DNA of 64,000 nucleotides from the NCBI GenBank assembly GCA_024673055.1, contig GCA_024673055.1_4537.1. One strand, 5' to 3'. The position numbers were made by a program, and so were the translations under genes. This DNA comes from a phage. The notes under the pieces were generated by a model that did not search any database, was not told the origin of the DNA, and saw only the letters and a list, made by a program, of their open reading frames with translations. Below, one piece after another: positions 1 through 64,000 of the stretch; within the stretch, counting starts at the first letter, position 1, and each line of letters begins with the position of its first letter.

Positions 1-1
1 T

Positions 2-310
2 GCTATTGCTATAGCTCCTTTGGTAGATAATGATTTTAATAATTGTAAAAGTAATCTCAAAATCCTAGAAGCTGGAGCAAAGGGTATTCCGATTGTTTGT
101 TCTAAGGTATTACCTTATTTTAACCCTGTAGATGCTCGTGCTGTTGCTTACGCAGAGAACAAAGCAGAATGGCATTACGAAATTGTTAAGCTTCTTCGCA
201 ATCCAAACTATCGGGAAGATCGTGGCTTGTTCTTGGCTGAACATGTTCGAACACATTATAATCTGGCAGATGCAAATGAGTTGCGACGCCAGGTTATTGA
301 AAGTTTGTAG
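2..310 (+). CDS. Glycosyltransferase-like protein, C-terminal fragment (5' end lies outside window)
   Basis: Frame is open from the window edge (no stop upstream of 20). The ~100 aa C-terminus is clearly homologous to the C-terminus of the 318..1262 product (NNxKSNLKILEAGAKG ... VRTHY). Confidence 0.5.
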   Translation, partial: AIAIAPLVDNDFNNCKSNLKILEAGAKGIPIVCSKVLPYFNPVDARAVAYAENKAEWHYEIVKLLRNPNYREDRGLFLAEHVRTHYNLADANELRRQVIESL

Positions 311-317
311 GTGAAGT

Positions 318-1262
318 ATGGGACAAATAATTCTTGACAATCGTAACGGAATCAATTATAGTGTCTGCGATTTCCATAGGGTAGTGCTGCCTTACTCAAG
401 GCAGTTCTCTTCACAACCTAAATACAACGTTTTCGTTTTTAACGGAGTGCCAACAAAAGGTAAAGAGGGCTTTTTAGCCCTTAAAAACCTAGGCTTTAAA
501 ATGGTTATGGATTTGGATGACTCTTTAGTTATTCCAAAAGGACACATGTTAGAAGGTATTTTTGAATCAGGTATTCGTGAACATTTAAAATGGTTTTTAG
601 AGCACAGCGATCTTGTTACAACTACGACACCTGCTTTGCAAGTTGAACTTTCACAATACAATGATAATGTGCACATAATCCCTAATGGACTTCCTTACGA
701 TGAAGGTCAATTTGTGTTGACCCGTGATCGCTACTCCAAAACTCCATTAGTCTGGGCTGGAAGTGAAACACATAAACAAGATTTGGCTATCTTACCTGAT
801 TTTGGTAAAGATCTTACAATATGTGGTTTTCGTAGGGATTCTGAAGTTTTAAGTAGTCGTGAATGGTCTGTAATCAGAGAAAATGTAGCACCAACTTGTG
901 TTTATGAAGGTGTAAGACCATATGCCAACTACATGGAATCTTACGATGGTCATCAAATCAGTCTTGCGCCATTGATTGATAACGTGTTTAATAATGCAAA
1001 AAGCAATCTTAAAATTCTTGAGGCAGGTGCTAAGGGTTTACCTTTGATCTGTTCTCCTCGTGAGAATTATCATACGCAAGAGTTTAAAGATTTGTTATTC
1101 TTTGCTGAAACACCTTCCGAGTGGAAAGATATTACGGAATACTTATTAAGTGCTCCCGATGTTTGCATGGAGAAAGGATTAGCATTAGCTAAGTATGTCA
1201 GGACTCATTATCACATTGATGTGTTGAATGAGCGTCGTAGACTTTTATTTGAGGAGCTATAA
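318..1262 (+). CDS. Putative glycosyltransferase (GT-B / group-1-like), paralog of upstream partial gene
   Basis: 314 aa ORF with a GT-like C-terminal segment (KSNLKILEAGAKGLPLI) and tight operon packing. Family assignment is inferred. Confidence 0.45.
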   Translation: MGQIILDNRNGINYSVCDFHRVVLPYSRQFSSQPKYNVFVFNGVPTKGKEGFLALKNLGFKMVMDLDDSLVIPKGHMLEGIFESGIREHLKWFLEHSDLVTTTTPALQVELSQYNDNVHIIPNGLPYDEGQFVLTRDRYSKTPLVWAGSETHKQDLAILPDFGKDLTICGFRRDSEVLSSREWSVIRENVAPTCVYEGVRPYANYMESYDGHQISLAPLIDNVFNNAKSNLKILEAGAKGLPLICSPRENYHTQEFKDLLFFAETPSEWKDITEYLLSAPDVCMEKGLALAKYVRTHYHIDVLNERRRLLFEEL

Positions 1263-1540
1263 TGATTAACACTTTTGATTTTGAATACACCACTCGTAAC
1301 GGGAAAGCTTTAGTCGTGGAGGTGGATTACTATTATGAAGAGCCTAACCCGCTTTCTCGTGAAAGTGATTGGGATTACCACGGAGGGCTTTTAATTGACG
1401 GTATTCGTTTTTACGAAGGCTCTACAGAAGTTTTTGAAAAAGATTTAAATGTAACTGTAGCAGAAATTGCTTTCCAATTTAGAAAGCACATGGAAGAACT
1501 AGAAGCAGAATATATGATGGAGACTAACGAACCATTTTAA
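1262..1540 (+). CDS. Hypothetical protein
   Basis: 92 aa ORF whose start overlaps the upstream stop (ATAATGA); same-strand operon context. Confidence 0.5.
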   Translation: MINTFDFEYTTRNGKALVVEVDYYYEEPNPLSRESDWDYHGGLLIDGIRFYEGSTEVFEKDLNVTVAEIAFQFRKHMEELEAEYMMETNEPF

Positions 1541-1552
1541 CAGGAGAACAAA

Positions 1553-3331
1553 GTGTCGCACATTATAACTAAATATGGATTTGATGTTGATCTTAGCAAG
1601 GAAGGGCATACAGGTTGTCCGCGCTGCATGAAAAATGGCAAGGATCGCTCTCGTAATAACCTGATGGTTTATGGATTAGATTCTAATGGAGAGCATAAAG
1701 GTGCTAAGTGCTTTGCGTGTGAATACACTATTCCTAGCGTAGAATGGTTACGAGAAAATGGTGAAGTTTTAGAAGAAGAGGAGGAGATTGTGGGTTCGGA
1801 ATTTAATAAACAGATTCATCGTAAAATTGTTCAAGAAACATCAACCAACCCACGTGGTTATCGAGGCATTAAAGAAAAAGTTTCATCTTTCTATGGTGTT
1901 CGTTATGAATACCGTCAGGAAGGGGATCAGATGGTAGTAGAAAGTTGTTTATATCCAACTACTATCGGTAAAGAATTGGTTGGTTTTAAGCGTCGTATTC
2001 ATCCTAAAGATTTCAGTAAACCTATTGGTCAAGTAGGTAAAGATGTAGATCTTTTTGGACAAATTCGTTTTGCAGACCGTTCTCATACTGTGGTAATTAC
2101 AGGTGGTGAACACGATGCTCTGGCAGCTTATCAAATGCTGTCTGAAAACTTGGACAACAAATATGAACTTCCAGCAGTAGTTAGTGGCACAACTGGTGAA
2201 ACCAGTATGTATAAACAAGTTCAGGCACAATATCCTTTTTTTGAAAAATTTAAGAAGATTATTGTTTGCATGGATAATGACAAAGCAGGTAATGAGGCAT
2301 TTGAAAATATTGTTAAGGTGCTGCCTCGTAACAAAGTCTACCGTATGCAGATGGATCTTAAGGATGCCAATCAGTATCTGGAAGAAGGTCGTGCAAAGGA
2401 TTTCGTAAAAGCTTTTTGGAGTGCTCGTCTATACACCCCAGCAGGTGTTTATGCTTCTAATGTCTTGTATGAAGCTGCATTAGAATGCTTGGAATCCAAG
2501 ATGATTACCTTGCCTCCTTTTATGCGTGTTGCTGCAAATATGCTGGGTGGTGGTTTAGTAGAGGAAGAGATTACAGTCATCCTGGCAAAGACCAGTATCG
2601 GTAAAACTTTGATGGTGAACGAGATCACCAAACATATTATTGTTGCGCACCCAGAACATACCCTAGGTATTCTGTCCTTGGAAGCAACTTATAAGAAATA
2701 TTCTCGTAACCTGTTGTCCTCGTTCCTGCATATTCCTCTACACAGGAAAACACCGGAAGAGAAATTTCAAATCTTGGAAGAGAATAAAGAAAAAATCCTA
2801 GATTTTTACGAAAGAGAAGATGGATCACCACGTTTTTATGTATGTGATGATCGTGGAGCAGATGTGGAGTCTATCAAAGAAAAAGTTTTGGAGATGATCA
2901 TCTATTTTGGAGTAACAATTCTTGTTATCGACCCTTATTCTGATTTGCTTTCTGGTATGGATGTTCAAGCCCAGGAAGAGTTAGCAACATGGTTGAAGCG
3001 CATCATGAAAGAGTATGCTATAACTATTATCGTCATCTCACACGTTAAGAAATCGGCTAATGGTGGCAATGAACACTTAACAGAGGACGATGCAATGGGT
3101 AGTAGTTTCTTGGCTAAAGGTGCTGGTATTACCTTGGCTTTGGAACGAGATAAAGCCGCTGAAGACCCTGTAGAACGCAATACGACTCATTGCTTTATCC
3201 TAAAAAACCGTGAGTTTTCGGAAACTGGTCCGGCAGGGCAGTTTTACTATGACATTAGAACTGCAACTCTGCATGACAAAGAGCAGTATTTCAACAATCC
3301 TGCTAATTTGCCTACGGATAGCAACTATTAA
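1553..3331 (+). CDS. DNA primase/helicase (T7 gp4-like)
   Basis: N-terminal Cys4 zinc ribbon (CPRC...CFAC), TOPRIM-like segment (VVITGGEHDALAAY), DnaB-type Walker A (ILAKTSIGKT) and Walker B (LVIDPYSDL). GTG start preceded by CAGGAGA. Confidence 0.85.
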   Translation: MSHIITKYGFDVDLSKEGHTGCPRCMKNGKDRSRNNLMVYGLDSNGEHKGAKCFACEYTIPSVEWLRENGEVLEEEEEIVGSEFNKQIHRKIVQETSTNPRGYRGIKEKVSSFYGVRYEYRQEGDQMVVESCLYPTTIGKELVGFKRRIHPKDFSKPIGQVGKDVDLFGQIRFADRSHTVVITGGEHDALAAYQMLSENLDNKYELPAVVSGTTGETSMYKQVQAQYPFFEKFKKIIVCMDNDKAGNEAFENIVKVLPRNKVYRMQMDLKDANQYLEEGRAKDFVKAFWSARLYTPAGVYASNVLYEAALECLESKMITLPPFMRVAANMLGGGLVEEEITVILAKTSIGKTLMVNEITKHIIVAHPEHTLGILSLEATYKKYSRNLLSSFLHIPLHRKTPEEKFQILEENKEKILDFYEREDGSPRFYVCDDRGADVESIKEKVLEMIIYFGVTILVIDPYSDLLSGMDVQAQEELATWLKRIMKEYAITIIVISHVKKSANGGNEHLTEDDAMGSSFLAKGAGITLALERDKAAEDPVERNTTHCFILKNREFSETGPAGQFYYDIRTATLHDKEQYFNNPANLPTDSNY

Positions 3332-3350
3332 GGGCTTCGGCCCTTTTATT
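3331..3350 (+). terminator. Rho-independent terminator after primase-helicase
   Basis: Hairpin GGGC-TTCG-GCCC followed by TTTTATT immediately after the stop codon. Confidence 0.55.
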
Positions 3351-3361
3351 AAAAATACCTG

Positions 3362-3390
3362 TTGACAACTTTACGGAAGGGACTTATACT
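3362..3390 (+). promoter_or_regulatory. Sigma70-like promoter
   Basis: TTGACA, 17-bp spacer, TATACT; followed by an RBS (AGAGGAG) and ATG at 3423. Confidence 0.55.
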
Positions 3391-3422
3391 TGTCTCATCA
3401 ACCAAACAAGAGGAGAAGTAAA

Positions 3423-3854
3423 ATGCGTATGACAATCGATCTGAATGCAAAAGTTAAAGCTGCTGGTGCTCTGGGTGCTGGTGTTATTAAACACAAACAA
3501 GCGTTGGCATTTGCCATCCCACATATGATTGTTGAGGATCATCCTGAAGAGTTTGCTGTAAAAGTTGTTGAGAATAATGTCTCTGTTATTGAACATCTTC
3601 CAACTGGACGTTCTTACCGTGTTGTTTCTTCTAAAGGTTTCCGTTTCGATGTAAGCCCTTCTTTCACAAAAGGTGCTGGTCGTAGTAAAGTGGGTATTCT
3701 TTCTTACAAATATTATATCGATAAAGTTGCAGATGGTGTTGCCTTCTGTCGTGTAAGTGAAGGTAAAGTAGATATCATCTTTAAAAATACCAAAAACATG
3801 GTTATTTCTGACGATGGTAAAGTTGACCTCACTATTGAGTTCGCTAACAACTAA
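3423..3854 (+). CDS. Hypothetical protein
   Basis: ORF track frame 3390..3854; the ATG at 3423 with an upstream AGAGGAG RBS is preferred because the track start overlaps the -10 box. Confidence 0.5.
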   Translation: MRMTIDLNAKVKAAGALGAGVIKHKQALAFAIPHMIVEDHPEEFAVKVVENNVSVIEHLPTGRSYRVVSSKGFRFDVSPSFTKGAGRSKVGILSYKYYIDKVADGVAFCRVSEGKVDIIFKNTKNMVISDDGKVDLTIEFANN

Positions 3855-3863
3855 GGAGGACTA

Positions 3864-4658
3864 TTGAGCAAGTTGAACACACTTGATCAATATTACACTA
3901 ACCCCGCTTATGCGGGGTTCTTATGTGATAAGATCAAAGAAATTTTTGGAGAGGAAGCTAACTACGTAGAACCATCTGCGGGAGAAGGAGCTTTCTCTTC
4001 TTGTTTTAAAAACATAACTTCTTTTGATATTGACCCTAAGTTTGAAGATTGTATTGAGGCAGATTTTTTAGCTCAATCTGTTGAGTCTGTTGGTAGTGTA
4101 ACTGCTTTTGTCGGTAATCCCCCGTTTGGAAAAAATGCTAGTCTTGCCATTAAGTTCTTTAACCATTGTGCTGAAATGTTGGATAACGAAGGTGGTATTT
4201 GTTTTATCTTGCCTCGCACATTTCAAAAAATCTTTTTTGCACACAAACTAAATCCCCACATGCATCTTCTTTACGAAGAAGAATGTCCAAAAGGATCTTT
4301 TATTCTTCATGGAGAACCTTGGGATGTTCCTTGCGTATTCCAGATATGGATTAAACGCAATGAGAAGCGTTCTCCCGTTGTTTTAGGAGAGAATCGACTG
4401 TTCGTATTAGGTAACAGTAAAGACTACGATATAGCCGTTAGGAGAGCGGGAGCAAGTGCAGGTAAAGTGTTATCAGAAGAAGATTCTTTATCTGAAGCAT
4501 CCACCTATTTTTTAAAAGCCTTGACTTCTGATCTTAAAACGCGTATCATTGAGGCTTACCCGTTACTTAAAGCTGAAGCTAGTAAAACTGCGGGAGTAAG
4601 AAGTTTAAGTTTAAAAGAACTTCAGTGGGTTCTGGAGAACATTAGAAAGGAGGAATAG
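3864..4658 (+). CDS. DNA N6-adenine (or N4-cytosine) methyltransferase
   Basis: SAM-binding motif I (VEPSAGEGAF) followed closely by catalytic motif IV (GNPPFGKN); motif order I then IV suggests gamma-class. TTG start after AGGAGG. Confidence 0.8.
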   Translation: MSKLNTLDQYYTNPAYAGFLCDKIKEIFGEEANYVEPSAGEGAFSSCFKNITSFDIDPKFEDCIEADFLAQSVESVGSVTAFVGNPPFGKNASLAIKFFNHCAEMLDNEGGICFILPRTFQKIFFAHKLNPHMHLLYEEECPKGSFILHGEPWDVPCVFQIWIKRNEKRSPVVLGENRLFVLGNSKDYDIAVRRAGASAGKVLSEEDSLSEASTYFLKALTSDLKTRIIEAYPLLKAEASKTAGVRSLSLKELQWVLENIRKEE

Positions 4659-7600
4659 TGAGTAAGTTTACATGGGATATTGAAGCAAACGGATTGTTGA
4701 ATAATGACACTATTGATTATTTAGCTAGTCCTTATCGTCTCAAAGACACATTTCAAATGCACTGTATTGTCTTAGAGAACCATGAAACAGGAGAAATAGT
4801 AGCTTTCCACGATGGCCCTAAATACATCTTTGATGGGCGTCCTTATGAAGAGTCAGATGGTAAATACACATATGTTCTTAAAGAGTATGTGGCGCAAGAT
4901 TACACACATTTTCAACTAAAAGATTTCCCAGACTTTATTAATCATGAAGGTTATTTTAAAGATAAGCCTGAATATCTGGTTGAAATGGCTGTGGCTCACA
5001 ACGGTATCAACTACGACTGGTTGGCTACAAAACTGTTTTATGGCTTAGATTACAGTGTTAAATATAACACGTGGGGCAAAAATAAGGTAAAACTTATTGA
5101 CTCCTTGATTTTGAGTAAAGTGTTAAACCCAGATCGAAAGATTGAGGGCAAATCAGGACATAGTTTGGCAGCACTTTCTCGAAAGGCAGGTGGTGATGTA
5201 AAAATAGATTTCCGTAAAGAGATTCCAGAAGAAGATCGATTTAAGACTTTTGCTGCGGATATGCTTTATTACTGTATTTATGACAACAAAGCCAATACGA
5301 GCGTATATAATTACCTTATGGAAGAATGGGGCGATTATGATAAATGGGAAGGTCCATTTGAACTTGAACAACGTGTAGCAGACATTATTACACGCCAGGA
5401 ACACCGTGGGTTTGCTTTTAACATGAAGCAAGCAGAAGAGAACCTTGCTTTTTTGGATGCAGAAATGGAGCGTCTTCGTTTACTCGTTGAGCCTATTTTG
5501 CCACCTAAACCAGCAACAAAAGGTTATCTTAAGGCTTTTATTCCACCTAAGTTGCAAATTAAAAAGAACTTAGAGCCAACTAACCATATGATCAATTTTG
5601 CTAAGAAACATGATGGTCATTTGGAAGAGAGGGATGGCGATTGGTGGTTAGTTATGTTGGGGAAAGAGTGGAAACTGCCAGTTGCAGCAGATGAGCCTCT
5701 ATGTGATCCTAACATTCCTGCAACATTGAACGATACAACCCATATTAAAAACTGGCTCGTAGGATTAGGTTGGGTACCGTCTGAATATAAAGATAAAGAC
5801 TTGACGCTTAAATCTGGCACCAAAATTAAAAAGAGCGAGGAAGAACTTCAGAAAGGTATTAGAGCTTACGTTGAGCAAACTCTATCTTCTAATTTTTGTC
5901 AGGATCGTTGTGATCATCTGGAGTGCACACCGGAAACTTTGGAAAGGAAGATTCAAGAGCGTATAGCAAAAGGTAAAGGTCGCGGTCTTAAAGTATTGAC
6001 TAACCCATGTTTTACCAAAGGTCAGGAAAAAGAAATTTGTCCTAACCTGCAAGCTTTGGGTGAGAAATTTCCTTATGCTACACAGATTGTAGAATACTTA
6101 ACGTATAAGCATCGTAGGAACTCTATTTTAGGTGGCGGTGCTGATTGGGAAGAAGATGAAGAAGATCAAGAATACGATAAAGGTTTCTTAGCCGCAGTAA
6201 GGGCGGATGGGCGTATTCCTACACCAGCCGCTACATGTGATGCTGCAACCTCTCGTATGAAACATAGATCTGTAGCTAATATTCCTCGTGTCACATCTTT
6301 GTTTGGATGGGAGATGCGTAACTTGTTTGGTGTAGAGGTTCCTAAATACTTCCAGATTGGCTACGACTTCGACTCTTTGGAAGCAAAAATTGAATCGCAT
6401 TACTGTGTGCCGATGGATGCTCAAGCTTTGACTCGTAAAGGTTGGGTAGGATATCACGACCTGAAGGAAGGGGATGAGATTTTAGGGTACAATGCTGAAA
6501 CAGGTCTGAAAGAATGGACTAAAGTAAAAGGTAAGGTCTTCTATAAAAATAGTAAGACGTTTGAGATTAAAGGGAAATCACACACTTACCGTGCAACAGC
6601 AGATCACCGTTGGTATGTTAATACCCGTAGTAAAGGGAATACTTATGTGCCTAAAGTCAGAACAACTGCCGAGCTTTGCACAGGAGATAACATTATTTGT
6701 AATGCTCCATTTAACATGGAACAAGATCAGGTAAATAGTTTAACTTCTGTTCAACAGGGTAAATGGGATGTTCCGTGGGTAGAACGTGTAGTTAATATGT
6801 CTCATGCCGAGCGTGTAGCTTTCTTGGAAGGTTTCTTGATTGCAGATGGTTACTGGCACGAACATAAACAAAAACCTGTTTGGCGTTGGGCGCAGAACCC
6901 AGGTGAACTTTTTGAAGCAGCTTTAACTGCCTCGTACCTGGTGCATGGAGGCAATATCTCTGTAGCTTTCAATACAAAAGAGCAGAAAGTAAAAGTGGCA
7001 ACATTGACTAACCGCTCTCACATTCCTGTTCAAAGTTTGACTATTGAAGAGTGGGGTGTAGAAGATGTTTGGTGTCCACAAACAGAACTTGGTACGTGGG
7101 TCATGCGTCAGAAAGACTGCATTACCATCACAGGAAACTGTTGGCGGTACGAGCCGGAGCCACACGAATATTGTAACGCTCTGTTGTTAGAGAAACCTAA
7201 TGATGTTCACACAATGATGGCAAAACGTATCACTGAAACTATTGGACGTAAATTTGAACGTAGTCCTGCTAAATCTGTTAAGTATGGTATTACCTATGGT
7301 GCACAAGCCGACAAGGTTGCTAAAACAATTGGTAGCGACAAGTTTACAGGTCAATTGGTGTTCGATGCTTTCTGGGAAGCTGCATTCCCATTGGCGCGTC
7401 TTAAAGAACGTTTAAACGATTTCTGGGTTAAGACTGGTAAACAATATGTTTTGGGTATTGACGGTCGTAAGGTTCCTACTCGTTCTGCTCACGCGATTCT
7501 TAACTCTCTGTTCCAAAGCGGTGGGGTTATCTGTGCTAAACGTGCAATGGTTATTTATGATGACATGATCGAAGAAGAAGGGCTAAGTGTTGACTTCTTT

Positions 7601-7990
7601 AAAGATGACTGGAAGAATAAAGACTTCGTGCAACAAATGATTGCATATCACGATGAAGCCCAGCTTGAAGTTTCTCGTAACCTTGTAGAATTCAAATGGT
7701 TTTCACCGGAATCATTAGGTTGGAAGAAAGTAGACGATCCTGAAGAACAAAAGAAAATTGATAAAGAATGCCTTGCTAAAGTTGAAGAATGGAAGCATAA
7801 TAAGGAAAAAGAGACAGGGCAAATTTGGGCTAACATTCATGAATCTCCCAAAGGTGGATGGTTTACAGCTTATAGTCGGGCAGGTGAACTTGCTGCTTTA
7901 GCTGTTACTAAGGCTGGAGAATTTTACAATCTTAATGTTCAGCTTACTGCTGGATATGACGTGGGGAATTCCTGGGCCAGTTGTCACTGA
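4658..7990 (+). CDS. DNA polymerase, family A with 3'-5' exonuclease domain, interrupted by an intein
   Basis: Exo I (DIEANGL), Exo II (HNGINYDW) and Exo III (YYCIYD) motifs. Pol motif A (DFDSLEAKIESHY) is separated from motif B (KSVKYGITYGA) by a 245 aa insert with intein and LAGLIDADG signatures. Confidence 0.9.
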   Translation: MSKFTWDIEANGLLNNDTIDYLASPYRLKDTFQMHCIVLENHETGEIVAFHDGPKYIFDGRPYEESDGKYTYVLKEYVAQDYTHFQLKDFPDFINHEGYFKDKPEYLVEMAVAHNGINYDWLATKLFYGLDYSVKYNTWGKNKVKLIDSLILSKVLNPDRKIEGKSGHSLAALSRKAGGDVKIDFRKEIPEEDRFKTFAADMLYYCIYDNKANTSVYNYLMEEWGDYDKWEGPFELEQRVADIITRQEHRGFAFNMKQAEENLAFLDAEMERLRLLVEPILPPKPATKGYLKAFIPPKLQIKKNLEPTNHMINFAKKHDGHLEERDGDWWLVMLGKEWKLPVAADEPLCDPNIPATLNDTTHIKNWLVGLGWVPSEYKDKDLTLKSGTKIKKSEEELQKGIRAYVEQTLSSNFCQDRCDHLECTPETLERKIQERIAKGKGRGLKVLTNPCFTKGQEKEICPNLQALGEKFPYATQIVEYLTYKHRRNSILGGGADWEEDEEDQEYDKGFLAAVRADGRIPTPAATCDAATSRMKHRSVANIPRVTSLFGWEMRNLFGVEVPKYFQIGYDFDSLEAKIESHYCVPMDAQALTRKGWVGYHDLKEGDEILGYNAETGLKEWTKVKGKVFYKNSKTFEIKGKSHTYRATADHRWYVNTRSKGNTYVPKVRTTAELCTGDNIICNAPFNMEQDQVNSLTSVQQGKWDVPWVERVVNMSHAERVAFLEGFLIADGYWHEHKQKPVWRWAQNPGELFEAALTASYLVHGGNISVAFNTKEQKVKVATLTNRSHIPVQSLTIEEWGVEDVWCPQTELGTWVMRQKDCITITGNCWRYEPEPHEYCNALLLEKPNDVHTMMAKRITETIGRKFERSPAKSVKYGITYGAQADKVAKTIGSDKFTGQLVFDAFWEAAFPLARLKERLNDFWVKTGKQYVLGIDGRKVPTRSAHAILNSLFQSGGVICAKRAMVIYDDMIEEEGLSVDFFKDDWKNKDFVQQMIAYHDEAQLEVSRNLVEFKWFSPESLGWKKVDDPEEQKKIDKECLAKVEEWKHNKEKETGQIWANIHESPKGGWFTAYSRAGELAALAVTKAGEFYNLNVQLTAGYDVGNSWASCH
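6404..7138 (+). mobile_element. Intein with LAGLIDADG homing-endonuclease-like domain, inserted after Pol motif A
   Basis: Insert begins with Cys (CVPMDAQALTRKGW...GDEILGYN, block A-like), has a TxxH block B (TADHRWYV) and a LAGLIDADG-like motif (FLEGFLIADGYW), and ends ...ITGN with Cys at +1. The flanks rejoin into a contiguous Pol A motif region. Confidence 0.7.
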
Positions 7991-8009
7991 TCTAACGTAT
8001 TGTTTTATA

Positions 8010-8030
8010 AGGGGCTTCTGCCCCTTTATA
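8010..8030 (+). terminator. Terminator-like hairpin after DNA polymerase
   Basis: GGGGC-TTCT-GCCCC followed by TTTATA; the T-tract is short. Confidence 0.45.
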
Positions 8031-8039
8031 GGAGAAGAT

Positions 8040-8231
8040 ATGAGTTACGATTTAGATTGTTTTGGTATGCCTTATCTACCAGATGAATTTGAAGGTGAAG
8101 AAGAACGTGAATGGGACGATGGGGATATCCGTTGTTGGTCTTGTGGCAAAGATATGTCTTATGAACAACATATGCACAATGATGGTTTCTGCATACATTG
8201 TTATAATGAAATTGATCTGGAGGAAGATTAA
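8040..8231 (+). CDS. Small acidic Cys-rich (zinc-ribbon-like) protein
   Basis: ATG at 8040 after AGGAG. CxxC...CxxC pattern (CWSCGK...CIHCYNE) in an Asp/Glu-rich protein. Confidence 0.5.
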   Translation: MSYDLDCFGMPYLPDEFEGEEEREWDDGDIRCWSCGKDMSYEQHMHNDGFCIHCYNEIDLEED

Positions 8232-8398
8232 TGGGAAATGGTATCATGATTTGCTATAAAATTGTGCGTATTGTCGGAGACGAAATTACCACTCGGTATT
8301 TTATGATAGAGTCTCAAGCCGATGAGGTTTACAATGACTGGCTTGAAAAAGGTGGGTACGATTTTGTATCTAAAGAAACTTTCCGTTTAGAAGTATAA
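8231..8398 (+). CDS. Hypothetical small protein (56 aa)
   Basis: ORF not in the track (below 60 aa). Start overlaps the upstream stop (TAATG) and it fills an operon gap. Confidence 0.35.
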   Translation: MGNGIMICYKIVRIVGDEITTRYFMIESQADEVYNDWLEKGGYDFVSKETFRLEV

Positions 8399-8408
8399 GG
8401 AGAAAACA

Positions 8409-8627
8409 ATGCGTAAATTAGTGAGCTTTAATGTTTCAATTTTTGTTGATGAACAAAATGAAGATGTTATTAAGGGTCTTGCAAATAAGATTGCAGGTGG
8501 AATGACGGAAGCTGAAGTGTGGGAAGAATGTGCTCGACTTTATGAGGAAGGTGTTATTGAGGTCTTGGGGGATGAGATTAATATGGACGATGTTGTAAAA
8601 GTAACTGTGGAGCGTATCAATGACTAA
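8409..8627 (+). CDS. Hypothetical protein
   Basis: 72 aa ORF preceded by a GGAGAAAA RBS. Confidence 0.5.
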   Translation: MRKLVSFNVSIFVDEQNEDVIKGLANKIAGGMTEAEVWEECARLYEEGVIEVLGDEINMDDVVKVTVERIND

Positions 8628-9213
8628 ATCAAAACAAATCAATATTGCCAAAGAAATTCTTACCGTATTAAAGATCGCTGATCCTAATTCTGTCTTGGCT
8701 GGCGGTGCTGTTCGTGATTGGCGTATTCTTGATATTGCTGGACGTGATCTGGATTTCTATACATCCCTTCCTGCACATCGGACTGAAGAACAAATACAAG
8801 GATTAATTGCATCTGCTTTAATGGGAACCAATATTCGTAAACTAGGAAACAAAGAGGCTTCTGACAATTATGAAGGTGTTACTGGTCTTAAACACGTTTT
8901 TGAGTTTGAACGTGATGGTCAGCTTTGCAACCTTATGATTATGGAACCAAGCGTAATGACAACCTTTCTAAATGAGTTCGATCTGTCCATCTGCCAAGCT
9001 GCATTTGATGGGAAGGATTGTTATTATTCTAAAGATTTTGAAACAACCTTGGAAACAGGGATCTGCTTCTTGCACAAAGACGTTAGAGAAGATGCCAAAC
9101 ACGTTATTAAAATTGCTACACGTTTCCCATATCTTCGTTTTGTGAAAGAGGTTAAGGTTCCACGTCCACCTCAAGTAGATACCAGATTGGAAGAAGATGA
9201 TATTCCTTGGTAA
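8620..9213 (+). CDS. Pol-beta superfamily nucleotidyltransferase (CCA-adding / poly(A) polymerase head-domain-like)
   Basis: GGAVRD motif followed by DxD (LAGGAVRDWRILDIAGRDLDFY). The C-terminus ends EEDDIPW, resembling the SSB tip DDDIPF. Confidence 0.6.
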   Translation: MTKSKQINIAKEILTVLKIADPNSVLAGGAVRDWRILDIAGRDLDFYTSLPAHRTEEQIQGLIASALMGTNIRKLGNKEASDNYEGVTGLKHVFEFERDGQLCNLMIMEPSVMTTFLNEFDLSICQAAFDGKDCYYSKDFETTLETGICFLHKDVREDAKHVIKIATRFPYLRFVKEVKVPRPPQVDTRLEEDDIPW

Positions 9214-9220
9214 TTAAAGC

Positions 9221-9250
9221 TTGACAATATTAAACATTTTATGATAGGAT
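9221..9250 (+). promoter_or_regulatory. Candidate sigma70-like promoter
   Basis: TTGACA, ~18-bp spacer, TAGGAT, upstream of the ATG at 9259. Confidence 0.35.
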
Positions 9251-9258
9251 AGCATTCA

Positions 9259-9651
9259 ATGACTGAACGTTCTAAGATAGCTGTTGAAACTGTTTATGGA
9301 AACTATACCAGTTTGACACTAGTTGAGAAAAATGTTGTAGGTCTTGACAACTCTTTTTATTTTCAAATTTTGGTTATTCAAGGTGGAAACAAGAAGCTAA
9401 CTGCTCGTGTTGAAACATCTGAAATAATTGAAACCACTGTTACAAACAAAGAATTCATTTCACTGCAAGATACAATCCGAAACGTTATAGACGAAGAAGG
9501 CAAAGCTGCCACAATTAAACTCGGAGGTTTTCCAGTGCAAATAGTTCATTTCCCTAATGGTGAAATTGGAGTTGGAATAGGTAAAGGTAAATACCTGTTA
9601 GAGCAAGATGATATGGAAAGACTCCGCTCTTTCTGTGCAAAATTAATGTAA
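9259..9651 (+). CDS. Hypothetical protein
   Basis: 130 aa ORF in operon context. Confidence 0.5.
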   Translation: MTERSKIAVETVYGNYTSLTLVEKNVVGLDNSFYFQILVIQGGNKKLTARVETSEIIETTVTNKEFISLQDTIRNVIDEEGKAATIKLGGFPVQIVHFPNGEIGVGIGKGKYLLEQDDMERLRSFCAKLM

Positions 9652-9667
9652 TGTAGAGGAGATAATA

Positions 9668-10600
9668 ATGTCCGTAATTAATACTGAAACTGATCGTAAA
9701 GGCAAAACCGTAACTTATGCAACTGGTATCGTAGACTACGTTAAACTGGATAAATTCGCTGAACCTAAAACTTTTCATTGGGAAGGAAAAACGATTGTTT
9801 CAACTCACCGAGCTTCTCTTGTTCTGAAAGAGAAAGGTGCTAAACCAGATGAGAAAGGTGTTTGGATTTCTCTTGGTGACATTGAACTGAAAGAAGGTTA
9901 TGAAAACCTGCAAGTCAAAGAAGGTGATAATTGGATCACTATTGAAAAAGGTGTAGAAGTAAGTATTGATATTGATCGCGTTGATAATAAAGGCGGTAAA
10001 ACTTACTACAATACTAAAAAATCTCGTATTACAGTATTGTCTACCGATGGTGTTCAGAAGTCTAACAAATCTTCTGGCAATAAAGGTTCCAACGATGCTG
10101 CTCCTAAGCAATCCTATAAAAAACGTGATACTGTAGGTCTGGAAACTGGTCACGCAGTAAATGGTGCACTGGAACTGATTCGTAATGGTGTTAAAGGCGA
10201 TGCTTTCGATATCGCTGGGGTTGTTCAATCTGCAACTGTCACGCTGAAATCGGAAATTGCTGAATCTCGTGGCGTTGATATTAATGATTATGATCTTGGG
10301 GCATCTGTTGGTCACGCTATTCTTAATGCTTGTAAAGACCATACCATTAAGACTGTATCTGTAGAAGATCTGATTGACTCTGCTCGTAAAGTTCTAGCTC
10401 TGTCTGATAAAGTTGCTGCTGCCATTCGTGGTTCCGCAGAACAACCTAAGAAAGAAGAGAAGAAAGAAGTTAAAAAGCCTGAACCACAACCAGAACCAAC
10501 TCCAAGTAATCAAGAAGAACCTCCAATGGACTTCGACGATGATATTCCATTTGCTCCTATTGGACTGCAATATGGTCGAAACTTCCTGCATTGCTTCTAA
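9668..10600 (+). CDS. Putative single-stranded DNA-binding protein
   Basis: Acidic C-terminal region containing the E. coli SSB-type motif DFDDDIPF, Lys-rich linker, position in the replication module. Assignment is inferred. Confidence 0.45.
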   Translation: MSVINTETDRKGKTVTYATGIVDYVKLDKFAEPKTFHWEGKTIVSTHRASLVLKEKGAKPDEKGVWISLGDIELKEGYENLQVKEGDNWITIEKGVEVSIDIDRVDNKGGKTYYNTKKSRITVLSTDGVQKSNKSSGNKGSNDAAPKQSYKKRDTVGLETGHAVNGALELIRNGVKGDAFDIAGVVQSATVTLKSEIAESRGVDINDYDLGASVGHAILNACKDHTIKTVSVEDLIDSARKVLALSDKVAAAIRGSAEQPKKEEKKEVKKPEPQPEPTPSNQEEPPMDFDDDIPFAPIGLQYGRNFLHCF

Positions 10601-10640
10601 GGTTTGTTTCAAGTGTGTGAGGTTGAACGCTGAATAAAAG

Positions 10641-10670
10641 AAAGGAGCCATTTGGCTCCTTTTCTTATTT
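10641..10670. terminator. Bidirectional rho-independent terminator at the convergence of plus and minus gene blocks
   Basis: Perfect 9-bp inverted repeat AAAGGAGCC / GGCTCCTTT with a 4-nt loop, flanked by A-run and T-run; lies between the stops of convergent genes. Confidence 0.6.
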
Positions 10671-13337
10671 ATAATTGGAAGGAATGTTGTTATAATCAGA
10701 AAGTTTTGTGCAATACCTGAATAGGTAACTATTAGCTACTCCGCCTAATGTATTTGTTAATGTTGTTCCTGTTCCTGTAAGATTTGTGCATCCACTAAAG
10801 AAAGAAGATAATGCTCCACGTTTACCACAAACAGTTAACCCTGGGTTGTCATTAAAGATTTTATTAAAATCTGTAAGTGCTAAACAACCTTGGAATGTGG
10901 CTGTTAAAGAGGTCACTTTCGTTGGAATATTATCAAACATTCCTGCTGGAACTTCTGCAAGAGAGGTGCAATCTTTAAAGGTGTAAGAATATCTTGTAAC
11001 TTTTGATAGATTCTTAAATAAATCTGAAGGAATAGATGTTAAAGATGTACAACCTTCAAACGTGCTTGACATTGTTGTCATTGAAGGAAATAAAGCATCA
11101 CTGAATAATCCTTCAGGGATAGCTGTCAAACTTGTGCAGCCAGAGAAGATACCGCTTATAGATGTTCCGGTGTAAGATGTGTTACTAAAACAATCAGAAG
11201 TTATTCGTCTTAAGTTAGCACAACCTTTTAAGAATTGTGAGGCTGGGCTTGTAGAATAACCAATTCTGTTGCCGCCCCATAATTCTAAAAGATCTGGATT
11301 TGCTTCCATAGACACATCAACACTATTCACTACTGAAGCACTTGCAAATTCAATAGCCAGTCTATATTCTCCTGCTGGATAACTATCCACTGTAGAGAAA
11401 GCTTTATTTCTAAATATTACTTTATTTGAAGGTATTACAACGTCATCCACCTTAACTACAAAGTTAGCTGGTGTGACAGTACCCGATAAAATTGGGAACG
11501 TAATTGCCCCATCTGCCGAGTGGTTGAAATATCCGTTTAGAACCGTTAAACTACTACTCGGAGATGGAGCTAACTCCTTTCCCGCAACAGCGTTCACCGT
11601 TAAATAAGAACTATCAGAAGCGGTAACAACACCTTGATATGTAGCTGTGCAACCAATCCTACAACCACCATCACCAACACCAGTTATTACACCAGTTGTA
11701 GGATCTACTGTAGCAACACTAGGATCTGTAGTTGTATACTCAACAACCATACCAGGTAAGCTTGCTGCTCCTGTTGGTGTTATTTCTGCTACCATTGTTT
11801 GTGTTGTTCCTACATCCATCGCAGATAAGCTAGGGGTGTAAACACTCAATGTTGAAGCATACCCTCCAGAGGTATCTGATAAAGTTGTTCCTTCAGCGTT
11901 TAAGGCTGTCATACCTGCATCAAAACCACCTTCTGCATGGAAAGTCATTAAACCAGTAGATGATATTGTCATGTTTGCAGGGGCAGAAGAAGTGTATTTA
12001 ATATTGAAAAGTTTACCTCCTTCTGGGCTAACAGAATGTGTCAACTGTTTAGTTCCACCTACAATACAAATTCCTAAAGAATCTGTAGTTAAGCTAGTTG
12101 CCAGCACATCTCCCGTAATCACAGAGCTTGCTATCGGTGTGAATTTATTATAATTTAGACCACTGTTGAACAGATACGAGGCTTTCCCATCTTTCCAAAT
12201 ACCGGAATAATACATATCCCCGTTATAAACGAAAAAGGTTCCTTGATAACCTAATTGGTTAGTAATATCCATATTCAGCGTATGAACGCTTGTGAGCTTG
12301 TTTATATCCCAGGAACCCACTCCTTCAGGTTTAACTGGTTTTCCCACTTGGAGTGGATCTCCGCTCGCAGAATCATACCCCAAACCTAAGTTTGCAGTGT
12401 AGTTCTTACCAATAGCCCACAAGGAATTATTGATCCCAACGAAAAAAGAGTGGCGGCTTGGTGGAAATTTCCATGTTGAGAAACCTGCTGCAAAGGTGTC
12501 CAGTTTAGTGTAGGTTGTTTCTGTATTAGACCTAACATATAAGTAGTTTACTGTACCCGTGCCGCCGGAGGTATCTCCTACAACTATTGTCTGGGAAACT
12601 GTATTGATGTAATCTTTGACATACACTGTTTCAGTAGTGGATATCGTGGCATTGACAAAAGCGGTTGTTGTGTTATTATTACCTGCTAAACCTTTACTAG
12701 CTCCACAAACACGCAAGGTTCCCACATTGTTGACATAAGAGCATTGGTTGTAACCTGCATCAAAAGCAACTGCTGAACTTGTTATCTGACGAGGAGTAGA
12801 AACTTCGTTAGTAGTGCTTGCACCTAAACTACCTACTGTGTTTTGACCCGATCCATAAAGAACACCACTATTCATTAACCAGAGAGTATTGTTATACCCT
12901 CCTTTAACCTCTTTAAGATTGGCTAAAGAAATAGTCCCTGTTATTACAGATGGAAAGCTGGTCCAAGTAGTTACACATGCATCCGTACCACCTGCTGCTA
13001 TAGATCCTACCAACCCTGCTGTCAATCCTGAATATTGCCATCCCCCACTATTAGTTTTAATAACAAAACAACGATCTGCGGTAAACACATCCGCTACTAC
13101 AGTAGAAGCTAAGTGGAAATTATTGAATCGTGCACTACGAGTTCCATCTGCAATCTCACCAAAGAGGTTTGCGCCTTGAGTAAACAATCTACCATCATTA
13201 AGCAAAATTGCTAAACTACTGTTAGAATTACCAGCGTTATCTGGGTAATCTAAAGTAATTACTTTTTTAACAATACCTGCTGGCAGAGGAACGACACCAG
13301 TACTGGTCATAATAGTAAATATTGGAATTGGAAACAT
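10665..13337 (-). CDS. Receptor-binding tail protein with Ig-like (Big_2-like) and BspA-type leucine-rich-repeat C-terminal domains
   Basis: C-terminal tandem repeats F-x-GC-TSLT-x-IP-x-x-LF (five or more copies), a Big_2-like segment (VAEITPTGAASLPGMVVEYTTTDPSVATVD) and N-terminal RCC1-like G-x-N-x-x-G-x-LG motifs. Confidence 0.6.
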   Translation of the reverse strand: MFPIPIFTIMTSTGVVPLPAGIVKKVITLDYPDNAGNSNSSLAILLNDGRLFTQGANLFGEIADGTRSARFNNFHLASTVVADVFTADRCFVIKTNSGGWQYSGLTAGLVGSIAAGGTDACVTTWTSFPSVITGTISLANLKEVKGGYNNTLWLMNSGVLYGSGQNTVGSLGASTTNEVSTPRQITSSAVAFDAGYNQCSYVNNVGTLRVCGASKGLAGNNNTTTAFVNATISTTETVYVKDYINTVSQTIVVGDTSGGTGTVNYLYVRSNTETTYTKLDTFAAGFSTWKFPPSRHSFFVGINNSLWAIGKNYTANLGLGYDSASGDPLQVGKPVKPEGVGSWDINKLTSVHTLNMDITNQLGYQGTFFVYNGDMYYSGIWKDGKASYLFNSGLNYNKFTPIASSVITGDVLATSLTTDSLGICIVGGTKQLTHSVSPEGGKLFNIKYTSSAPANMTISSTGLMTFHAEGGFDAGMTALNAEGTTLSDTSGGYASTLSVYTPSLSAMDVGTTQTMVAEITPTGAASLPGMVVEYTTTDPSVATVDPTTGVITGVGDGGCRIGCTATYQGVVTASDSSYLTVNAVAGKELAPSPSSSLTVLNGYFNHSADGAITFPILSGTVTPANFVVKVDDVVIPSNKVIFRNKAFSTVDSYPAGEYRLAIEFASASVVNSVDVSMEANPDLLELWGGNRIGYSTSPASQFLKGCANLRRITSDCFSNTSYTGTSISGIFSGCTSLTAIPEGLFSDALFPSMTTMSSTFEGCTSLTSIPSDLFKNLSKVTRYSYTFKDCTSLAEVPAGMFDNIPTKVTSLTATFQGCLALTDFNKIFNDNPGLTVCGKRGALSSFFSGCTNLTGTGTTLTNTLGGVANSYLFRYCTKLSDYNNIPSNYK

Positions 13338-13344
13338 TTAAACC

Positions 13345-13376
13345 CTCCATAAAAAGAAAGCCCCTTTCGGGGCTTC
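13345..13376 (-). terminator. Rho-independent terminator (minus strand)
   Basis: AAGCCCC-TTTC-GGGGCTT hairpin with a T-run on the minus strand, downstream of the collagen-like fibre gene. Confidence 0.45.
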
Positions 13377-13378
13377 TG

Positions 13379-15403
13379 TTATCGTGTTACAACAACCATG
13401 TCCACGACATTACCCACACCAGGATACGTTAATTGCAAAATTGTTACTGCGTTAGCAGTAGTTGCTATTTCTGTATCATTCAGTGCTCCATAAGACGCAT
13501 CTAGTGTAACCGTGTGTCCCGTTGTATCTTGAATCAAATAAATCATTGCTGAAAACGCTTTAGGCTTTGTAGAGCCAGTGACACCAGGCCATGCTCCAAC
13601 TGTTAAAGCATCGGTTACTGTAACAACATACATATTGGAAGTTCCAGAAGGAGTCCAAGATGCTCCAGAGTTGGCAGTAGTTGTTTCAAGTTCCATGAAA
13701 CCTGCTGTAACTCTAGTTGGTGTTATAGCTTCCGTAGGATCTGATCCTGATATTTCAATCCAGTTCCCATCAGAACGACCATACGTCAAGCCGTCTTGAG
13801 GTGCTTCTGGTATACTAGGAAGAGTTCCTATAAGTGTCCAAGTAGAAGAATCTGTTTTCTTGAACACTGCTCCAGTGGTAGTATTGAAGGCGTAATCATT
13901 GATAACACCGTCTCCTGCGACTGGATTAGTTGTTGCTACAAACCACTGTGCGCCGTCCTTACCGTTGGTCCCATCAGTACCGTTGGTTCCGTTTGTTCCA
14001 GGATCACCCTTATCTCCTTTATCCCCTTTTTCACCTTTGTCGCCTTTAATACTTCCCATGTCAATAAAAGATGCGGAATTGGTGTCTTGATCGTAGGTAT
14101 AGATGTAAAGATTACTAGTGTCTTCAGTTAAATAGGCATCGCCATAGTTATTATAAACAGGGAGAGCTTCACTGTTCGGAACATGACCTTTAGCTGTAAT
14201 TGATGTTCCTCCAAGACTGCCAACATTCATCCATTCCGTAGCATCTTGAACCCAAACATATAAATCATTATTAATTTTATATGCATCACCCACTTCTCCG
14301 GTAGGAGGAAGTTCAGCTTCACTGTTCAGAACCCCGATAATATCTAAGCCTGATCCTGTTGCACCCACTGGTCCTTGTGGACCTAGTTCACCTTGTGGAC
14401 CTCGCTCTCCTTGATCACCCTTGTCTCCTTTTGGACCTTTAAGTGAGGCAATAAAATCTACTTCTGTCCCTTCATTACCAGCATCCAGCCAACTTTGATA
14501 TGCAGATTTCCCTTCATCTCCATCTGTTCCATCAAGACCGTCTTTACCTGCCTCACCTTGTGGACCTTGAGGACCAACAATATTACCCATGTTGACCCAA
14601 GCTGTCCCATTAGAAACATAAAGATTACCATTGATAGAATAAGCTTGACTTACGTTTTCAGAGTTTGGTTGTGGTAAGTTACTTGTAGAAGGCAAATCCC
14701 CACGATAATCAAAACCGTTGGCGTTAACACCAGGTGCTCCCTGTGGCCCTGTAGGACCAACATCACCTTTATCACCTTTTATAGAGGTAAGAAAATCATA
14801 AACAGATCCTGTATTACCATCTGCCAACCATACCTCGTAAGCTGATTTACCTTCTGGCCCAAGAGAAGAAATAAGTTTCCAAACAGAACCATCCCAAGCG
14901 TAGATTACATCACCTACGATATAACCATCCCCTGCAACGTTACCTGTGGATGGTAGTTCACTAGTGCTTGCTAATGATCCTTTAATATTAAGTTGAGCAC
15001 CAGTATCCCCTTTCAAAGAAGCAAGCCATTGTGCTTCTGTTCCAACAAAACCATTATCAAGCGCGATCTGATAAGCCGATTTACCAGCTTCAGGTATTGT
15101 TTCCGACAGATCATCAATCTGTTGCTGCATTGCCGTAAACTTGGCATTGATAATTGCTATATCATCAGCGGTCCCAACACTTTGCCATGCAAGGGAAGAA
15201 ATACCACCTGTGGTGGCTGGCGTAGAGTTTGCTGGAACAACTTTAGGAAAAGTTCCTTTCCATTGGTAATAATTCCCTTCTGCTGCTAACAGCAAAACTT
15301 CACGGGAATTACGTAATGTAAAACCTGCCTCAAAGCTGCGACGTTTTCGATAAGTAGCTTCTACCAGATCGGCTATCGCACTATTAGGTCTTGTTAAATT
15401 CAT
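13379..15403 (-). CDS. Tail fibre protein with collagen-like Gly-X-Y repeats
   Basis: Several G-X-Y runs (GPQGPQGEAGKDGLDGTDG; KGDKGEKGDKGDKGDPGTNGTNGTDG), a thrice-repeated module KSAY..WL..G..G...DF..SLKG, and a conserved fibre N-terminal motif (YQWKGTFPKVVPANSTPATTGG). Confidence 0.7.
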   Translation of the reverse strand: MNLTRPNSAIADLVEATYRKRRSFEAGFTLRNSREVLLLAAEGNYYQWKGTFPKVVPANSTPATTGGISSLAWQSVGTADDIAIINAKFTAMQQQIDDLSETIPEAGKSAYQIALDNGFVGTEAQWLASLKGDTGAQLNIKGSLASTSELPSTGNVAGDGYIVGDVIYAWDGSVWKLISSLGPEGKSAYEVWLADGNTGSVYDFLTSIKGDKGDVGPTGPQGAPGVNANGFDYRGDLPSTSNLPQPNSENVSQAYSINGNLYVSNGTAWVNMGNIVGPQGPQGEAGKDGLDGTDGDEGKSAYQSWLDAGNEGTEVDFIASLKGPKGDKGDQGERGPQGELGPQGPVGATGSGLDIIGVLNSEAELPPTGEVGDAYKINNDLYVWVQDATEWMNVGSLGGTSITAKGHVPNSEALPVYNNYGDAYLTEDTSNLYIYTYDQDTNSASFIDMGSIKGDKGEKGDKGDKGDPGTNGTNGTDGTNGKDGAQWFVATTNPVAGDGVINDYAFNTTTGAVFKKTDSSTWTLIGTLPSIPEAPQDGLTYGRSDGNWIEISGSDPTEAITPTRVTAGFMELETTTANSGASWTPSGTSNMYVVTVTDALTVGAWPGVTGSTKPKAFSAMIYLIQDTTGHTVTLDASYGALNDTEIATTANAVTILQLTYPGVGNVVDMVVVTR

Positions 15404-15437
15404 TTATCTCTCCTATCATTAGACCATTCTATTGGAA

Positions 15438-15460
15438 GAAGAGGGGGAATCCCCCCTCTA
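15438..15460 (-). terminator. Terminator-like hairpin (minus strand)
   Basis: AGAGGGGG / CCCCCTCT inverted repeat between the tailspike and fibre genes. Confidence 0.35.
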
Positions 15461-15465
15461 TTCCA

Positions 15466-18400
15466 TTAGGTTGTTGGCACATCTACTACTGGCGTTGGGC
15501 GAATAACCGCAGTATTACCTACAGAAACATTACTGGAATCATTAGGTATGGTTTTAATTCTAACTCCAGCACTTGTAGGCGTTACAATTGGATCTGCAAT
15601 GTCTATTTTAACTGGGTTAGTCCACGTATCATTATCTTGATAAGGTGCACGAGTAATAACTGTGTCCAAATCTGCTCCACCTACACCAGCGCCAGGAATA
15701 CGGATACGTGTCCCTGCTGACAGAGGGTAATGATACAACCAAGAAGCATTTGTTGCTGTCCCGTTAGGAGTCAAGTTCTGTGTCAGGAAGGTATCTCCTG
15801 CCTGTGTAGCTCGAATACCGAAAGCTGGAATATCTGGAATATATGCCCCACTTGTTGTTACAAGGAAGAACGTATTATCCGCCTTGACTATCATATCACC
15901 TTTGTCAAACTCTTTCCCTGTTGGGAAATGCATTCCATCAATGTTTCGACTAGGATTAGGCTCTAAGTAATAAACTTTGCCCGTTGTCCCTACAATAGCT
16001 CCAATACCACCTGCGATATTGGTATACATATTAGCTTCAACATTACAGTTGACACGATGAATATCCGAGTAACGGCAACGGCTCCACTGTGGACGACCAG
16101 TAACCATCGTCTTGCCATCTGGGTAACAGTTTACGTTAACCATTTCAAGAACAGATTTTTCTCTACGGAAGAATCCATCATAAAATGTCCCTGGACCAGA
16201 TTCAGGTTGACCAACACAATCGAAGATATTACAGGTGATATTAGACATTGAAAGCCAAGAAGCTATACCGAACAACTGCAATGCAGCGCAACGAATATTT
16301 TCAAAGCTAACTCTGTTTTCATAACCTGGCCCAGCGGAAACTCCCGCAAAAACACGCCCAGTTTTGGTGTGAATGTTACGAACAGAATAGTTAAAACATG
16401 GATTTGAAGGTCTGCCCTGTGCCGGAACTACCGGATTACCCTCTTCGTCCAGAACTGCGTTAGTTCCCCACTCCAAATAAATCATACGGATATTACTTGC
16501 AAGTGTGCTACCGTCTGTTTTAGGCTCTCCATAAACACCGTCAATCGTAAAATCTTTACTTCCGTACATTACAACTGCGCCAGTTGCCAAACCTGTCCCA
16601 ACAGATACAGTCTGATCTGGATCGCCATGAATGTTTTCGATAGAGATATTACGACCAACTTCTACGTGGACAATCTGACGACAACGTTTTGCAAAAACGT
16701 TACGAATTGTAATATTCTTGCAATATTGATCATCAGGGATTCCGTAACCATATGGTCCTTTACCAGCTACACCGATACCGATACCCCAGTTGGACAGAGG
16801 AATAGGAGCGTTAGTCCCATCGATATTAGACAGGTAAATATTCTCAATCACACAACCATCGTCATAATGTTTATTGATGACGTTCAGTTCTATTGCATCA
16901 CCTTGCATGTCCATGAAGGTAAGGTTACGGAAGACACCACGTGTTACTGGTTCCCCTGTTCCTTGTTGAAGGATGCCATACAACCCGTTTTTAAAAGTAC
17001 AGTTATCAATTTCAAAAGTACCTGATATTGGGTTGCCTTGGAATACCAAGCTACCAACTTGACCTGCGCGAGGAGCACCGTCCCACAAACAATCGAACAT
17101 GCGCACAGCACCACCCCAATACATAACACGAGAGTTACGGAAAGTTGTGCCTTCTACTGTAGCATTTTGCACACGATAGTCGCGTTGACCACGGAACACA
17201 CCCCCACGCAAAGTGATACCTTGAATATCAAAAGAGCTTGTCGTGAAAGTCATATCGCAACCGTAAGCATCGAGAATCTTGCTTTTCGAAGCTTTTGCTG
17301 CTAACAGTGCCGCTTGGAAAGCTGCTTCTGGTGTGGTATAGGTAGTTGTATTGTTAGCAAATTCGGACAAGTAGACAACATCGAATAAATCGTTGTATGT
17401 TCCACCACGAGGGGTTAACAGTCCTTCTGTATTAGTCAGAACCCATGCATTTGGACCTAATCCTCCGCTCGTCTCCAAGGTATCGGAAGCCAAAATACTT
17501 TTTGGTAAACTTCCAGCCCAACGATAACGACCAGCGCCACGTCCAATCGTCTGATTTTTAGCTGTCAGAGTTACATTATTACCAAAGCTTGTAGGCAAAT
17601 GAACAAACTGTCCACGCTCAACAGCCAGTGCAGAAAGGTCTACAGATCCTCCAGAATAAGTCATTACTCCAGAAATAGACAAGGATGTTAAAGTGCCTGT
17701 AATGTTAGGAGGTAATGTGTAGGAAGACTGCGCTACCGGATCATACAGAGCTTTAATCCCTGTTAACGATTGACCTGCTGTTGCGTAAGCCACCTCATCA
17801 TCTAACAAACCATACTTACGAGCAATAGTTTGCAGAGGGACTTTATCCATGCTTTCTGTTAGTTCTTCCGTTTTTGTTTCTAAACTAACAAGACGGTTCT
17901 CTAGATTAGGATCTGTATCTGCTGAAGCTACGATTTTGCCAATATAAGCAAAAAGTTTGTTTGGCAGTCCTGTTGCAGGATCGTGTCCCAAAGGTTCAGA
18001 TAAGATGATCTTACTATCTTCTATACGGAAAGCTTCCCCCAGAACCTGAATAACACCATTGATCGTAACAATAGCACTATCAAAGATGTAAGGAGGACTA
18101 ATTACTGTTTCATAACCAGTTGCACCAGAATATACCCAAGGGGTGACTTCTGTTGCCAATTGTTCTGTCTTCAGTCCCCACAATACCCAGTTGTTATCTC
18201 CTACTGGAGTCCCTTGCATAGGGATTGGGTTAACCAATGTAGCGTTAGGGGCATAGTAATAACCGCTCAATACTCCATTCTGGAAATAACGAAGTTGGTT
18301 AAAAACTGTTTCGTTTGTGCCTTGCGCCCAATCCAATGGGCTTTTAAAGAAAAAGTTGTCAACAAGGGCTTTTCTCAGGGTTGGTATCAACCCTGATTCT

Positions 18401-18519
18401 GTTTCAATACTCTCTGTAGCACTTCCATTAATAACATCATGGAGTTGGTTAGATGAGAAAATAACCAGGTCTACGCCCTGTTCGAGAGACGTTGCTGGAT
18501 ATGTTGGGAATGTTGCCAT
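15466..18519 (-). CDS. Tailspike / depolymerase-like protein (right-handed beta-helix-like)
   Basis: 1017 aa with repetitive N/G/T-rich beta-helix-like segments (NITIRNVFAKRCRQIVHVEVGRNISIENIHGD). Fold is inferred. Confidence 0.6.
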   Translation of the reverse strand: MATFPTYPATSLEQGVDLVIFSSNQLHDVINGSATESIETESGLIPTLRKALVDNFFFKSPLDWAQGTNETVFNQLRYFQNGVLSGYYYAPNATLVNPIPMQGTPVGDNNWVLWGLKTEQLATEVTPWVYSGATGYETVISPPYIFDSAIVTINGVIQVLGEAFRIEDSKIILSEPLGHDPATGLPNKLFAYIGKIVASADTDPNLENRLVSLETKTEELTESMDKVPLQTIARKYGLLDDEVAYATAGQSLTGIKALYDPVAQSSYTLPPNITGTLTSLSISGVMTYSGGSVDLSALAVERGQFVHLPTSFGNNVTLTAKNQTIGRGAGRYRWAGSLPKSILASDTLETSGGLGPNAWVLTNTEGLLTPRGGTYNDLFDVVYLSEFANNTTTYTTPEAAFQAALLAAKASKSKILDAYGCDMTFTTSSFDIQGITLRGGVFRGQRDYRVQNATVEGTTFRNSRVMYWGGAVRMFDCLWDGAPRAGQVGSLVFQGNPISGTFEIDNCTFKNGLYGILQQGTGEPVTRGVFRNLTFMDMQGDAIELNVINKHYDDGCVIENIYLSNIDGTNAPIPLSNWGIGIGVAGKGPYGYGIPDDQYCKNITIRNVFAKRCRQIVHVEVGRNISIENIHGDPDQTVSVGTGLATGAVVMYGSKDFTIDGVYGEPKTDGSTLASNIRMIYLEWGTNAVLDEEGNPVVPAQGRPSNPCFNYSVRNIHTKTGRVFAGVSAGPGYENRVSFENIRCAALQLFGIASWLSMSNITCNIFDCVGQPESGPGTFYDGFFRREKSVLEMVNVNCYPDGKTMVTGRPQWSRCRYSDIHRVNCNVEANMYTNIAGGIGAIVGTTGKVYYLEPNPSRNIDGMHFPTGKEFDKGDMIVKADNTFFLVTTSGAYIPDIPAFGIRATQAGDTFLTQNLTPNGTATNASWLYHYPLSAGTRIRIPGAGVGGADLDTVITRAPYQDNDTWTNPVKIDIADPIVTPTSAGVRIKTIPNDSSNVSVGNTAVIRPTPVVDVPTT

Positions 18520-18522
18520 TAA

Positions 18523-18858
18523 TTACCCCTTATTCTGTGTACGTTTAACTATGTCATCTAGCATCATTTGGATAGTCGCATTCTTGAGGTCCATAATCTT
18601 TTCAATTTTTTGCTCAAGGGTGTTATTATTTGCCATTAATGTAGAGTTAATTTGATTTAGCATCTGGGTAAGTTCGGCTTTAGTTGCATAAGTTGATTCA
18701 ACAAAGACCAACTTCTTCTCTAGCTCTCGACTTTTCTCCTCCATTTCCTCAAGATCAGAGCCGAATTTATCCATTTTTTGTTTGAAAAAGAACCAGATGA
18801 CTCCGATTAAAGGGATTATTGCATCCTTTGCAAGTCCCCATGCTTCTTGAAATTCCAT
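18523..18858 (-). CDS. Hypothetical membrane-anchored coiled-coil protein
   Basis: N-terminal hydrophobic helix (IIPLIGVIWFFF) followed by a charged coiled-coil-like region. Confidence 0.45.
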   Translation of the reverse strand: MEFQEAWGLAKDAIIPLIGVIWFFFKQKMDKFGSDLEEMEEKSRELEKKLVFVESTYATKAELTQMLNQINSTLMANNNTLEQKIEKIMDLKNATIQMMLDDIVKRTQNKG

Positions 18859-18867
18859 AGTGATCCC

Positions 18868-19413
18868 TTATTTTGTCGGTAATGTAGGCCAATCTATAGC
18901 GTAAGGATAGTCTTTTTGAAGCGGAACACGATTTAGTTTAACTACATAAACTTGAAGATTTTTAAGATAAGCTAATTCGTCTTCAGTAGCCATTTCTAAA
19001 TCTTTAGCATACTGTAAAGGTGTTATAAGTGCTACCGCTGTTTCTTGTAAAGAGCGAATTTTTGCACTAGCTTGTGTCATCAACTCTTCACGGGAATACT
19101 CTTTATCCTTAAGAGTTAAGGTTTCTAAATCCAGAACCTTGTTCCTAATATCCTCAAAAGTATCTATATTAAAGTCTACTTGTGCTATAGAAAGATCTTC
19201 AGGGCAAAGTAGTGTAGGATCAGTATTCCAAAACACAATACGATTTTGATCATCAAAAACGACTTTCATTTTATCGTTATTGAATTCTGTGCTACGTAAA
19301 TCATACCAATCGTAACCTTGATCGCAACGAAGAAAAAGAATGTTCTCTGCTTCTACCAATTCTTTTAGTTCAGGGTCTTCAGGAATATATTTTTTAAAGT
19401 TTGTAAATATCAT
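18868..19413 (-). CDS. Putative tail fibre assembly protein (chaperone)
   Basis: Lies immediately downstream of a tail fibre gene; Tfa-like C-terminus (YVVKLNRVPLQKDYPYAIDWPTLP). Confidence 0.45.
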   Translation of the reverse strand: MIFTNFKKYIPEDPELKELVEAENILFLRCDQGYDWYDLRSTEFNNDKMKVVFDDQNRIVFWNTDPTLLCPEDLSIAQVDFNIDTFEDIRNKVLDLETLTLKDKEYSREELMTQASAKIRSLQETAVALITPLQYAKDLEMATEDELAYLKNLQVYVVKLNRVPLQKDYPYAIDWPTLPTK

Positions 19414-20475
19414 TTAGCCTCCAATATCGTACCAGTTTCCGTTAACGTTGCGCTGGAGGCGTTTGAAGTAAACCCCACCGATGTTATCCGCAGAGCTACG
19501 TCCTGTTTCCTGTACGATAATACCAGAAAGAACATAACCAGAAGAACAGATATAAGTCCAAGAAACTTCGTTCCCTGGTGGATAATACACACCTTGGCTA
19601 GTATAACGAATATCTCTTACAAAGGTTCCGTTAGCATAATTGTAGTTATTTGTAATCTGATTTTGATGATTACTTTCTACATTGTTTATACGGGAAGAGA
19701 GGTTGCTGTTAACACTATTCAGGTTGTTTTGAACAGTGTTAATATTCGTCTGCAATGTGTTCTGAAGAGAAGTCAAACGAGAATTCAGATAATCTAAGCG
19801 AACTAAAGCGTTTCCGTTAGAAGTATCTTGTCCACTGTTTGATCTTGGACTGTCTATTAGAACATAACCTGCATCATATAAACGAACACCTGCCGATACA
19901 TTACCTGTGCTAGGATTTCTACGATAGATGTAAAGCTGACCTCCGCTTTGATACTCGGCAGAAATCTCACCATTTGTTTGTCCTGCGAAGTTTTTGAAGA
20001 ACAGTGTTGCAGGATCTGTTGTGGAAGTACCGTTAACATAAACATCGCCACCATAAATAGCACCACCCGCATCACGTTTTACCAGCACGTTTGGTGTTAC
20101 TGTTGAACTAGTGGCATCTGTAATGTTTGCCGACAAGTGATTATGACTGTTATCTTGAACCTGGATAGATAAAGTAACTTCTTTGTTACCGTTCCAAGTA
20201 GCCTCACCAGTAGCATCACCTGCCATTGTAATCTTAGTTCCCACTAAAGGCAAGTAAGTATCAGGTAAAGTTGGAAGAAAGTCATCCACCAAATAGCGAA
20301 TCCATAAACCGATATTATTAAGAATCCAGTTCATTTCTTCGCAAGTCATGATTTGACCATAATCCATACCAACTGTGCGGATGGTTTCTTTAGGTCTAAT
20401 TTTGTTTGTGTTTAAAGTTCCTGGGAGCGTTACAGTTTGTGTAGCCCAGTCAGGATAATATATTGGCTTCGCCAT
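19414..20475 (-). CDS. Tail fibre protein
   Basis: 353 aa with an N/Q/S-rich coiled-coil-like segment (LQNTLQTNINTVQNNLNSVNSNLSSRINNVESN); sits between baseplate genes and the assembly chaperone. Confidence 0.5.
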   Translation of the reverse strand: MAKPIYYPDWATQTVTLPGTLNTNKIRPKETIRTVGMDYGQIMTCEEMNWILNNIGLWIRYLVDDFLPTLPDTYLPLVGTKITMAGDATGEATWNGNKEVTLSIQVQDNSHNHLSANITDATSSTVTPNVLVKRDAGGAIYGGDVYVNGTSTTDPATLFFKNFAGQTNGEISAEYQSGGQLYIYRRNPSTGNVSAGVRLYDAGYVLIDSPRSNSGQDTSNGNALVRLDYLNSRLTSLQNTLQTNINTVQNNLNSVNSNLSSRINNVESNHQNQITNNYNYANGTFVRDIRYTSQGVYYPPGNEVSWTYICSSGYVLSGIIVQETGRSSADNIGGVYFKRLQRNVNGNWYDIGG

Positions 20476-20484
20476 TTAAACTCC

Positions 20485-21114
20485 TTAATCTATTTGCTTG
20501 AGAAGCGTACACATGCGTCCTGTTTCATCCCCAGTAGATTCCATGTACAGGGAACCTAAACCACCAATACCATGAGGCGGTTTGGTAGCATAATAAGAAC
20601 TAAAACCAAAAGCTGATCCTGCTTTTGCTCCAAGACGGTAGCTACTAATAATAGGGAAAACACTTAGCAACTGCTCTAAAGCTTGATCAGATTGAAGACA
20701 CAGGTTGTAGAAAAACACATCAAAGGTTTTATTCAAACCTACGTAAGTATTAAGCGTTTCACGTTCTGTTCCTGTGAAACGGGCGAAGATATCAATTATG
20801 TCACCACGAGTCCCCGATGAGGCTACGCGGTAAGCCCTGATTTTTAATATTGTTCTATACTCTTCATCATCAGAGCCATTACGTTCGATCCCCATTTCTT
20901 CCCCTAGAATATCTAGGTATTTGCCTGTGGCTGTAGAGATCAAGCGGTGTTTAGCAAGATAGATCATTGCCTGATCTATCTTTTGCTTTTCACTGGATAC
21001 GATGTAGAGGAGCTTGACAATGTTAGGAGAAGATTTAAAATCTTCAATCAGAAGGTTTTTAACGTCTTCATTGATACTGGCCCAAGTTGTTACATGGTCA
21101 ACACTCACTGCCAT
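20485..21114 (-). CDS. Putative baseplate / tail protein
   Basis: Position between the baseplate J-like gene and the tail fibre gene (P2 gpI-like slot). Confidence 0.35.
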   Translation of the reverse strand: MAVSVDHVTTWASINEDVKNLLIEDFKSSPNIVKLLYIVSSEKQKIDQAMIYLAKHRLISTATGKYLDILGEEMGIERNGSDDEEYRTILKIRAYRVASSGTRGDIIDIFARFTGTERETLNTYVGLNKTFDVFFYNLCLQSDQALEQLLSVFPIISSYRLGAKAGSAFGFSSYYATKPPHGIGGLGSLYMESTGDETGRMCTLLKQID

Positions 21115-21116
21115 TT

Positions 21117-22604
21117 TTACACTCCATACTCGTAAGAAATGTTATCAAGGTCAAAAGAAGGGACAACATTATAAGCAGGAACTATATTATTCTCTGTATA
21201 TTTACTGTCATCCTCAGTATTAAGTTTAACATAAACACGAAGAGAAGTCAAGCGTCCAAAAGCAAGTGCTGCATAAATAACACCTTTGATTTGATCGTTC
21301 GTTACTGAAGAACCTAATTCAAAGTAAGCTTGCAGGTTTTGTAAAGCTTCTACGATGTTTTGTTTTTCTGTTCCACTTAAAGTTGTTCCGTTGACAGTTT
21401 GATAAACAAGTTTTACAGAATACATAGCAGAAGCACCAGGAGAGAAGCGAATAATTTCTTGTCCTCCATCTTCTGTTGTAACTGTTATGTTAGTTGTTCC
21501 GTGTGTCAAAGTGTTGATTGGTTTGGTTTTATAGATAACATTTGCAATTTCTTCTGCACTGCCACCATAAACTATGGTCTGGAAAGTCATAGCTGGAGCA
21601 TGTTCTTGATCGTGTAATGTGGGGTTATCGTAGATTTTCACTTTGGTAACACCATCTGTAAGCAGTAGTGCTTTCACAATAGCTGCTCGTGTCCCCGCAT
21701 TAGCTTCATCAACGTTGTCATTGAAACGAGAGCGGAATTCTGCGTCTGTCTCAACATCCCGACCAGGAGAAAATGAATAAAAGTTACCACTGTCAAGATA
21801 ACCTGTAAAGGTAGAAGATATCCCTGTAATAGACTCCACACCAACAGGATTGTATCCTTTCTCTGCTGCAACTACTGGAATTTCACTCCATTTGGTTCCA
21901 ACTGGAACACTGGCATAAAATTTGATAGGAGTTACTAGTCCCACTGGAGTATCGCTGGTTAAAGAAGTAAAACCAATTGATAAGTTACCTGAATCAGAAA
22001 ATACAAGACTACGATCAGCTTCTGTTAAATTCGCCTTGATAAAAGTTTCAAGATCGGCTATAAATGTAGAAGAACCAGGTGCAAGTGTTTTACTGTTTAA
22101 TCCTCCGTCTACCGCACTTTGTGCATAAAAAGTAATATTTGGAACACCTGTAGCAGTTGCATTAGCACGAGAGATTTGATAAGCTGCAATCTTAGCATTC
22201 AACATAGTTGGTGTGCTAACATAGTAGTTCATATCACTGTCAGAGTTGAAGTAAATATCCGTGCCTAGTTCATAAGTCCAAGCTGCTTTGTTATTACTCT
22301 TAACATATGCATAACCTGTACTTGCTGCTGCACCTGCTCGATAGAAACCGCGTTTAGAAAAGATTTCATCAAGATAAATACCTTCTGCACCATCCAGTGT
22401 TTGAGTATTATAAACACCTTGCATACCTTCCCACAATGTGTAATCTGTGTATGCAATTATTCTAAACAGTTGTCCGATCACAGTATCTTCCGAAGTGGCT
22501 GCATCTGCACCAAATGTGTTTTTTACTGCTGTCATGTAGTTGTTTAAAACATCGTCAAAAGTCGGGATTACAAATCCCGCATCTGTCAAACCATATTCGT
22601 CCAT
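21117..22604 (-). CDS. Putative baseplate J-like protein
   Basis: 495 aa; size and position are typical of baseplate wedge (gpJ / gp6 family). Inferred. Confidence 0.4.
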   Translation of the reverse strand: MDEYGLTDAGFVIPTFDDVLNNYMTAVKNTFGADAATSEDTVIGQLFRIIAYTDYTLWEGMQGVYNTQTLDGAEGIYLDEIFSKRGFYRAGAAASTGYAYVKSNNKAAWTYELGTDIYFNSDSDMNYYVSTPTMLNAKIAAYQISRANATATGVPNITFYAQSAVDGGLNSKTLAPGSSTFIADLETFIKANLTEADRSLVFSDSGNLSIGFTSLTSDTPVGLVTPIKFYASVPVGTKWSEIPVVAAEKGYNPVGVESITGISSTFTGYLDSGNFYSFSPGRDVETDAEFRSRFNDNVDEANAGTRAAIVKALLLTDGVTKVKIYDNPTLHDQEHAPAMTFQTIVYGGSAEEIANVIYKTKPINTLTHGTTNITVTTEDGGQEIIRFSPGASAMYSVKLVYQTVNGTTLSGTEKQNIVEALQNLQAYFELGSSVTNDQIKGVIYAALAFGRLTSLRVYVKLNTEDDSKYTENNIVPAYNVVPSFDLDNISYEYGV

Positions 22605-22846
22605 TAGTCATCCTCTTTGGTAGATTGTGATCTGCCCCAGCGTAAATCAATAAGATTTTTCATGAGGCGAGAAGGAGTTATCATGAAAACAAAAGCCCAA
22701 CCCATCCATTCAGGAATTTCTTTTTCTATTCCTAAAAAGATAAACATGCCTGTCATAACCGACATGCCTACAGCGTTCCAGACTTTCGTAGAACTGACTT
22801 TATTATCAGGATATGTACAGAACATACCTATTAAAAATTTTCTCAT
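22604..22846 (-). CDS. Small membrane protein (two predicted TM helices)
   Basis: Hydrophobic segments (VMTGMFIFLGI; WMGWAFVFMITP); start overlaps the adjacent gene. Confidence 0.4.
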   Translation of the reverse strand: MRKFLIGMFCTYPDNKVSSTKVWNAVGMSVMTGMFIFLGIEKEIPEWMGWAFVFMITPSRLMKNLIDLRWGRSQSTKEDD

Positions 22847-23151
22847 AGTGCGTTCCCATTACTTTTTAAATCACGAGATACAGCTAATTCCCCAAGGTCT
22901 ACAGAACCCGCTGAATGCACAAGTACAGCAGCACTAAGACTAATGGCAGTAATACCTGAGGCAATATCAGCAGGTAGGGAATACGCCCTTTGCGTCTCCT
23001 TATCATAGATAACCTTATACCCACCCAAATCCACACCAACTGAGAAGTAAACAACCTCAGATTGTTTGACTCCAAAGTAACGGGCTACTGCTTGTTTATT
23101 GGTTAAGATTCCGGTTGAACCTTTACCACCTTGGGAGAACATTTCGTTCAC
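22843..23151 (-). CDS. Hypothetical structural protein
   Basis: 102 aa ORF in the late operon. Confidence 0.4.
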   Translation of the reverse strand: MNEMFSQGGKGSTGILTNKQAVARYFGVKQSEVVYFSVGVDLGGYKVIYDKETQRAYSLPADIASGITAISLSAAVLVHSAGSVDLGELAVSRDLKSNGNAL

Positions 23152-23390
23152 AACAACCTCTTTGTTTTTCTAAGTAAGCCCCTCTTTGGAGGGGCTTGCA
23201 GTGGTAGTGACAACACTTTGAGTTAGTACGATAGTAACTAAAGACAAGATTAACCCTGCTACGATATGTTTTCATCATTTTATCACATGGCGATGAGATT
23301 CGCTTGCAGGACATAGTTTGTGTGAGTCGTAATGAAGTCCATGATGTCACATTTATAATTTCCCCGCCGAAGCGGGGTTATTGTTTGCTC

Positions 23391-25490
23391 TTACATACTG
23401 CTTATGAACTCAAGCTCGTAAAGCTGAACACGGTCTGTTGTGATATTTGCCTCAAAGTACGTTCCATCGTAGCTAGCAAGTTTCACATCATTTATATGCC
23501 CAGCATAGGCATCATCATACATAAAAATAACCTGACCTGTTCCTTTACCTACATACTTACACGTCCAGGTTCCTAGGGTTGTAGTGTTATTCGCCAGAGC
23601 GATTGTTGTCTCTACACCGCCTGTAGCGATAACTCCATATGCAGTGTTAGCTACATATTTAATACCAAAGTAGTTACCTGACGCGACAGAGCCACAAACC
23701 AGATAACCCGCTAAGGCTGTGACACCTGATGGTATGGCAAATGCCACTGCAAATCCAAGGTAGTTAGAGTTCTCAAACTGCCTTACCAAACGACGCTCTC
23801 GCTTATATCTCTGGATTGCAGTACCCCCAGCAGTACCAGCTCGAACAACTAAGCCACCTTCTACATAGTATTCGATACCAGATCCAGTACCGGTTACAGT
23901 ATTGGTGAACTTGTCATAATCCTGAAATTGCGTATGGTGGCGGGTGGTATCTAGTCTGAAAGAGGATGTCACACCGTTGATGGATTTGGTGGCTGTTTCT
24001 ATAATGACTCCAGCCTGTACACCATCAACCCGTGATTGTGCCACTTTACCTATTGCCATACCAAGGTCATTAGCGATTATTGTCCCGCCGATAGCCACTG
24101 CTACCCACGATTTGAGCACACCAGACATAGGAGCTAAAGCACTACCAATGCGAGTGGAGTTTGACATGATGGTCCCACCATGTTTAACCACCATACCCTT
24201 GTCATTTATATCTGTCCCAAAATCACAACCTTCAACACTGATAGTAGAGTTATATGCCTCTATACACTTGTCGACTCCAACACCATTGAAAGAGCATTTA
24301 TTAACGGCCCCGCTAGTGCAACCGTAAAATTCAACTGAACAATTCTCGTCGCTGTGGGTTCGATTGGTAAAGTTCAGGTTTTCTAAGTTAGGTGAGTAAG
24401 GCGTACCACCGCAAGAAAATACTTGTGCAGATCTGTAACTTACTTTTGTGCGGTCTTTGGATTTACTGGTAATAACCAAAATAGCCTGTTGACCGGACTC
24501 AGGCGGGAAGTTTGGAGTACACCCTCGTTTATTACGAATCACAAGGTCTTCATCGTAGGTTCCATCGGAAACCTGAATAGTAATAAATTGCCAGTAGTTG
24601 TCCGGCACCGCGTCAATGGCGGCCTGCATAGTAGGGTAGTCCTCTGGCACGTTTACCGTAACGTTGTAGGTGTAGACGCCAGGGACGGTAGAGGAATCAA
24701 CCCCGTATTGTTTGATATAGTTACGATACGGATCACCCCCGCCAATTGAGTTGATAAAACCCTCAATGCGAACTTTATTTGTTGTTGAGTATATATATCC
24801 GTTTTCACCTACATCTACGCGGAAAAGACGCGGGATTGTCAAATCCTCTTTAATCTCAACAGGGACATTAATGTAAACGCGACCACGACCACTTGCTATA
24901 GCTCGCTTTAATGCCTGAGTATAGTCTGGAGCGATGGGATCGCCGTCTCTAACGTAAGCACGAATGTCATCGTTAACTTCATCTCGCCCACCTATAAGGG
25001 TGAATCCTTTGCTGCTAGTTAATTCGTTTCGCAATGAAGCATTACCAACACTAACCCATGCACCTGTTCCAACACCACCTGTTGATGTAGGGGTTGAGTC
25101 AGCGGGAACAGCTTTAGGGAAAGCACCATCCCATGTATAGCACTGTCCACCAGCAATGTGCCAAACAGCATCGGTTGAACTATTGGCTGTCGCCCCTTCT
25201 TCAAAGCTACCATCAACAAGAGTTAACCCAGCCTCGGCAAGACTACGACACCACTGTTCACGATCATTAAGAAGATTGTTATTCAACTCTTCCTGAACAG
25301 TATTACCATTTGAGGATTGTATTAAATCTGCTCCATCTGTATCTTTCAACTGGGTGGCTAAAACCACCCCAGTGTCAGTAAGAAATTTGGAAACTGTGCT
25401 TTTAACAGTCTTATCAGGTTGGTCTAAAACCAGGTAATCAGAATCATTAACTTTTGATGTTTCGGGTAAATTAGTAATTGTAGTTGACAT
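23391..25490 (-). CDS. Tailspike / tail fibre protein
   Basis: Shares the motif Y-x-W-x-G-x-FPK-x-VPA-x-STP-x-x-TGG...AW-x-SVG with the 13379..15403 fibre; 699 aa with beta-rich repeats. Confidence 0.6.
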   Translation of the reverse strand: MSTTITNLPETSKVNDSDYLVLDQPDKTVKSTVSKFLTDTGVVLATQLKDTDGADLIQSSNGNTVQEELNNNLLNDREQWCRSLAEAGLTLVDGSFEEGATANSSTDAVWHIAGGQCYTWDGAFPKAVPADSTPTSTGGVGTGAWVSVGNASLRNELTSSKGFTLIGGRDEVNDDIRAYVRDGDPIAPDYTQALKRAIASGRGRVYINVPVEIKEDLTIPRLFRVDVGENGYIYSTTNKVRIEGFINSIGGGDPYRNYIKQYGVDSSTVPGVYTYNVTVNVPEDYPTMQAAIDAVPDNYWQFITIQVSDGTYDEDLVIRNKRGCTPNFPPESGQQAILVITSKSKDRTKVSYRSAQVFSCGGTPYSPNLENLNFTNRTHSDENCSVEFYGCTSGAVNKCSFNGVGVDKCIEAYNSTISVEGCDFGTDINDKGMVVKHGGTIMSNSTRIGSALAPMSGVLKSWVAVAIGGTIIANDLGMAIGKVAQSRVDGVQAGVIIETATKSINGVTSSFRLDTTRHHTQFQDYDKFTNTVTGTGSGIEYYVEGGLVVRAGTAGGTAIQRYKRERRLVRQFENSNYLGFAVAFAIPSGVTALAGYLVCGSVASGNYFGIKYVANTAYGVIATGGVETTIALANNTTTLGTWTCKYVGKGTGQVIFMYDDAYAGHINDVKLASYDGTYFEANITTDRVQLYELEFISSM

Positions 25491-25498
25491 TTTTACTC

Positions 25499-27652
25499 CT
25501 ATATATAAAATTTTTGTGTTGTTACTAAATCTTCTCCAGATTTAGTAGCTAATGTAATTCCACTTATGGTAGCAATCTCAACATTTGCTTGTTTAAGAGT
25601 GATATCTTGCAAATAACAATTCAAAGGCACATTACCCATATAGAAAACTTGGGATTGAGAATTAACTACCGTGATAGAATCGTGCATTATTTGAGGATAG
25701 GCCCATATATATTGTGTAAGTCCATTGAACTTATTGGCGTTCAACACTATGTTACCTATAATCATTTTCCAAAGATACGTGCGGTAGTTTGATTCAGGAT
25801 CAAAGCCATACAAAGGTGCAAGAGTAGCATCTGGAACAAAACCTGCAAGATAGTGAATATCAGAATATTCAAAACCTAATTTTTCATGTGGTATGGTAAT
25901 TGCATCAAATGCTTTCATCATTTTACCTTCCAGAAGCCAGTCGTAACACTCCGAACAGTAAAAATCAAAAGCTTCAGGAATGTAGTAATCAGACGGAAAG
26001 TTAACTTTCTCCATCAATCCGTTGCCAATAATTGATGGTAAGAATGGAAGCAATGTTACTTTAGCTCCTGGATAAGTTGCTCTGGTGTCTGTTGCAAACT
26101 TTGTAACTCTTAACCCTAGTTTACGAGACAAAAATGCATAGTATTCGTCAAATGGTGTTCCTGTTTTATAATTATCTATTGTTCCTGCATCTTGTGCAAA
26201 TAAGCCTGTTTCTGTATTGAATGCCAGTTTGGTAGTGTAATCATATATACAAGGCATTTTACTTGCTGTATTATACCACCACCAAGGTTCACCAATTTGA
26301 ATTACGACTGGAATATTGTTAGCTTGAGAAATAGATGCTATTTTGTTAATAACATTTTGCAAATATTCCATGCCTTCGTCAATAGTTGGAGACAACACGT
26401 AACTAGGAGGCTTATACCCTGTTGCTGCAAGAGCATCGTTCCAATCATGCTGGACCCATTCAACAGGACAAACTGTGCTCATCAACTCAAAACTTAAAGA
26501 GTTCATTATTGTGTAACCCTTCTCGTTCGCTATAGAATGGAAACTATTTAGCCAAGCTTCTGTAGCTGGATTCAGGAAGACAGATCTATTTAAAGCCCAA
26601 GATGTTCCGTTCCATGAGAACTCATAATAGTGAGACATTCCGTTGTAATGGTTAATCATTCCACGATAACCTAGTGCATATGTATTATAAATAACTCTCT
26701 CTGGAGTCAGGTTATACATATCATCATAAGATGTGCACATGCGAATATCATGTTCAGGCTGGACAAGGTTGCTGACTTTCATCATACTGTAACCAGAAGT
26801 AGGTTCAAGAAGAGTGAAAGTAAACCAAGCCTCTTGACTGGCAATAGGTACAATCTCTTCTATTTCTTCATACCTTGCTGTAATCAAAGAGAAGAAAATA
26901 TTATCTACAGCACTCATATCCAAAGGAATATCATTATTAGGGCCAGAAAAGATATTACCAAAATCTAACTTTATTGTGGCTGTTTTACCATCTTCTGAAA
27001 TATCTGAAGCGTAGAATCCTAAACTGACATAATGAACACTTTTATCCAGGAGAGTTACAGTCAAAGTCGGCACCAAAGGTTCTTCTTTAAAACCTGGCAT
27101 GTTTTGACTAATTTCCATTTTAAACCAAAGTTTCTCTGAACTTAAATCTGTGTGAGGCAAATACCCAACACCTTTATGGTCATATTTGTCAACTGTACTC
27201 CAGATAACCCCTGCCAAACCTGCTGTTGTTCTGTTTACAAATCTTGCAGTAAAAGAGTCTCCATGAGATACAATAGAACAACTTTCCGTTGCTTGAGAAT
27301 CTATTGTCCAATACATAGGAGAGAACATTTTAACGTCTTTTGTAGTCCAAGTTATTGGAGTAGTATTTTCTTGGATAGTAGTTATAATACAATTGATGGT
27401 TGTTTCAACCATCATGTTATTTTGACTAATCCCTGAAACTTGGAGGGAGAAGTTAAGATCTATTGAGTTCTTTGGTCGTTCAAATACTTCAACCACAATA
27501 GTAGCAGAATCAGCATCATCAGGGAACACAAGTGTTCCCGATTTTGCAATATAATCTCTACCAGCGACTGCTGTTCCGTCAACAGTCGTGTAGTTAAATG
27601 AACTCGCATTTACTCTCTTGTCTCGCGTGACAGTAAATATAGCTTGTTTCAT
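25499..27652 (-). CDS. Large structural protein, possible polysaccharide-degrading tail protein
   Basis: 717 aa in the baseplate/fibre region; aromatic-rich segments (GEPWWWYN). Function inferred. Confidence 0.4.
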   Translation of the reverse strand: MKQAIFTVTRDKRVNASSFNYTTVDGTAVAGRDYIAKSGTLVFPDDADSATIVVEVFERPKNSIDLNFSLQVSGISQNNMMVETTINCIITTIQENTTPITWTTKDVKMFSPMYWTIDSQATESCSIVSHGDSFTARFVNRTTAGLAGVIWSTVDKYDHKGVGYLPHTDLSSEKLWFKMEISQNMPGFKEEPLVPTLTVTLLDKSVHYVSLGFYASDISEDGKTATIKLDFGNIFSGPNNDIPLDMSAVDNIFFSLITARYEEIEEIVPIASQEAWFTFTLLEPTSGYSMMKVSNLVQPEHDIRMCTSYDDMYNLTPERVIYNTYALGYRGMINHYNGMSHYYEFSWNGTSWALNRSVFLNPATEAWLNSFHSIANEKGYTIMNSLSFELMSTVCPVEWVQHDWNDALAATGYKPPSYVLSPTIDEGMEYLQNVINKIASISQANNIPVVIQIGEPWWWYNTASKMPCIYDYTTKLAFNTETGLFAQDAGTIDNYKTGTPFDEYYAFLSRKLGLRVTKFATDTRATYPGAKVTLLPFLPSIIGNGLMEKVNFPSDYYIPEAFDFYCSECYDWLLEGKMMKAFDAITIPHEKLGFEYSDIHYLAGFVPDATLAPLYGFDPESNYRTYLWKMIIGNIVLNANKFNGLTQYIWAYPQIMHDSITVVNSQSQVFYMGNVPLNCYLQDITLKQANVEIATISGITLATKSGEDLVTTQKFYI

Positions 27653-27660
27653 TTTACCCC

Positions 27661-30537
27661 TTACTCGGTAACGTCCACACTAATGTTTGCCATTGTCAAA
27701 ACAGTAAGTGCAGGAATATTGCTCGAATCCAAAACAGGTGATGCATTTTGGGGATTAAGTTTTTTGTATAAAGCATACAACCCAAAACCACGTAACAACT
27801 CTCCAGCGTGGAAGCCAAAGAAGACTCCGTTATCACTGTCTGGTCTAGGAGCAGCACTCCAACAACCATTCATAACGTGATTAGGACCAAGAACAATATA
27901 GTTTTCCTGAATAAGTTCAAAACAGCGGTCTGCTACTATTTTAATGTTAGGAATTTCTGAATCATATCCAGCCATCCCCATTATAGCACATCCCGCCATA
28001 AAGAGCGCAGACATGTGACTTGTAAAGTCATCTACAGGCGCAGCCACTTCTCCGTTGGGATAAAATATTGTTGGTGTTCTTCCTTCGTTGTTATCTTGGA
28101 ACCACTTCAGGTAGTTGATCCAGTTTTTACAAACTGTTAAAAGTTTTTCAGGAACTTCGGCTCCTCGTCGCTTTAGTTCGTATACCGTATGACACGCACA
28201 GAAGAATGCTCGTGCTTCATAACCATCCCAAGCTTTATCGTTCCAATGATACATTGTGAACTCATTTTTGTTTCCATATTTATGAGCATCCCAACGATCC
28301 CAAACATAAGCTTGTGCCATTGGCCCAGGCATTACAGGGGCAAACTTATTATAAAACCACATTTGTGAATCATATAAAAAGTCTATACTGTTGTTCATAC
28401 GAACCCAGTCAATATCTCTCCCTTTAAAACAATATAAGGATGGGTATTGATAACCTGGGTAAGGAATACCACGCCAACCGTCATATAATGCTGTGTTAGG
28501 ATCACTAATATTGGAAAATGGAATGATTCCTGGAGTATAATTCAAACTGTCAAGTTTGTAGTCCAGTATTGTACAATCTCCAAGTTTTGCTGTATAAGGA
28601 TTTTCAGATGAAACTGTAACCCTGAAATACATTGTGTAATCATCACCAGCGGCTGAAGAATACAAAGATGGGATATCGTTAACACAATAAAAATCGATTG
28701 CCCCTGTCAAGCCATTTGCAGGTTCAGAATCCAATGCAATGTTGATCTGATCAACAGCAGTCAGGTTTATTGACGAAGGTTTTGTCTCTGTGTCGTTATG
28801 ATCGGGTTGCCAAGTGCTTAATTTGAAATCAGCAGGACTTAAAGCTTTAGTAACCCATGTAGAATTTGTTTTTTCTAACATGGCCCACCATCTCCAACCT
28901 GCGGAATCCGTAATAGTGATGTTAAAATCATCTGCGTATGAACGATATGTAATAGATTTTAAATTGGCTGTTTTAGTTGGTGTTAACCAAAACCCAACAG
29001 TAAAACCACCATCTGAATCCATATTAGCAGAAACTATCTGATCACTATTTGTCCCAGCAATACCAGTTGCATATTTATATTGTATCACAGTATTGCTTCC
29101 CCAGTCAACAATAATTCTGGGTTCAGCAATAATATATACACCACCTCCAGGAGGTTCTGTGCGCATAAAACTAGATAAAGGTATATCCATCTTAGTCATA
29201 TTAGCTGCACCAAGAGGTAAGCCACAACGATATGTCACTGTGTCTGTTTCACTCTTAGTTTTGCTTAATTCTAGCTCTGGACGGAAAAGAACACCTTCCC
29301 CTGCATCATCTACACCTTGAAACTCAATACGCAGTTTTGAATTCTGATCTACTCTGAACCAAACTGCCTGTTGTTCTAGAGTTGTTTGTGCTGAAACATC
29401 TTGGCGAATTACTGTGTATCCTAATTCGTCACGAGAATATTTAGGTATTGCTGTAGATGGGTATGAGTAATCATACGAGATACCATCTGTAAAAGGAATT
29501 ATTGCTGTCGTAGATCTACGGAAGAATTTATCAAACATATCGATGTTTGAGTAGTCTTGACACAACAATAAAGAAGATTGCCAGCAAAGCCAGTATTTTC
29601 TCTCTCCTGTGATCTGATACATCAAGTAGTTTGCATCACACCACCACGTTTCAGCATCGGAAGCATTATCTTGATAACCTAACCCTACCGGAACGTTTAC
29701 AGGACGGTTATGCCACATCTCATTACGCTTAAGCAGATATCCACCGTGTTCTACAGGGTTGCATGTAGCGTAGTTGAATTTATAATCACCGTTCACAGAA
29801 GCATTTTTAAGTTGCACTGTTCCATATTCTGCGAAGCTGTGACCTGTAGATAAAATGTTACCATCCCAATCAACTTTACGTCCTAGACGATCTATAATCC
29901 ATTCAACGTCCCACTGATCTCCGTATTCTTTCCAGTTGGTTGAACCATCTGGATTAGTTGCATAAACTGTTGCGTTAACGGAGTTCCAACCAAGATTGCC
30001 ATTGAAAGCAAACCAAGCTTTATCTAAGTATTCCCCCCAATGCGGTGCACCTTTAGGAATAACAGTCCTTCCGTTAATCCAAGTCATCATGCTACCTTTG
30101 AACCCACCGTGCGTAGGATACCCATCATCTGTGAGAGGGTAATGTGCTAAACGTGGTTCTTTACCATTGATGATCCAGTTGGGACGATACTTAGCCGGAG
30201 GATCAGGAATAGGTTGGCCCCCGAAGAAGTGATCTATATAGGCTTGCCAATACTTCTCGGCAGATTCAAGATATTTTTTATCCCCTGTAGCCAAATATGC
30301 ATAAGCAAAACCAGTGATAAGCACAGATTGACCTTCGGTAGTAGCGTCACCGTTTGGTTGCCCTTCCTGCGCTGTCCAGTTAATAAAGTGTCTGTTGTTC
30401 GCCAATACGTTTTGTGGGTTGATAATGTAATGCTGAACCGTAGGATCTATGGTAAGCCCAGTATTTCTTTCCAAAAACTGAACCAACCCTTCAATCAACT
30501 GAAACGTGTTGTCAATATTGTGCTTAACTCTTGACAT
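27661..30537 (-). CDS. Large structural protein with (alpha/alpha)6-like glycoside hydrolase signature
   Basis: 958 aa; segment ITGFAYAYLATGDKKYLESAEKYWQAY resembles six-hairpin glycosidase cores. Inferred. Confidence 0.4.
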   Translation of the reverse strand: MSRVKHNIDNTFQLIEGLVQFLERNTGLTIDPTVQHYIINPQNVLANNRHFINWTAQEGQPNGDATTEGQSVLITGFAYAYLATGDKKYLESAEKYWQAYIDHFFGGQPIPDPPAKYRPNWIINGKEPRLAHYPLTDDGYPTHGGFKGSMMTWINGRTVIPKGAPHWGEYLDKAWFAFNGNLGWNSVNATVYATNPDGSTNWKEYGDQWDVEWIIDRLGRKVDWDGNILSTGHSFAEYGTVQLKNASVNGDYKFNYATCNPVEHGGYLLKRNEMWHNRPVNVPVGLGYQDNASDAETWWCDANYLMYQITGERKYWLCWQSSLLLCQDYSNIDMFDKFFRRSTTAIIPFTDGISYDYSYPSTAIPKYSRDELGYTVIRQDVSAQTTLEQQAVWFRVDQNSKLRIEFQGVDDAGEGVLFRPELELSKTKSETDTVTYRCGLPLGAANMTKMDIPLSSFMRTEPPGGGVYIIAEPRIIVDWGSNTVIQYKYATGIAGTNSDQIVSANMDSDGGFTVGFWLTPTKTANLKSITYRSYADDFNITITDSAGWRWWAMLEKTNSTWVTKALSPADFKLSTWQPDHNDTETKPSSINLTAVDQINIALDSEPANGLTGAIDFYCVNDIPSLYSSAAGDDYTMYFRVTVSSENPYTAKLGDCTILDYKLDSLNYTPGIIPFSNISDPNTALYDGWRGIPYPGYQYPSLYCFKGRDIDWVRMNNSIDFLYDSQMWFYNKFAPVMPGPMAQAYVWDRWDAHKYGNKNEFTMYHWNDKAWDGYEARAFFCACHTVYELKRRGAEVPEKLLTVCKNWINYLKWFQDNNEGRTPTIFYPNGEVAAPVDDFTSHMSALFMAGCAIMGMAGYDSEIPNIKIVADRCFELIQENYIVLGPNHVMNGCWSAAPRPDSDNGVFFGFHAGELLRGFGLYALYKKLNPQNASPVLDSSNIPALTVLTMANISVDVTE

Positions 30538-31010
30538 TAAATAACTCCTGCTAAAACTAAGCTACCTGTCCAAGTTGCACCATTATCATAACTGATAAAC
30601 TCAAAAGTGTCTGTTGCACCTTGACGATAACTCAAAACTGGGGAACGACCAAAACTCCATTTTACAGAAGAAGGCCATACGACTTTATTTGCGCCACTTC
30701 CTTGACGCAAAGCTAAAGTAAAGTTTAAAACTGCATTCGTTGCTACTGGAATATTAGTAAAACTAATTGTGCATGTTGCAGAAGATAAAGTTGCCGAAAA
30801 ATATTCTGCTGAACTAATATCTAATGCCAAGGTGCTAGTTACTGTTCCACGTGCATTTAAACGGTTTCTAGTTACCCCTGCACCACTCAACAGCACTTTC
30901 AAAGAAGTCTTCTTTGTTATTCCAGCCTGATCTGTTACAAAGAAATCTGTATCAGATACAGAGGTTGTTTGTGTAAGATCAGAAACTTTGATCGTAGTTA
31001 AATCTGCCAT
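30537..31010 (-). CDS. Hypothetical tail/baseplate protein
   Basis: 157 aa ORF with overlapping stop/start in the late operon. Confidence 0.45.
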   Translation of the reverse strand: MADLTTIKVSDLTQTTSVSDTDFFVTDQAGITKKTSLKVLLSGAGVTRNRLNARGTVTSTLALDISSAEYFSATLSSATCTISFTNIPVATNAVLNFTLALRQGSGANKVVWPSSVKWSFGRSPVLSYRQGATDTFEFISYDNGATWTGSLVLAGVI

Positions 31011-31636
31011 TATTCTTCTACTCCTGTCATAGCTGTTATACCGAAATTATTGTTTGTAGCTAATGCATCACCTTTTTCGTTAACCATGATTCTTTCCCCT
31101 GCTGACTCTGTAGACCATTCATTCCACCAAGTAGAGTAGGTATCACGTGGCAAACCAACAAAGTTGATAAAGCGATAAAGTCTATTCGAATTCTCAACAA
31201 TACTGTAAGCTTCACAAATGATCGCTGCATTGTCTTCACCAGCTTCAGGGTAAATAAACTCTTCAGAAGGTTGAGTATTGAATATGGATGTTACTGTATC
31301 TGCTCCAACTGTCACCATAACTGTCATTGAGTAATAACGTTGGTCCATGTCATAAGCAGATTTATAACTGTTTATTGTATCTATGTAAACGTTTTTGGCA
31401 ATCTCCGCTAAAAATATTCTGTCTACAATATCTTTCTTTCTAGCAACACCAATAATCTCTTGTAAGTAAGGAACACCGAAGTTAGTATTTAAAAACCACT
31501 CTCCACGATACGTGTTCAGAGTTATCCCAAGAGTTTGTGCTGCAATTTCTGTTCTGGTTGTGGTGAGGACCAAATCCCCATCATCCATGATGAGGTCGTT
31601 GTTTGGTCCAAGTTTTAAGTCAAAAGGGATTCCCAT
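31010..31636 (-). CDS. Putative baseplate protein
   Basis: 208 aa; adjacent to the spike gene. Confidence 0.4.
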   Translation of the reverse strand: MGIPFDLKLGPNNDLIMDDGDLVLTTTRTEIAAQTLGITLNTYRGEWFLNTNFGVPYLQEIIGVARKKDIVDRIFLAEIAKNVYIDTINSYKSAYDMDQRYYSMTVMVTVGADTVTSIFNTQPSEEFIYPEAGEDNAAIICEAYSIVENSNRLYRFINFVGLPRDTYSTWWNEWSTESAGERIMVNEKGDALATNNNFGITAMTGVEE

Positions 31637-31637
31637 G

Positions 31638-32372
31638 TTAGGCTCCTGTTGGTTTTAAGGACTCGGCACTTGAGCTACCGCTCTGAATGTTACGAACCGT
31701 GTGCGTGTGAGTATGGAATCCGATGCCATTACCATCTGTCATCAAACCGTTCTGATCTATTTTAAGACCATTGATATCTGCTACGCCGCCTTTGAAAGTT
31801 AAATTACCACCTTTTAGATCCAAAGTCCCTGTGCCATCTGTAATAGTAATACCAGAGGTAGTAATATCTATTTTCATCCCTTGACTATTCCATATTGAAA
31901 TATTACCTGTAGGGTCGAAAGAAGCGTACGTGTTTTTGTTATTAGAAATAACTACCTTTTCAGAATCTACAGCTTCTGTTGAATCTGTTCCTGTAGCTAT
32001 TTTGGGAATAAAACAAATAGGGTATAATCCACAAGGCTGCATAAAAGTGGATGATGAAGAGGTTTCCCCACTAGTTTGCAGTGCATTAGAAGGATCTCTT
32101 TCAGAAAATATAACAGTTCCTAAATCACCAGCTTTAATAGGGAATGAGATTCTTCCTGTCCCCCCGCCATTAACCATAAAAGGAACATCTTCAAAAGTAG
32201 GGTAATCTATTTCATCTTCACTAGATCGTGTGTTTTTAACAATAGATTCTAAAGTGACAGTTTTAGCACCATAATTAACGCCAGTCACACGGACTGGCAA
32301 GGCTGTATGGACTTCTGCTAATTGTTCTGTCATTAAGCCACGCATTGCTGTGACAAAATTCAATGCATCCAT
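31638..32372 (-). CDS. Putative baseplate central spike protein (gpV / gp5-like)
   Basis: C-terminal Gly-rich beta-helix-like repeats ending in an HTHTHT (HxH) motif, typical of metal-binding spike apex. Confidence 0.5.
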   Translation of the reverse strand: MDALNFVTAMRGLMTEQLAEVHTALPVRVTGVNYGAKTVTLESIVKNTRSSEDEIDYPTFEDVPFMVNGGGTGRISFPIKAGDLGTVIFSERDPSNALQTSGETSSSSTFMQPCGLYPICFIPKIATGTDSTEAVDSEKVVISNNKNTYASFDPTGNISIWNSQGMKIDITTSGITITDGTGTLDLKGGNLTFKGGVADINGLKIDQNGLMTDGNGIGFHTHTHTVRNIQSGSSSAESLKPTGA

Positions 32373-33382
32373 TATTTCTCCTTAGTCATTATTTCAGACA
32401 CGGATACACACTCCACTTCAGTAACCCACTCTTTACCCTCTTTATCACCATTGTGAGAAACAGAGACAACTTTAAATGGACCATCATAATCTCGGCTTTT
32501 TAACCAGATTGTTTTTTCTGGTAAAATTGCACCGTTCATTTGGCATTTAAATTTAACACCATCTGTAGGTTTCTTTGCCTTCTTAGAGGACTTGGTAACT
32601 TTTTTAGTAGGTTTTATATCGTTGTGGAATGGTTCTGGACTTCCTATCAGACCAGTTTCAGGGCTAATATAGGCGCTACGTGCACTAGACATTTGTGAAC
32701 GAGGAGTGACATAAACAGATCCATCTTGTATTGACACATTGTGATCAATACTTTTACAAATATGTTCTAGGTAATGTGAAGTGTTTCCACACATAGCTGT
32801 TGCTGAGGATAAGGTTTGATCATTATCTACGTGTATATTACCTTCTGTAGTTCCTAAATCCTTTACCAAATCTGTCACAACACGTTTGATTTTAGTTCCT
32901 TTTGGATAACTGCGGCTTGTTCTTGCTTCTGCAATGTTAATACCGCCATCCAAACAGTGTAAAGTGGTTTTCCTGTCTACCGAGTCAAAAGTATCACTAA
33001 CCCACTGGATAGTTCCTTTGAAGACCATAACCAACTCTTCACCTTCGTATCCTACCGCTAAAGCAACAGCCAAGTTATTTCGGATACCACGGTTTATATA
33101 GTTAACAGTATCATCCGAAAGGTTATAAACTACAATCTCTGCTTGGTTAGGATCTTTGTTATTATCTTTCTTAATACTGAAGGTTATTTGATGGTCTTGC
33201 AACAAATACAAATTAGAAGAGGATTTTTCTGTTGTTCCTAACTTGGTATCCAAATCTACTGTAGATTTAAATGCCGAGTTCTTAGTTCTCTTCTGTATTG
33301 TGTTTGTGGCAGAACCAATTAATAATTTGTATGCCCTGTTTAAATTAGGGGCAGGAGCTTTTGTATACTCTCTTTCTGCCAT
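32372..33382 (-). CDS. Hypothetical tail protein
   Basis: 336 aa ORF in the late operon. Confidence 0.4.
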   Translation of the reverse strand: MAEREYTKAPAPNLNRAYKLLIGSATNTIQKRTKNSAFKSTVDLDTKLGTTEKSSSNLYLLQDHQITFSIKKDNNKDPNQAEIVVYNLSDDTVNYINRGIRNNLAVALAVGYEGEELVMVFKGTIQWVSDTFDSVDRKTTLHCLDGGINIAEARTSRSYPKGTKIKRVVTDLVKDLGTTEGNIHVDNDQTLSSATAMCGNTSHYLEHICKSIDHNVSIQDGSVYVTPRSQMSSARSAYISPETGLIGSPEPFHNDIKPTKKVTKSSKKAKKPTDGVKFKCQMNGAILPEKTIWLKSRDYDGPFKVVSVSHNGDKEGKEWVTEVECVSVSEIMTKEK

Positions 33383-33391
33383 ATTATCTCC

Positions 33392-33805
33392 TTACGCCTG
33401 ATTAGGTTTGTTATCAATATAAACCAATACAAAACGTTTATCTCGACCTGTAGTTGTATACCCAGGACGACCATTAATCTTAACTGTATCTACTATATAC
33501 AATTGACCATCTGGCACACTTTCAAGATATTTATAAGGTTTAAGAAGATCTAAACCATTTGTAACTTTGAAACTTATACTTGGATCATCTCCAGATAATC
33601 CCATCTGACATTGCCAAGATTCGTCCCTAGTGTTCCACCTTAAACGAATGTCATAATCAACTCCATCCAATGTAACTGTATATGTTTGATCAGGATACTC
33701 TTCAGTTTTCAGATACCATGCAAAATAAGTAGAATGGTCCTCCAGATAAACTGCACTGTAGCCTGTATTACTTGTAGACCTTGTTGTTTTAGAATAAGTT
33801 GTCAC
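33392..33805 (-). CDS. Hypothetical tail protein
   Basis: 137 aa ORF in the late operon. Confidence 0.45.
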   Translation of the reverse strand: MTTYSKTTRSTSNTGYSAVYLEDHSTYFAWYLKTEEYPDQTYTVTLDGVDYDIRLRWNTRDESWQCQMGLSGDDPSISFKVTNGLDLLKPYKYLESVPDGQLYIVDTVKINGRPGYTTTGRDKRFVLVYIDNKPNQA

Positions 33806-33807
33806 TA

Positions 33808-34509
33808 TTAACCTCCGTTGTTTGTTGGGGTATTAGTAGCTTCAGCAGTTCTTACTGTAATATCTGACTTAGGACCATTCGAAGCAACTTGACCTTTCAC
33901 ATCACCACCAGTTGACTTATTTGGTGCTGTTTTTACAGCAATAGCGTTAGTAGTGGCCTTAGAAACGAGACGGATTTGTTCAAACTCTAAATCAAATTGC
34001 ATAGCAAATTCAGATTTATAATCATACGAATAACCTTTGAGAATAACATTTTCAAAAGTTCTGTGTTCTGTCAAAAGAACTATTGGTTGTCTTGACTCAA
34101 ATATTTGATCTAGATACTCTATTGCTTGAGAAATCCTAGCACCATTTACACCTGCACTGTATAATTGATCTCGCATAAGCCGAATTGGTGTTTCGGTAAT
34201 TATACCTGAAAGTTTAAATCTGTTGTTTTTTATTTGAACGTGGTCACTTACATCCGATCCTGATTCTACTGGAAAACTTGTGACATCTGCCTCACGAGTT
34301 ACACCTATTTCAGGGACTGAATCGAAAGTAATTGCTTTAAAGTTTTGAATGTATTGATCACTTGAACTATTATAAACACTTGCTAAAATGCAGAAACCAT
34401 TATCACCCTTTACAGTAGATGCCGAGGTATTTTTATTCTCGGTAGAGTTGATTTCCTGTTCTGCCTTATAGACGGCTCTCACCGACTGTTGTGGAGTCAT
34501 TGCTGCCAT
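33808..34509 (-). CDS. Hypothetical tail protein
   Basis: 233 aa ORF; first gene after an internal promoter. Confidence 0.45.
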   Translation of the reverse strand: MAAMTPQQSVRAVYKAEQEINSTENKNTSASTVKGDNGFCILASVYNSSSDQYIQNFKAITFDSVPEIGVTREADVTSFPVESGSDVSDHVQIKNNRFKLSGIITETPIRLMRDQLYSAGVNGARISQAIEYLDQIFESRQPIVLLTEHRTFENVILKGYSYDYKSEFAMQFDLEFEQIRLVSKATTNAIAVKTAPNKSTGGDVKGQVASNGPKSDITVRTAEATNTPTNNGG

Positions 34510-34539
34510 GATAACCTCGTAGTAATGATAATGCCAAAA

Positions 34540-34558
34540 GGAAGATGCAAGATCTTCC
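34540..34558 (-). promoter_or_regulatory. 5'-proximal stem-loop in leader (stabiliser or attenuator candidate)
   Basis: GGAAGAT-CTTGC-ATCTTCC hairpin then UUUUGG, between the predicted transcription start and the RBS of 33808..34509. Confidence 0.35.
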
Positions 34559-34568
34559 CATATTGATT

Positions 34569-34598
34569 ATTGTAACACATATAGAAACTTCGTGTCAA
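34569..34598 (-). promoter_or_regulatory. Sigma70-like promoter (minus strand)
   Basis: On the minus strand TTGACA, 17 bp, TACAAT, immediately downstream of the tape-measure terminator. Confidence 0.55.
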
Positions 34599-34600
34599 GG

Positions 34601-34628
34601 GAAACGAAAAAACCCCGCCGAAGCGAGG
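34601..34628 (-). terminator. Rho-independent terminator (minus strand) after tape-measure gene
   Basis: On the minus strand CCUCGC-UUCG-GCGGGG followed by UUUUUUCGUUUC. Confidence 0.6.
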
Positions 34629-34635
34629 TATTTTA

Positions 34636-36624
34636 TTAACCACCAGTGTTAGATTGTCCACTTAGAGTTGAAAGAGACAAACGTTGGAAAATGCTATTTC
34701 CGCTATTTTGAATTCTTGCATCAAGAATATTTCCAAACTCGGAAGAAGGACTGATCGTAACTTTGATAAGATCACTTGGTATTGCTACCGTATTCTCAAC
34801 AACAGGTTGATTACGAGCCAAACTTACGTTAGGTGTATAGGCTGATTCACGTAAATCTTCAAGAGGATTACCAAATCCAAAAGCACGTGTCCTTGTTTGT
34901 TCTCCTCTCCACATACGACCAATATCTTGTGTATCAATGCCTGTTAAATTGTACAACCAATCTGCTACAGGATTGCTGTCTCCACTTTGCGTTGCCTCGT
35001 ATGCTTTTTGTGCCATAGATTTATTAGGATCTGTGTTGTCTCCGAATGTATCTGGGAATGTTTCTTTAAGCCAATTGGTAAAAGATCCGAAACCATCTCC
35101 CAATTCTTTAGCAAAACCTCCTAATTGAACTGTTGTCTTACCGAGTTCTTCACCTAAATCTTTGGCAAACTGATCTAACACTTTAACGTTATCCAACCAA
35201 GAATCATCTTTAGGTAACGCTTTCACAAAACCCTCTAAGAAGTGGTTCTGCATACCTTGACCTACAAGCTGAACTGTTGCAGCAAAACGAGTAAACTCCT
35301 TAGAAGCATCTATTTGTTCTTGAGTTAATGTTGCACCTGTTCTTTGAAGCATTTTCAATACTTCATTGTATCCTTCGCCGTTTTTACTAAACATACGTTG
35401 GTAGTGCATAAGGTCATCACCAAGGTTTTCAAGAAGTCGCCCGATTTGAGCAGAGTTCATACCTCGACGCTCACCTTCATTAACAGTAGCCTGAATAAAA
35501 GCTAAAGGATCGTTCTGTAAAGGTTTAAGCTGTTCTGGATTCCATCCAAACAAGTTCATAATGTCAGTTATGCCATTATCACCGCCTTTCCACTTCCCTT
35601 CTTTCTCATTCCACTTTGCAGCTAAAACGGTATTACCAAGACGTTCACGAACGTCTTTAATATTATCTATTGATTTAATAATATTTGCAGAGTCTACACC
35701 GTTCTGTTCACCCCAAGCTGTCATTGCCAAAATAGCGTTGGCGTTTGTCTGAACGTTTTCAGCGCCACGACTTACAAGCTTAATTCTTTCGTTAGTATTC
35801 ATCAACGTGTTACCAACTACAGAACCACCTGCAAACAACCCAGCACCTATTAAAGAGGATGCAATCATGCGTGGATTAAGACCTGCTGCACCTTCTTTTA
35901 ATTGTCCGTATCTACGATCACGATCACGTTTTTGTTGCGCTAATTCACGCTTACGGTTGCGTTCTATATCTCTAAGTTCACGATTTCGCATACGTATACG
36001 CATTTTAGCTTCTGCTTCTAGCTCTCTACGAATACGGCGACGACCGCGAACCTCGTCTTCTATTTCAGCATTCTTTTCACGATGAGATCTGCGTAAGGCA
36101 TCTAACTGGTGAGCAAGAGCTTGGTTCATACGTTGAAGAGTTATTTCACCCTTTTTGTATTGCTCTACAGCTTTACCCATAACGTCTCTAGCTTCTTGCA
36201 TAGCGCCAGGACTAGCTTTACTAAATGCTCTTGCTCGATAGTTAAAGTTCTGCAAACGAAGATTACCTAAATCTTCCCTACGTGCTGCTGCTTTAGCTTC
36301 GCGTTCAGCAGCTTTACGAGCTTTTTCTTCTTCTCTTCCTTGCGGGGTTTTAGGAGTTCTAGGTCTACCAGATCCACCTACAGGAGCACCCGCTCCAGCG
36401 GGAGTAGGTGCTCGCATAGGTTTTTGACTTTGAGTTTGAGCTTTCTTAAGTTCACGCTCAATCTCTTTCATTTGTTGTCTAAACTTGGTCATGTTCATAG
36501 TGGGTTGCATTTTATTTGCAAACTTCTGAACACTCAACACGGCATCTTTTGCTTCCTTGAGACTGTTCTTGTCCACCTTAAACGTAACCACGTTACTAAT
36601 TTTGGAGGCGTTAATTTCTAACAA
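34636..36624 (-). CDS. Tail tape measure protein
   Basis: 662 aa, extended Arg/Lys/Glu-rich coiled-coil regions, Gly-rich hydrophobic segment (LIGAGLFAGGSVVGN); follows the chaperone genes. Confidence 0.6.
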   Translation of the reverse strand: MLEINASKISNVVTFKVDKNSLKEAKDAVLSVQKFANKMQPTMNMTKFRQQMKEIERELKKAQTQSQKPMRAPTPAGAGAPVGGSGRPRTPKTPQGREEEKARKAAEREAKAAARREDLGNLRLQNFNYRARAFSKASPGAMQEARDVMGKAVEQYKKGEITLQRMNQALAHQLDALRRSHREKNAEIEDEVRGRRRIRRELEAEAKMRIRMRNRELRDIERNRKRELAQQKRDRDRRYGQLKEGAAGLNPRMIASSLIGAGLFAGGSVVGNTLMNTNERIKLVSRGAENVQTNANAILAMTAWGEQNGVDSANIIKSIDNIKDVRERLGNTVLAAKWNEKEGKWKGGDNGITDIMNLFGWNPEQLKPLQNDPLAFIQATVNEGERRGMNSAQIGRLLENLGDDLMHYQRMFSKNGEGYNEVLKMLQRTGATLTQEQIDASKEFTRFAATVQLVGQGMQNHFLEGFVKALPKDDSWLDNVKVLDQFAKDLGEELGKTTVQLGGFAKELGDGFGSFTNWLKETFPDTFGDNTDPNKSMAQKAYEATQSGDSNPVADWLYNLTGIDTQDIGRMWRGEQTRTRAFGFGNPLEDLRESAYTPNVSLARNQPVVENTVAIPSDLIKVTISPSSEFGNILDARIQNSGNSIFQRLSLSTLSGQSNTGG

Positions 36625-36644
36625 AGTATGTTCCTCGTGTTGGA

Positions 36645-36863
36645 TTAAACAAGTTTCTTAAACAAATCTGACATTTTATTTGTCTGGTTTTGATGTTTTC
36701 TCTTTATTGAAGTGTCTTTAACATACATGGCTTCAACATACTCTTCGTATGTTAAATACTCATATAGTTTTAAAAGATAATCTACACCGTAGTTATCCAA
36801 TGTTTTCAGTGTTTCCGAGGTATCTTTAACGACTTTGCAAAGAATAACCTCATACCACTTCAA
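36645..36863 (-). CDS. Tail assembly chaperone, frameshift-extension ORF
   Basis: The -1 frame after a slippery site in 36911..37393 reads through without a stop into this ORF. Confidence 0.5.
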   Translation of the reverse strand: MKWYEVILCKVVKDTSETLKTLDNYGVDYLLKLYEYLTYEEYVEAMYVKDTSIKRKHQNQTNKMSDLFKKLV

Positions 36864-36910
36864 AGTAAGGGTTTTCGTTGCTGTGTCGATAGCATGTTCA
36901 ATCGCAGGTG

Positions 36911-37393
36911 TTAATTTGCTGCTAAACTCGTCATCGCCTGAAGCTGTGTGAACAGTTTTCCGAAACCTCGTTTGAAAAAAGGGCCGTAGTTTACCTCCAG
37001 AACTTTAGCAGTAAGATCTAACACTAGTTCTGGGTGAGCCATAAATAATTCATCAAAATTTTCTGCAACGTTATAACCGTCTTGAGTATAAACCTCATCT
37101 AAAATTTTACGCAAAAAGACAGTTAAATTCTTTTCTTCCAAACCTGCAAAAAGTTGGATCAGTGCCATAGCAATACGCGACTCAAGGTCTTCGTCTGCGG
37201 ACATTGTTGCTGTGCTATACATAGTCATAGGAACAACCAGAACACTACCTAATTCTGGAATCCTGTCAAACACTTTAGATGGACTCCACTTCATAATACG
37301 GAAAGTAACAGATCTGTTTCCATCTAACGGAATCTCAACTACTTCTTCTGGTCGAGCATATTTTTGAATTGTGTTATCTTGTTCTTGTGACAT
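36911..37393 (-). CDS. Tail assembly chaperone
   Basis: 160 aa acidic protein between the tube gene and the tape-measure gene, with a frameshift signature. Confidence 0.5.
   Translation of the reverse strand: MSQEQDNTIQKYARPEEVVEIPLDGNRSVTFRIMKWSPSKVFDRIPELGSVLVVPMTMYSTATMSADEDLESRIAMALIQLFAGLEEKNLTVFLRKILDEVYTQDGYNVAENFDELFMAHPELVLDLTAKVLEVNYGPFFKRGFGKLFTQLQAMTSLAAN
36974..36980 (-). other. Candidate programmed -1 ribosomal frameshift site (slippery heptamer U UUU UUC)
   Basis: In-frame codons CCU UUU UUC about 25 codons before the chaperone stop; the -1 frame is open into the downstream 72 aa ORF. Confidence 0.45.
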
Positions 37394-37411
37394 ATTTTCC
37401 TCTCTAATGAT

Positions 37412-37435
37412 AAAAAGGGCATTTCTGCCCTTTAT
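37412..37435 (-). terminator. Rho-independent terminator (minus strand) after tail tube gene
   Basis: AGGGCA-TTTC-TGCCCT hairpin with a T-rich tract on the minus strand. Confidence 0.5.
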
Positions 37436-37438
37436 TTA

Positions 37439-37918
37439 TTATTGAATTGTCAGAGCAGAGATTGAGTTAAGGGTGCTCAAACCTACACCAACTTCATTAC
37501 GCAGAAGGCTTGCATCTTTAAGACCAATAACCCATTGGTTCTCTGTAATCATTTCGCCAATAGTATCTTCAGGCTGACTTTGAATCCATCCAATCGTGCT
37601 AATGTAATAGCCACGTGGGTCTTCTAAATAAACACTGAACGCTACTTGACGAGTAGAATACATTGTTTGTGCATATGTTGCAAGTACTTCGTTAGCTGGA
37701 GATGTGCGTTGCAAAGACATTGTGAGTGTTCCCAAACGGTTACGACTCAAAGCTAGTGAAACGTCGCCATCAGTCCCTGCATAAGGGTTGATAATATCGT
37801 TAGATTTAGCAATAACGATTTTAGTATCAGCCGCAAAACCCCACGGTTCCCAACCACCTAATGAAAGGATAACTTGAGATGGGTCGTAGGCCATTACGCC
37901 AGTAAGCATTTTATCCAT
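37439..37918 (-). CDS. Putative tail tube protein
   Basis: 159 aa ORF directly after the sheath-size gene and followed by a terminator. Inferred from synteny. Confidence 0.4.
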   Translation of the reverse strand: MDKMLTGVMAYDPSQVILSLGGWEPWGFAADTKIVIAKSNDIINPYAGTDGDVSLALSRNRLGTLTMSLQRTSPANEVLATYAQTMYSTRQVAFSVYLEDPRGYYISTIGWIQSQPEDTIGEMITENQWVIGLKDASLLRNEVGVGLSTLNSISALTIQ

Positions 37919-37964
37919 TATAGATCCTCTTTATTTTGATAACGGGGGCTTAACCCCCGCCGTA

Positions 37965-39338
37965 TTAGTTTGCAGTACGGTTAGTCAGGACGTTGACCTG
38001 AACTTTAACGTAATGGAAGAAGCCAGCGTAAACATATTCAATCTTCATCCCATCTACCAGACGAGCATTGATTTGCGCATCAGTCATATCGGCACGAGAA
38101 GGAATATAAACAATAGGTTTCAGATCGACACGCAAACCAGTCTCTTCAGAAGTAACAACTTCATTAGCGATGGAACCGTTGAGGATACCTACTTGGATCG
38201 GGTTAGCCAGAACAGCTTGTCGAATCAAAGCCAGACCGTTTGAAGTAGCACGAACACCACCACCCAGCATAGACTGTTGTTTAAACAGTGTAAACAGTGA
38301 TTCTTCTGTGCGAGCTTTAAACCACAAAGCATGAACAACATAGTCAACAAAGAAACCGCTAACCATCAATCCATCACGATAGAACAGAGTTCCATGCTCT
38401 TTACGATAGATGTTACCGTTCTGTTGAACAATATTGTTTTCCGAAGTCTGATCCAGTTTCTCGATCTCTACACCTACCAGTGTTTTACCGTGAAGAGTAG
38501 TTAAACCAGGTTGACGAGAACAGATTGCACCAACAACTGCTGCTTCTGGGAATACAGAATCTGCATCGGTCATCCACAAAGCAAAGCAAGTGTTATTATA
38601 ACCGAGGTCATTCAGTCGTTCCAGAACGTTATCTTCTGCTTTCGTTTTAATTCCAGGTTCAGAGCTAGAGAAGAAGTAAACTTTATCATTCTCTTCTACC
38701 CATGCAGCCAAAGCTAGAACATCTTCTGTTTCATGGGAATCTGAAAGGGTCCAGAACCAGCTACTATCAATATCATGCAGAGCAGCGATATCTTCCGTAA
38801 TAGCATTAGCATAGACAGTTTCTTGAGTGAAACCTGTGCTGTCAATAGAACCAAACTTACCTTCTACTGGAGTGAAAGTCATTGCAGCGCCGTTGTTAGC
38901 TACTGTAAACAGTGGGCCATAAACAAGATCTGCATTGATCATTTCAGTCAGACCAACTACAATCTCTTGTGCAGTTGCAGTGTCATCAGCAATGAATTTA
39001 AATTCTTTTTTCTTGGTACCATTTTTGATGGTAATTGTGTAAGTTGCACTATCTTCTACGATTGGAGTTAGAGTAAAGTTTGTAACTTCACGCTTACCAA
39101 CCATAACTTGATCTGGTGGGAACAAACCGTTAAACAGTTTGACTGCCATAATATACGCTGGATCATTTAATCCATAACCTGCTTCCAAAAGTGCATCGGA
39201 AGAAGAGTAATATTGAATCGCTTCGCCAGTTACGTTCTGACCTGTAAGGATCAGGGGAATATCGAACTGGGTTTCACGAATTGATGTAGCACCATACAGT
39301 AAAGTTACGGTTGCTACCTTTTCACGAAAAGTTGCCAT
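37965..39338 (-). CDS. Putative tail sheath protein
   Basis: 457 aa ORF upstream of tube/chaperone/tape-measure genes. Inferred from synteny. Confidence 0.4.
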   Translation of the reverse strand: MATFREKVATVTLLYGATSIRETQFDIPLILTGQNVTGEAIQYYSSSDALLEAGYGLNDPAYIMAVKLFNGLFPPDQVMVGKREVTNFTLTPIVEDSATYTITIKNGTKKKEFKFIADDTATAQEIVVGLTEMINADLVYGPLFTVANNGAAMTFTPVEGKFGSIDSTGFTQETVYANAITEDIAALHDIDSSWFWTLSDSHETEDVLALAAWVEENDKVYFFSSSEPGIKTKAEDNVLERLNDLGYNNTCFALWMTDADSVFPEAAVVGAICSRQPGLTTLHGKTLVGVEIEKLDQTSENNIVQQNGNIYRKEHGTLFYRDGLMVSGFFVDYVVHALWFKARTEESLFTLFKQQSMLGGGVRATSNGLALIRQAVLANPIQVGILNGSIANEVVTSEETGLRVDLKPIVYIPSRADMTDAQINARLVDGMKIEYVYAGFFHYVKVQVNVLTNRTAN

Positions 39339-39372
39339 TTATGCTCCTGTTAGAAACTTAATTCCAATGAGT

Positions 39373-40032
39373 TTATTCGGTAGGGTTGTTAAATAATGAT
39401 CCATTTTGATTGACTGACGAGTATTCGCCTGGAACCAAAGTAATTGCATAAACCCTGTTTAGAATTAAATCTAAAGGGATAGGATCATTGTAACTATCTC
39501 TGAATGAACGGATGTGCATGTTGATTGCTTCTATTGGTGTAGTAGCAATATCTTCAATACTCATACGAGTGTTGAACGTCATAACCATACGCGCTCTTAA
39601 TTCAGTCTTATCTCCGTCTACAATTGTATTGGCTTGAGCTATATTGGAGGCTCCTAAAAAACCAAGACCTTTAGAATAGAGATGTTTGTATTTTAATTCC
39701 TCTGCACCACGGAGAGCAGCCAGAACATAGCTCATCAAAGTGGTAGGTCTTCCACGATAGGCTACAAGTTCAATCTCGTAGGTATTATCCATCTCGTAGG
39801 AATACATGTCATTTTGAATAGAGCTTCGGTAAGACCAACCTCCAGAATCGCTGGAAGTGATAATACGTAGTGCTAGGTAAGGAGTATCCGGTTTAATGAA
39901 TGGCTTATCCATAACATAGACTGGCAACCCCACTAATTCTTGAAGGAAGCCACCTATATTTAAGTAGATGGCATTTTCGTATGCTTCTATTTGTTGGTAA
40001 ATATTAGCCAAAGTTCCCTCCTTCTGTTCCAT
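39373..40032 (-). CDS. Hypothetical head-tail joining / tail completion protein
   Basis: 219 aa ORF between capsid and sheath genes. Confidence 0.45.
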   Translation of the reverse strand: MEQKEGTLANIYQQIEAYENAIYLNIGGFLQELVGLPVYVMDKPFIKPDTPYLALRIITSSDSGGWSYRSSIQNDMYSYEMDNTYEIELVAYRGRPTTLMSYVLAALRGAEELKYKHLYSKGLGFLGASNIAQANTIVDGDKTELRARMVMTFNTRMSIEDIATTPIEAINMHIRSFRDSYNDPIPLDLILNRVYAITLVPGEYSSVNQNGSLFNNPTE

Positions 40033-40453
40033 AAGACCAGGAGTTGTTTTGATCGTCTAATATTGCAACACAGTGATGATGGACTAAGAAAGATGTTCTG
40101 GTCCAATCTTTAAGGGAATAAACAGAATACCATTTACCATCTATCAATATTTGATCTGATAACTGTTCTGTTCCTTGTTGTAACCCCTTCATTTCTGTTT
40201 TAGTCCAGAAACTATATTGAGCCTTAGATCTGTAACCTTCGGGTAGTGCATTCAGTGTTTTACCAGATATCGGTTGTAAGCTTGCCGCTTCAATAGTAAA
40301 TGGTTCATATTCTACACTACTTTCTAAGTTAGCAATAACTGAACCAACAGCCTCTTTGTAGACTCGTCTACGACCTTGGTATTCAGTTAGATCAAGGAGA
40401 GTAAATTGATCTAGTAACACTTGTATCTCCTTTTTAGTATACATCAAAAACAA
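40004..40453 (-). CDS. Hypothetical head-tail joining protein
   Basis: 149 aa ORF; small overlap with the downstream gene. Confidence 0.45.
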   Translation of the reverse strand: MFLMYTKKEIQVLLDQFTLLDLTEYQGRRRVYKEAVGSVIANLESSVEYEPFTIEAASLQPISGKTLNALPEGYRSKAQYSFWTKTEMKGLQQGTEQLSDQILIDGKWYSVYSLKDWTRTSFLVHHHCVAILDDQNNSWSYGTEGGNFG

Positions 40454-40465
40454 AGTTTATGCAAG

Positions 40466-40954
40466 TTATTTTTTAGACTTGCTTTTTGTGATTTTTGTTT
40501 CGATTGCATTTATCATGTGTGCCGTATCTATTAAGATATGATTAGAATAGTTGCCTTTATCTTGTCGTATCTTAATTGTCACAGGAGATAAAGGACGATA
40601 ACGTTGCATTGCAATCGCTTGAGCTATTCCTTCTCTAGAGGCTCTCGCTATAGGCTCAAAAACAGCTAACCCGACATTATTCATTAAGTAATTTGCAAAC
40701 ACCTGCTTCATCTTTTTAGCGATATTGTTCTGTGAGATAACAGCACCATCTGTTATAAAAGGGCGAGCAGGTATGTTATTTGTTTCATTACCATATTGTT
40801 GAATAGCTGCTATTGCAGGAATAGTGAGATCTGATTCAGGATGCCTTTTGTTTGTTAAAAAACCAGCTTCGATTTGAACTTGTTCAAGGTCCATCATCTT
40901 TTTGATAATGGTTTCCCAATCTGTATCGTCACCTGGTAAGATCTCACTTTCCAT
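40466..40954 (-). CDS. Hypothetical head-tail joining protein
   Basis: 162 aa ORF. Confidence 0.45.
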   Translation of the reverse strand: MESEILPGDDTDWETIIKKMMDLEQVQIEAGFLTNKRHPESDLTIPAIAAIQQYGNETNNIPARPFITDGAVISQNNIAKKMKQVFANYLMNNVGLAVFEPIARASREGIAQAIAMQRYRPLSPVTIKIRQDKGNYSNHILIDTAHMINAIETKITKSKSKK

Positions 40955-41502
40955 TATTTGTCCCTACGATAAAAAGAAACAGGTCCGTAATTTCGCAAAT
41001 AATTAACGTTGCGTGTATTACGATCAACACTTGCAACATTACCAAGACCATTTACAGAGTTAGGATCACTGTTTACTCGATCAATCTCACGAGCATCAAC
41101 ACCACCAATAAGAACTTTACTGGTTGCTCCTCGTCCTGCCGTGCACCCAGGGATCACCATAAGACCATTTAAATAGTTATGATAGATATCTTCCCACGGA
41201 GATTTATAAGTGACTTGACCGTTGTTAAATTTAACTTCAACTTCGACTTCACCCATCTTTTCTCTGCGGGACATAGCTCCTCCTGTTTGAGTATTGTTGT
41301 TAAGAACATCGTTGTTCCATAAATACTCTAAAACAGAAATCAAGCTGTTCCACAATACTGCACACTTATCCTTATCTTCATTCCCTATAATATCAATCCA
41401 AGTTTGGATGATCTGAATCAGCATTGCATCTGGCAATACTTCTTGAGAAGGGTTATAAACAAGAATTCGGATCAGTGGTGCCAACTCTACCGCATTCAGC
41501 AT
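40954..41502 (-). CDS. Hypothetical head-tail joining protein
   Basis: 182 aa ORF with overlapping start/stop. Confidence 0.45.
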   Translation of the reverse strand: MLNAVELAPLIRILVYNPSQEVLPDAMLIQIIQTWIDIIGNEDKDKCAVLWNSLISVLEYLWNNDVLNNNTQTGGAMSRREKMGEVEVEVKFNNGQVTYKSPWEDIYHNYLNGLMVIPGCTAGRGATSKVLIGGVDAREIDRVNSDPNSVNGLGNVASVDRNTRNVNYLRNYGPVSFYRRDK

Positions 41503-41511
41503 AAGCCCACC

Positions 41512-41910
41512 TTATTTTTTACGAAGGGAACGTTTTTTAGCTGGAGTGTCTACCGCTTCTACTTTTAAAACTTCTTCTTTGATTTTTACAGGTGCATAGT
41601 CTTCGTAACTTACAAGATAGTAACCCATGTGTTCTTCACTTGCAAAAGGATGCACAAGAATACCTGTTTCTTCTCTCAAACGCGTGAGGAAGTGAATGAA
41701 GTTTCCACCTAATGCAATACGACCATCTTTCAGATAGAAAGACATTGGTGGCGCAGATACTAATGTTTTATCAGCATCAATCAGTGGTGAAAGCGATTCG
41801 AAATCACGAATCATTTCGTGATAACTAAAGTAACGTTTCAATTCTGGGTTTGACATATCAATCTCCTCATTGTAAACTCTTATTGTAAACAGAAAAGGCT
41901 CGCCCATCAC
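41512..41910 (-). CDS. Hypothetical protein
   Basis: 132 aa ORF downstream of the capsid gene. Confidence 0.45.
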   Translation of the reverse strand: MMGEPFLFTIRVYNEEIDMSNPELKRYFSYHEMIRDFESLSPLIDADKTLVSAPPMSFYLKDGRIALGGNFIHFLTRLREETGILVHPFASEEHMGYYLVSYEDYAPVKIKEEVLKVEAVDTPAKKRSLRKK

Positions 41911-41920
41911 GGACGAGCCT
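41896..41920 (-). terminator. Terminator-like hairpin after major capsid gene (minus strand)
   Basis: AGGCTCG...CGAGCCT inverted repeat followed on the minus strand by UUUUCUGUUU. Confidence 0.45.
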
Positions 41921-41940
41921 CTAATATTAACAGAGTTCTA

Positions 41941-42942
41941 TTAAGCCGTAGTCAGTTTAACTACCAGTTCTGGACGGGTGTTAACTGCGAGCAGCGAGAA
42001 TTCAGACTGAAGCTGAATAGTGCGGTGCTGGCTGATCATGAAGGTATACAGTTCACGAGCCTGGGTGTTAGCCAGTTCTGGAGTATCCGCAGGAGCGTAG
42101 TGCGCCTGGAACATACCTTCGATACCCATAGGCAGAACATATGCTTCACCAGCAGGGATGTTACCGTGGATATCTTCAATGTAAGTTACACCGTTCCATT
42201 CGAACACCTGAACATCCATGTTACCGCTAAGGCGGTCACGCAGAAGGTTAGGAGTTCCCTGGAAATACTGATATGCCTGGCGAACAAATGGAGAGTTAAC
42301 CAGAGATGCGAAAAATTCACGAGAACACAGAGCTACGATACGGGTAGCGGTAGAGCCATCTTGTTTAGTATCGATGATGTAAGCACGAGCTTCTTGTTCG
42401 ATAGTGGCTGCTGGAGAAACAGTGGTAGAAGCAAAGTCTACAGCAACAGATTTCTGGGTAGCACCCCATTCGGTATACCAGTTGTATGCAGAGTTAGCTG
42501 CACCACCTACGCCGTTATAGGCACGACCCATAACTGCTTCTGCAAAGATTTTCTCTTTGGTTTTTGCTACGTCACGCAGAATCTGGGACATATAGCGGTT
42601 AACAACTTCAGCGTCTGTGCGCAGAGAGTCATTGATTCCTGCCATTGCAAAGCTACGGAAAGATTGAATATCTTGAGCTTTGATGTTTTTATCCAGAGGG
42701 AAGAACGGAATGCGGAACGCTTTCAGTTCTGGATTTTTCATGGTCAGGAAGTTACGCTCACCACCACGCTCACGAGCGGAGATCAGAGCATCTTCAGCTT
42801 TTTCTTTACCGATTTCAATAGCGGTAGTTGAATGATAGTCAACACTGAACAGATTCAGGCTGGCAATCAGTGTATCAGGGGAATCCTGAAGTTCGATCAT
42901 AGGGCTGAAATCTACAACCTGATCTAAAATTACTGCTGGCAT
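41941..42942 (-). CDS. Major capsid protein (lambda gpE-like family)
   Basis: 333 aa, C-terminal NTQAR motif region resembling lambda gpE, follows a decoration-like gene, high GC and codon bias. Confidence 0.7.
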   Translation of the reverse strand: MPAVILDQVVDFSPMIELQDSPDTLIASLNLFSVDYHSTTAIEIGKEKAEDALISARERGGERNFLTMKNPELKAFRIPFFPLDKNIKAQDIQSFRSFAMAGINDSLRTDAEVVNRYMSQILRDVAKTKEKIFAEAVMGRAYNGVGGAANSAYNWYTEWGATQKSVAVDFASTTVSPAATIEQEARAYIIDTKQDGSTATRIVALCSREFFASLVNSPFVRQAYQYFQGTPNLLRDRLSGNMDVQVFEWNGVTYIEDIHGNIPAGEAYVLPMGIEGMFQAHYAPADTPELANTQARELYTFMISQHRTIQLQSEFSLLAVNTRPELVVKLTTA

Positions 42943-42963
42943 TATATTAATCTCCTATTAAAA

Positions 42964-43362
42964 TTAAGAAGTGAAAACGACTTTTTCGGTCAGTTTCAGA
43001 TCATGTGTTTCCAGTGCTGCTACGCCAGCGTCATCTACCAGGGAGCCATCTTTGTAGTATACTGCAAAGCGGTTCAGAGTAAGATCACGTACGCCAACAA
43101 CTGCGGTGAAAGTGTCACCTACTGCTACATCGTCAATACCGAACAGAGCATCAGTCCAAATCAGAACTTTAGCAGCATCGGCAGCTTCAGCTTTAGCAGC
43201 TTCAGTGTTGTCAGCTTTCAGGATAGAACCAATTTTCATGGTTGCTGTTTTAACCAGGTTAACTTCACGTACACAGTGTCCAAGGTCAGAGCTAAACACT
43301 CCACCCAGAACCAGGTGTCCGAATTCCTGGCGAGAGTTAGATAAAGTAATTCCTTTAGCCAT
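42964..43362 (-). CDS. Putative head decoration protein (gpD-like)
   Basis: 132 aa ORF immediately upstream of the capsid gene in the lambda D-E order. Confidence 0.4.
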   Translation of the reverse strand: MAKGITLSNSRQEFGHLVLGGVFSSDLGHCVREVNLVKTATMKIGSILKADNTEAAKAEAADAAKVLIWTDALFGIDDVAVGDTFTAVVGVRDLTLNRFAVYYKDGSLVDDAGVAALETHDLKLTEKVVFTS

Positions 43363-43381
43363 TTAATTTAATCTCCTAAGA

Positions 43382-44497
43382 TTATTGTTTCTGGGCTTTT
43401 TTAAGTTCAGCAGCTTTCTGACTAATCAGTTCAGAAGAAGATTTAGCTACAGGTTGAGTATTGATCACGTCAACACCACGTTCTGTTCCAAATTCTTTCT
43501 TAACTGCGTCCACTTCTGCACGTGCTTTTTCGAATGCTTTGACGATAGTTTCAGCAATATCTTTATTGTCTACCAGATATTTAACGAGAGCTTCAACTTT
43601 GTCTTCTTCTACGAAAGAATAGGATTTAACAACAGTTGTATATTCTTCTTCGATACGAGCTTGTTCAGCTTTACGAAGTTCTTCTGCTTCCTGTTCTGCC
43701 TTAGCGATTTTTTCCTGTGCTTCAAGTTCTGCGGCTGCACGTGCATCTGCTGCTGCTTTTTCTACAGCTTCAGCGATCTGTGCTTTCATCAGTTCTTGGA
43801 ATTCAGCAGATTTCAGGAATTCTTCTTTGTTGATATTTTCCAAAGGGGTTTCTCCTTTATTGATTCCAGTTGTGTTTGCAGATTTATCACCTGCGGGGTT
43901 AGCCTCTGCATCCACAGAGTTTGTATTAGCTTTAGCGTGAGCTTTCACTAAATAATCTTTAACTTGACTTTGTTTCAAGGAACTCTTAACGAGATTACTC
44001 AAAGCATCGTCTAAAACGTCCTCAAAGAAATCAATGGAGATCATTACATCACCATCAACAACTTGATAATCAGTAACACGAACAACAGGTTTAGCAACCT
44101 CTTCAACTTCAACATTCAGTCCGTCAACTTTAAAGCCAACAGAGAACATACCGTTATCTGAACAGAAAATTGCAACGTTCGCATCGAAGTCAGCATCAAT
44201 AACGTAAACCCAATCCCAACCAGCTTCAAATTTTTCACGCACTTTTTCAGAAATGCGATCCATCACTTGTTGAATATAGCTTTTACGTAACTCTGTAACA
44301 TCTTCTCCCATTTTAGTGAGAGCTTCTAACTTTTCAAAAGTTATGTCTGGAGATCCGTCTGACTTAAATAAAAGGGGGGTATTATAACCAGATGCCGCTC
44401 CACCTTGAAAATCAAAAGTGTAAGCAATATGAGCACCTAGTGACTCTTCCGTAGCTTTTCCAGAAAAGTCTACGTTAGTTAAATATGTATTTGCCAC
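43382..44497 (-). CDS. Putative head scaffolding protein
   Basis: 371 aa with a long Ala/Glu/Lys-rich coiled-coil C-terminal half (AAADARAAAELEAQEKIAKAEQEAEELRKAEQ). Confidence 0.45.
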   Translation of the reverse strand: MANTYLTNVDFSGKATEESLGAHIAYTFDFQGGAASGYNTPLLFKSDGSPDITFEKLEALTKMGEDVTELRKSYIQQVMDRISEKVREKFEAGWDWVYVIDADFDANVAIFCSDNGMFSVGFKVDGLNVEVEEVAKPVVRVTDYQVVDGDVMISIDFFEDVLDDALSNLVKSSLKQSQVKDYLVKAHAKANTNSVDAEANPAGDKSANTTGINKGETPLENINKEEFLKSAEFQELMKAQIAEAVEKAAADARAAAELEAQEKIAKAEQEAEELRKAEQARIEEEYTTVVKSYSFVEEDKVEALVKYLVDNKDIAETIVKAFEKARAEVDAVKKEFGTERGVDVINTQPVAKSSSELISQKAAELKKAQKQ

Positions 44498-44499
44498 GA

Positions 44500-44979
44500 T
44501 TAGTCCTTCTTGACTTTAACGCCCATTGCGCCTATACTCAAACCTTTAAGAACGCCGTCTTTACGAGCTTGATATAATTCAGGGTCGTTGAATTGGATTT
44601 TAACGAGGGGAGTTCCTTCCACAACGAGTTCGTCACCAATGTAACAATCGACTTCATTTACCCAAGCTTTAATTGGAGAAAACTTATCGGTGTTCTTCAT
44701 GTGACCAAGATTACCACTAATGTTGGTAATATTCTCATTGAAGTTGTCAACCATCTTCCTGATTTCCAAATCAGACATGCGCTCTCCGTGGAGATCGTCT
44801 TCTTCAGGTGGACAATACAAGACCTCAATAACCTGCATCTTTTCTTCATCAAATTTATTTTGTTTGACTAGAGTTTCAGGTTTTTGAGATGGTATAGAAT
44901 CTTGTTGGGATTCAGAATTCTCTTTAAAACCAGCGAAGGTTTTGAAGAGTTCCCACAGTGTATCTTTATTGAGTTCCAT
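44500..44979 (-). CDS. Hypothetical head morphogenesis protein
   Basis: 159 aa ORF between the portal and scaffold genes. Confidence 0.45.
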   Translation of the reverse strand: MELNKDTLWELFKTFAGFKENSESQQDSIPSQKPETLVKQNKFDEEKMQVIEVLYCPPEEDDLHGERMSDLEIRKMVDNFNENITNISGNLGHMKNTDKFSPIKAWVNEVDCYIGDELVVEGTPLVKIQFNDPELYQARKDGVLKGLSIGAMGVKVKKD

Positions 44980-45015
44980 TTGAAACCTCTTAAAAACAGA
45001 TATCCCATAAATCTT

Positions 45016-45044
45016 AGTCTACAGGATATTTGTTGTTTTGTCAA
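45016..45044 (-). promoter_or_regulatory. Sigma70-like promoter (minus strand) upstream of head genes
   Basis: On the minus strand CTATTGACAA (-35), 17 bp, TAGACT; shares the AACTATTGACAA-type -35 with the tRNA promoters. Confidence 0.45.
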
Positions 45045-45072
45045 TAGAAAAATTAAAAAATATTAAATATTT

Positions 45073-46638
45073 TTAATTCGACAGATTTTGTGCTGAAGGA
45101 TCTAAAGCAGAAACAGTATCAGACGTTCCAGTTCCCGCTGTAGCTAAACCATCTCCTGATCGTGAAGTTTTGTCAGGCATATAGTTATCCATGAATTCAA
45201 AGAATTTCTCTTTATTGGCAACAATATCGTCAGGGATACGATATTCAAAACCAATTTTTTCAAGGAACTCGTTAATAACTTCTGGGGTTAAAGGTATTGC
45301 ACCAGAGGCTACCAACTGCTGAATAGCTTTAGCATTTACTTCAATATCAGGATCACCCATTTCACCACTGACAAACTTAGGCATATCTTCATCAGAAAGG
45401 AAGATATTGTTTAGTCGTAGTGTTTGAGGGATCAGTTGAGAGTTTATAGCTTCTACAACAATATCTACATCTCGCTCAATAAAATGAGACAATAGTGTTT
45501 GTTTGTTGTCAGAAAGCGCAAAACTTCCTGCATCACCATCACCCATAATCAACACACCCGCACCAAAGCGGTTATAAATATCTAGCTTGCGTTGTTTGAT
45601 TAGTGCTTGAGTGTCAAACTGTTTACCTGTGCCATCAACACCTTGGAATACAAGATCGTATTGACGCATCACTGTGCCTTCATAAACGTCTGAAGGCAAC
45701 ACCATGTAGGCTTGCTCACCAGAGTGCAGGTTAGCGATGTTGGCTTGGAGAACTCGAAGAGATTGTGCTTCATCCCCCGCAGGATCTAAAGATGCCCTGT
45801 TTAGAATGTCACTTGGAACCTTAAGAACTGGCATACCGCCTAAATCTTTAGATACCCCAATAACCTCAAATTCCTGAATAAGAGATTTTTCACGCCAGCT
45901 ACGATATACAGCTAAAAGCGGACTAACTCCTAATGGGTTATTCTCTGTAATGTTGCTACCAACAAATAAAACTTTACTGAAAGGAATTTCTTTAATACCC
46001 GTTTCTAAAGTTGTATTACCTGGAGCTAACATCGTATTGGTGATATTCTGGTTAACAGATAGAATAGAACGTCCGTCTGCCGAATATGTAAAAGGTTGAG
46101 CCATGTGAAGAGTGTCTTGTGGTCTAAAAGCCAGTTTGGTTAATCGCCAATACCCAAAGTAAGGACTTTTAGGATCTTCATCCAACTCATAAACTTTCTC
46201 TGCGAATGCAAAACCATATTGCTTATATGTCAAAAGTGATCTAACATATTGACGTAGAGGGGCTTGCATATTGCGCAACATGTAATCAATAAACTTAGCA
46301 GCTTTTCTTGACTTTGCCGAGTTTACATTGTATTTTATCTTGAAATCAAAGAATGCTCTATCTACAAAGATATATGTAGCGTCAAGAGCAGTAGCTACAT
46401 CAGGGTCTTCACCCATCTCTTTAAAAGTGCGAATACATTCTGGGAAACGAGTCTCATAAGGTTGCATGAAATTCGTAAATGCTTTGATTGAGTTTAATCC
46501 GATCGTTCCTATTTCAGGTGACAGGAGTAACGTTTTCTCTTTCTCTGCTTCTTTTGTTGGAGAGAGAGCAGCTTTATTTGCAGCACCTTTGTCCCAGTAT
46601 TCTGACTTTTTAGTGTACGTTCTTTTTCCTGTTGACAC
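45073..46638 (-). CDS. Putative portal protein
   Basis: 521 aa ORF immediately downstream of the large terminase gene. Confidence 0.55.
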   Translation of the reverse strand: MSTGKRTYTKKSEYWDKGAANKAALSPTKEAEKEKTLLLSPEIGTIGLNSIKAFTNFMQPYETRFPECIRTFKEMGEDPDVATALDATYIFVDRAFFDFKIKYNVNSAKSRKAAKFIDYMLRNMQAPLRQYVRSLLTYKQYGFAFAEKVYELDEDPKSPYFGYWRLTKLAFRPQDTLHMAQPFTYSADGRSILSVNQNITNTMLAPGNTTLETGIKEIPFSKVLFVGSNITENNPLGVSPLLAVYRSWREKSLIQEFEVIGVSKDLGGMPVLKVPSDILNRASLDPAGDEAQSLRVLQANIANLHSGEQAYMVLPSDVYEGTVMRQYDLVFQGVDGTGKQFDTQALIKQRKLDIYNRFGAGVLIMGDGDAGSFALSDNKQTLLSHFIERDVDIVVEAINSQLIPQTLRLNNIFLSDEDMPKFVSGEMGDPDIEVNAKAIQQLVASGAIPLTPEVINEFLEKIGFEYRIPDDIVANKEKFFEFMDNYMPDKTSRSGDGLATAGTGTSDTVSALDPSAQNLSN

Positions 46639-46707
46639 TTGTTCCTCCAGTCAGGTATAAAATCGTTAAGGCAAGGCTGTATTATATACAACCTCACCTA
46701 TCTAGTT

Positions 46708-46736
46708 ATAATACACTTTAAAGTGACTTTTGTCAA
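46708..46736 (-). promoter_or_regulatory. Sigma70-like promoter (minus strand) upstream of portal gene
   Basis: On the minus strand TTGACA, 17 bp, TATTAT, in the terminase-portal intergenic region. Confidence 0.5.
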
Positions 46737-46739
46737 CAA

Positions 46740-48815
46740 TTATCTTTTACGGACACTATACGGTTGGTGAAATCCGCTGTTCATTCTACTGTATCCTGTA
46801 GGAGCATTTGTTGTTGTAGGGATAGCTACTGCTTTGAAAGTATTCTCTTTTGACAGAGTATTAAAACAAGAGGCAGCAGCATCGGGAATGTCATCTTTAA
46901 TAGTGGCTGTAGATCTTTCACCATTGAAAGATTCCAATTCTTTATAAAAGTGGGTTAAAGTTTCCACATTAGGGAAAGAATCTTCAACAATATAAACAAA
47001 ACCGTTTTGACACGCACTACTAAAAGGCATAAAACGCTGAAGCTTTTTCTTGTTACCTGGCATAGCATCTGGTTTAACAACAAAACCTTCTAGAATAAGT
47101 TTCTTTGCAGACTCTGTGTATTCTATTGTCCCAGCACCAGATGGGTCTTTAGGAAGCACTACTGTAACTTCTGGTCCATCAATCTTACATTGATTTAGAA
47201 TCAGGTTATCCCTTTCCCCAGGTAGTCTTCGAAACCTTCCGAAAATTTTACTTTTCTCATCCACAGCATCATAATCATAGTCGCCAAAGATGTAGATATT
47301 ACCATCTTGATCTTTACCCATTTTGACAGATGTTGTATAGTCTGGATAACGGTAAGTTTCTGTAGGAACTGAAACAGCTTTATCCCATGCTCGCATTAGT
47401 TTAAGATTGTTAGGAACATCTTTATAAGATATTTTATGTAACCATTCACGTTGAAAGAAAGATTCTTTCTGGATACGTGCAAACCAACAACCGTCCAGAA
47501 GCTGTGCTCTTTTGATAGCTGTTTGTGATTTAAGCTGTGCTAAGTAATTAGGGTTAAGCCTAATGAGTTCTGGGTTATCAAATATTGTCCCACCAATAAA
47601 TACGAAAGTTTGTGGTTCAATAACAACTGTCTCCCCTGTATTAGGGTTTTCCATGAAACAGTTTTCTGGATATTTTTCTTTCAGTTCTTCAGGTGTGTCA
47701 GCAAAAACAGGTTCATCGTTAACAATGATGAAATATTTTTGTTTACCACACATATCTTCTCTAGGATAACCACCCTCATCAAGATAAGGTAACACCCAAT
47801 TCAAAACCCAACTATCTGCGTCAGGGTTACATGTGCACAACATGAAACTTGTTTCTGACTCTGAACGCATACGTCCCAGAAGATAGAGCATTTCATATTG
47901 TGTGAAGTGGGTTAACTCGTCAAAACCTACCATTGAATACTGTGTACCCTGATGGTTTGTTTCTGCTGTTACGTTATCATTTTCCAAATGGTCAAATTTG
48001 AGGGTTCCACCACCAGTGGCTTCAAAAATGATATCCATTGTACTTTCTTTTACGTGTGGTTGTAAAGGAAGATACAAACGTTTTGCTTCTGTAAACAGAC
48101 CACCTGGTTTACGGTGAGCAGTGGTGTTCTTACGGAAAAGTATTCCACCAAACAAAGGGTCTTTGTAGGCGTATTTTAAAGCTTTCAGCAATAGCAGACG
48201 AGACTTGCCGCTATTCCCAGTAACGAAGCAGTGATCGCCACGTCTAAAGACAATATAGCTGCTTGGAGTCTCAAAACAATATTTCTTATCATCTGTTGAA
48301 ATAACCTCGTGTATTTTTAAGTAAGTGCTCTTTTTACCAGGTATGTTAAAAGGAACACGTTTACCGAATGGATTTTCTACATAACCTTGCAGGGGTTTTC
48401 CTATTTGCTGTAATGCAATAAGATCTCCTACAAGAATCTCGAAATGTTTCTTTGATTTCTTTTTCTTATAGAATACAAAACGGTGTTCCATACTAAGTTC
48501 TTGGAATAATCCTACACCATTTGTTATTCTGTATAGGTTATCTCCATTTAAATCGTATTCTACAAAATAAGGTGTTACCAATTCTAAACGCTTATTCTTA
48601 GGATTGTATTGGTAAATATCCTCTCCCGAATATTCACTAATCTGCCTCCAACCATCTTTTGTAAGATATTCCGTTTCAGCAGAAACACATCCAGCGGCAC
48701 CACCATAAATCATAACTTCTGGCATTAAATCCATTGCAAGAGTCTGTTTACCTGGTTGAGCCTTTACCTCAATATCTACTCCAGCTAAACTACCTGCTGC
48801 CTTTTTCTTTGCCAC
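46740..48815 (-). CDS. Terminase large subunit, interrupted by a mini-intein in the Walker A P-loop
   Basis: P-loop split as ...IYGGAAG [159 aa insert] SGKSRLL...; Walker B-like MVGFDELTHF; GTG start. Confidence 0.85.
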   Translation of the reverse strand: MAKKKAAGSLAGVDIEVKAQPGKQTLAMDLMPEVMIYGGAAGCVSAETEYLTKDGWRQISEYSGEDIYQYNPKNKRLELVTPYFVEYDLNGDNLYRITNGVGLFQELSMEHRFVFYKKKKSKKHFEILVGDLIALQQIGKPLQGYVENPFGKRVPFNIPGKKSTYLKIHEVISTDDKKYCFETPSSYIVFRRGDHCFVTGNSGKSRLLLLKALKYAYKDPLFGGILFRKNTTAHRKPGGLFTEAKRLYLPLQPHVKESTMDIIFEATGGGTLKFDHLENDNVTAETNHQGTQYSMVGFDELTHFTQYEMLYLLGRMRSESETSFMLCTCNPDADSWVLNWVLPYLDEGGYPREDMCGKQKYFIIVNDEPVFADTPEELKEKYPENCFMENPNTGETVVIEPQTFVFIGGTIFDNPELIRLNPNYLAQLKSQTAIKRAQLLDGCWFARIQKESFFQREWLHKISYKDVPNNLKLMRAWDKAVSVPTETYRYPDYTTSVKMGKDQDGNIYIFGDYDYDAVDEKSKIFGRFRRLPGERDNLILNQCKIDGPEVTVVLPKDPSGAGTIEYTESAKKLILEGFVVKPDAMPGNKKKLQRFMPFSSACQNGFVYIVEDSFPNVETLTHFYKELESFNGERSTATIKDDIPDAAASCFNTLSKENTFKAVAIPTTTNAPTGYSRMNSGFHQPYSVRKR
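48213..48689 (-). mobile_element. Mini-intein (159 aa) inserted in terminase P-loop
   Basis: Insert starts with Cys (CVSAETEYLTKDGWRQISEYSGEDIYQYN, block A-like), has an (S/T)xxH block B (SMEHRF), ends ...FVTGN with Ser at +1; excision would restore GGAAGSGKS. Confidence 0.75.
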
Positions 48816-48824
48816 ATTCCCTCC

Positions 48825-49169
48825 TTATTCAGCAATAATACCTTTTTCTTGCAGTGTTTTAATATATGTTTGTAAACCTAAAACCTTTCGTCTATCTTGC
48901 TCCCAAAGAGCATTGTTTTGAGTTTGGTTGTTAACAACTTCAGATCTACTAACCCCTTTTGCAATTTGATTTTTAGTGTATGGCACAGGTGTCGATACTT
49001 TATCCATCAAGTCCGAATCTGGACCTTTAACCTTTTCTATGGCTACAGCCTTACACTCATCAATAAGAACTGGGGAAACTTTTGTTGATGATGAACAACC
49101 CGTCATCATTAGGGGCAAAGCAAGACATACTGCCAGAATTAGTTTTTGCATAATTCGTTGTATCCTCAT
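48825..49169 (-). CDS. Putative o-spanin (outer-membrane lipoprotein, Rz1-like)
   Basis: Signal peptide with lipobox (LPLMMTGC); overlaps the 3' part of the upstream coiled-coil membrane protein gene. Confidence 0.55.
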   Translation of the reverse strand: MRIQRIMQKLILAVCLALPLMMTGCSSSTKVSPVLIDECKAVAIEKVKGPDSDLMDKVSTPVPYTKNQIAKGVSRSEVVNNQTQNNALWEQDRRKVLGLQTYIKTLQEKGIIAE

Positions 49170-49452
49170 TGATCGTTTGTTTCTTCTTCTCTAAATCTGC
49201 TTTTAATTGTGCATTGTTTTTAGACAAGTTGTTTATTTGAGTATTTAATAATGCTCTTTCTTCATCTGCTCTTTTTTGAAGAACATCAAAATCTTGTTTT
49301 GCTTTTGCTTGGGCTGCTTGATATACTTGCGTTTGATAGGCAACACCATCTTTGTAGCCAGACTCACGTATCTTGTTATAAGCAAACATTCCGGCAAGAA
49401 TAAGAACAACAATTAAAACAAAACTTAATACAGTTTTAGTCTTTAGATTCAT
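49060..49452 (-). CDS. Putative i-spanin (Rz-like)
   Basis: N-terminal TM helix (VLSFVLIVVLILAGMFAY) and coiled-coil periplasmic domain; 110-nt out-of-frame overlap with the lipoprotein gene. Confidence 0.55.
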   Translation of the reverse strand: MNLKTKTVLSFVLIVVLILAGMFAYNKIRESGYKDGVAYQTQVYQAAQAKAKQDFDVLQKRADEERALLNTQINNLSKNNAQLKADLEKKKQTINEDTTNYAKTNSGSMSCFAPNDDGLFIINKSFPSSY

Positions 49453-49651
49453 TATCTTCTACTTCCTCATAAAATTTTATTTTAGGAAGAGAAGGGGCGT
49501 TGTTAACTATCTTCTTCACTTCCATCGGTTGAGCCTCCGCTAGGATCTCTTCCCACGTCTTCTCTGTCATCATAAAGTTCTTCCTCCAAGTTCCAAGCCC
49601 GTGTGTAATCATTCTTTTTATCTTTATGATAAGAAGAACGGTTAAAATCAT
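49436..49651 (-). CDS. Hypothetical protein (uncertain frame)
   Basis: Track ORF of 71 aa; an alternative 56 aa ORF in another frame (49503..49673) has a stronger RBS (GAGGAGG). Confidence 0.3.
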   Translation of the reverse strand: MILTVLLIIKIKRMITHGLGTWRKNFMMTEKTWEEILAEAQPMEVKKIVNNAPSLPKIKFYEEVEDNESKD

Positions 49652-49694
49652 TTTTAACTACAAAATTGCGCATATTTTATCCTCCTCATATCTG

Positions 49695-49724
49695 ATCTTA
49701 TCACAAAATGATATACAATTGCAA
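49695..49724 (-). promoter_or_regulatory. Candidate sigma70-like promoter (minus strand) for the lysis/packaging operon
   Basis: On the minus strand TTGCAA, 18 bp, TAAGAT, followed by a GAGGAGG RBS. Confidence 0.4.
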
Positions 49725-49730
49725 GCATTA

Positions 49731-49764
49731 AAAATAAAAAAGCCCCTAACCTTTCGGAGAGGGG
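49731..49764 (-). terminator. Rho-independent terminator (minus strand)
   Basis: On the minus strand CCCCUCUCC-GAAA-GGUUAGGGG hairpin followed by CUUUUUUAUUUUU; a second GGGGC-AAA-GCCCC hairpin is adjacent. Confidence 0.5.
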
Positions 49765-49813
49765 TGTTAAAAATAACAAGGAGGAGGGGCAAAGCCCCAA
49801 GAGAGGAGAGGGA

Positions 49814-50110
49814 TTAGATTACGATCTTTTTAGGAACGTCATCTGTATTCTGCACGGCAGGGGTTTCTTCTTCCATAGCTTCATAATGTTCTTCTAACCA
49901 TTCTTCTACTTGCTCTTTAATAGCTTTAGCTGCTTGGAAGCGGAGAGGTTTTGCTGCATCCTTATCATTAACAAGTTCAACAATATACCGCATAGCTTCT
50001 AAATAATGCTCTGCAAATAATTCTTTTACACTTGCTTGCGCCGCATCCATTGCGTAAATCTGTTGCATTTCGGCTGTTGGTCTTCCACGACCACGTTTTA
50101 GTTTAGGCAT
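49814..50110 (-). CDS. Putative DNA-binding protein, possible terminase small subunit
   Basis: N-terminal KRGRGRPT motif (AT-hook-like, common in TerS N-termini), acidic helical remainder, own promoter and terminator. Confidence 0.3.
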   Translation of the reverse strand: MPKLKRGRGRPTAEMQQIYAMDAAQASVKELFAEHYLEAMRYIVELVNDKDAAKPLRFQAAKAIKEQVEEWLEEHYEAMEEETPAVQNTDDVPKKIVI

Positions 50111-50131
50111 AATAAAATCCTCCTAAACTTT

Positions 50132-50160
50132 ATCTTAACATATAAAAAATAATAAGTCAA
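50132..50160 (-). promoter_or_regulatory. Sigma70-like promoter (minus strand)
   Basis: On the minus strand TTGACT, 17 bp, TAAGAT, then a TAGGAGGA RBS. Confidence 0.5.
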
Positions 50161-50176
50161 GTTTTATTCAATAGAT

Positions 50177-50202
50177 AGCAAAAAGCCTCCAATAAGGAGG
50201 CT
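50177..50202 (-). terminator. Rho-independent terminator (minus strand) ending the tRNA operon
   Basis: On the minus strand AGCCUCC-UUAUU-GGAGGCU followed by UUUUUGCU. Confidence 0.55.
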
Positions 50203-50315
50203 AATAAATACTGTTAATTTGAAATGCTTTATTATAATTGTGCGTTAAGGAGTCGCACCCCTCCCTCTTAGAAGGAACCAGGCAAGGTCTTCAAAGATAC
50301 CGCTGGCGCGATATT

Positions 50316-50394
50316 TGGAGGCGGGAATCGGATTCGAACCGATGATCTCCAGCATATGAAACTGGCGAGGACGACCAGACTCCTCTATCCCGCT
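50316..50394 (-). tRNA. tRNA-Met (anticodon CAT), CCA encoded
   Basis: Hand-folded cloverleaf: T-arm ATCGG-TTCGAAT-CCGAT, anticodon stem CCAGT/GCTGG with loop TTCATAT, D-stem GAGG/CCTC; the 1-72 pair is A-C (unpaired). Confidence 0.6.
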
Positions 50395-50400
50395 ATTATG

Positions 50401-50470
50401 TATCCCGTGCTGGATTCGAACCAGCATCACAATAAGTTGTGGAACTCTTATCCTGTAAGTCTAACGGGAA
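50401..50470 (-). tRNA. tRNA-like element with aberrant anticodon arm (possible pseudo-tRNA)
   Basis: Good T-arm (GCTGG-TTCGAAT-CCAGC) and near-complementary acceptor, but the anticodon region folds only as CACAA-CTTA-TTGTG (4-nt loop). Confidence 0.3.
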
Positions 50471-50472
50471 AC

Positions 50473-50546
50473 TGGTTGTTTCGACAAGAATCGAACTTGT
50501 GTCTCACGATTATCAGTCGTGGGTTCTACCATTGAACTACGAAACA
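50473..50546 (-). tRNA. tRNA-Ile (anticodon GAT), CCA encoded
   Basis: Acceptor TGTTTCG/CGAAACA, D-arm GTTC-AATGGTA-GAAC, anticodon stem CACGA/TCGTG with loop CTGATAA, T-arm ACAAG-TTCGATT-CTTGT. Confidence 0.7.
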
Positions 50547-50552
50547 TTTGAT

Positions 50553-50629
50553 TGGTCGGAATTGCAGGATTCGAACCTGCGACCCTACGCTCCCAAAGCG
50601 TATGCTCTACCAAACTGAGCTAAATTCCG
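50553..50629 (-). tRNA. tRNA-Pro (anticodon TGG), CCA encoded
   Basis: Acceptor CGGAATT/AATTCCG, D-arm GCTC...GAGC, anticodon stem TACGC/GCGTA with loop TTTGGGA, T-arm GCAGG-TTCGAAT-CCTGC. Confidence 0.7.
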
Positions 50630-50634
50630 TTATA

Positions 50635-50710
50635 TGGCTGGTCTGTCTGGATTTGAACCAAACCTACGACAGTCAAAGTGTCGTGTGCTACCGGACTACA
50701 CTACAAACCA
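50635..50710 (-). tRNA. tRNA-Gln (anticodon TTG), CCA encoded
   Basis: Acceptor TGGTTTG/CAGACCA (one GU pair), anticodon stem CGACA/TGTCG with loop CTTTGAC, T-arm TTTGG-TTCAAAT-CCAGA. Confidence 0.65.
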
Positions 50711-50808
50711 ATAAATCATTTAATGAAGGGCAACCAGAAGAGGTGTGAGAGAAGGAGAAAACCATGAGTAAAAGAGAAAGTTTTCTGGCAACCCTTTATT
50801 AAATAATT

Positions 50809-50882
50809 TGGAGCGTTCTACGAGGATCGAACTCGTGCCGCCGACTTGGAAGGACGGAATGCTACCGCTACACCAAGAACGC
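50809..50882 (-). tRNA. tRNA-Gly (anticodon TCC), CCA encoded
   Basis: Acceptor GCGTTCT/AGAACGC, anticodon loop CTTCCAA (stem has one U-U mismatch), T-arm ACGAG-TTCGATC-CTCGT. Confidence 0.6.
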
Positions 50883-50893
50883 CCTACATCTTT

Positions 50894-50923
50894 ACTATAC
50901 TACATTTTACTATTGGTTGTCAA
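50894..50923 (-). promoter_or_regulatory. Sigma70-like promoter (minus strand) for downstream tRNAs
   Basis: On the minus strand AACTATTGACAA, 18 bp, TATAGT, just upstream of tRNA-Gly. Confidence 0.5.
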
Positions 50924-51383
50924 TAGTTTTATTGAGTGGGACAGTGACGAGTATCCCGTTGGGTGACTAGCCCTACGTTCGGTAAGCTAACTTAAAATAA
51001 TACAAAACCAAAGTCAAATATTATTCTTCGTTGCTGTCGATGGGAGAGCCGCTTCTTCTTTTGCCCCATCCAACCCTACTCCGGTCAAGTTTCAGGTAAC
51101 TCTTTTTGTGATCAACACAATACTAAGAACACTGTCTTTCGAGCAGACCTTGTGCACAGGATACGACGATCAATCACAGTGCTCTTAATGTTGTGTTGTG
51201 AATACTAACCTCGGAACTCATTACCGCGTTTTGGCTCGACCTTACTACAGGTTAGTGAATGTCTTTCGTCCGCTTACATTCAATAAGTTTGCTTTCTTCA
51301 CAACGATAAGAACACTTAACAGAAGATAGGTCTGATTGCCTCGGATGATTTCTCAGTAGCCTAAATGTTCTTACCTGTTATGT

Positions 51384-51458
51384 TGGTGCTCCCACTCTGA
51401 ATCGAACAGAGATCCACGGATTACAAAACCGTTGTAATAGCCATTATACTATAGGAGC
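51384..51458 (-). tRNA. tRNA-Thr (anticodon TGT), CCA encoded
   Basis: Acceptor GCTCCTA/TGGGAGC, anticodon loop TTTGTAA (stem with one U-U mismatch), T-arm CTCTG-TTCGATT-CAGAG. Confidence 0.55.
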
Positions 51459-51464
51459 AAAGCT

Positions 51465-51541
51465 GGGACTCGGCAGGATTCGATACCTGCAATTTCAGAA
51501 GCCTCTTGGCGACTGGGGGTTTACCTTAACTCTACAAGTCC
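51465..51541 (-). tRNA. tRNA-like element, non-canonical (8-nt T-loop, no foldable anticodon arm)
   Basis: Acceptor GGACTTG/CGAGTCC and T-arm-like GCAGG-TATCGAAT-CCTGC, but no 5/7/5 anticodon arm could be found by hand. Confidence 0.3.
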
Positions 51542-51548
51542 ATAATTC

Positions 51549-51634
51549 TGGCGATGAGTATAGGATTTGAACCTATATCGTTCTTTCGAACACGGATTAA
51601 CAGTCCGCCGCTTAAACCATTCAGCCAACTCATC
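51549..51634 (-). tRNA. tRNA with anticodon GTT (Asn codons) on a long-variable-arm, Tyr-like body; CCA encoded
   Basis: Perfect acceptor GATGAGT/ACTCATC, anticodon arm GCGGA-CTGTTAA-TCCGT, 15-nt variable arm (GTTC-GAAA-GAAC), T-arm ATAGG-TTCAAAT-CCTAT; lies adjacent to tRNA-Tyr. Confidence 0.5.
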
Positions 51635-51640
51635 TTAATT

Positions 51641-51728
51641 TGGTGGTGAGTGATGGAGTCGAACCACCCGAATCGCAATGATAACAGATTTACAGTCTGC
51701 CCCGCTACCCCTACGGAATTAACTCACC
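51641..51728 (-). tRNA. tRNA-Tyr (anticodon GTA), type II, CCA encoded
   Basis: Acceptor GGTGAGT/ACTCACC, anticodon arm GCAGA-CTGTAAA-TCTGT, long variable arm, T-arm GGTGG-TTCGACT-CCATC. Confidence 0.65.
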
Positions 51729-51858
51729 TAAATACTAATATTTAAATTCTTTTTAAAATAGCCAGTGTTCACACCACTAACTATGAGTTATCGGTAAGAT
51801 GGTGGGGGCCATCTGCCGAAAGTTTACTCTATTAAAGTAAGCTATATTAAAAAGAACT

Positions 51859-51944
51859 TGGCGGTAGATGTAGGACTCGAACCTACATGCCGTTTCCGAC
51901 TACAGTTTAGCAAACTGTCGTGGCTACCATTTCACCAATCTACC
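51859..51944 (-). tRNA. tRNA-Ser (anticodon GCT), type II, CCA encoded
   Basis: Acceptor GGTAGAT/ATCTACC, anticodon arm ACAGT-TTGCTAA-ACTGT, long variable arm, T-arm GTAGG-TTCGAGT-CCTAC. Confidence 0.65.
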
Positions 51945-51948
51945 AATC

Positions 51949-52039
51949 TGGCGGAAGGAGGGAGAGTCGAACTCCCAAGGCTCTTTCAAGCTCGGCGGTT
52001 TTCAAGACCGTTTTCGTCGCCACGTCGATTTGCCCTTCC
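51949..52039 (-). tRNA. tRNA-Ser (anticodon TGA), type II, CCA encoded
   Basis: Acceptor GGAAGGG/TCCTTCC, anticodon loop CTTGAAA, long variable arm, T-arm GGGAG-TTCGACT-CTCCC. Confidence 0.55.
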
Positions 52040-52047
52040 ATACTTAT

Positions 52048-52077
52048 AATCTAACATAAAATAATGTTAGTTGTCAA
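52048..52077 (-). promoter_or_regulatory. Sigma70-like promoter (minus strand) inside the tRNA cluster
   Basis: On the minus strand AACTATTGACAA, 18 bp, TAGATT, upstream of tRNA-Ser(TGA). Confidence 0.45.
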
Positions 52078-52273
52078 TAGTTTTTTAAAACATTTTACCA
52101 TGAATGGTGACTCCACCAACCCCCGTTCTCAACGAACGGTGCTCTTCGAGCATTTATGTCTTCTAATATAACCGTGGCCTTTGTTTATAATGTCTGACAT
52201 ACTTGCCTCATTCTCTGCCACCATGATCAGTAGTGGGTTCAAATCACTTGAGCTAATTCATGTTAAAATGTTC

Positions 52274-52348
52274 TGGTGTCTTTACAAGGAATCGAACCTT
52301 GACTAAGAGTTTAGAAGACTCCTGTGCTATCCATTACACCATAAAGAC
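52274..52348 (-). tRNA. tRNA-Arg (anticodon TCT), CCA encoded
   Basis: Acceptor GTCTTTA/TAAAGAC, anticodon arm GGAGT-CTTCTAA-ACTCT, T-arm CAAGG-TTCGATT-CCTTG. Confidence 0.7.
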
Positions 52349-52350
52349 GT

Positions 52351-52425
52351 TGGTGGCCCTGGCTGGTTTCGATCCAGCTACCTATCGGTTATGAGCCGAC
52401 AGCTCTCCCATTGAGCTACAGGGCC
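52351..52425 (-). tRNA. tRNA with anticodon CAT (Met, or Ile if lysidine-modified), CCA encoded
   Basis: Acceptor GGCCCTG/CAGGGCC, D-arm GCTC-AATGGGA-GAGC, anticodon arm GTCGG-CTCATAA-CCGAT, T-arm GCTGG-ATCGAAA-CCAGC. Confidence 0.65.
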
Positions 52426-52630
52426 ATAAATGTGGTAACAGAGACGCTGACGATTGTAGAGAACCGCTACATTCTCTAAGACCAAGCCCAACTTTCAGCG
52501 TAAAAGTTCTTGAGCCGAGACTATTCCTTTTCCTCTTTGGTAGCTAACCTCTGAAGAAGTAGTCTCTAACACTACCGCAGTGCAAGCCCCTCTTAACAAA
52601 AGTCAACGACCCTGTTACCACACTTGATGA

Positions 52631-52664
52631 ACGTATCCTAACATATGAAGGATACGTTTGTCAA
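52631..52664 (-). promoter_or_regulatory. Sigma70-like promoter (minus strand) for the tRNA cluster, overlapped by a 9-bp perfect inverted repeat
   Basis: On the minus strand AACTATTGACAA, 18 bp, TAGGAT; palindrome ACGTATCCT-N9-AGGATACGT (52631-52657) covers the -10 and spacer. Confidence 0.5.
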
Positions 52665-52671
52665 TAGTTAT

Positions 52672-52986
52672 TTAAGCATATTCTGCTACTTCTTCACTAT
52701 CTTTCTTTTCCAGAAGAGCAACAACCAAAGCTTCTGCGTTAAAAGTATTAATTTCAAGATCCATCTCTCGCATCAGAGCCAAGAAATCAATAACTTTAAC
52801 ATCTTTAGTGATTACAATAGAAGTTGTACCATTGTTTTCAGATGTGTATTTTTCTGGATGGAAAAGAAAAACTGCATTGCCGTTACCATCTTCAAACACG
52901 TGTTTTTCTAATAGAGACATTGTTCCTCCTAATCTGTTAGTTGTTCGTCCTCTACCAAGTTTGACACGAGAACGTCTGTTATACAT
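52672..52986 (-). CDS. Hypothetical protein
   Basis: 104 aa ORF upstream of the tRNA promoter in the minus-strand block. Confidence 0.45.
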   Translation of the reverse strand: MYNRRSRVKLGRGRTTNRLGGTMSLLEKHVFEDGNGNAVFLFHPEKYTSENNGTTSIVITKDVKVIDFLALMREMDLEINTFNAEALVVALLEKKDSEEVAEYA

Positions 52987-53180
52987 TGATGCTGATAAAC
53001 CCTTTCGGGACTATCATCAAAAGCCAAACCTGTGCAAATAGAACAGAGGTCTGATTCCTTGATGACTCCATTTTTATCACGTCTGGAGTGGTTTGTCAAA
53101 TGCCTATTACAAGCACGGCACCTAAAATAAAAGCTATTTTGCATATATCCTTCGAACCCCAAATGGGGAGTGATCGGCAT
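52929..53180 (-). CDS. Hypothetical Cys-rich (zinc-ribbon-like) protein
   Basis: 83 aa with CRAC...CSIC pattern. Confidence 0.4.
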   Translation of the reverse strand: MPITPHLGFEGYMQNSFYFRCRACNRHLTNHSRRDKNGVIKESDLCSICTGLAFDDSPERVYQHQCITDVLVSNLVEDEQLTD

Positions 53181-53217
53181 CTCCTCACTTCTAGTTTAGC
53201 ACGAAGGATATCTTAAG

Positions 53218-53403
53218 TCAACTAGGAATAATTTTATCCTTTTTGGTTTCATAACCAGTCCAATCTAAATCCTCCCAGCCTTCATCATCGTCTAACACAT
53301 TGTCATCATCGTAAGATGCAATGTTATAAATAGAACGTGGATTACAAGACATACAATCTTTAATAGGCACATGATGCCATTTGCACGGATTCTCGCTAAT
53401 CAT
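53218..53403 (-). CDS. Hypothetical small protein
   Basis: 61 aa ORF; first gene of the minus-strand block, preceded by a GGAGGTG RBS. Confidence 0.4.
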   Translation of the reverse strand: MISENPCKWHHVPIKDCMSCNPRSIYNIASYDDDNVLDDDEGWEDLDWTGYETKKDKIIPS

Positions 53404-53430
53404 TGCACACCTCCATTCTTGTTAAGATGT

Positions 53431-53632
53431 TCCGTACTGTACTTCATACTGATCTATAGATCAAGTATTATTTATAATAATTTATTATTTTATTTTTAAT
53501 TGATAGAAGTTGATCTGTACGTACCAGTTCTGATACACTGTACCTGTTTGTTAGATCTAATAATTATTTATTATTAATATTTAATAATTATTAATCTAGT
53601 ACAGAGTACAGTACTTGAGTACAGAGTACTAC
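53431..53632. repeat. AT-rich divergent control region with clustered GATC/GTAC palindromes and direct repeats (origin or operator candidate)
   Basis: 14-bp palindrome TGATCTATAGATCA, GTACGTAC, inverted pair GTACTGTAC / GTACAGTAC about 170 bp apart, direct repeat AGTACAGAGTAC x2, long A/T runs; no ORF. Confidence 0.5.
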
Positions 53633-53884
53633 ATCAACAACCTAAAACCTTAACTCGCTGCGCTCGTTAATAGATTTCTAGGGTAGCATACTTCGAACAC
53701 AAAAGTCAAGAGTTTTATTAAAAATTATTTTCTGTGTGCAAAAACCTTGCTTAAACAGGTAGCAATAGTATAGCCTATAACATAAGCTTCATAAGAGGCT
53801 CGTAGAGCAAGTTCACTTACTAGGTAAGGTGATTTATCATCTTATATATAAAAAGTGCGTCAGAGACGCGTTTAGGAGGCTAGA

Positions 53885-54208
53885 ATGAGATTTACAAGAC
53901 AAGAGGTAGTTGTGCTGGACGAAGCAATGACAATGATCGTCTTTTACTATGAGGATATCTTCTGTGCAGCATATCATTTAAATGACATTCAGATTGAATG
54001 GCAGCAGATAGCATTCCTGTTGGACAAGAGTAATCATTTGGATGGTTTTGAGTATTTGGAGTGGGATGGTGCAAAGGAAGTTAAAATTGTAGGGTTAAAT
54101 CACGATCAGATTGTTGACATGCAATGTAAGTTGTGTCATTATCAGTTCTCAAACAAAGTCAAACTCGAAAGGCAATTGGAGGTGGTTAAAGATGATAGCA
54201 CTAATTAG
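53885..54208 (+). CDS. Hypothetical early protein
   Basis: 107 aa ORF after a TAGGAGG RBS; first plus-strand gene after the divergent region. Confidence 0.5.
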   Translation: MRFTRQEVVVLDEAMTMIVFYYEDIFCAAYHLNDIQIEWQQIAFLLDKSNHLDGFEYLEWDGAKEVKIVGLNHDQIVDMQCKLCHYQFSNKVKLERQLEVVKDDSTN

Positions 54209-54308
54209 TGAGAATCCAGTCCTGACAACAATTGTTCTGATTTTTGCCATGTGTGTGGTTCACGATATTCTGGTAAGTTATTTTGACAACAAAGGAGGTA
54301 AGAAATGA
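54192..54308 (+). CDS. Hypothetical small membrane protein (39 aa)
   Basis: Internal ATG with GGAGGTGG RBS in the track frame 54111..54308; single hydrophobic helix. Confidence 0.3.
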   Translation: MIALISENPVLTTIVLIFAMCVVHDILVSYFDNKGGKK

Positions 54309-54499
54309 AAGACGTTATTCAAATGGTATTCCGTGTAACTCTAGATGGTATACACGTTGTTAAAGGCACACAGAACTACACAGAAGCGAAAGAACACTTC
54401 TTAGAGTGGATTGATACACTGAAGACACAAGATGTGTCCTACAGCCGTGTTACGCTTACTGGCGACCATACCCCAATCATGGAGTACGTAAAGAAATGA
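54305..54499 (+). CDS. Hypothetical early protein
   Basis: 64 aa ORF, RBS AAGGAGG, overlapping stop/start. Confidence 0.5.
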   Translation: MKDVIQMVFRVTLDGIHVVKGTQNYTEAKEHFLEWIDTLKTQDVSYSRVTLTGDHTPIMEYVKK

Positions 54500-54735
54500 G
54501 CAACTATCCAATTACAGGCGTAACCTATTCTTGTGTAGCAAAAGGTGGTTTATATACAGTAGTGGAATTTCCAAAACCTGCCGGAATATCTAAAGTGTTT
54601 GATCCTGTGGTTATCTATGAAGATCTTAGAACAGGTCAACGTTACTGGAGATTTGTGAATGACTTTTTAGATCGTATGGAGGTAGTAAGTGGCGAAAACA
54701 CCGAAGAAGTTATCAAAGCCAAAGAACGTTACTAA
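54496..54735 (+). CDS. Hypothetical early protein
   Basis: 79 aa ORF in the operon. Confidence 0.5.
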   Translation: MSNYPITGVTYSCVAKGGLYTVVEFPKPAGISKVFDPVVIYEDLRTGQRYWRFVNDFLDRMEVVSGENTEEVIKAKERY

Positions 54736-55042
54736 GAAACCGAAAAACGAGGTTCTCAAAGTAGCTAAATCAGTTCCTAAGAAAGATAAATTTGATACGG
54801 AGGCATTCGTCTTTGACACACCAATCGAGAAGATTGAAGAAGCGTTGCAACGTCTTGAGGAGCAGGAGGCAGATCCAATGGCTGAACCACTCACGGCAGA
54901 CCAAATTTATTGGTTCGGATGGTGGACACTCAATCTTCCAGAAGCAAAAAGAAGAGGAATGACTTCAGTTCCTACTTGTGCAAAAGAAGCGGCTGTGTTA
55001 GGTTTGTATGAGAAATCTAAAAAGAGGAGCAAAAAGAAATGA
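54689..55042 (+). CDS. Hypothetical Lys-rich protein (possible nucleic-acid binding)
   Basis: GTG start after GGAGGT; N-terminus highly basic (KTPKKLSKPKNVTKKPK). Confidence 0.45.
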   Translation: MAKTPKKLSKPKNVTKKPKNEVLKVAKSVPKKDKFDTEAFVFDTPIEKIEEALQRLEEQEADPMAEPLTADQIYWFGWWTLNLPEAKRRGMTSVPTCAKEAAVLGLYEKSKKRSKKK

Positions 55043-55320
55043 TCAAGACTTTTCTGAAGTGTGTAAAAGCAACAGATAATGAGTGGTACTCTGGATTATT
55101 CACTGCTGGCAAGAAATACGAGATCCTCAACGGGACAGGCAAGAAGTTTTCTCTCGTTGTAAACGATGAAGGCACGAAGCAAATGGTATTTGCTGAAAGT
55201 TCTGTTTATGGTATCTTTGAAGTAGTGCAAGAAGGCTCTCCAATGATTCTGGAGTATCATGGCACTAATAAACCATATACTGCTATGGATGTTATCAACA
55301 ACAAGAGGAATGCAAAATGA
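55039..55320 (+). CDS. Hypothetical early protein
   Basis: 93 aa ORF. Confidence 0.5.
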   Translation: MIKTFLKCVKATDNEWYSGLFTAGKKYEILNGTGKKFSLVVNDEGTKQMVFAESSVYGIFEVVQEGSPMILEYHGTNKPYTAMDVINNKRNAK

Positions 55321-55499
55321 TTTTACTCTATTCCGGTAAGGCAAAATACATGCAAGGTGTTAAACGTGTAGAGGTTACTAAGACAGTAACAATCGGGAAA
55401 TCTTTTATCGTTTATTATTTCCTTGTTAATGGGAAGGAGTATGCTGTAGCAAAGACCTTGGTTGATAAGGGTAAAACGTGGAAAGTGGAGGCACTATGA
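55317..55499 (+). CDS. Hypothetical early protein
   Basis: 60 aa ORF with overlapping stop/start. Confidence 0.45.
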   Translation: MILLYSGKAKYMQGVKRVEVTKTVTIGKSFIVYYFLVNGKEYAVAKTLVDKGKTWKVEAL

Positions 55500-55702
55500 T
55501 CCCTGTAGCTGGGTGGGTGGTATTGGCAACACTTAATGGGAATGTTACTGTGGAGACTAAAACCATCTTCAAAGCACCAGAAGATTGCTATAACTCCTTG
55601 GTAACTTGGCCTCGTGATGAGGATGATAAGGCAGAGTATCAGTGTTTTTACATTGAGGGTAAGCCTGTAGAATTTGAGGTTAAAGTGAAGGAGGAAAAAT
55701 GA
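55496..55702 (+). CDS. Hypothetical early protein
   Basis: ATG at 55496 (ATGA overlap with upstream stop) after GTGGAGG; in-frame part of track ORF 55478..55702. Confidence 0.45.
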   Translation: MIPVAGWVVLATLNGNVTVETKTIFKAPEDCYNSLVTWPRDEDDKAEYQCFYIEGKPVEFEVKVKEEK

Positions 55703-56169
55703 GAATTAAAGTAACTAAAGCTTACGATGATAACCCGAAGTTTATCTCTTTGAATAAGAGTTATGGTGTCGAAAACGGCGATGAGTTCGAGGTTATCGAT
55801 CTTTTTGAGGATCACGGGTATATTGTCAAAGCCCCAATCACAGAGCAGGCTATTATCATCTTACGCACAGAGGCTGTTGAGGTAGGTTCTGATGAACCTC
55901 AATATGACAGCCCATACATGACAGAGTGGATTGTGGCTGTAGATGTTGGAGGCAGGGTTTCTGTATTGAAAGCTCCTAATCTCCATCCTAGTTTTACAGA
56001 GAACGGTTTGACAGCTTTGGATTATGGGTTGCCAGAAGATGTTGAGAATACACCGCCAGGTATGTACCGTTGGATTTGCTCTTTCCATGAAGAGAAGGAT
56101 TGGGAATCAGGACTTGTTGATGATTGGCATTTTGAAGTGGAAAGTTCTTTTTTGATCATGCCAGCTTAA
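55699..56169 (+). CDS. Hypothetical early protein
   Basis: 156 aa ORF. Confidence 0.5.
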   Translation: MRIKVTKAYDDNPKFISLNKSYGVENGDEFEVIDLFEDHGYIVKAPITEQAIIILRTEAVEVGSDEPQYDSPYMTEWIVAVDVGGRVSVLKAPNLHPSFTENGLTALDYGLPEDVENTPPGMYRWICSFHEEKDWESGLVDDWHFEVESSFLIMPA

Positions 56170-56179
56170 AGGAGGCTAT

Positions 56180-56524
56180 ATGAAAGTTTGGATAGATGAT
56201 ATGCGGAACCCAGCCGACTATGGACAGGAAGATGCAATTTGGTTTAAAACGTCACAAGAAGCTATGGCCTTTCTCAATGATCCTGCTAAACTGTATCGAA
56301 GAGTAACCGAGTGGTCTTTTGACAATGATTTAGGTATGGAGTCAGACCAAGATGGGTATGATGTTTTCCTGCACCTGGAAGAACTTCTGGCGTTTGGTAA
56401 ACCTTGCTTTGGTTCACCTACCATTTTCGTGCATACTTCTAATCCCGCCGCTGGGGATAAATTCATGCTTGCAAAAGAATCCATGCTGCGTTATGGTATT
56501 AAAATGATTCGTGTGCACTACTAA
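56180..56524 (+). CDS. Hypothetical early protein
   Basis: 114 aa ORF after an AAAGGAGG RBS. Confidence 0.5.
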   Translation: MKVWIDDMRNPADYGQEDAIWFKTSQEAMAFLNDPAKLYRRVTEWSFDNDLGMESDQDGYDVFLHLEELLAFGKPCFGSPTIFVHTSNPAAGDKFMLAKESMLRYGIKMIRVHY

Positions 56525-56533
56525 GGAGAAAAC

Positions 56534-56677
56534 ATGCATCATTCGGTTTGGTCGGAACAAGAAGAGGACGAAGGTTACTTTATCTACCGAGAAGAAGAGG
56601 ATTGGCCCGACACAAGTAATGATCTTTTACTTCCAGACACTAGTTTTTTCGAGGATAACTTAAGAGAGGAGGATTAG
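56534..56677 (+). CDS. Hypothetical small highly acidic protein (47 aa)
   Basis: Not in the track (below 60 aa); RBS AAGGAGAAAAC; about 40% Asp/Glu. Confidence 0.35.
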   Translation: MHHSVWSEQEEDEGYFIYREEEDWPDTSNDLLLPDTSFFEDNLREED

Positions 56678-56683
56678 GAAACA

Positions 56684-57040
56684 ATGAGTGGTATTGAAAA
56701 CAACATTTGTTACCAACCTCTTACCTGGATTGGTGAGGGTCATTATGCGCAACGTGTTATCGTCTGTGCTGCGAATAAGTATATTTTGAATAATGGTGAA
56801 GAGTTAATTATTCCTTGTGTTCGACATGCAAATCCTGTACTATATGCACAGTTAAGCGTGTTGAAAGAAGCAGGTGTAATCAACAAAACTTTGTGCACAC
56901 CAGATAATCAAGGCTTTATCGATCAGTATTACAATTGGTGGAGTCGTGCGGATGCTTACATCATCGCGGAAAATGCTGACCAGATCGACCATGAGCGTAA
57001 TGGTCACGACCATGAATTATTTAGCGAGGGATTATACTAA
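56684..57040 (+). CDS. Hypothetical protein
   Basis: 118 aa ORF immediately upstream of the RNA repair cassette. Confidence 0.5.
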   Translation: MSGIENNICYQPLTWIGEGHYAQRVIVCAANKYILNNGEELIIPCVRHANPVLYAQLSVLKEAGVINKTLCTPDNQGFIDQYYNWWSRADAYIIAENADQIDHERNGHDHELFSEGLY

Positions 57041-57591
57041 TGTTTATTACAAGCGATTTGCATTTTATGCATAAACGTATTCGAGAGTTTGCTCCTGAAT
57101 ATCGTCCGTGGGAAGATATGGACCACATGACAGAAGCCTTGATCGAAGCATGGAACAAATGTGCTACTACTCCTGGTGTTAAGATGTGGCATTTGGGCGA
57201 CTTCTGTTTCGGAACTGAAGAAGATACCCGTAAAATTGCTTCCCGTCTCCAAGGAGATATCACCTACTGTGTTGGGAACCATGACTACAGCAAACACCGA
57301 GAAGTGCTTGCAGAGTATGGAGAAGTGGTGTATTATGACGAAGTGAAATATCAGAAGCTGTTCTTCGTCTTAAGCCATTACCCTATGGCCTCCTGGAATA
57401 AACAAGGTCGTGGATCAATCATGCTACACGGGCATTCCCACGGATCTTTCCCTGATGAAGCTTATGGTAAAATGTTAGATGTGGGTTGGGATGCACACGG
57501 AAAAATCTTGCATTTTGATGAGATAATTTCTATGATGAGTAAACGAGATATCGTGACTGTAGACCATCACAAAATAATCAAAGGAGAATAA
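57040..57591 (+). CDS. Calcineurin-like metallophosphoesterase (candidate RNA 3'-end healing phosphatase)
   Basis: Motifs DxH (TSDLHF), GD (HLGDFCFG), GNHD (CVGNHDYS) and GHxH (LHGHSHG) in canonical order. Confidence 0.7.
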   Translation: MFITSDLHFMHKRIREFAPEYRPWEDMDHMTEALIEAWNKCATTPGVKMWHLGDFCFGTEEDTRKIASRLQGDITYCVGNHDYSKHREVLAEYGEVVYYDEVKYQKLFFVLSHYPMASWNKQGRGSIMLHGHSHGSFPDEAYGKMLDVGWDAHGKILHFDEIISMMSKRDIVTVDHHKIIKGE

Positions 57592-57592
57592 T

Positions 57593-58525
57593 GTGGCTAA
57601 ATTTAATTGCGACGATTTGGTTGAAAAAGGTTTAGTTCATAAGAAAACATATAAAGAAGGAGAGTATTCTGGTCTATCTGTTCTTAAGTATAAGAACAAA
57701 GTTTTCTGGGATAACTTATGGAGCATTGATTCTCGTCTTCTAGAATGTCGCGGAATCGTTGTTGATGCTGATGACAATGTTGTTATTTGGCCTTTCACTA
57801 AGATTTTTAATCGTTTTGAGAATGGCACAGATCTACCAGCGGATGAACTTGTAGATGTGGTTCGTAAAGTAAATGGTTTTATGGCCTCTGTAGGTGTATA
57901 TAAAGGTCAACTTATTGTATCGACAACAGGAAGCCTTGAATCAGATTTTGCAAGTATTGCAAAGAATCATATTGTTTCAGAGTGTGATGACATAGAACAT
58001 TTCATCAAATGGACAGAGAGTGCAAAAGCAACTTTCCTTTTTGAAATCTGTGATCCTTCTGATCCGCATATTGTCGAAGAAGAACCAGGTGCATACTTAA
58101 TTGGTGCCAGAATTCAAAATCCTGATGGGACAAGTTTTATGTTACCTGAAGGTGCTCTTGATGGAATTGCTTCTGTCACCAAATTTAAGCGTCCTGAAGT
58201 TCATCCAATGGTTAAGTTTTCAGATGTTGTTGAAATGTCTAAACATTGTAAACACGAAGGGTTTGTAGTTCGTGAAACAAACTATCCGTTCAACTTACTT
58301 TTAAAAATTAAATCACCACACTATCTTACTAAGAAGTTTCTTATGCGCGGTGGAGATAAAAAGTGGGATCTGATTTGGGATAATCCAAAAAATGCCAAAC
58401 AAATGGTTGACGAAGAATATTACGCTTTGTTAGAATGGATTCGAAATAATTTTACGAAGATTCAATGGGCTGCTTTAAATCAGCAAGAGCGACGTGAAAA
58501 AATCGAAAACTTTTTTGGAGGATAA
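57593..58525 (+). CDS. Putative RNA ligase (covalent nucleotidyltransferase superfamily)
   Basis: Motif I-like KVNG (VRKVNGFMASV), motif IV EGFVVR, motif V LLKIKSPHY; flanked by phosphoesterase and polynucleotide kinase genes. Confidence 0.6.
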   Translation: MAKFNCDDLVEKGLVHKKTYKEGEYSGLSVLKYKNKVFWDNLWSIDSRLLECRGIVVDADDNVVIWPFTKIFNRFENGTDLPADELVDVVRKVNGFMASVGVYKGQLIVSTTGSLESDFASIAKNHIVSECDDIEHFIKWTESAKATFLFEICDPSDPHIVEEEPGAYLIGARIQNPDGTSFMLPEGALDGIASVTKFKRPEVHPMVKFSDVVEMSKHCKHEGFVVRETNYPFNLLLKIKSPHYLTKKFLMRGGDKKWDLIWDNPKNAKQMVDEEYYALLEWIRNNFTKIQWAALNQQERREKIENFFGG

Positions 58526-58930
58526 ATGAAACAACTTATCATTTTACGTGGTGTTTCAGGTGCTGGTAAATCTACAGTAGCAGAAATTATTTCTGAAGGT
58601 TATTGGCCTATCTGTGAGGCAGATCAATATCATTACACAGAGAGTGGTGTTTACGATTGGAAGCCAGAAAATGTAGGTAAAGCACACGCATGGTGTCAGG
58701 GTATTGTTCGTGATGCTATGGCATCTAATCTTAACAAGATTATTGTTTCTAATACTTCAACCACAGAGAAAGAACTTAAACCTTATCTAGCTCTTGCTGA
58801 AGAGTTTGGTTATCAAGTTATCTCTTTAGTTGTTGAAAATAGGCACGGTAATGATTCAATTCACGAGGTTCCACAATATATCCGTGATCAGCAAGAGAAA
58901 CGTCTTCGTGGTTCACTTAAACTTCAATAA
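58526..58930 (+). CDS. Polynucleotide 5'-kinase (T4 Pnk kinase-domain-like)
   Basis: P-loop LIILRGVSGAGKST; overall pattern parallels the T4 Pnk kinase domain (IIVSNTST; LAEEFGYQV). Confidence 0.7.
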   Translation: MKQLIILRGVSGAGKSTVAEIISEGYWPICEADQYHYTESGVYDWKPENVGKAHAWCQGIVRDAMASNLNKIIVSNTSTTEKELKPYLALAEEFGYQVISLVVENRHGNDSIHEVPQYIRDQQEKRLRGSLKLQ

Positions 58931-58939
58931 GGAGAAATA

Positions 58940-59266
58940 ATGCAGATTTATACAGATGATCGTAAATATGAGACAATTTTAGATGAAGATACTGGACGAA
59001 TTACCGTTCTCCGTCACGGTGAAGAGTGGCGTGATGAAACGGGAGACAATTATATCTTGTCTCTGATTCATCTTATTGAACAAATGCGTGATGATTACGC
59101 TGAACTGCATTATGAAAATGAGGCTAATAAAGTAAAATTTGAAAATGAATTAGAAGAGAAAGAATCCGAAATGGTATATCTAAAAGAAGAGATCTCCCGT
59201 TTGGAGGAAGAGATTGATGCTCTTCAAGAAGAGATTTACGAACTCAACAACGAACTTAACGCTTAA
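58940..59266 (+). CDS. Hypothetical coiled-coil protein
   Basis: 108 aa; C-terminal heptad-like region (YLKEEISRLEEEIDALQEEIYELNNEL). Confidence 0.5.
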   Translation: MQIYTDDRKYETILDEDTGRITVLRHGEEWRDETGDNYILSLIHLIEQMRDDYAELHYENEANKVKFENELEEKESEMVYLKEEISRLEEEIDALQEEIYELNNELNA

Positions 59267-59275
59267 GGAGGGATT

Positions 59276-59467
59276 ATGAAAAAAGATATCGTTGTTGTTG
59301 GTTGGCTGACTTGCCCTTGTGGTAGTAATGACATAACTGTAAACACAGAGGGTGATAAAAATTATTTATTCTACGGGGATAAAATCACTTGCAATACCTG
59401 CGGACGTGTTGGTATTATAGAAACCGATGATTGTTGTGCTTTTGAATCTTGGGATGAAGAAGAATGA
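59276..59467 (+). CDS. Hypothetical zinc-ribbon protein
   Basis: 63 aa with CPCG...CNTCG Cys pairs. Confidence 0.45.
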   Translation: MKKDIVVVGWLTCPCGSNDITVNTEGDKNYLFYGDKITCNTCGRVGIIETDDCCAFESWDEEE

Positions 59468-59685
59468 GTACTGCATTTTATGTTCGTAGCGGAGACGAGG
59501 ATTTTTTAGCTACTTTTGATGACGGTGATCTTGAAGATATGTATGAAGATATGCTTGACTATGCCAAAGGGCAAGGTTTCACAAGCATTGATTACATGTT
59601 GGCAACATCTACAACGTTACTCGACGCAGATTTGGATGAAGTGTGTAACAGATTGAAAATTTCAGTTTTTAAATGGGAGGACTAA
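59464..59685 (+). CDS. Hypothetical acidic protein
   Basis: 73 aa, Asp/Glu-rich. Confidence 0.45.
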   Translation: MSTAFYVRSGDEDFLATFDDGDLEDMYEDMLDYAKGQGFTSIDYMLATSTTLLDADLDEVCNRLKISVFKWED

Positions 59686-60800
59686 TGCAACAAACAAATC
59701 AAACGCTGTATGGTAAAGATTCAAAAGGAAAACTTAAACAGTGGACAGTGTATACAGATGGTGCAGTTGTTACTGTAGCTCATGGAAGAGTAGGTGGAAA
59801 AATCACAGAAAAATCTTATACAGCAGAAGCAAAAAACATTGGTCGCTCCAATGAAACAACACCGGAAGAACAAGCTGAACTTGAAGCTTTTGCCAAATGG
59901 ACAAAACAGTTAAAGAATGGTTATTATAAAACAAAAGAAGAAGCTGAAAACCATGTTCCTTCCACACCAATGAAATGCCAGGATTATAAAGATTATCCTG
60001 AAAGGGTTGTGTTCCCTGGTTATGCACAATACAAACTGAACGGGTTACGTTCTATGATTAACATGAAAGGAGAGTGTTTATCAAAAGCTGGGGAAGTGTA
60101 TAACCTGCCACCTCATTGGAAAGGTATTCCAAACTTTATTAGTGAAGTTGTTGGTCATCCTCTTGATGGTGAAGTGTTTGCTGGGTTAGGTGTCCTTAGT
60201 CTGCAACAAATTAACAGCGCCTGGAAGAAGCATAATGCAAATACACCTTTGCTGAATTATTACGTATACGATATTCCAGTTCCAGATCTACCGTTTGAAA
60301 AACGTGTTGATGTTCTTGCTGCTCTTAAGGCAGTAGTTGAAGATTATGGTCTTAATGAGCTTATTTGTGTAGTTCATACAGAGTATATTGAAAACCAAGA
60401 ACAGTTTGATGCTTTCTATGAAAAAGCTTTACTTGAGAAAGCTGAAGGTGTAGTATATCGTAATGCTCACGGAGTTTACGAATTTGATAAACGTTCTTAT
60501 GACGTTATTAAACGTAAGCCTCGCCATACCCTTGAAGTTAAAGTAACAAATTCAAAAAGTGATAAAAATGGCGATGGAGTGTTGACAGGTGAGATGGAAA
60601 ATGGTAAAGTAGTCGAATTCTTAATGCGTAAAGATGCTCATGAGACTATCAATTATCGTAAAGCAGAGAATGCTTCTACCTTGATTAATCAGTTTGTTGA
60701 AATAGAGTATGAAGAATTTTCAGATGAAGGTATTCCAACAAAACCTGTTGGTGTTCGTATTCGAGAAATGATCCCAGGCACTTGGGAACCAGCAGAATAA
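59685..60800 (+). CDS. ATP-dependent DNA ligase
   Basis: Motif I KLNGLR, motif III PLDGEVFAG, motif IIIa YVYDI, motif IV EGVVYR, motif V VIKRKP; ATG at 59685 after GGGAGGA. Confidence 0.75.
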   Translation: MQQTNQTLYGKDSKGKLKQWTVYTDGAVVTVAHGRVGGKITEKSYTAEAKNIGRSNETTPEEQAELEAFAKWTKQLKNGYYKTKEEAENHVPSTPMKCQDYKDYPERVVFPGYAQYKLNGLRSMINMKGECLSKAGEVYNLPPHWKGIPNFISEVVGHPLDGEVFAGLGVLSLQQINSAWKKHNANTPLLNYYVYDIPVPDLPFEKRVDVLAALKAVVEDYGLNELICVVHTEYIENQEQFDAFYEKALLEKAEGVVYRNAHGVYEFDKRSYDVIKRKPRHTLEVKVTNSKSDKNGDGVLTGEMENGKVVEFLMRKDAHETINYRKAENASTLINQFVEIEYEEFSDEGIPTKPVGVRIREMIPGTWEPAE

Positions 60801-60809
60801 GGAGGAAAA

Positions 60810-61004
60810 ATGTTCTTAGCCATTTTAATCGTTTTCAGTGTGCTTTCTTTTTATTGTATGAATGCTTCGGAAAGCTTTCCTAAGAATTCAAAGAAAAGAA
60901 CCGTATGTATTGCGATTGATTCATGTATGTCTGGAGTTGGGTATGCGGTAGTTTCTTGTTTCTTAGCTTATCATTGTGCAAAATACCTGGAGGCATTTTT
61001 ATGA
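60810..61004 (+). CDS. Hypothetical small membrane protein
   Basis: 64 aa; N-terminal hydrophobic helix (FLAILIVFSVLSFY). Confidence 0.4.
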   Translation: MFLAILIVFSVLSFYCMNASESFPKNSKKRTVCIAIDSCMSGVGYAVVSCFLAYHCAKYLEAFL

Positions 61005-61183
61005 TAATTTTAGCAACAATTCTTATGATGTTGATAGCCATTGCTATTGTAATTCTGGCATCTTTTCCGGCGGATAAATGGTATTTCAATATTCCACGTA
61101 TGCTTGTTTTCGGTTTCGCAGGAATTTACATGGGTGAGACTGTAGTAAATATTAGCAACTTTCTAGAAAGCTATTTTAAATAA
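61001..61183 (+). CDS. Hypothetical small membrane protein (two TM helices)
   Basis: ATG at 61001 after CCTGGAGG; hydrophobic segments IILATILMMLIAIAIVILA and LVFGFAGIYMG. Confidence 0.4.
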   Translation: MIILATILMMLIAIAIVILASFPADKWYFNIPRMLVFGFAGIYMGETVVNISNFLESYFK

Positions 61184-61192
61184 GGAGTTATA

Positions 61193-61918
61193 ATGATCGA
61201 GAATTTTTTTAAAGATATTAAATTCGATACTGAATTTTTCAAAAATGCAGCAAAGCACGTAATTGATTGGAATGCCAAAGCACGAGGTGGTGAACAACCT
61301 GAATTCACTCAAGAGTTATTTATGTCCCAAATCGGGTTCGTTCGTGAAGAGCTTAAAGAGTATGAAACAGCCGCGAAAGTAAACGATCATGTAGAACTCT
61401 TGGATGCAGCAGCGGATATTTTTGTAGTATCTAGTTATCTTACTTACATGTTCTTTGGTGAAGAACATACGCTGAATTTCTTGGACTATGCTGTAGGCGA
61501 TGTTTTTACTCCAACTGTGTATACCGATTTCGATGCTTTGGAACAAACATTTACAGAGCCAGTTCAAATGGCGCTAATGGCTGCTGGTATTATGCGTATG
61601 TCTCGTGACACTCTGATCCGTTCAAAATATCCAGAAAAGAAAGTTATTAAAGAGGTATTGAAAAGTAATGATTCCAAGTATCCAACTAAACAACAGTTGC
61701 TGAAAACTTGGAAAACTTCAGATATCGATTCAGCCATTGCACAAGAATGCGCTGCAATTGAAGAACGAAATGCCAATCGTCCAGAAGGGGCATACACTGG
61801 TGTTCATGCCGTTTATAATGAAAAACAGAAAGTGTATGTGTTCTTTGATGATAAAGGTAAGATCATGAAGTGGTCAGGTTTCATTAAACCTAATATCGCA
61901 GGTATTATTAACAAGTAA
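61193..61918 (+). CDS. Hypothetical protein, possibly MazG-like NTP pyrophosphohydrolase
   Basis: Glu-rich helical motif (VREELKEYETAAKVNDHVELLDAAADIF) resembling the MazG EExxE...D core. Weak inference. Confidence 0.35.
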   Translation: MIENFFKDIKFDTEFFKNAAKHVIDWNAKARGGEQPEFTQELFMSQIGFVREELKEYETAAKVNDHVELLDAAADIFVVSSYLTYMFFGEEHTLNFLDYAVGDVFTPTVYTDFDALEQTFTEPVQMALMAAGIMRMSRDTLIRSKYPEKKVIKEVLKSNDSKYPTKQQLLKTWKTSDIDSAIAQECAAIEERNANRPEGAYTGVHAVYNEKQKVYVFFDDKGKIMKWSGFIKPNIAGIINK

Positions 61919-61974
61919 TGTTGTAAGCAGCCCTTTACGGGCGGTAATGTGAGATGTATTAAATAGGAGGAAAC

Positions 61975-62853
61975 ATGTTTGTAAAATCTTTTAAATCTGC
62001 TCTGCCTATGGTTGTTGGTGACGATGCTTCTGTAGCATCCCTTAACAGCATTACAGATATTCCTCTGGAATTTGTAACAGCAGAAGGCTCCCAGTCACAC
62101 ACTATCGGTCTTGTTCGTTTCGAAGATGACTCTAAATTTGTAAAAGAGTTTTCAGATCTTGAACTGCTTAATGTAGGTCAATCTGTGAAGAAGGTAGATA
62201 AAAAGAAAGTTAAACGTATTCTGAATGAACGTCTAGAAGAAATGCGTCAGGACATGGAGAGCGAAGGTAAAGAGTTTTATGTCGATAAAGAAGTAGTCAA
62301 AGCAATGAAGGAAGATATTGAATTTGCACTATTGCCTGAAACAGAACCTGAAGATTTCTTTAACTATGTTGTCTTGGATAAAACTACGAATCTTCTTTAT
62401 GTTCTTAATGGAAGTAAAAAGGTCGCAGAAGAGATTACTTCTTTCCTCCGTTCCGTTCTGGGGACTTTCCCTTCGGTAGGTTTTAGTGTGCACGAAGAAG
62501 CTATTGTAAAAGGTTTTGGTGAATTGCTGGAGAATCATGAAGCAGATCGTATTACTCTCGGAAATTATATCAAAATGGAGGATAGCGAGGGCGTTGTTGT
62601 TTGGAGTAAAGAATCCCTATACGAGTCTAAAGCTGTCGAACTAAAAGAGGATGGTAAAGATGTGGTTGCAATCGGTCTTGAATATGACGGTGTTGTAGAT
62701 TTTGTAGTGGATAAAGAGTTTAAACTTTCTAAACTACGTTTTCCGAAATATTTTGCAGACGAAGAAGGTAGTATTGAAGCTTCAGTCCTTCTGTGCTTCA
62801 ATGAGATTCGAGGTCTGATGGAAGATTTAACCAAAGCAACAATCCTTAAATAA
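61975..62853 (+). CDS. Hypothetical protein
   Basis: 292 aa ORF after an AGGAGGAAAC RBS. Confidence 0.5.
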   Translation: MFVKSFKSALPMVVGDDASVASLNSITDIPLEFVTAEGSQSHTIGLVRFEDDSKFVKEFSDLELLNVGQSVKKVDKKKVKRILNERLEEMRQDMESEGKEFYVDKEVVKAMKEDIEFALLPETEPEDFFNYVVLDKTTNLLYVLNGSKKVAEEITSFLRSVLGTFPSVGFSVHEEAIVKGFGELLENHEADRITLGNYIKMEDSEGVVVWSKESLYESKAVELKEDGKDVVAIGLEYDGVVDFVVDKEFKLSKLRFPKYFADEEGSIEASVLLCFNEIRGLMEDLTKATILK

Positions 62854-62857
62854 GTTC

Positions 62858-62886
62858 TTGACTTGCGGGATTAGTTATGATATTAT
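62858..62886 (+). promoter_or_regulatory. Sigma70-like promoter
   Basis: TTGACT, 17 bp, TATTAT. Confidence 0.55.
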
Positions 62887-62915
62887 GCCTACCTACTTAA
62901 TGAGGTAGGCTTTTT
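62887..62915 (+). promoter_or_regulatory. 5'-terminal stem-loop in leader (stabiliser or attenuator candidate)
   Basis: GCCTACCTAC-TTAATGA-GGTAGGC followed by TTTTT, lying between the -10 box and the AGGAGG RBS. Confidence 0.4.
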
Positions 62916-62925
62916 AGGAGGCGTT

Positions 62926-63135
62926 ATGAAAAAGATTCTGACAGTCGTTCTTTTAGCTTTTAGTTTCACAGTAGCAGCAGGTCAAATTACTTTAATCTTG
63001 TCTGATTCTGAAGTTAATGGCAACACAAAATATTGCTACTATTCTAACGCTAACCAAGATGAAGTTATAGCAATCCCGAAAAGTCGTCAATGTCCGTATA
63101 CTAAAACATTCTCAACAGAGGATGACGATGAATAA
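62926..63135 (+). CDS. Hypothetical secreted small protein
   Basis: 69 aa with N-terminal signal-peptide-like segment (MKKILTVVLLAFSFTVAAGQ). Confidence 0.5.
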   Translation: MKKILTVVLLAFSFTVAAGQITLILSDSEVNGNTKYCYYSNANQDEVIAIPKSRQCPYTKTFSTEDDDE

Positions 63136-63147
63136 TTAGGGGGAAAT

Positions 63148-64000
63148 ATTAGCGGTTATATTTTAATTAAACCTGAAGATCTTCATTTATATGTCAACGA
63201 AGAAACAATAGCTGCAATTGATTATGATCAGATCGCTTTCCAAGCAGCGTCTGCATTAGAGAAAAGAACAATCATTGCGAAGCACATCCCTTCAGGTGCT
63301 CAAAAGGAATTTAAAAATAAGACAGAGTTTTGGGGTAAAAGTAAGACTAAAATTGGAGGTTGGCTAGGAGATACAAATGCAGAAAGAGCCTCCAAAAACA
63401 AACGTCCCTTCACAAAGGAAGAGTTCGAAATTATTGATAAGCAATACCCGCCAGAAGATATCGGACACACCTTCCAAGCAGCTAAAACAAAAGTCTTAGG
63501 TATTCTAAAACATCTACGTTTAGAAAAATATTGCGGAGTTATTGGCGTAGGAAAAACTTTCAGACACGCCTTCAAAATGCCTGTAGAATATAAGTCTGAA
63601 CGATTAGATATCAAACCACTTCAGCTTTCAGAAACCAAAGATTATCTTGTGGAGTTCCACAATGGTGATGTTGTTACTGTAATAGAGGCTGACGATGAGT
63701 TAGAGAAGTATGGTTTCCAAGGTTATAAAGATTATAAAAGGACGGGTAAATTTTCTTATATCGTAGTGTCTATAGATAAAGATAGTTTACATACTCCTAG
63801 TATCCTTTTTAATTTCTACAAAGAGGATGGAGTATTTAAAAATCCAGATATAATTCTTATTGACGAGTCTATTGGCGACATATGGATCGTAGATAAAGGT
63901 AAAAAGAAAGAAGTTAAAGGTTGGGGAAGTTATTGGTTAGCCTATCAGATGCTAATGGGAGATAAAACAGATAGTATCCGACCTTATCAAGATTTTGATA
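63148..64000 (+). CDS. 5'-3' exonuclease / flap endonuclease (T4 RNase H-like), 3' end outside window; apparent non-ATG start
   Basis: Open frame from the upstream in-frame stop (63133-63135) to the window end, not in the track because it has no stop. Motifs parallel T4 RNase H (IAAIDYDQIAF; IEADDE; SIDKD; MGDKTDSI). Nearest plausible start is ATT at 63148 after GGGGGA. Confidence 0.55.
   Translation, partial: MSGYILIKPEDLHLYVNEETIAAIDYDQIAFQAASALEKRTIIAKHIPSGAQKEFKNKTEFWGKSKTKIGGWLGDTNAERASKNKRPFTKEEFEIIDKQYPPEDIGHTFQAAKTKVLGILKHLRLEKYCGVIGVGKTFRHAFKMPVEYKSERLDIKPLQLSETKDYLVEFHNGDVVTVIEADDELEKYGFQGYKDYKRTGKFSYIVVSIDKDSLHTPSILFNFYKEDGVFKNPDIILIDESIGDIWIVDKGKKKEVKGWGSYWLAYQMLMGDKTDSIRPYQDFD

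Follow-up and report, generated by a model that had tools for sequence, protein, structure and literature searches.

Bacterial class II tRNAs, those with a long variable arm, are by textbook rule confined to the Leu, Ser, Tyr and Sec specificities, and the arm of tRNA-Ser is itself a recognition signal. Allo-tRNAs combine a long arm with anticodons of class I type, frequently have G73 and are found in part in phages; they adopt 8/4 or 9/3 acceptor/T-stem layouts and Sec-like D arms, bear varied anticodons and are thought to accept Ser or Ala (PMC5389517). Type I and type II tRNA-Leu of Streptomyces coelicolor share one LeuRS, so that one amino acid is served by both arm types in the same cell; this system is cellular and not phage-borne, and the oddity there is the class I form, leucine being normally a class II specificity (PMC6614811). 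In E. coli, the asparagine identity set consists of the GUU anticodon and G73 and can be transplanted to another tRNA, while TyrRS and LeuRS are blocked by G73 and SerRS by C2–G71 (PMC9976931). E. coli tRNA-Asn(GUU) is cleaved between nt 40 and 41 by AriB, the nuclease of the PARIS defence system; tRNA-Asn of phage T5 contributes to rescue from PARIS and, together with T5 tRNA-Lys and tRNA-Thr, rescues cells and phages from AriB (PMC12409363).

The window, i.e. the whole 64,000-nt stretch of DNA analysed, derives from a Phapecoctavirus-like E. coli myophage and contains a tRNA gene that joins the Asn anticodon to a long variable arm (Table 1). ARAGORN calls it tRNA-Asn(gtt), and Rfam model RF00005 matches it over its full length (model positions 1–71) at 62 bits (gathering score 29), with 12 nt inserted at the variable region. 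The minimum free energy fold is a cloverleaf with an additional 4-bp hairpin, in agreement with the ARAGORN drawing, where all seven acceptor pairs form (GAUGAGU/ACUCAUC), the D stem has 3 bp (GCU/AGC) and the anticodon stem GCGGA/UCCGU closes the loop CUGUUAA. The perfect 7-bp acceptor stem, the GUU-containing loop and the 15-nt variable arm given in the preliminary description are thus confirmed by ARAGORN, Rfam and the fold. So is its statement that the architecture is of class II and unexpected in a tRNA-Asn, as the long variable arm is accompanied by a 3-bp D stem with G13·A22. Two features come in addition to those of the description, the location on the minus strand and G73 in place of the A73 of tRNA-Tyr. 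An alternative fold with a standard short variable loop was sought and none was found by thermodynamic folding, ARAGORN or Rfam alignment; all three put the extra 12-nt hairpin into the variable region. The gene is a real phage tRNA gene with an anticodon for asparagine codons and a long extra arm.

Table 1. Positions of the long-arm tRNA-Asn gene, its structural parts and its neighbours in the window
Feature	Position	Strand	Evidence and remarks
Class II tRNA-Tyr(GUA), acceptor GGUGAGU, A73	51641..51728	(-)	Rfam 39 bits, sequence; 6 nt upstream of the Asn gene
Long-arm (class II) tRNA-Asn(GUU), complete, 86 nt with encoded CCA	51549..51634	(-)	ARAGORN, Rfam, cloverleaf fold
Acceptor 5' strand GAUGAGU, nt 1-7; G1-C72, A2-U71, U3-A70	51628..51634	(-)	ARAGORN drawing
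D arm GCUG-AAUGGUUU-AAGC; 3-bp stem and G13·A22, typical class II form	51610..51625	(-)	
G26 and anticodon arm GGCGGACUGUUAAUCCGU, equal to E. coli K-12 asnT nt 26-43	51592..51609	(-)	Exact 18-nt match (L196 4550-4625)
Anticodon GUU, reads AAC and AAU	51599..51601	(-)	ARAGORN
Variable arm: 4-bp stem GUUC/GAAC, GAAA tetraloop, 3' unpaired GAU	51577..51591	(-)	Fold; homologue covariation; hairpin enrichment versus shuffles
T arm AUAGG-UUCAAAU-CCUAU	51560..51576	(-)	Rfam alignment, ARAGORN drawing
Discriminator G73	51552..51552	(-)	Sequence; 88/92 of family members listed
3' CCA, encoded	51549..51551	(-)	Sequence
tRNA-like element, T5 'rna3' homologue, just downstream of the Asn gene	51459..51545	(-)	

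With the class I tRNA-Asn of E. coli (asnT/U/V/W) the phage gene shares GUU, G73 and an identical 18-nt stretch from G26 to U43. It differs by its 15-nt arm in place of the 5-nt variable loop AUGUC, by its 3-bp instead of 4-bp D stem, and by G1–C72/A2–U71/U3–A70 where the host tRNA has U1–A72/C2–G71/C3–G70. The T5 tRNA-Asn (T5t17) is likewise phage-encoded, with GUU, G73, CCA and a following ‘rna3’ element, but it is a 78-nt class I molecule with a diverged anticodon arm (GCAUC-UUGUUAA-GUUGA), whereas the gene in the window has a host-like anticodon arm and a long variable arm. T5, Bas26 and phage alia also have such an ‘rna3’-like element 3' of their tRNA-Asn. Compared with allo-tRNAs, the layout of the gene is canonical (7-bp acceptor, 5-bp T stem), and the family to which it belongs is characterized by this 7/5 layout, a fixed GUU and an acceptor end of Asn type.

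The preferred reading, to which we assign a probability of about 0.7, is that of a working phage-type asparagine tRNA charged by AsnRS. The ends read by AsnRS (GUU anticodon and G73) and an anticodon arm identical to that of the host would have been placed on a class II scaffold, constituted of the 15-nt hairpin variable arm and the 3-bp D stem; host AsnRS would charge the phage tRNA, and AAC and AAU would be decoded. The charging identity, called unknown in the preliminary description, is probably asparagine: GUU and G73, both present in the gene, are the Asn identity set (PMC9976931). Isotype profiles, by which all control tRNAs are correctly classified, rank Asn first (33.5 bits), followed by Ser (28.2), Cys (20.3) and Tyr (19.1), with an Asn training set that shares the anticodon-arm sequence by construction; after removal of the hairpin the same training set gives 42.5 bits for Asn and 29.0 for the next best. 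A smaller run with 21 Asn training sequences ends in a three-way tie of Asn (23.6), Ser (23.3) and Tyr (22.2); there, the Ser profile ranks first once the anticodon is masked, and masking the anticodon arm leaves no signal. The short-loop Asn tRNAs sampled are all of class I, with a 4–5-nt variable loop and a 4-bp D stem, and the gene departs from both features; a class I body is characteristic of known Asn tRNAs, but recognition is not stated to require it. Class II synthetases are usually said to approach the tRNA on its variable-loop side; therefore, the long arm could hinder AsnRS.

The gene is 97.7–100% identical across dozens of related phages; within Phapecoctavirus only two differences are seen, both at unpaired positions, and diverged long-arm Asn copies are present in other phage genera. 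Its conservation in dozens of phages and the diverged copies elsewhere indicate that it is not a chance event. Identity amounts to 76–79% with the long-arm Asn tRNAs of other genera, 73% with phage tRNA-Ser(GCU) and 68% with the Tyr neighbour. Two pattern scans, viral and bacterial, yielded a family sample of at least 92 unique long-arm GUU tRNAs. The viral scan returned at least 120 rows, and among the matches listed the long-arm loci hold a median of 10 tRNAs; the bacterial scan gave ∼17 real cases in 185,579 genomes, mostly within arrays of 20–36 tRNAs. In tRNA-rich viral contigs the long-arm GUU family is common; in bacterial genomes it is rare. G73 occurs in 88 of the 92 members among the matches listed (96%), and at each of the first three acceptor pairs of these 92 the commonest combination is U1–A72 (64%), C2–G71 (46%) or C3–G70 (38%), respectively, which with G73 make up the acceptor end UCC...GGA-G of E. 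coli tRNA-Asn. A 3-bp D stem is found in 52 of 86 family members versus 2 of 19 short-loop Asn tRNAs. In L060, L091 and Klebsiella phage VLCpiM5b, 32–33 of 36 positions match nt 8–43 of E. coli tRNA-Asn; judged by this match, some members clearly are tRNA-Asn of the E. coli kind, in which a hairpin appears to replace the variable loop. At least among the enterobacterial myophages, an ordinary tRNA-Asn may have been the ancestor, its 5-nt variable loop swapped for a short GNRA-capped hairpin, and the family as a whole would be old and diverse, travelling in phage and mobile tRNA arrays. Short-loop and long-arm tRNA-Asn stand together in at least 13 loci, often adjacent; this argues against simple redundancy of the two types and weighs on the preferred reading. 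Long arms in the same contigs are also carried by tRNAs for Cys, Trp, Glu, Ile and Met. No description of a long-arm GUU family was found in the literature searched for phage tRNA-Asn with a long arm, an extra arm or class II architecture, and the family is mentioned neither in the study of anticodon-loop evasion nor in the retron study. Long-arm tRNA-Asn forms a large, diverse and conserved family of phage tRNA clusters that is apparently undescribed so far.

The arm itself carries signs of constraint. All four pairs of the variable stem are changed on both sides among 13 distinct sequences, across genera and families, with pairing retained in 100% of the cells. A hairpin of at least 3 bp can form in 84% of the variable regions of the 92 listed members versus 55% after shuffling (maximum 72% in 1000 shuffles), and 73 of these 92 members contain a GNRA motif there. 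By these patterns, the extra arm is maintained by selection. They also bear on the idea of a decaying pseudogene with a chance insertion in its variable loop, whose probability is practically negligible. Standard pipelines do call neighbouring genes of the cluster pseudo-tRNAs: the adjacent tRNA-Tyr is marginal for gene finders (missed by ARAGORN, 39 bits with Rfam) and its counterpart in a near-identical phage is labelled ‘tRNA-Pseudo-GTA’ in RefSeq. Against decay stand the perfect cloverleaf at 62 bits, the strong conservation over many phages with changes at unpaired sites only, and the compensatory changes in the inserted stem across genera and families; covariation and conservation rule the pseudogene out.

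The same neighbour suggested in the preliminary description that the gene is a duplicated tRNA-Tyr with a GTA to GTT change. The two genes do lie 6 nt apart (spacer 51635–51640), and the acceptor stems resemble each other as described, one pair apart (GAUGAGU versus GGUGAGU), as are the anticodon stems. G34 and U35, important in Tyr identity, are kept, so that a recent copy with a mutated anticodon, possibly still charged by TyrRS, could be imagined. The ‘Tyr-like body’ holds for the geometry of the variable arm, as its short stem (3–4 bp in class II tRNA-Tyr) and its 3 unpaired 3' nt are closer to phage Tyr than to Ser tRNAs, but not for the D- and T-arm sequences, which differ. Only the acceptor stem and one pair of the anticodon stem resemble the adjacent gene; the D-, T- and variable-arm sequences are unrelated to those of the neighbour, in which the variable and T arms are almost the same as in T5 tRNA-Tyr. 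Position 36 is A in tRNA-Tyr, and A73, critical to Tyr identity and present in 46 of 48 same-contig phage Tyr tRNAs (96%), is replaced by G73, the TyrRS antideterminant. The Tyr profile gives 19 bits versus 50–55 for real Tyr tRNAs (50.3 for the neighbour). In the sister genus Justusliebigvirus the Tyr–Asn order is the same but the acceptor stems are unrelated, and phage alia shows this gene order without acceptor similarity. No closeness of the family to same-contig Tyr tRNAs appears in the ∼100 loci listed, and some members nearly copy the 5' half of E. coli tRNA-Asn. Recurrent local duplication in general was considered and rejected: acceptor and T-arm identity to every same-contig tRNA favours neither Tyr nor Ser nor short-loop Asn, with means of ∼0.5 throughout in ∼100 loci among the matches listed. 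The derivation from tRNA-Tyr is largely refuted, as judged from G73 and the profile scores, and a recent Tyr copy is very improbable.

More can be said for serine. G1–C72, G73, C11–G24 and the long arm, all present in the gene, are part of the SerRS recognition set, and thus some charging with Ser is possible. In the full form of this alternative, SerRS, which is blind to the anticodon, would read the long arm and G73, and the tRNA would be a missense tRNA inserting Ser at Asn codons, as a deliberate or a tolerated recoding. Class II tRNA-Ser shares with the gene G73, the long arm and the 3-bp D stem, and the similar phage tRNA-Ser(GCU) is equally 86 nt long with a 15-nt variable region and a GAAA-capped 4-bp arm; the Ser profile is second overall in addition to its first rank under anticodon masking, and allo-tRNAs, which insert Ser although their anticodons are not those of Ser, offer a long-arm precedent (PMC5389517). 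Nevertheless, this reading is improbable. The gene has A2–U71 and U3–A70 and lacks G2–C71 and A3–U70; G2–C71 is found in 65 of 72 phage Ser tRNAs of the same contigs and in each of the four Ser tRNAs examined from E. coli and T5, and ∼90% of the same-contig Ser tRNAs have G1–C72/G2–C71/A3–U70. In the listed family, 64% of members have U1–A72 and not G1–C72, and the 46% with C2–G71 contain a SerRS antideterminant (PMC9976931). The 4-bp arm stem of the Asn gene falls inside the Ser range, but it is linked by 0 nt (5') and 3 nt (3') versus 1 and 2 nt in phage tRNA-Ser(GCU), and family arms have 3–4 bp with a 3–4-nt 3' linker versus 4–7 bp and usually 1 nt in Ser tRNAs. Furthermore, a partner of SerRS would need neither a fixed GUU nor a host-identical anticodon arm. 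Finally, Asn codons represent 5.8% of phage codons, structural genes included, and therefore Ser insertion would damage the whole proteome.

Codon demand speaks for the preferred reading and, with gene content, also bears on a mainly non-decoding role. The long-arm gene is the sole tRNA-Asn in the window phage and its relatives, and Asn codons reach 58 per 1000 in the ORFs of the window, structural genes included. Asn codon usage in E. coli is ∼39 per 1000 in public codon tables. Taking this general figure, AAC and AAU are ∼1.5 times commoner in phage genes than in E. coli. A BLAST search of 5,426 E. coli genomes for a homologue of the 86-nt gene gave only 34-nt chance matches inside yobD; thus, at the DNA level, these genomes contain neither a host nor a prophage copy. 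An RNA acting chiefly as a decoy or competitive inhibitor, mimicking host tRNA-Asn for a nuclease or a modification enzyme, or having another regulatory role, would profit from the host-identical anticodon arm, which makes it a perfect mimic; the authors of the PARIS study suggest that overexpressed viral tRNAs might competitively inhibit AriB (PMC12409363). The co-occurrence of ordinary tRNA-Asn in at least 13 loci and the constant adjacency of a conserved tRNA-like RNA would fit too. Such a role is unlikely to be the main one, given that features of charging and translation are kept (perfect acceptor, G73, CCA, canonical T and D loops, U1–A72 in many lineages) and that the gene is the only tRNA-Asn of genomes rich in Asn codons; it is, moreover, compatible with decoding.

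For the arm of the asparagine tRNA, our leading guess, a tentative one, is that it shields the phage tRNA-Asn from host tRNA-cutting defence nucleases. The arm would alter the shape of the tRNA near the anticodon-stem 3' strand and make the phage copy a poor substrate for these nucleases, and the determinants for AsnRS and modification would meanwhile remain host-like. The guess starts from the AriB cut in E. coli tRNA-Asn and the rescue by the T5 tRNA, and from Epseptimavirus, where a long-arm tRNA-Asn with a host-like anticodon arm occupies the Cys–Asn–Asp slot, the same slot as the short-loop Asn of T5 with its diverged anticodon arm. Two points weigh against a shield: long arms in the same contigs are not restricted to known nuclease targets and extend to Cys, Trp, Glu, Ile and Met tRNAs, and Bas34, with a tRNA-Asn of its own (short-loop or long-arm), still required that of T5 against PARIS (PMC12409363). 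A broader and more doubtful reading is that phage and mobile arrays systematically rebuild short-loop tRNAs on a long-arm scaffold, which would serve as a general design against host defence, Asn being the commonest case here, with Cys, Thr(UGU), Trp, Lys(UUU), Glu, Ile and others as further ones. The extra helix would block or misposition nucleases resembling PARIS AriB, colicin E5 or PrrC, and the anticodon arm would stay host-identical, so that the synthetase and the modification enzymes would still accept the tRNA. Within this general design, the arm could alternatively be a handle for a phage factor.

A large, conserved and phage-enriched family of long-arm tRNA-Asn breaks the textbook rule on class II tRNAs, and the plain ‘tRNA-Asn’ label of annotation pipelines hides the arm. 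It raises the questions of whether AsnRS, a class IIb synthetase, can accept the long arm, how SerRS is avoided, and why phages pay for the arm. Because antiphage nucleases are documented to attack host tRNA-Asn, and phage tRNAs are now seen as tools of counter-defence, the arm may be a structural escape route, which would differ from the mutations in the anticodon loop described to date. For tRNA engineering, natural long-arm tRNAs with a non-Ser identity could, in addition, be scaffolds.

At the level of sequence, the 86-nt gene encodes a conserved, canonical 7/5 tRNA with CCA that carries the complete published set of AsnRS identity elements (GUU, G73). Its RNA reads GAUGAGU UG GCUG-AAUGGUUU-AAGC G GCGGA-CUGUUAA-UCCGU GUUC-GAAA-GAAC-GAU AUAGG-UUCAAAU-CCUAU ACUCAUC G CCA. 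A cloverleaf with a fifth arm of 4 bp capped by a GAAA tetraloop results from both thermodynamic folding and ARAGORN, and the general tRNA model of Rfam gives 62 bits (gathering score 29), with 12 nt in the variable region as an insertion. Positions 26–43 (GGCGGACUGUUAAUCCGU) are the same as in E. coli K-12 asnT. The fold, anticodon loop, 15-nt arm, 6-nt gap to the neighbouring tRNA-Tyr(GUA) and both acceptor sequences were correct in the preliminary description, from which strand and discriminator were absent. Within its phage group the gene is ordinary: many Phapecoctavirus (phAPEC8-like, Stephanstirmvirinae) E. coli myophages are ∼98–99% identical to the window, and annotation as tRNA-Asn recurs hundreds of times. 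It is the sole tRNA-Asn found by ARAGORN within the window, and the region fetched from the near-identical phage Mt1B1_P17 has one annotated tRNA-Asn, its counterpart.

Coordinates of tRNA genes and neighbouring elements in the window and in other loci
Feature	Location	Strand	Characteristics
tRNA cluster	window, ∼52425 to 50316	minus	ARAGORN, Rfam
tRNA-Ser(UGA)	window, 51950–52039	minus	missed by ARAGORN; sub-threshold Rfam tRNA-Sec match (37 bits vs 47)
Ser(GCU)–Tyr spacer	window, 51729–51858	minus	130 nt
tRNA-Tyr(GUA)	window, 51641–51728	minus	missed by ARAGORN; ends 6 nt upstream of tRNA-Asn; acceptor GGUGAGU; A73
tRNA-Asn(gtt)	window, 51549–51634	minus	ARAGORN, 86 nt; G73
tRNA-like element	window, 51459–51545	minus	directly downstream of tRNA-Asn
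tRNA-Met(CAU)	window, 50316–50394	minus	final tRNA of cluster
Short-loop + long-arm tRNA-Asn(GUU)	L093, 1333–1506		
Short-loop + long-arm tRNA-Asn(GUU)	L113, 7608–7775		
Short-loop + long-arm tRNA-Asn(GUU)	L120, 6801–6966		
Short-loop + long-arm tRNA-Asn(GUU)	L184, 6167–6406		
Short-loop + long-arm tRNA-Asn(GUU)	L190, 2532–3219		
tRNA-Lys(UUU), Salmonella phage SalP219	L206, 154–240		annotated, 87 nt; no ARAGORN call

The gene had been read as a duplicated tRNA-Tyr whose anticodon changed from GTA to GTT. In E. coli, the GUU anticodon and G73 form a transplantable Asn identity set; Tyr identity depends critically on A73 and U35, and G73 is an antideterminant for TyrRS and LeuRS (PMC9976931). 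Likeness to the neighbouring tRNA-Tyr is limited to the acceptor stem (6/7 pairs) and the anticodon stem; the two genes differ in their D and T arms and in the sequence of the variable arm. Overall identity is 68% to this neighbour, 73% to the phage's own tRNA-Ser(GCU) and 76–79% to long-arm tRNAs-Asn from other phage genera. In Justusliebigvirus alia the Tyr–Asn order is as in the window, yet the acceptor stems of the two genes are unrelated to each other. Profile HMMs, one per isotype, were trained on phage tRNAs labelled by their ARAGORN anticodons. Each reference was best matched by its own profile (E. coli Asn, 69.3 bits; E. coli Tyr, 55.5; neighbouring Tyr, 50.3; phage Ser(GCU), 40.2), and the gene scored 33.5 bits for Asn, 28.2 for Ser, 20.3 for Cys and 19.1 for Tyr; with the hairpin removed, Asn rose to 42.5 and the next best was 29.0. 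Because the Asn training set shares its anticodon-arm sequence with the gene by construction, and a previous run on few Asn sequences had ended in a three-way tie, these profiles reject Tyr but separate Asn from Ser weakly. An origin as a mutated tRNA-Tyr is not supported, given G73, the identity set, the profiles and the limited likeness to the neighbour, and the charging identity, formerly left open, narrows by comparison of identity elements to almost certainly Asn.

The other elements of the cluster show several peculiarities. The neighbouring tRNA-Tyr has two G·U pairs in the D stem, and its counterpart in a near-identical phage is labelled 'tRNA-Pseudo-GTA' in RefSeq. In its variable and T arms it nearly matches T5 tRNA-Tyr, a tRNA that, according to the T5 record, turns into an effective amber suppressor; the window gene is probably functional. 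The D arm of tRNA-Ser(UGA) resembles that of T5 tRNA-Ser2. tRNA-Met(CAU) has an A1·C72 mismatch and a large D loop, and its counterpart in the related phage Mt1B1_P17 bears the RefSeq label 'tRNA-Pseudo-CAT'. In the tRNA-like element, a 7-bp stem (GGACUUG/CGAGUCC) resembles an acceptor stem and a hairpin resembles a T arm; a normal anticodon arm and CCA are lacking, and the element aligns with T5 'rna3, putative tRNA-like RNA'. In T5, Bas26 and phage alia, too, rna3 comes after tRNA-Asn; the two form a conserved pair, whether the tRNA-Asn is short-loop or long-arm. The Ser(GCU)–Tyr spacer is ∼96% identical over ∼104 nt to Justusliebigvirus alia, unlike the adjoining tRNA-Asn gene (just ∼76%); in alia tRNA-Lys(UUU) directly follows it, whereas none does in the window. 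The spacer has two hairpins, GAUGG...CCAUC and CAGUG...CACUG, a U run coming after the second; a terminator/promoter unit and a small RNA are both possible.

In deposited phage genomes, BLAST finds diverged full-length copies of the gene (74–76% identity) in Justusliebigvirus and in the Vequintavirinae genera Mydovirus and Seunavirus, and T5-like Epseptimavirus phages have a 72-nt core including the arm at 83% identity. All these diverged copies are annotated as plain 'tRNA-Asn'. In T5 itself, tRNA-Asn is a normal 78-nt tRNA whose anticodon arm has diverged. A pattern of the anticodon arm GGACUGUUAAUCC and, downstream at long-arm distance, GGUUC gave at least 120 matches in viral contigs, and 72 loci, ∼17 of them true long-arm Asn, in bacterial and archaeal genomes (one per species, 185,579 species). 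Most of these ∼17 lie within dense tRNA arrays, with 32–36 tRNAs per 8 kb in Micromonospora and Verrucosispora, 26 in Methyloprofundus and 21 in a Flavobacteriales genome. The anticodon arm alone also gave at least 120 matches in viral contigs; those listed comprise 13 long-arm loci (12 already known, one new) and 97 short-loop Asn genes. Among the loci listed, the median number of tRNAs is 10 for long-arm versus 3 for short-loop loci. Since the scans fix the anticodon-arm sequence, the resulting set gives no statistics for that arm and misses members with other arms, such as that of Salmonella phage SalP219. The annotated tRNA-Lys(UUU) of SalP219 owes its extra length to a D-loop insertion of ∼12 nt, not to a variable arm.

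Family features were derived from 92 unique long-arm GUU tRNAs among the matches listed and compared with other tRNAs of the same contigs.

Identity and structural features of long-arm tRNA-Asn and of other tRNAs from the same contigs
Feature	Long-arm Asn	Tyr	Ser	Short-loop Asn
Discriminator	G73 96%	A73 96%		G73 19/19
Pair 1–72	U-A 64%, G-C 32%	G1-C72	G1-C72 89%	
Pair 2–71	C-G 46%, G-C 37%		G2-C71 90%	
Pair 3–70	C-G 38%		A3-U70 88%	
Variable stem	3–4 bp	∼3 bp	4–7 bp	no arm
3′ linker	3–4 nt	∼3 nt	usually 1 nt	no arm
D stem	3 bp in 52/86			4 bp in 17/19

The acceptor pairs of E. coli tRNA-Asn (UCC...GGA-G) are the most frequent in the family, and C2-G71 is a SerRS antideterminant (PMC9976931). 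With stem and linker sizes near those of Tyr and identity features of Asn type, the earlier term 'Tyr-like' is fair for arm geometry only. GNRA loops usually cap the arm (36 members have GAAA; GNRA within the variable region in 73/92), and G13·A22 is the most frequent state at 13:22. On comparative grounds, the whole core is class II-adapted and the variable arm is under selection. Among 13 distinct sequences sharing the 15-nt arm layout, each of the four arm pairs varies on both sides with pairing intact in every cell, and pairing across the whole structure (14 pairs) falls to 40–47% when partner columns are slid by one; the 100% arm pairing is partly by construction, the subset having been picked by predicted fold, but that choice does not account for how varied the pair types are. 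A hairpin of at least 3 bp is possible in 84% of the 92 variable regions versus 55% after shuffling (maximum 72% in 1000 shuffles). Phapecoctavirus copies show only two substitutions, in the 3′ linker and T loop.

By function, the nearest relatives are E. coli and T5 tRNA-Asn; by shape, class II tRNAs-Tyr and -Ser. The family members L060, L091 and that of Klebsiella phage VLCpiM5b retain a GUUC/GAAC D stem of 4 bp; over nt 8–43 they agree with E. coli tRNA-Asn at 32–33/36 positions, against 29/36 for the window copy. We read this as pointing to descent, at least in enterobacterial myophages, from an ordinary tRNA-Asn in which a hairpin replaced the variable loop. The nearest published oddity is the allo-tRNAs, which have a long arm, many non-Ser anticodons, 8/4 or 9/3 stem layouts and Sec-like D arms and are thought to accept Ser or Ala (PMC5389517); the family, by contrast, has the canonical 7/5 layout and one fixed anticodon, GUU. 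A precedent for two architectures serving a single amino acid is Streptomyces coelicolor, where one LeuRS charges type I and type II tRNA-Leu (PMC6614811). Collectively, the family is a widespread, selected, phage-enriched class II tRNA-Asn, and apparently unremarked: a full-text literature search, with subscription journals mostly outside its coverage, did not turn up any account of long-arm tRNA-Asn in phages, and an earlier description elsewhere is possible.

The extra arm may protect phage tRNA-Asn from host tRNA nucleases. AriB, the PARIS nuclease, cuts E. coli tRNA-Asn(GUU) between nt 40 and 41; T5's own tRNA-Asn, tRNA-Lys and tRNA-Thr rescue cells and phages from PARIS, and a contact of AriB with the D loop has also been modelled (PMC12409363). 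Around the cut site (UAAUC↓C) the window tRNA is identical to the host's, and its extra helix emerges directly 3′ of nt 43. In the same genomic slot, T5 has a short-loop tRNA-Asn with a mutated arm and its relatives a long-arm tRNA-Asn with a host-like arm, which suggests two alternative ways to differ from the host tRNA. Although it is the leading guess, protection is less likely than not; against it, long arms also occur on Cys, Ile, Thr(UGU), Trp, Glu, Met and Asp tRNAs of the same viral contigs, two bacterial arrays have long-arm Lys(UUU), short-loop and long-arm tRNAs-Asn are kept side by side at 13 loci, and Bas34, with its own tRNA-Asn, still needed that of T5 to escape PARIS. A role as decoy or competitor is a live alternative. 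At the 13 loci, the two tRNA-Asn(GUU) forms share one contig, often no more than ∼10 nt apart, and differ in their anticodon stems. Uncurated ARAGORN calls in viral contigs put the long-arm share at 10/40 for Cys, 11/58 for Ile, 7/50 for Thr(UGU) and 5/42 for Trp, and add Glu, Met, Asp, Gly, Phe and Lys(UUU) in phage contigs or bacterial arrays; some may be introns or misfolds. Examples are Thr(UGU) of 87 nt at L103 and L016 and Cys plus Trp of 84 nt at L008, all among viral loci L004–L123, and Lys(UUU) of 88–90 nt at genome loci L127 and L146.

The window tRNA is most likely charged with Asn: host AsnRS would aminoacylate it, and it would add decoding capacity for AAC and AAU. These codons make up 58 per 1000 in the window ORFs and roughly 39 per 1000 in E. 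coli. If the tRNA carried Ser or Tyr instead, this would put ∼6% of all codons at risk, structural genes adjoining the cluster included. The gene itself is ordinary; a class II tRNA-Asn, alongside long-arm forms of other tRNAs that are normally short-loop, is biologically pointed at the level of the family.

Follow-up and report, generated by a model that had tools for sequence, protein, structure and literature searches.

A conserved inverted repeat across an extended -10 promoter at the head of a Phapecoctavirus tRNA cluster, and its possible role as an RNA stem-loop at an mRNA/stable-RNA boundary

What is the role of a perfect inverted repeat that lies across the core of a promoter at the head of a phage tRNA cluster? 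The question is raised by a locus in a stretch of phage DNA of 64,000 nucleotides (the window, in what follows), where positions 52351-52930 are 100% identical to phage phAPEC8 (JX561091); the window is that of a Phapecoctavirus, an E. coli phage of the phAPEC8 type, and about 65 near-identical genomes exist. A sequence-only reading had pointed to a perfect 9-bp inverted repeat at 52631-52657, placed it over the spacer and the -10 region of what was called the main tRNA promoter, and proposed that it is the operator of a dimeric repressor by which expression of the tRNA operon is gated. The repeat is real and is nested in a dyad that is one pair longer in each arm: on the plus strand, 52630-52658 reads AACGTATCCT-AACATATGA-AGGATACGTT, that is, two perfect 10-bp arms around a 9-bp spacer (AACGTATCCT-N9-AGGATACGTT), and when two mismatches are tolerated the arms grow to 16 nt with 88% complementarity (52624-52639 and 52649-52664). 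Its placement across the promoter spacer and the -10 holds as well, since the dyad (10+10 bp) takes in five of the six -10 bases and spans about -30 to about -2 relative to the promoter.

The promoter, P1, is encoded on the minus strand. Its -35 hexamer TTGACA (52664-52659), identical to the consensus at six of six positions, is part of a -35 box ACTATTGACAA (52658-52668) that follows an A/T-rich stretch; 18 bp further on lies the -10 hexamer TAGGAT (52640-52635), with a TG at 52643-52642 ahead of it. Judging from the position of the -10, transcription is predicted to start at an A around 52628, 7 nt past the hexamer. P1 thereby contains the elements of a sigma-70 promoter of the extended -10 type, namely TTGACA, a 16-18-bp spacer, TAnnnT and TGn. 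The minus strand reads TAA(stop)-ATAACTA-TTGACA-AACGTATCCT-TCATATGT-TAGGAT-ACGTTCATCAAG. The 5' arm of the dyad in the transcribed sense (AACGTATCCT, 52649-52658) fills the P1 spacer beside the -35, the loop, or spacer of the dyad, TCATATGTT (52640-52648) contains the TG and the first T of the -10, and the 3' arm (AGGATACGTT, 52630-52639) consists of -10 positions 2-6 and five bases past the -10. The stop codon in this string ends an acidic 82-aa ORF of unassigned function (phrog_15056; 52672-52920, minus strand) and lies 7 nt ahead of the -35 hexamer and 13 nt ahead of the first paired base of the dyad. Five Phapecoctavirus haplotypes and the more distant phages related to Klebsiella phage KP2025 (see below) all keep TTGACA, TGn and TAnnnT, while nearly all of the sequence between these elements changes; a TGT or TGG precedes the -10 in every haplotype, while the neighbouring loop bases differ. 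Invariance of the -35, TG and -10 throughout the relatives indicates that P1, AACTATTGACA-N18-TGT-TAGGAT, is a genuine extended -10 promoter for the host sigma-70.

There is no promoter annotation at P1 in the phAPEC8 record JX561091 or in the other records inspected, and a survey of the literature on Phapecoctavirus, Justusliebigvirus and Stephanstirmvirinae found no promoter mapping, start-site or transcriptome data. The phAPEC8 record does list a set of 'host dependent' promoters (AAAAAGTATTGACA-N17-TAAGAT), defined with MEME, which P1 and its two sister promoters resemble. Like P1, these promoters have an A-rich upstream stretch, TATTGACA, a spacer of N17-18 and a TAAGAT-like -10; unlike P1, they have no dyad over the spacer and -10 (none was found in the five annotated host-type phAPEC8 promoters) and carry a repeated GC hairpin GGGCGGCAATGGTGCCGC at about +5. 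In GenBank the name 'PHIRE promoter' is given to a repeat (GTAGGGCGGCAATGGTGCCGC) with at least ten copies in phAPEC8 outside the window (L020 556-575, 937-956, 1787-1806 and 3202-3221; L021 32213-36062); this repeat is a GC hairpin. As it is located about 5 nt past the -10 of host-type early promoters, a 5'-UTR stem-loop is a likelier identity for it than a promoter.

The window contains the -35 box ACTATTGACAA three times in exact form, at 52664, 52077 and 50923, each time on the minus strand within the tRNA cluster, and allowing up to one mismatch there are 7 matches against 2.2 expected. The two other exact copies belong to the sister promoters P2 (TTGACA-N18-TGn-TAGATT, 52048-52077) and P3 (TTGACA-N18-TATAGT, 50894-50923, upstream of tRNA-Gly), which are likewise on the minus strand and drive the remaining tRNAs. 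The designation 'main tRNA promoter' is therefore right about the strand, P1 being a promoter on the strand of the tRNAs, and wrong in implying a sole one, P1 being the first of three with this box. P2 has only a 7-bp repeat (CTAACAT/ATGTTAG) and P3 a 6-bp repeat; neither is kept in the relatives, where a 5-bp AACAT/ATGTT match is all that persists at P2. Since P2 and P3 have no conserved long dyad, the cluster as a whole cannot be gated by the dyad at P1, and the proposal of a gated tRNA operon finds no support.

The tRNA cluster comprises ten tRNA genes detected by ARAGORN, all on the minus strand, and is ended by a canonical intrinsic terminator on the same strand (AGCCTCC-TTATT-GGAGGCT followed by TTTTGC, 50184-50202). 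The first gene, tRNA-Met (CAT), is found by both ARAGORN and Rfam at 52351-52425 (minus). Directly after P1, and stopping 2 nt short of tRNA-Met, is a sequence of about 200 nt (52428-52625, minus) that is predicted to form a closed, multi-branched fold with a minimum free energy (MFE) of -76.8 kcal/mol (z -4.8). Its closing stem, of about 22 bp, extends from 3 nt after the predicted transcription start to 2 nt before tRNA-Met, and RNAalifold applied to seven distinct haplotypes recovers 72 consensus pairs, 14 of them with compensatory double changes. A search of Rfam at E<=10 with the P1 region and the downstream RNAs returned tRNAs only and no family for the structured RNA, which is unannotated in all the records inspected. 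P1 appears, on these comparative grounds, to start a conserved structured RNA of about 200 nt fused to tRNA-Met, and because this folded RNA lies between P1 and tRNA-Met, P1 is better called the promoter of a unit made up of a structured RNA and tRNA.

Several other features of the cluster deserve mention in their own right. Between tRNA-Arg and P2 there is a second structured-RNA candidate (52082-52273, minus; MFE -53.9 kcal/mol, z -3.5) with a 17-bp closing stem, in which one C-G pair is replaced by U-A through a compensatory change in the clade of phage phiWec179; it has no Rfam match. Two tRNA-like sequences on the minus strand, 51644-51728 and 51953-52039, were missed by ARAGORN and matched by Rfam models (39 bits for tRNA; 37.4 bits for the tRNA-Sec model, which is under the gathering score), and other records label these places tRNA-Tyr and tRNA-Ser(TGA). 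In two metagenome relatives, ORFs are inserted in the cluster just past the structured RNA (L010 3526-4233 and L015 4806-5312) and show faint HTH matches and NUMOD4/HNH homing-endonuclease domains. On account of these insertions the cluster looks like a hotspot for mobile elements.

By itself, a dyad of this size carries little weight. Four perfect inverted repeats in the window have arms of 10 bp or more separated by no more than 12 bp, compared with 1.05 in dinucleotide shuffles, and at least one such 10-bp repeat is present in 68% of dinucleotide-shuffled windows; as shuffled sequence so often holds repeats of this kind, the dyad alone is not significant. The obvious check on an operator, a genome-wide search for its half-site, covered about 148 kb, i.e. 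the window and the rest of phAPEC8. Exact copies of the half-site ACGTATCCT number three, two of which are the dyad itself (1.1 expected), and with up to one mismatch there are 32 against 32.7 expected, or 4 against 3.3 in the window only. The counts are at expectation and reveal no regulon, and no second copy of the dyad was found in the same about 148 kb. What sets P1 apart is its folding: among the 31 sites of the form TTGACA-N17/18-TAnnnT in about 148 kb, P1 has the most stable hairpin in the region from the -35 to +8. A rule by which every promoter would contain a dyad was considered and dropped, P1 alone standing out among the 31. The runner-up, at L021 33812, is probably no true promoter; it falls within a small ORF with a hydrophobic product. 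That ORF (L021 33791-33898, 35 aa) is unannotated in phAPEC8, is conserved at the DNA level in phi92-like phages, and holds a 12-bp near-perfect inverted repeat (TGGAACGATTAA/TTAGTCGTTCCA) together with the promoter look-alike.

More can be learned from the fate of the dyad in related phages, which were drawn from GenBank, from one IMG/VR contig, from JGI metagenomes, and from Logan and ENA contigs to which protein clusters of the 82-aa ORF led. The Logan and ENA contigs yielded three new dyad variants; scans of IMG/VR and of the JGI metagenomes gave no additional one. In the phAPEC8 clade the sense strand is TTGACA-AACGTATCCT-TCATATGTT-AGGATACGTT-CATCAAG, with the loop variants TCGTATGTT and CTGTATGTT; the first three bases of the loop vary (TCA, TCG, CTG), TATGTT is kept, and the arms are identical by descent. 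The phiWec179 clade has TTGAC-AAGCGTGTCTTA-TTTTGT-TAAGATACGCTT-TATCAAG, in which the -10 is TAAGAT at 17 bp from the -35. Lineage L009 has the phiWec179 form with the loop TTTTGG, and L007 has that form with the left arm AAGCGTACCTTA, the loop TTCTGG and one uncompensated C.A mismatch on the sense strand. The downstream sequence ATCAAGTGTGG is invariant, as are the -35, TGn and TAnnnT. Between the two clades the arms have been altered in step, from AACGTATCCT/AGGATACGTT to AAGCGTGTCTTA/TAAGATACGCTT, by three kinds of change: a C-G to T-A double change, the right half of which is the change of the -10 from TAGGAT to TAAGAT; an added G-C pair, through an A to G change on the left and insertion of a C on the right; and one A-T pair turned into a G.T wobble. 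In all, the clades have about 17 ungapped differences here and pairing is retained.

Four of the sequences inspected bear host names that stand out. Campylobacter phage B15, Acinetobacter phage vB_AbaM_ABPW7 and Klebsiella phage ZCKP1 share at least 99% identity in this region with E. coli phapecoctaviruses, and Pseudomonas phage PsgM04F has the phiWec179-clade form of the locus; these host labels may deserve checking.

Beyond Phapecoctavirus, tblastn with the 82-aa ORF leads to two deeper lineages, the phi92-like phages (46% identity) and the KP2025-like phages (32%). In KP2025, FKP3, phi1_175008 and an IMG/VR contig the ORF is followed by TTGACA-N18-TGT-TAGAGT; the -10 in this lineage is TAGAGT or TAAAGT at 18 bp, and tRNA-Met begins 11 nt past it. 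In these phages the spacer and the bases past the -10 make up a dyad, GAAGTATTA-N13-TAATACTTC, which differs from that of phAPEC8 in arm sequence and occupies the same position. As RNA the KP2025 dyad forms 14 bp, two of them U.G pairs, with a free energy of -12.9 kcal/mol (z -4.4); as DNA it reaches only -4.6 kcal/mol. At the junction between ORF and tRNA in phi92-like phages, tRNA-Met comes directly after the ORF and inspection found neither promoter nor hairpin.

To what extent has this pairing been maintained? The MAFFT alignment is ungapped over the dyad and stems that shift in register cannot be counted pair by pair in it, so folding and simulations were used instead. Folded as RNA, the phAPEC8 segment has an MFE of -16.0 kcal/mol (z -5.5), and the Phapecoctavirus haplotypes range from -13.4 to -18.1 kcal/mol (z -4.6 to -6.8). 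In simulations that started from the phAPEC8 form and left the 25 positions without a promoter constraint free to change, a hairpin of -16 kcal/mol or better was retained in 0.03-0.2% of trials after 8-14 random substitutions; when the free positions were shuffled, the phiWec value was met in 0 of 5000 shuffles and the KP2025 value in 2 of 5000. Taken together, the compensatory changes, the rarity of retention in the simulations and the rank of P1 as the top fold among the promoter-like sites of the genome argue that the pairing of the dyad is under selection and lend support to a function for it. What is kept is the pairing, and the geometry drifts: the loop is 9, 6, 4 or 13 nt long in the different forms, the half-site centres are 19, 18 or 22 bp apart, the dyad is centred at about -16, -15.5 or -14, and the register of the arms slides relative to both the -35 and the -10 between lineages.

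We consider the best reading of these data to be that the dyad encodes a stem-loop in read-through RNA that marks the boundary between an mRNA and a stable RNA, and give it a probability of about 0.4. Under this reading the segment 52624-52664 (given as 47 bp) would serve twice, as the P1 promoter and as the code for the stem-loop, with the spacer bases beside the -35 kept complementary to the -10 and to the bases just past it. Transcripts that start at P1 begin downstream of the 3' arm, so that only RNA made by read-through from an upstream start can contain the stem-loop. The small-gene operon upstream, whose last stop codon is the one 13 nt ahead of the dyad, is presumed to supply such transcripts. 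Read-through from upstream is plausible as judged from the promoter-like sites at 53221 and 53099, and from KP2025, in which a strong TTGACA-N18-TAAGAT promoter lies immediately upstream of the ORF. The most likely role of the stem-loop would be to form the 3' boundary of the mRNA. It might act as a pause site or weak terminator, curbing read-through and the occlusion of P1, or as a block to exonucleases that shields the mRNA 3' end once RNase P or RNase E has freed the stable RNA. The position of the hairpin agrees with such a role: 4 nt separate it from the closing stem of the structured RNA here and 3 nt from tRNA-Met in KP2025, and with the stop codon 13 nt before it and the stable RNA a few nucleotides after, it falls exactly at the mRNA/stable-RNA boundary. 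The phi92-like junction, with no hairpin, indicates that a protective 3' hairpin is not obligatory. Further upstream, at 53548-53595, AT-rich overlapping palindromes (TAATAATTATTTATTATT and AATATTTAATAATTATTA) lie in the intergenic region from which the minus-strand small-gene operon and plus-strand genes diverge; phage tuntematon has an annotated repeat_region near the equivalent place.

If the hairpin acts in RNA, wobble pairs could reveal the strand, and their testimony is mixed. The phiWec clade, L009 and KP2025 have G.U pairs that speak for the sense strand, whereas L007 has its sense-strand C.A mismatch and the outer extension of the phAPEC8 dyad pairs better in the antisense (-20.1 kcal/mol against -16.0 kcal/mol for the sense). 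A canonical intrinsic terminator was considered and rejected: the consensus scan made no call, and in phAPEC8 the stem is AT-rich, with 4 G-C pairs out of 10, and the loop has 9 nt (6 nt in the phiWec hairpin). The tails after the stem, UCAUCAAG in phAPEC8, UAUCAAG in phiWec and UUUGGCCC in KP2025, contain 2-3 U and no U-run, and the clear terminators of the phage differ in having GC stems, tetraloops and U-runs. A terminator acting on the antisense, i.e. plus, strand was likewise rejected, the tRNA cluster to the left containing no plus-strand promoter-like site.

The original proposal, that a dimeric repressor of phage or host binds the arms, occludes the -10 and the spacer, and at some point in infection silences P1 and with it both the structured RNA and the first tRNAs, is in our view doubtful. 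It has points in its favour, for the dyad is perfect and its centre falls at about -16 to -14 on a strong promoter, and a repressor site would likewise take the form of a dyad at about -15; the symmetry is retained in three lineages, parallel changes in the two half-sites are to be expected from a co-evolving repressor, and a site unique in the genome would suit a single-target regulator. Much of the evidence above is hard to accommodate, however. No second site exists in about 148 kb, P2 and P3 lack the dyad, the spacing of the half-sites shifts by 1 and by 3-4 bp between lineages along with the register of the arms, and much of the KP2025 pairing rests on U.G pairs, which are available to RNA only. 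Nor is a binding protein evident nearby: a search of eight neighbouring proteins for Pfam matches and PHROG functions returned none, the adjacent proteins have no recognisable DNA-binding domain, and one of them, the 82-aa ORF, is strongly acidic. The Zn-ribbon neighbour was tried as the repressor and rejected: it retains 69-87% identity between lineages with different dyads, is conserved to a far greater degree than the dyad, and occurs in phi92, which has no dyad. A dedicated repressor that co-evolves with the dyad and is encoded elsewhere in the genome would be compatible with these observations. The Zn-ribbon protein (CxxC-N21-CxxC; 52929-53180, minus), found at that identity in the phiWec179 and KP2025 lineages, is unusually conserved for the region; its true start is probably the Met at residue 13, and its homologue in phi92 (L030 2072-2293) is unannotated.

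A hairpin tolerates shifts in arm sequence and register that a protein dimer of fixed geometry usually does not, and the drift in register and loop length, the uniqueness of the dyad, its absence from P2 and P3 and the lack of an adjacent binder candidate accordingly led us to prefer the RNA stem-loop over the operator, for which these same observations leave the sequence-only reading without support. The narrower form of the proposal, a single operator through which a co-evolving phage or host repressor switches off P1 only (structured RNA, tRNA-Met and tRNA-Arg), we rate as unlikely. If true, it would mean that a lytic myovirus times a novel stable RNA apart from its other tRNAs, and an operator of either form would place the phage among the few large lytic coliphages with classical repressor control.

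That the repeat is an inherited accident, with the promoter alone of importance, is improbable. The frequency of 10-bp repeats in shuffled windows and the identity by descent of the arms in the phAPEC8 clade speak for it; against it, the pairing has outlasted the differences between the clades through compensatory changes, unrelated arms recur at the equivalent position in KP2025, and the simulations and shuffles seldom or never reproduce the hairpin. Even less probable is an element that acts through DNA structure, whether as a cruciform or by altering the melting of a promoter with an 18-bp spacer, so that P1 would sense supercoiling. The dyad does enclose the extended -10 and the -10, promoters with 18-bp spacers are sensitive to supercoiling, and as single-stranded DNA the hairpin reaches -9.8 to -11.3 kcal/mol (z about -5.5 to -6.4). 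However, cruciforms form poorly from 10-bp arms with a 9-nt loop, the KP2025 DNA hairpin is weak, with a loop of 11-13 nt, and wobbles occur among the conserved pairs. The core site of a site-specific recombinase, used once per genome for dimer resolution or circularisation, is the least credible explanation, since its single copy, a geometry like that of lox, FRT and dif-type sites (10-12-bp inverted arms, 6-9-bp spacer) and the 'putative site-specific recombinase' and 'transposase-like protein' listed in the phAPEC8 record are set against a spacer that varies between 6, 9 and 13, a position locked to the promoter elements, the absence of an adjacent recombinase gene and nothing else in support.

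One stretch of DNA here satisfies two constraints, the promoter hexamers and the pairing of spacer with -10, in what is a small regulatory detail of one phage subfamily. The dyad and P1 together mark where an early mRNA operon gives way to a stable-RNA operon. In the process, an unannotated promoter has been located, and two unclassified structured RNAs are indicated within the tRNA cluster of phages in wide use as candidates for therapy.

How does this arrangement compare with known systems? Repressor operators placed over promoter cores are familiar from LacI and lacO, the LexA boxes, TetR and tetO, and lambda CI, and the sites for protein p4 of phi29 are inverted repeats 15 bp apart. The dyad shares with sites of these kinds an inverted repeat over the spacer and -10 of a sigma-70 promoter and a conserved symmetry; unlike them, it occurs once per genome and leaves the sister promoters unprotected, its arms, register and spacing drift, and no cognate protein is identifiable. 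Stem-loops at the 3' ends of genes include the 3' hairpins that RNase III cleavage leaves between T7 early genes and the stable intercistronic hairpins of T4. Like terminators and stabilising 3' stem-loops, the dyad follows closely on a stop codon, at 13 nt here and 12 nt in KP2025, where an mRNA meets the next unit, and its pairing is kept by compensatory substitutions. It differs in having no U-run and an AT-rich stem, and in lying within the next promoter instead of preceding it; its loop is large because it carries the TG and -10 bases. As to the RNA that follows, the tRNA cluster of T4 includes the stable RNAs C and D (species 1 and 2). The structured RNA resembles these in being a non-tRNA of 100-200 nt within a phage tRNA cluster, apparently released by tRNA processing, and is distinguished from them by having no sequence or Rfam relation to either and by termini that pair in a stem of about 22 bp.

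Follow-up and report, generated by a model that had tools for sequence, protein, structure and literature searches.

The phage DNA analysed here is a stretch of 64,000 nucleotides (hereafter, the window), in which two divergently transcribed gene blocks are separated by an AT-rich spacer. The question raised by this spacer is whether its palindromes, repeats and long A/T-only runs mark a replication origin or a master operator, as the original prediction had proposed, or are parts of something else. The window is 99.9% identical to Escherichia phage Mt1B1_P17 and thus belongs to the genus Phapecoctavirus (phAPEC8-type coliphages). Based on the ORF map and the annotation of relatives, positions 53404–53884 correspond exactly to the spacer (480 bp), which is flanked by a 61-aa gene read leftwards and a 107-aa gene read rightwards. 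The left operon contains small genes and a tRNA gene cluster followed by structural genes, and the right operon contains small genes and genes for RNA/DNA repair. No Pfam domain, including any DNA-binding domain, was detected in the six flanking small proteins, and the Pfam scan of the window ORFs showed a primase-helicase (1553–3331) and a polymerase of the phage's own. The physical ends lie elsewhere: an exact DTR of 328 bp is present at the ends of the Mt1B1_P17 record, the right end being ~54 kb away from the spacer and the left end 97 kb, and the DTR of the related phage BME3 is also found elsewhere, in a different block encoded entirely on the minus strand. The public record of nieznany begins inside the spacer, which looks like an assembly break, and a 55-bp 'repeat_region' is annotated in the records of nepoznato, tuntematon and anhysbys, for which the authors give no explanation. 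Phages of the phAPEC8 and phi92 types are common isolates and are used in therapy cocktails. Our literature search found no transcriptome, promoter or TSS study of the subfamily, and the authors of the rV5 paper expected bidirectional promoters at the equivalent junction and found none (PMC3606486).

All of the motifs singled out by the original prediction were found at their positions, i.e. the 14-bp perfect palindrome TGATCTATAGATCA (53450–53463), GTACGTAC (53517), the inverted pair GTACTGTAC (53434) and GTACAGTAC (53606), which lie 172 bp apart, two copies of AGTACAGAGTAC (53598 and 53618), and A/T-only runs of 36 nt (53466–53501) and 38 nt (53558–53595), the two longest in the 151-kb genome. 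The copies of AGTACAGAGTAC, described as a tandem, are indeed two in number but are not strictly tandem, having a period of 20 bp and an 8-nt spacer. The packing with GTAC is real. This tetramer is depleted in the genome (143 copies, compared with 534 expected from composition and 457 from a Markov model), whereas 10 copies occur within 200 bp of the spacer (53434–53629; 0.46 expected, Poisson P = 7e-11, which exaggerates the significance, since several of the copies stem from local duplication). This 20-fold local excess forms a unique cluster, the sole 250-bp interval with at least four GTAC sites in 150 kb. The alleged packing with GATC, by contrast, is at chance level (4 copies in the spacer vs 1.9 expected, P = 0.13), and the 14-bp palindrome does not stand out as a signal, as 4 such palindromes occur in the window compared with 4.7 in Markov simulations. 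It was also rejected as a conserved dyad, with the left arm mutated in three congeners (phAPEC8, UP17 and Schickermooser) and the right arm invariant. As judged by comparison of related genomes, most of the motifs in question are parts of predicted promoters or of a dispensable local duplication.

The spacer is probably the early-transcription hub of the Phapecoctavirus genome, read by the host sigma70 RNA polymerase. Promoters were scored by PWM, for which the genome-wide 99.9th percentile is 8.7 bits, and four predicted sites with scores of 8.7–11.9 bits and hexamer spacings of 17–18 bp were identified on the two strands. The proximal leftward promoter, P_L1 (sigma70-type, complementary strand, 53436..53464), consists of a -35 hexamer TTGATC (53464..53459), a 17-nt spacer and a -10 hexamer TACAGT (53441..53436); it scores 10.2 bits (99.95th percentile genome-wide) and would start transcription near 53429. 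Next to the start codon of the 61-aa gene (53403..53401, complementary strand) lies its leader (53404..53433), with the ribosome-binding site GGAGG (complement of 53410–53414). The sequence GTACTGTAC covers the -10 hexamer of P_L1, and the 14-bp palindrome is part of the same promoter (-35 and spacer), its right arm being the -35 hexamer. This hexamer is invariant in 11 congeners, and in phage BI-EHEC the -10 hexamer is TACAAT, which is closer to the consensus. The distal rightward promoter, P_R1 (53510..53539), has a -35 hexamer TTGATC (53510–53515), an 18-nt spacer that contains GTACGTAC and ends in TGa, and a -10 hexamer TACACT (53534–53539), which is directly abutted by the GTAC at 53540. 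It scores 11.6 bits (99.97th percentile), with a predicted start near 53546. In phAPEC8 its -35 hexamer is TTGATA, a change that brings it nearer to the consensus and destroys the GATC. Equivalents of both P_L1 and P_R1 are present in five other lineages.

The highest score, 11.9 bits (99.98th percentile), was obtained for the distal leftward promoter P_L2 (complementary strand, 53680..53709), a predicted extended -10 promoter with a -35 hexamer TTGACT (53709..53704), an 18-nt spacer, TGC (53688..53686) and a -10 hexamer TACCCT (53685..53680); its start would lie near 53673. The arrangement TTGACW-17/18-TGnTACCCT is found in all six lineages compared, the spacer varying and the hexamers being fixed. 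The proximal rightward promoter, P_R2 (53812..53840), was identified by a consensus scan and PWM (8.7 bits) and has a -35 hexamer TTCACT, a 17-nt spacer and a -10 hexamer TATCAT, with a predicted start near 53847; GGTAAGGTGATTTATCATCTT is invariant in the genus, and the counterparts are TTGACT-17-TACCAT in Tr1 and TTGACA-17-TATCAT in the Kp phage. The P_R2 leader contains a predicted hairpin, GCGTC-AGA-GACGC (53857–53869), and the ribosome-binding site AGGAGG (53874–53879), upstream of the ATG at 53885, and the hairpin stem shows compensatory changes in relatives (GCTC/GAGC in phi92 and Tr1 and GCGTT/GACGC in phiWec188). Two further sites score below these four. One, at 53747..53776 on the rightward strand (TTGCTT ... 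TAGCCT/TATAGC, 5.5 bits), resembles a weak promoter remnant; at the homologous position, relatives of the phiWec type have a good predicted promoter (TTGTGT-16-TGcTATAGT, 9.3 bits in phiWec188) for an extra 70-aa gene, annotated in phiWec188 and phiWec179 and lacking in the window. The other, P_L3, is a weak leftward candidate over the GTAC array (-35 TTGATG, 53637..53632; -10 TACTGT, 53613..53608; 7.3 bits).

The promoter layout is kept much more widely than the DNA in which it is embedded. The lineages compared with the window were phiWec188, phi92, Klebsiella phi1_175008, a Kp-like genome from IMG/VR and Citrobacter phage Tr1, and the order P_L1, A/T run, P_R1 ... hairpin <- P_L2 ... P_R2 is kept in all six lineages, although the DNA between the promoter elements does not align across them. 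Among the 11 congeners, the hexamers are invariant or drift towards the consensus, and the palindrome arms, the lengths of the A/T runs and the numbers of repeat copies vary. The -35 hexamers of P_L1 and P_R1 lie back to back 45 bp apart (32–57 bp in relatives), and 36 of these 45 bp are A/T-only tract 1 (53466..53501), the second-longest such run in the genome. Indels make its length differ among members of the genus, but in every sister lineage P_L1 and P_R1 are likewise set apart by an A/T-only run (17–35 nt), and tract 1 may provide UP-element DNA shared by both promoters. A third A/T-only tract (53713..53731, 19 nt, the sixth-longest in the genome) is located directly upstream of the -35 hexamer of P_L2. 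Each flanking operon would be served by one proximal and one distal promoter. P_L2 faces P_R1, with a convergent overlap of ~127 bp in the window and of 90–98 bp in five sister lineages, and this geometry suggests that the interleaved distal promoters would produce overlapping transcripts, with scope for transcriptional interference or antisense control.

P_L2 differs from the other predicted promoters in that a conserved hairpin lies immediately downstream (53650..53670, complementary strand; TTAAC-GAGC-GCA-GCGA-GTTAA), with the core CGAGCGCAGCGAG at 53666..53654 and the predicted fold (((((..((...))..))))). Promoter and hairpin form a module of 60 bp, which, on the genomes compared, is present in three copies per genome throughout Stephanstirmvirinae: exactly three copies were found in this genome, at 23.0, 97.4 and 135.1 kb on the Mt1B1_P17 map, and each of three other genera likewise has three. 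In every copy the hairpin is on the non-template strand and begins ~3–9 nt after the predicted start (3–8 nt in the window). The core is a GCG(N)AGC mini-hairpin with flanking tandem G.A pairs (consensus CGAGCG(N1-2)AGCGAG), and the mini-hairpin consensus GCGNAGC/GCGNNAGC fits 29 of 29 distinct instances, variation being confined to N (loops GCA, GAA, GGA, GTA, GATA, GGGA, GAAA and GCGA). The window hairpin is invariant in the 11 congeners, and across copies the stem shows a covarying extension (mean 2.07 bp; in 10,000 permutations the observed value was never attained). The third copy (135.1 kb, outside the window) is antisense to all neighbouring genes in four genera, and a BLAST search with this type-3 copy identified 133 phage records, which match the homologues of the right-hand gene in record count and organism breakdown. 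Combinations of TACCCTA with a hairpin in unrelated pelagiphage-like contigs were discarded, as ~16 chance matches would be expected in such a collection by our own estimate. The strict conservation of the hairpin, its match to ColE1-type plasmids and the antisense orientation of the third copy suggest that the role of P_L2 goes beyond the production of mRNA. The hairpin could act in RNA, as a 5'-terminal element, or in single-stranded DNA, as an initiation signal.

That the hairpin works in RNA, as a 5' leader that stabilizes the transcript or loads an antitermination or processing factor, is possible, although we do not favour it. Such a factor would allow the RNA polymerase to read through long operons and the untranslated tRNA cluster of 2 kb, much as in the nut system of lambda or the put system of HK022, and the window copy does head an operon with 10–11 tRNA genes. 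The constant position of the hairpin close to the predicted start in every copy, the covariation of its stem extension and the presence of a leader hairpin downstream of P_R2 as well are all consistent with an RNA function. However, a simple stabilizer needs no invariant sequence with two G.A mismatches, and the P_R2 hairpin drifts freely; the GAUA loop and the triloops are unfavoured in RNA; no boxA-like element was noticed in the leader by eye; and a protein resembling N or Q was not identified, Pfam giving no matches for the small products of the flanking genes. The antisense third copy, moreover, has no operon to antiterminate. A search of Rfam at both gathering and permissive thresholds returned only tRNAs and noise, with no match for the module hairpin.

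Another reading, which we regard as a somewhat doubtful possibility and which can coexist with the assignment of the spacer as a promoter hub, is that of a transcription-primed origin, in which transcription from P_L2 would form an R-loop, the hairpin on the displaced strand would act as a primosome signal, and the three modules would be three origins. The hairpin would load host PriA (as a phiX174-type pas) or the phage primase-helicase, and the adjacent A/T tract would unwind. Several features point in this direction. The hairpin core is identical at 13 of 13 positions to that of pMB1-type plasmids and at 12 of 13 to that of ColE1, and in CloDF13 the same hairpin is present at +121 with its closing pair flipped from C-G to G-C. 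The F-G intergenic region of phiX174 carries CAAGCGAAGCGCG. In ColE1, extension by Pol I exposes the n'-pas/ssiA for PriA (PMC3167613), R-loops are PriA substrates (PMC5778457), and priming sites of phages and plasmids contain GCGNAGC/GCGNNAGC, a DNA mini-hairpin of extraordinary stability (PMC13037366). The loops of the phage hairpins fit the DNA mini-hairpin rule better than the RNA GNRA rule, and the orientation of the third copy against all of its neighbours in four genera argues that it is not there for gene expression. The longest A/T-only run of the genome, tract 2 (53558–53595), lies downstream of P_L2; both P_R1 and P_L2 would read into it, reaching it at ~+12 and ~+78, respectively. 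Two module copies are also located near minima of the cumulative GC skew (97.4 vs 97.5 kb and 23.0 vs 20.2 kb).

On the other side, ColE1 shares only the 13-mer, the neighbouring AAGCGG stem-loops being absent from the phage, and a compact, maximally stable hairpin could have arisen by convergence. A/T tract 2 is missing in the sister genera, and the phage carries a primase-helicase and a polymerase of its own. The GC skew was not taken as evidence for an origin, as it is fully confounded with transcription: the minimum at the spacer is only a local one, the global minimum being at 20.2 kb, and all four skew switches coincide with changes in gene orientation, a confounding also reported for rV5 (PMC3606486). 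The stronger proposal, that the three Stephanstirmvirinae modules represent a type of phage replication origin that has not been described before, can be put forward only tentatively and is, in our judgement, rather unlikely. Under this proposal, host RNA polymerase starting at the extended -10 promoter would generate an R-loop, the non-template strand would immediately snap into the mini-hairpin, and host PriA or the phage primase-helicase would use the mini-hairpin as its signal for loading or priming.

Between P_R1 and the hairpin lies the short block GTTAGATCT (53550..53558), which is conserved across genera: phi92 and Tr1 share it with the window, phiWec188 has a related block (AGATCT), and it is invariant in the 11 congeners. 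An imperfect dyad of ~88 bp (53532..53621, centred at 53575/53576) spans A/T tract 2, which forms its core and contains TTAATAATTATTAA at 53581–53594; the alignment score of its arms is 17, compared with -1.8 +/- 3.6 for 2000 shuffles. The GTAC array (53598..53629) comprises five GTACs, with the two copies of AGTACAGAGTAC arranged around AGTACT; in most congeners, the first unit is AGTACGGAGTAC. The 271-nt leader folds better than its shuffles (z = -3.5), mainly via the A/T dyad, and for the GTAC array, treated as DNA, the predicted folds were not significant (z = -0.7 to -1.1). The dyad and tract 2 are specific to Phapecoctavirus proper, being absent from phiWec188, phi92, Kp phi1_175008 and Tr1, and the GTAC cluster is also missing in the sister genera. 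Comparison among these genomes indicates that tract 2 and the GTAC array (53558–53630) arose by inverted-plus-tandem duplication confined to the genus, are weakly constrained and carry no methylation or operator code. The promoter hexamers and the duplication do not fully explain the local excess of GTAC.

An operator array, in which the promoters would be switched by an early phage protein bound to the GTAC repeats and to the 88-bp dyad, is improbable. The GTAC cluster is unique in the genome, its 12-mers recur with a 20-bp period (approximately two helical turns), A/T tract 2 forms the centre of the dyad, the repeats lie over or beside promoter elements, and AGTAY motifs are enriched in the spacers of phi92 and the Klebsiella phage too. 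However, BI-EHEC has replaced seven of the eight aligned spacer GTACs with GTAT or ATAC, including every array copy (11 of 24 elsewhere), and 15 nt of the array, one repeat unit that includes the -10 hexamer of P_L3, are lacking in dw-ec. The mutation of seven of eight aligned sites in BI-EHEC indicates that GTAC is dispensable. In addition, the GTAC spacing is irregular (4, 5, 7 and 8 nt), the flanking genes encode no DNA-binding domain detectable with Pfam, and sister genera that lack both array and dyad retain the promoters. The 'multi-operator control region' of the original prediction thus survives as a conserved, predicted multi-promoter hub, but the motifs cited for it do not behave like recognition sites for a protein or a methylase.

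A methylation switch, in which Dam methylation of GATC or a phage methylase acting on GTAC would couple promoter or origin activity to methylation, is very unlikely. TTGATC is the -35 hexamer of both back-to-back promoters, accounting for two of the four GATCs in the spacer; AGATC/AGATCT is enriched in the spacers of phiWec188 and Tr1; and one GATC block is kept across genera, the GATC in GTTAGATCT being the sole one in the spacer that is conserved beyond the genus. Nevertheless, GATC is not enriched in the spacer as a whole, and three of the four sites are lost in one congener or another, once yielding a better -35 hexamer. The DNA methyltransferase attributed to the phage could not be reproduced: no such domain was found by Pfam in 30 window ORFs, and a methyltransferase annotation is absent from the 99.9%-identical record. 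These phages are highly sensitive to restriction-modification, and effective protection is apparently absent (PMC8594841), which fits a depletion of GTAC by site avoidance rather than protective methylation. GTAC sites are also freely lost in BI-EHEC.

A classical iteron- or DnaA-type origin, a packaging site or a genome terminus, for which the A/T richness, the repeats and the start of the nieznany record could be cited, is so improbable that it can be set aside, since the GTAC repeats are not conserved iterons but genus-specific sequences subject to mutation in BI-EHEC and unit deletion in dw-ec, the spacer contains no DnaA box (TTATCCACA) within one mismatch (a single relaxed match) and no IHF consensus, a non-coding block that is more iteron-like and has the lowest GC lies at 13.3–13.65 kb of the genome, and the DTRs of Mt1B1_P17 and BME3 place the ends elsewhere; on the evidence originally offered for it, the replication origin is thus not upheld, even though the genome's two longest A/T-only runs are of the kind that could serve as unwinding elements.

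The preferred reading, a promoter hub, gives a concrete predicted promoter map of the main control region of these phages and explains a conspicuous motif cluster as promoter parts and a dispensable duplication. The GTAC sites appear to make these phages vulnerable to restriction, and one lineage is already losing them. The module ties a host-type promoter to a hairpin common to ColE1-family origins, and should it turn out to act as an origin or as a novel leader signal, it would offer a handle for engineering these phages and would bring large virulent phages into the biology of DNA mini-hairpins and pas-type signals. If the module does act as an origin, the original prediction would have been right about an origin, although by way of a different element than the palindromes it listed.

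Divergent promoter arrangements comparable to P_L1 and P_R1 are known from the rrnB P1-type UP element and the strong early promoters of T-odd and T-even phages. As in divergent sigma70 pairs, the hexamers are 17–18 bp apart and on opposite strands, with A/T DNA of two-UP-element length between them; unlike such pairs, the phage adds a second, interleaved pair, and its A/T tracts are the extremes of the genome, the promoters here being predicted ones. In coliphage 186, pR and pL are face-to-face promoters ~62 bp apart. The facing P_R1 and P_L2 are likewise two predicted strong promoters that would fire at one another over a short overlap, but this phage is virulent and carries no repressor or lysogeny module, and interference is suggested here by geometry only. 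T4 oriF and oriG consist of a promoter and a downstream unwinding element, and the T7 primary origin of promoters followed by an A/T-rich stretch. Similar to these origins, the promoters of the spacer read into an A/T-only tract, and there are several candidate sites per genome; in contrast to them, tract 2 is genus-specific, and the sequences are unrelated. The conserved hairpin just downstream of predicted early promoters, in several copies per genome, recalls lambda nutL/nutR (boxA + boxB) and HK022 put. It differs from these in that a boxA-like sequence was not noticed, that there is no known N- or Q-like protein and that one copy lies antisense to the genes around it.

The module hairpin also has a sequence match in ColE1-family plasmids. 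The 13-mer CGAGCGCAGCGAG is identical in pMB1-type plasmids, ColE1 has CGAGCGTAGCGAG, CloDF13 has GGAGCGTAGCGAC with a compensatory flip, and the phiX174 F-G spacer carries AGCGAAGCG. Known phiX174-type sites (n'-pas/ssiA) are ~55–70 nt long, with AAGCGG-containing stem-loops, and the ori-proximal plasmid hairpin would lie in the n'-pas (ssiA) region of ColE1/pMB1. As in these plasmids, the phage motif is on the strand that would be displaced by the primer RNA or transcript (RNA II-sense). The positions differ, however: the plasmid hairpin lies 121–143 nt past the RNA/DNA-switch motif (+143 in pMB1/ColE1), with more AAGCGG stem-loops after it, and the phage hairpin 12–16 nt after the -10 hexamer, with nothing else shared and no match between the flanks. 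With the phiX174-type pas, the phage module shares a predicted hairpin-forming sequence on the strand that would become single-stranded, but the sequence relationship is limited to the 13-mer and does not extend over the whole length. Mini-hairpins of the GCGNAGC/GCGNNAGC type occur in the complementary-strand origins of G4, St-1 and alpha3, in RSF1010 ssiA and in the promoters of the N4 virion RNAP (Hirao review, PMC13037366). The phage core fits this consensus in every copy, with N alone variable and loops of 3 or 4 nt, and is distinguished from these mini-hairpins by its invariant flanking tandem G.A pairs and its coupling to a predicted sigma70 extended -10 promoter.

The segment containing the spacer, together with its flanks, is 99.9% identical to Escherichia phage Mt1B1_P17 (Accession No. 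MT496970.1; window position = MT496970.1 position - 43706), and the segment has matches of at least 95% identity in over 60 further phAPEC8-like phages. The matches belong to the genus Phapecoctavirus, subfamily Stephanstirmvirinae. Positions 53404-53884 are exactly the intergenic spacer between a leftward 61-aa gene, which leads into small genes, 10-11 clustered tRNAs, and finally the structural module, and a rightward 107-aa gene, followed by small genes and then RNA and DNA repair genes. Only two divergent junctions are present in the whole genome, namely this spacer and one at 20.2 kb (kb positions refer to the Mt1B1_P17 map). Ten tRNA genes (Met x2, Ile, Pro, Gln, Gly, Thr, Asn, Ser, and Arg) are encoded on the minus strand at 50316-52425; an eleventh match (51644-51728), which the reference record lists as a pseudo-tRNA, was obtained with Rfam only. 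In phage nepoznato, an HNH endonuclease gene replaces tRNA-Gln within the cluster. The repair-type gene run in the right arm (56180-62853) encodes a cREC_REC (cyclic-phosphate receiver) domain protein, a metallophosphoesterase, a T4 Rnl1-like RNA ligase, an ATP-dependent DNA ligase, a MazG/PRA-PH-like protein, and RdgC, and resembles a cassette for tRNA repair and anti-defence.

When calibrated genome-wide (99.9th percentile, 8.7 bits), a position-weight scan predicted four sigma70-type promoters in the spacer, i.e. P_L1 (leftward, TTGATC-17-TACAGT, 10.2 bits), which is followed by an A/T-only run, P_R1 (rightward, TTGATC-18-TGa-TACACT, 11.6 bits), P_L2 (leftward, TTGACT-N15-TGC-TACCCT, 11.9 bits), and P_R2 (rightward, TTCACT-17-TATCAT, 8.7 bits). 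The same four predicted promoters were found in identical order in all six lineages scanned. In the compared spacers, those of phiWec188/179, phi92, Klebsiella phage phi1_175008, an IMG/VR Kp-like genome, and Citrobacter phage Tr1, the left half is not alignable with the window and the GTAC cluster is absent. The small hairpin downstream of P_R2 shows compensatory stem changes (GCGTC/GACGC versus GCTC/GAGC). Each flanking operon would thus receive one proximal and one distal promoter; the distal promoters, P_R1 and P_L2, are face-to-face, and their inferred starts are separated by ~127 bp here and by 90-98 bp in the five other lineages. Bidirectional promoters were expected at the equivalent junction of rV5, and none were found (PMC3606486). 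The best-supported reading is that the spacer is probably a conserved early control region of four interleaved promoters, in which most of the eye-catching motifs would be promoter hexamers or a dispensable duplication. The -35 hexamers account for two of the four GATCs, GTACTGTAC corresponds to the P_L1 -10, and GTACGTAC lies within the P_R1 spacer. Natural variants include changes towards the consensus, from TACAGT to TACAAT in BI-EHEC and from TTGATC to TTGATA in phAPEC8. In phiWec-type relatives, an additional 70-aa gene, served by a good promoter of its own, lies between the core promoter and P_R2; at this place, the window contains only a decayed promoter (53747-53776) and ~60 bp of residual sequence.

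Alignment of eleven Phapecoctavirus spacers revealed that GATCAA (53459-53464), TACACT (53534-53539), the whole block at 53644-53712, and GGTAAGGTGATTTATCATCTT plus all DNA onward to the start codon are invariant. The left arm of the 14-bp palindrome is disrupted in phAPEC8, UP17, and Schickermooser, and the A/T tracts differ in length (+12 in BI-EHEC and -5 in Schickermooser). Phapecoctavirus genomes carry between one and three tandem copies of the AAACCTTA octamer beside the hairpin (53640-53653); the transcript-strand sequence of the octamer, TAAGGTTT, is Shine-Dalgarno-like. The GTAC array (53598-53629) is a 20-bp duplication, which forms a perfect repeat in the window and contains AGTACGGAGTAC instead in most genomes; dw-ec lacks 15 nt of it. 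The minus strand of the array scores as a weak promoter (7.3 bits), which is deleted in dw-ec. The array and the adjoining A/T tract (together 53558-53630) are restricted to Phapecoctavirus proper and supply both the core and the right arm of an 88-bp imperfect dyad with its centre at 53575/53576. The left arm of this dyad includes the P_R1 -10, and its arm match exceeds that of all 2000 shuffles. This insert can be read as promoter-proximal DNA duplicated in both inverted and tandem form, which multiplied a GTAC-containing unit; the insert may since have gained a function, for example in protein binding, cruciform formation, or unwinding. The public record of nieznany (MN850598.1) starts inside the spacer, and that of EP57 (OR544956.1) lacks a 38-bp stretch (ribosome-binding site to P_L1 -10) plus another 20 bp farther to the right. 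Short-read assemblies probably break or become distorted at the A/T-rich repeats, and public sequences of the spacer therefore need caution.

All of the motifs named in the original prediction, a candidate replication origin or master operator, were located in the spacer at the positions given there, but their statistical weight differs. The GTAC cluster (10 copies versus 0.46 expected in 53434-53629) is extreme, as are the A/T-only runs of 36 nt (53466-53501) and 38 nt (53558-53595), the two longest of the 151-kb genome; the GATC density (4 versus 1.9 expected) and the 14-bp perfect palindrome (4 in the window versus 4.7 in simulated sequence) are not. Across the genome, GTAC is depleted (143 copies versus 534 expected from composition and 457 from a Markov model), avoidance extends to several other 4-bp palindromes, and no other 250-bp window with at least four GTACs was found in the 150 kb scanned. 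In BI-EHEC, seven of the eight alignable spacer GTACs have become GTAT or ATAC, 11 of 24 homologous sites outside the spacer have been lost (48 kb compared), and 19 sites are present in 50 kb (OL505078.1, 30001-80000). This lineage is losing GTAC genome-wide, mostly through changes to GTAT or ATAC, with no resistance by the spacer, a signature of either selection by a GTAC-specific restriction system or deamination of methylated cytosine. The GTAC tetranucleotide itself is not an essential recognition sequence in the spacer. Since exceptional sensitivity of these phages to restriction-modification systems, with no effective protection, has been reported (PMC8594841), the depletion is best read as restriction-site avoidance.

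The element of the spacer worth experiment is a promoter-hairpin module, TTGACW-17/18-TGn-TACCCTA-N(12-16)-CGAGCG(N1-2)AGCGAG, of which exactly three copies are present in Mt1B1_P17: one at the divergent junction (97.36 kb; window 53654-53709, minus strand), one inside a co-directional operon (22.98 kb, 22960-23015, plus strand), and one oriented against every neighbouring gene (135.13 kb, 35105-35185 of a separate segment of that genome, plus strand). Three copies were also found in each of three IMG/VR genomes, one phi92-like, one Klebsiella-phage-like, and one phiWec-like, and the context differences among the three types are conserved in four genera. BLAST of the third type retrieved 133 phage records, equalling the right-hand gene homologues in record count and organism breakdown; neither a plausible ORF nor an obvious terminator was found downstream of this copy, where two further hairpins are present. 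The 13-14-mer can fold with C-G, G.A, A.G, G-C, and C-G pairs around a G(N1-2)A loop. Its variation is confined to the N positions, the loops vary in length (GCA, GAA, GATA, GGGA, and GAAA), and the stem is extended by flanking bases whose pairs differ per copy (TTAA/TTAA, C/G, TA/TA, and TCCTAT/ATAGGA; mean extension 2.07 bp, a value reached in none of 10,000 permutations). These features favour a hairpin over a duplex binding site. The module is subfamily-wide, and our searches found no earlier description of it. A similar motif, TACCCTA-N10-CGAGCG(A/G/C)AGCGAG with a covarying stem extension, occurs immediately before the large terminase gene in HTVC023P-type pelagiphage-related IMG/VR contigs, a marine podovirus group unrelated to this phage; its loop N differs between near-identical contigs and the hairpin recurs, and the TACCCTA part may be a coincidence.

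This module, which the original prediction did not list, is all that keeps the origin reading alive. The spacer has no conserved iterons. A transcription-primed, pas-like origin at the module, coexisting with promoter function rather than replacing it, seems unlikely to us. Pointing towards it are the hairpin together with its counterpart in plasmids, the antisense orientation of the third copy, the location of two copies near the two GC-skew minima, and the extreme A/T tract downstream of P_L2. However, the cumulative skew minimum at the spacer is only local (global minimum, 20.2 kb; maximum, 131.85 kb), all skew switches coincide with gene-orientation changes, as in rV5 (PMC3606486), and a box scan found no DnaA or IHF boxes in the spacer. 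The physical ends also lie elsewhere, at an exact 328-bp direct terminal repeat (MT496970.1, 1-328 and 150875-151202). Inside the left end is ~1.2 kb of non-coding DNA, and the related phage BME3 has a 342-bp terminal repeat in the equivalent all-minus-strand block. Moreover, a 1.3-kb non-coding block outside the window (12.5-13.9 kb; 12450-13900) includes the 100-300-bp stretches with the lowest GC content of the genome, together with two 72-bp repeats and three tandem units of 29 bp, each of which has a Fur-box-like dyad (GAGAATGATTATCATTTAC). This block is an iteron-like origin candidate more classical than the spacer, or a candidate iron-responsive control region. The master-operator and methylation readings are weak, and the DNA methyltransferase attributed to the phage was found neither in the 30 ORFs scanned nor in the annotation of the near-identical Mt1B1_P17 record.

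The plasmid match of the hairpin first surfaced as cloning-vector sequences in a full-text motif search and was then confirmed by sequence: the window 13-mer CGAGCGCAGCGAG is identical to pMB1/pBR322-type sequence and is found in thousands of ColE1-like plasmids, which have nothing else in common with the phage module. ColE1 contains CGAGCGTAGCGAG (record 1331-1343), 143 nt beyond the TATGGAAAAACGCC RNA/DNA-switch motif, on the RNA II-sense, i.e. displaced, strand, and CloDF13 (complement around 9788) contains GGAGCGTAGCGAC at +121, with a different loop N and a closing pair flipped in a compensatory way. In the ori-proximal hairpins of this family, the loop N is C in pMB1 and T in ColE1 and CloDF13. 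The loop variation and the compensatory flip support a tandem-G.A mini-hairpin in the plasmids too. The ColE1 hairpin probably lies in the region where Pol I extension is said to lay open the n'-pas/ssiA signal for recruitment of PriA (PMC3167613). PriA acts on R-loops as well (PMC5778457). The module hairpin core agrees with the 'extraordinarily stable' DNA mini-hairpin consensus GCGNAGC/GCGNNAGC, described at the G4, St-1, and alpha3 complementary-strand origins, RSF1010 ssiA, and N4 early promoters (PMC13037366), and CAAGCGAAGCGCG is present in the F-G spacer of phiX174, where the primosome assembly site of that phage lies.
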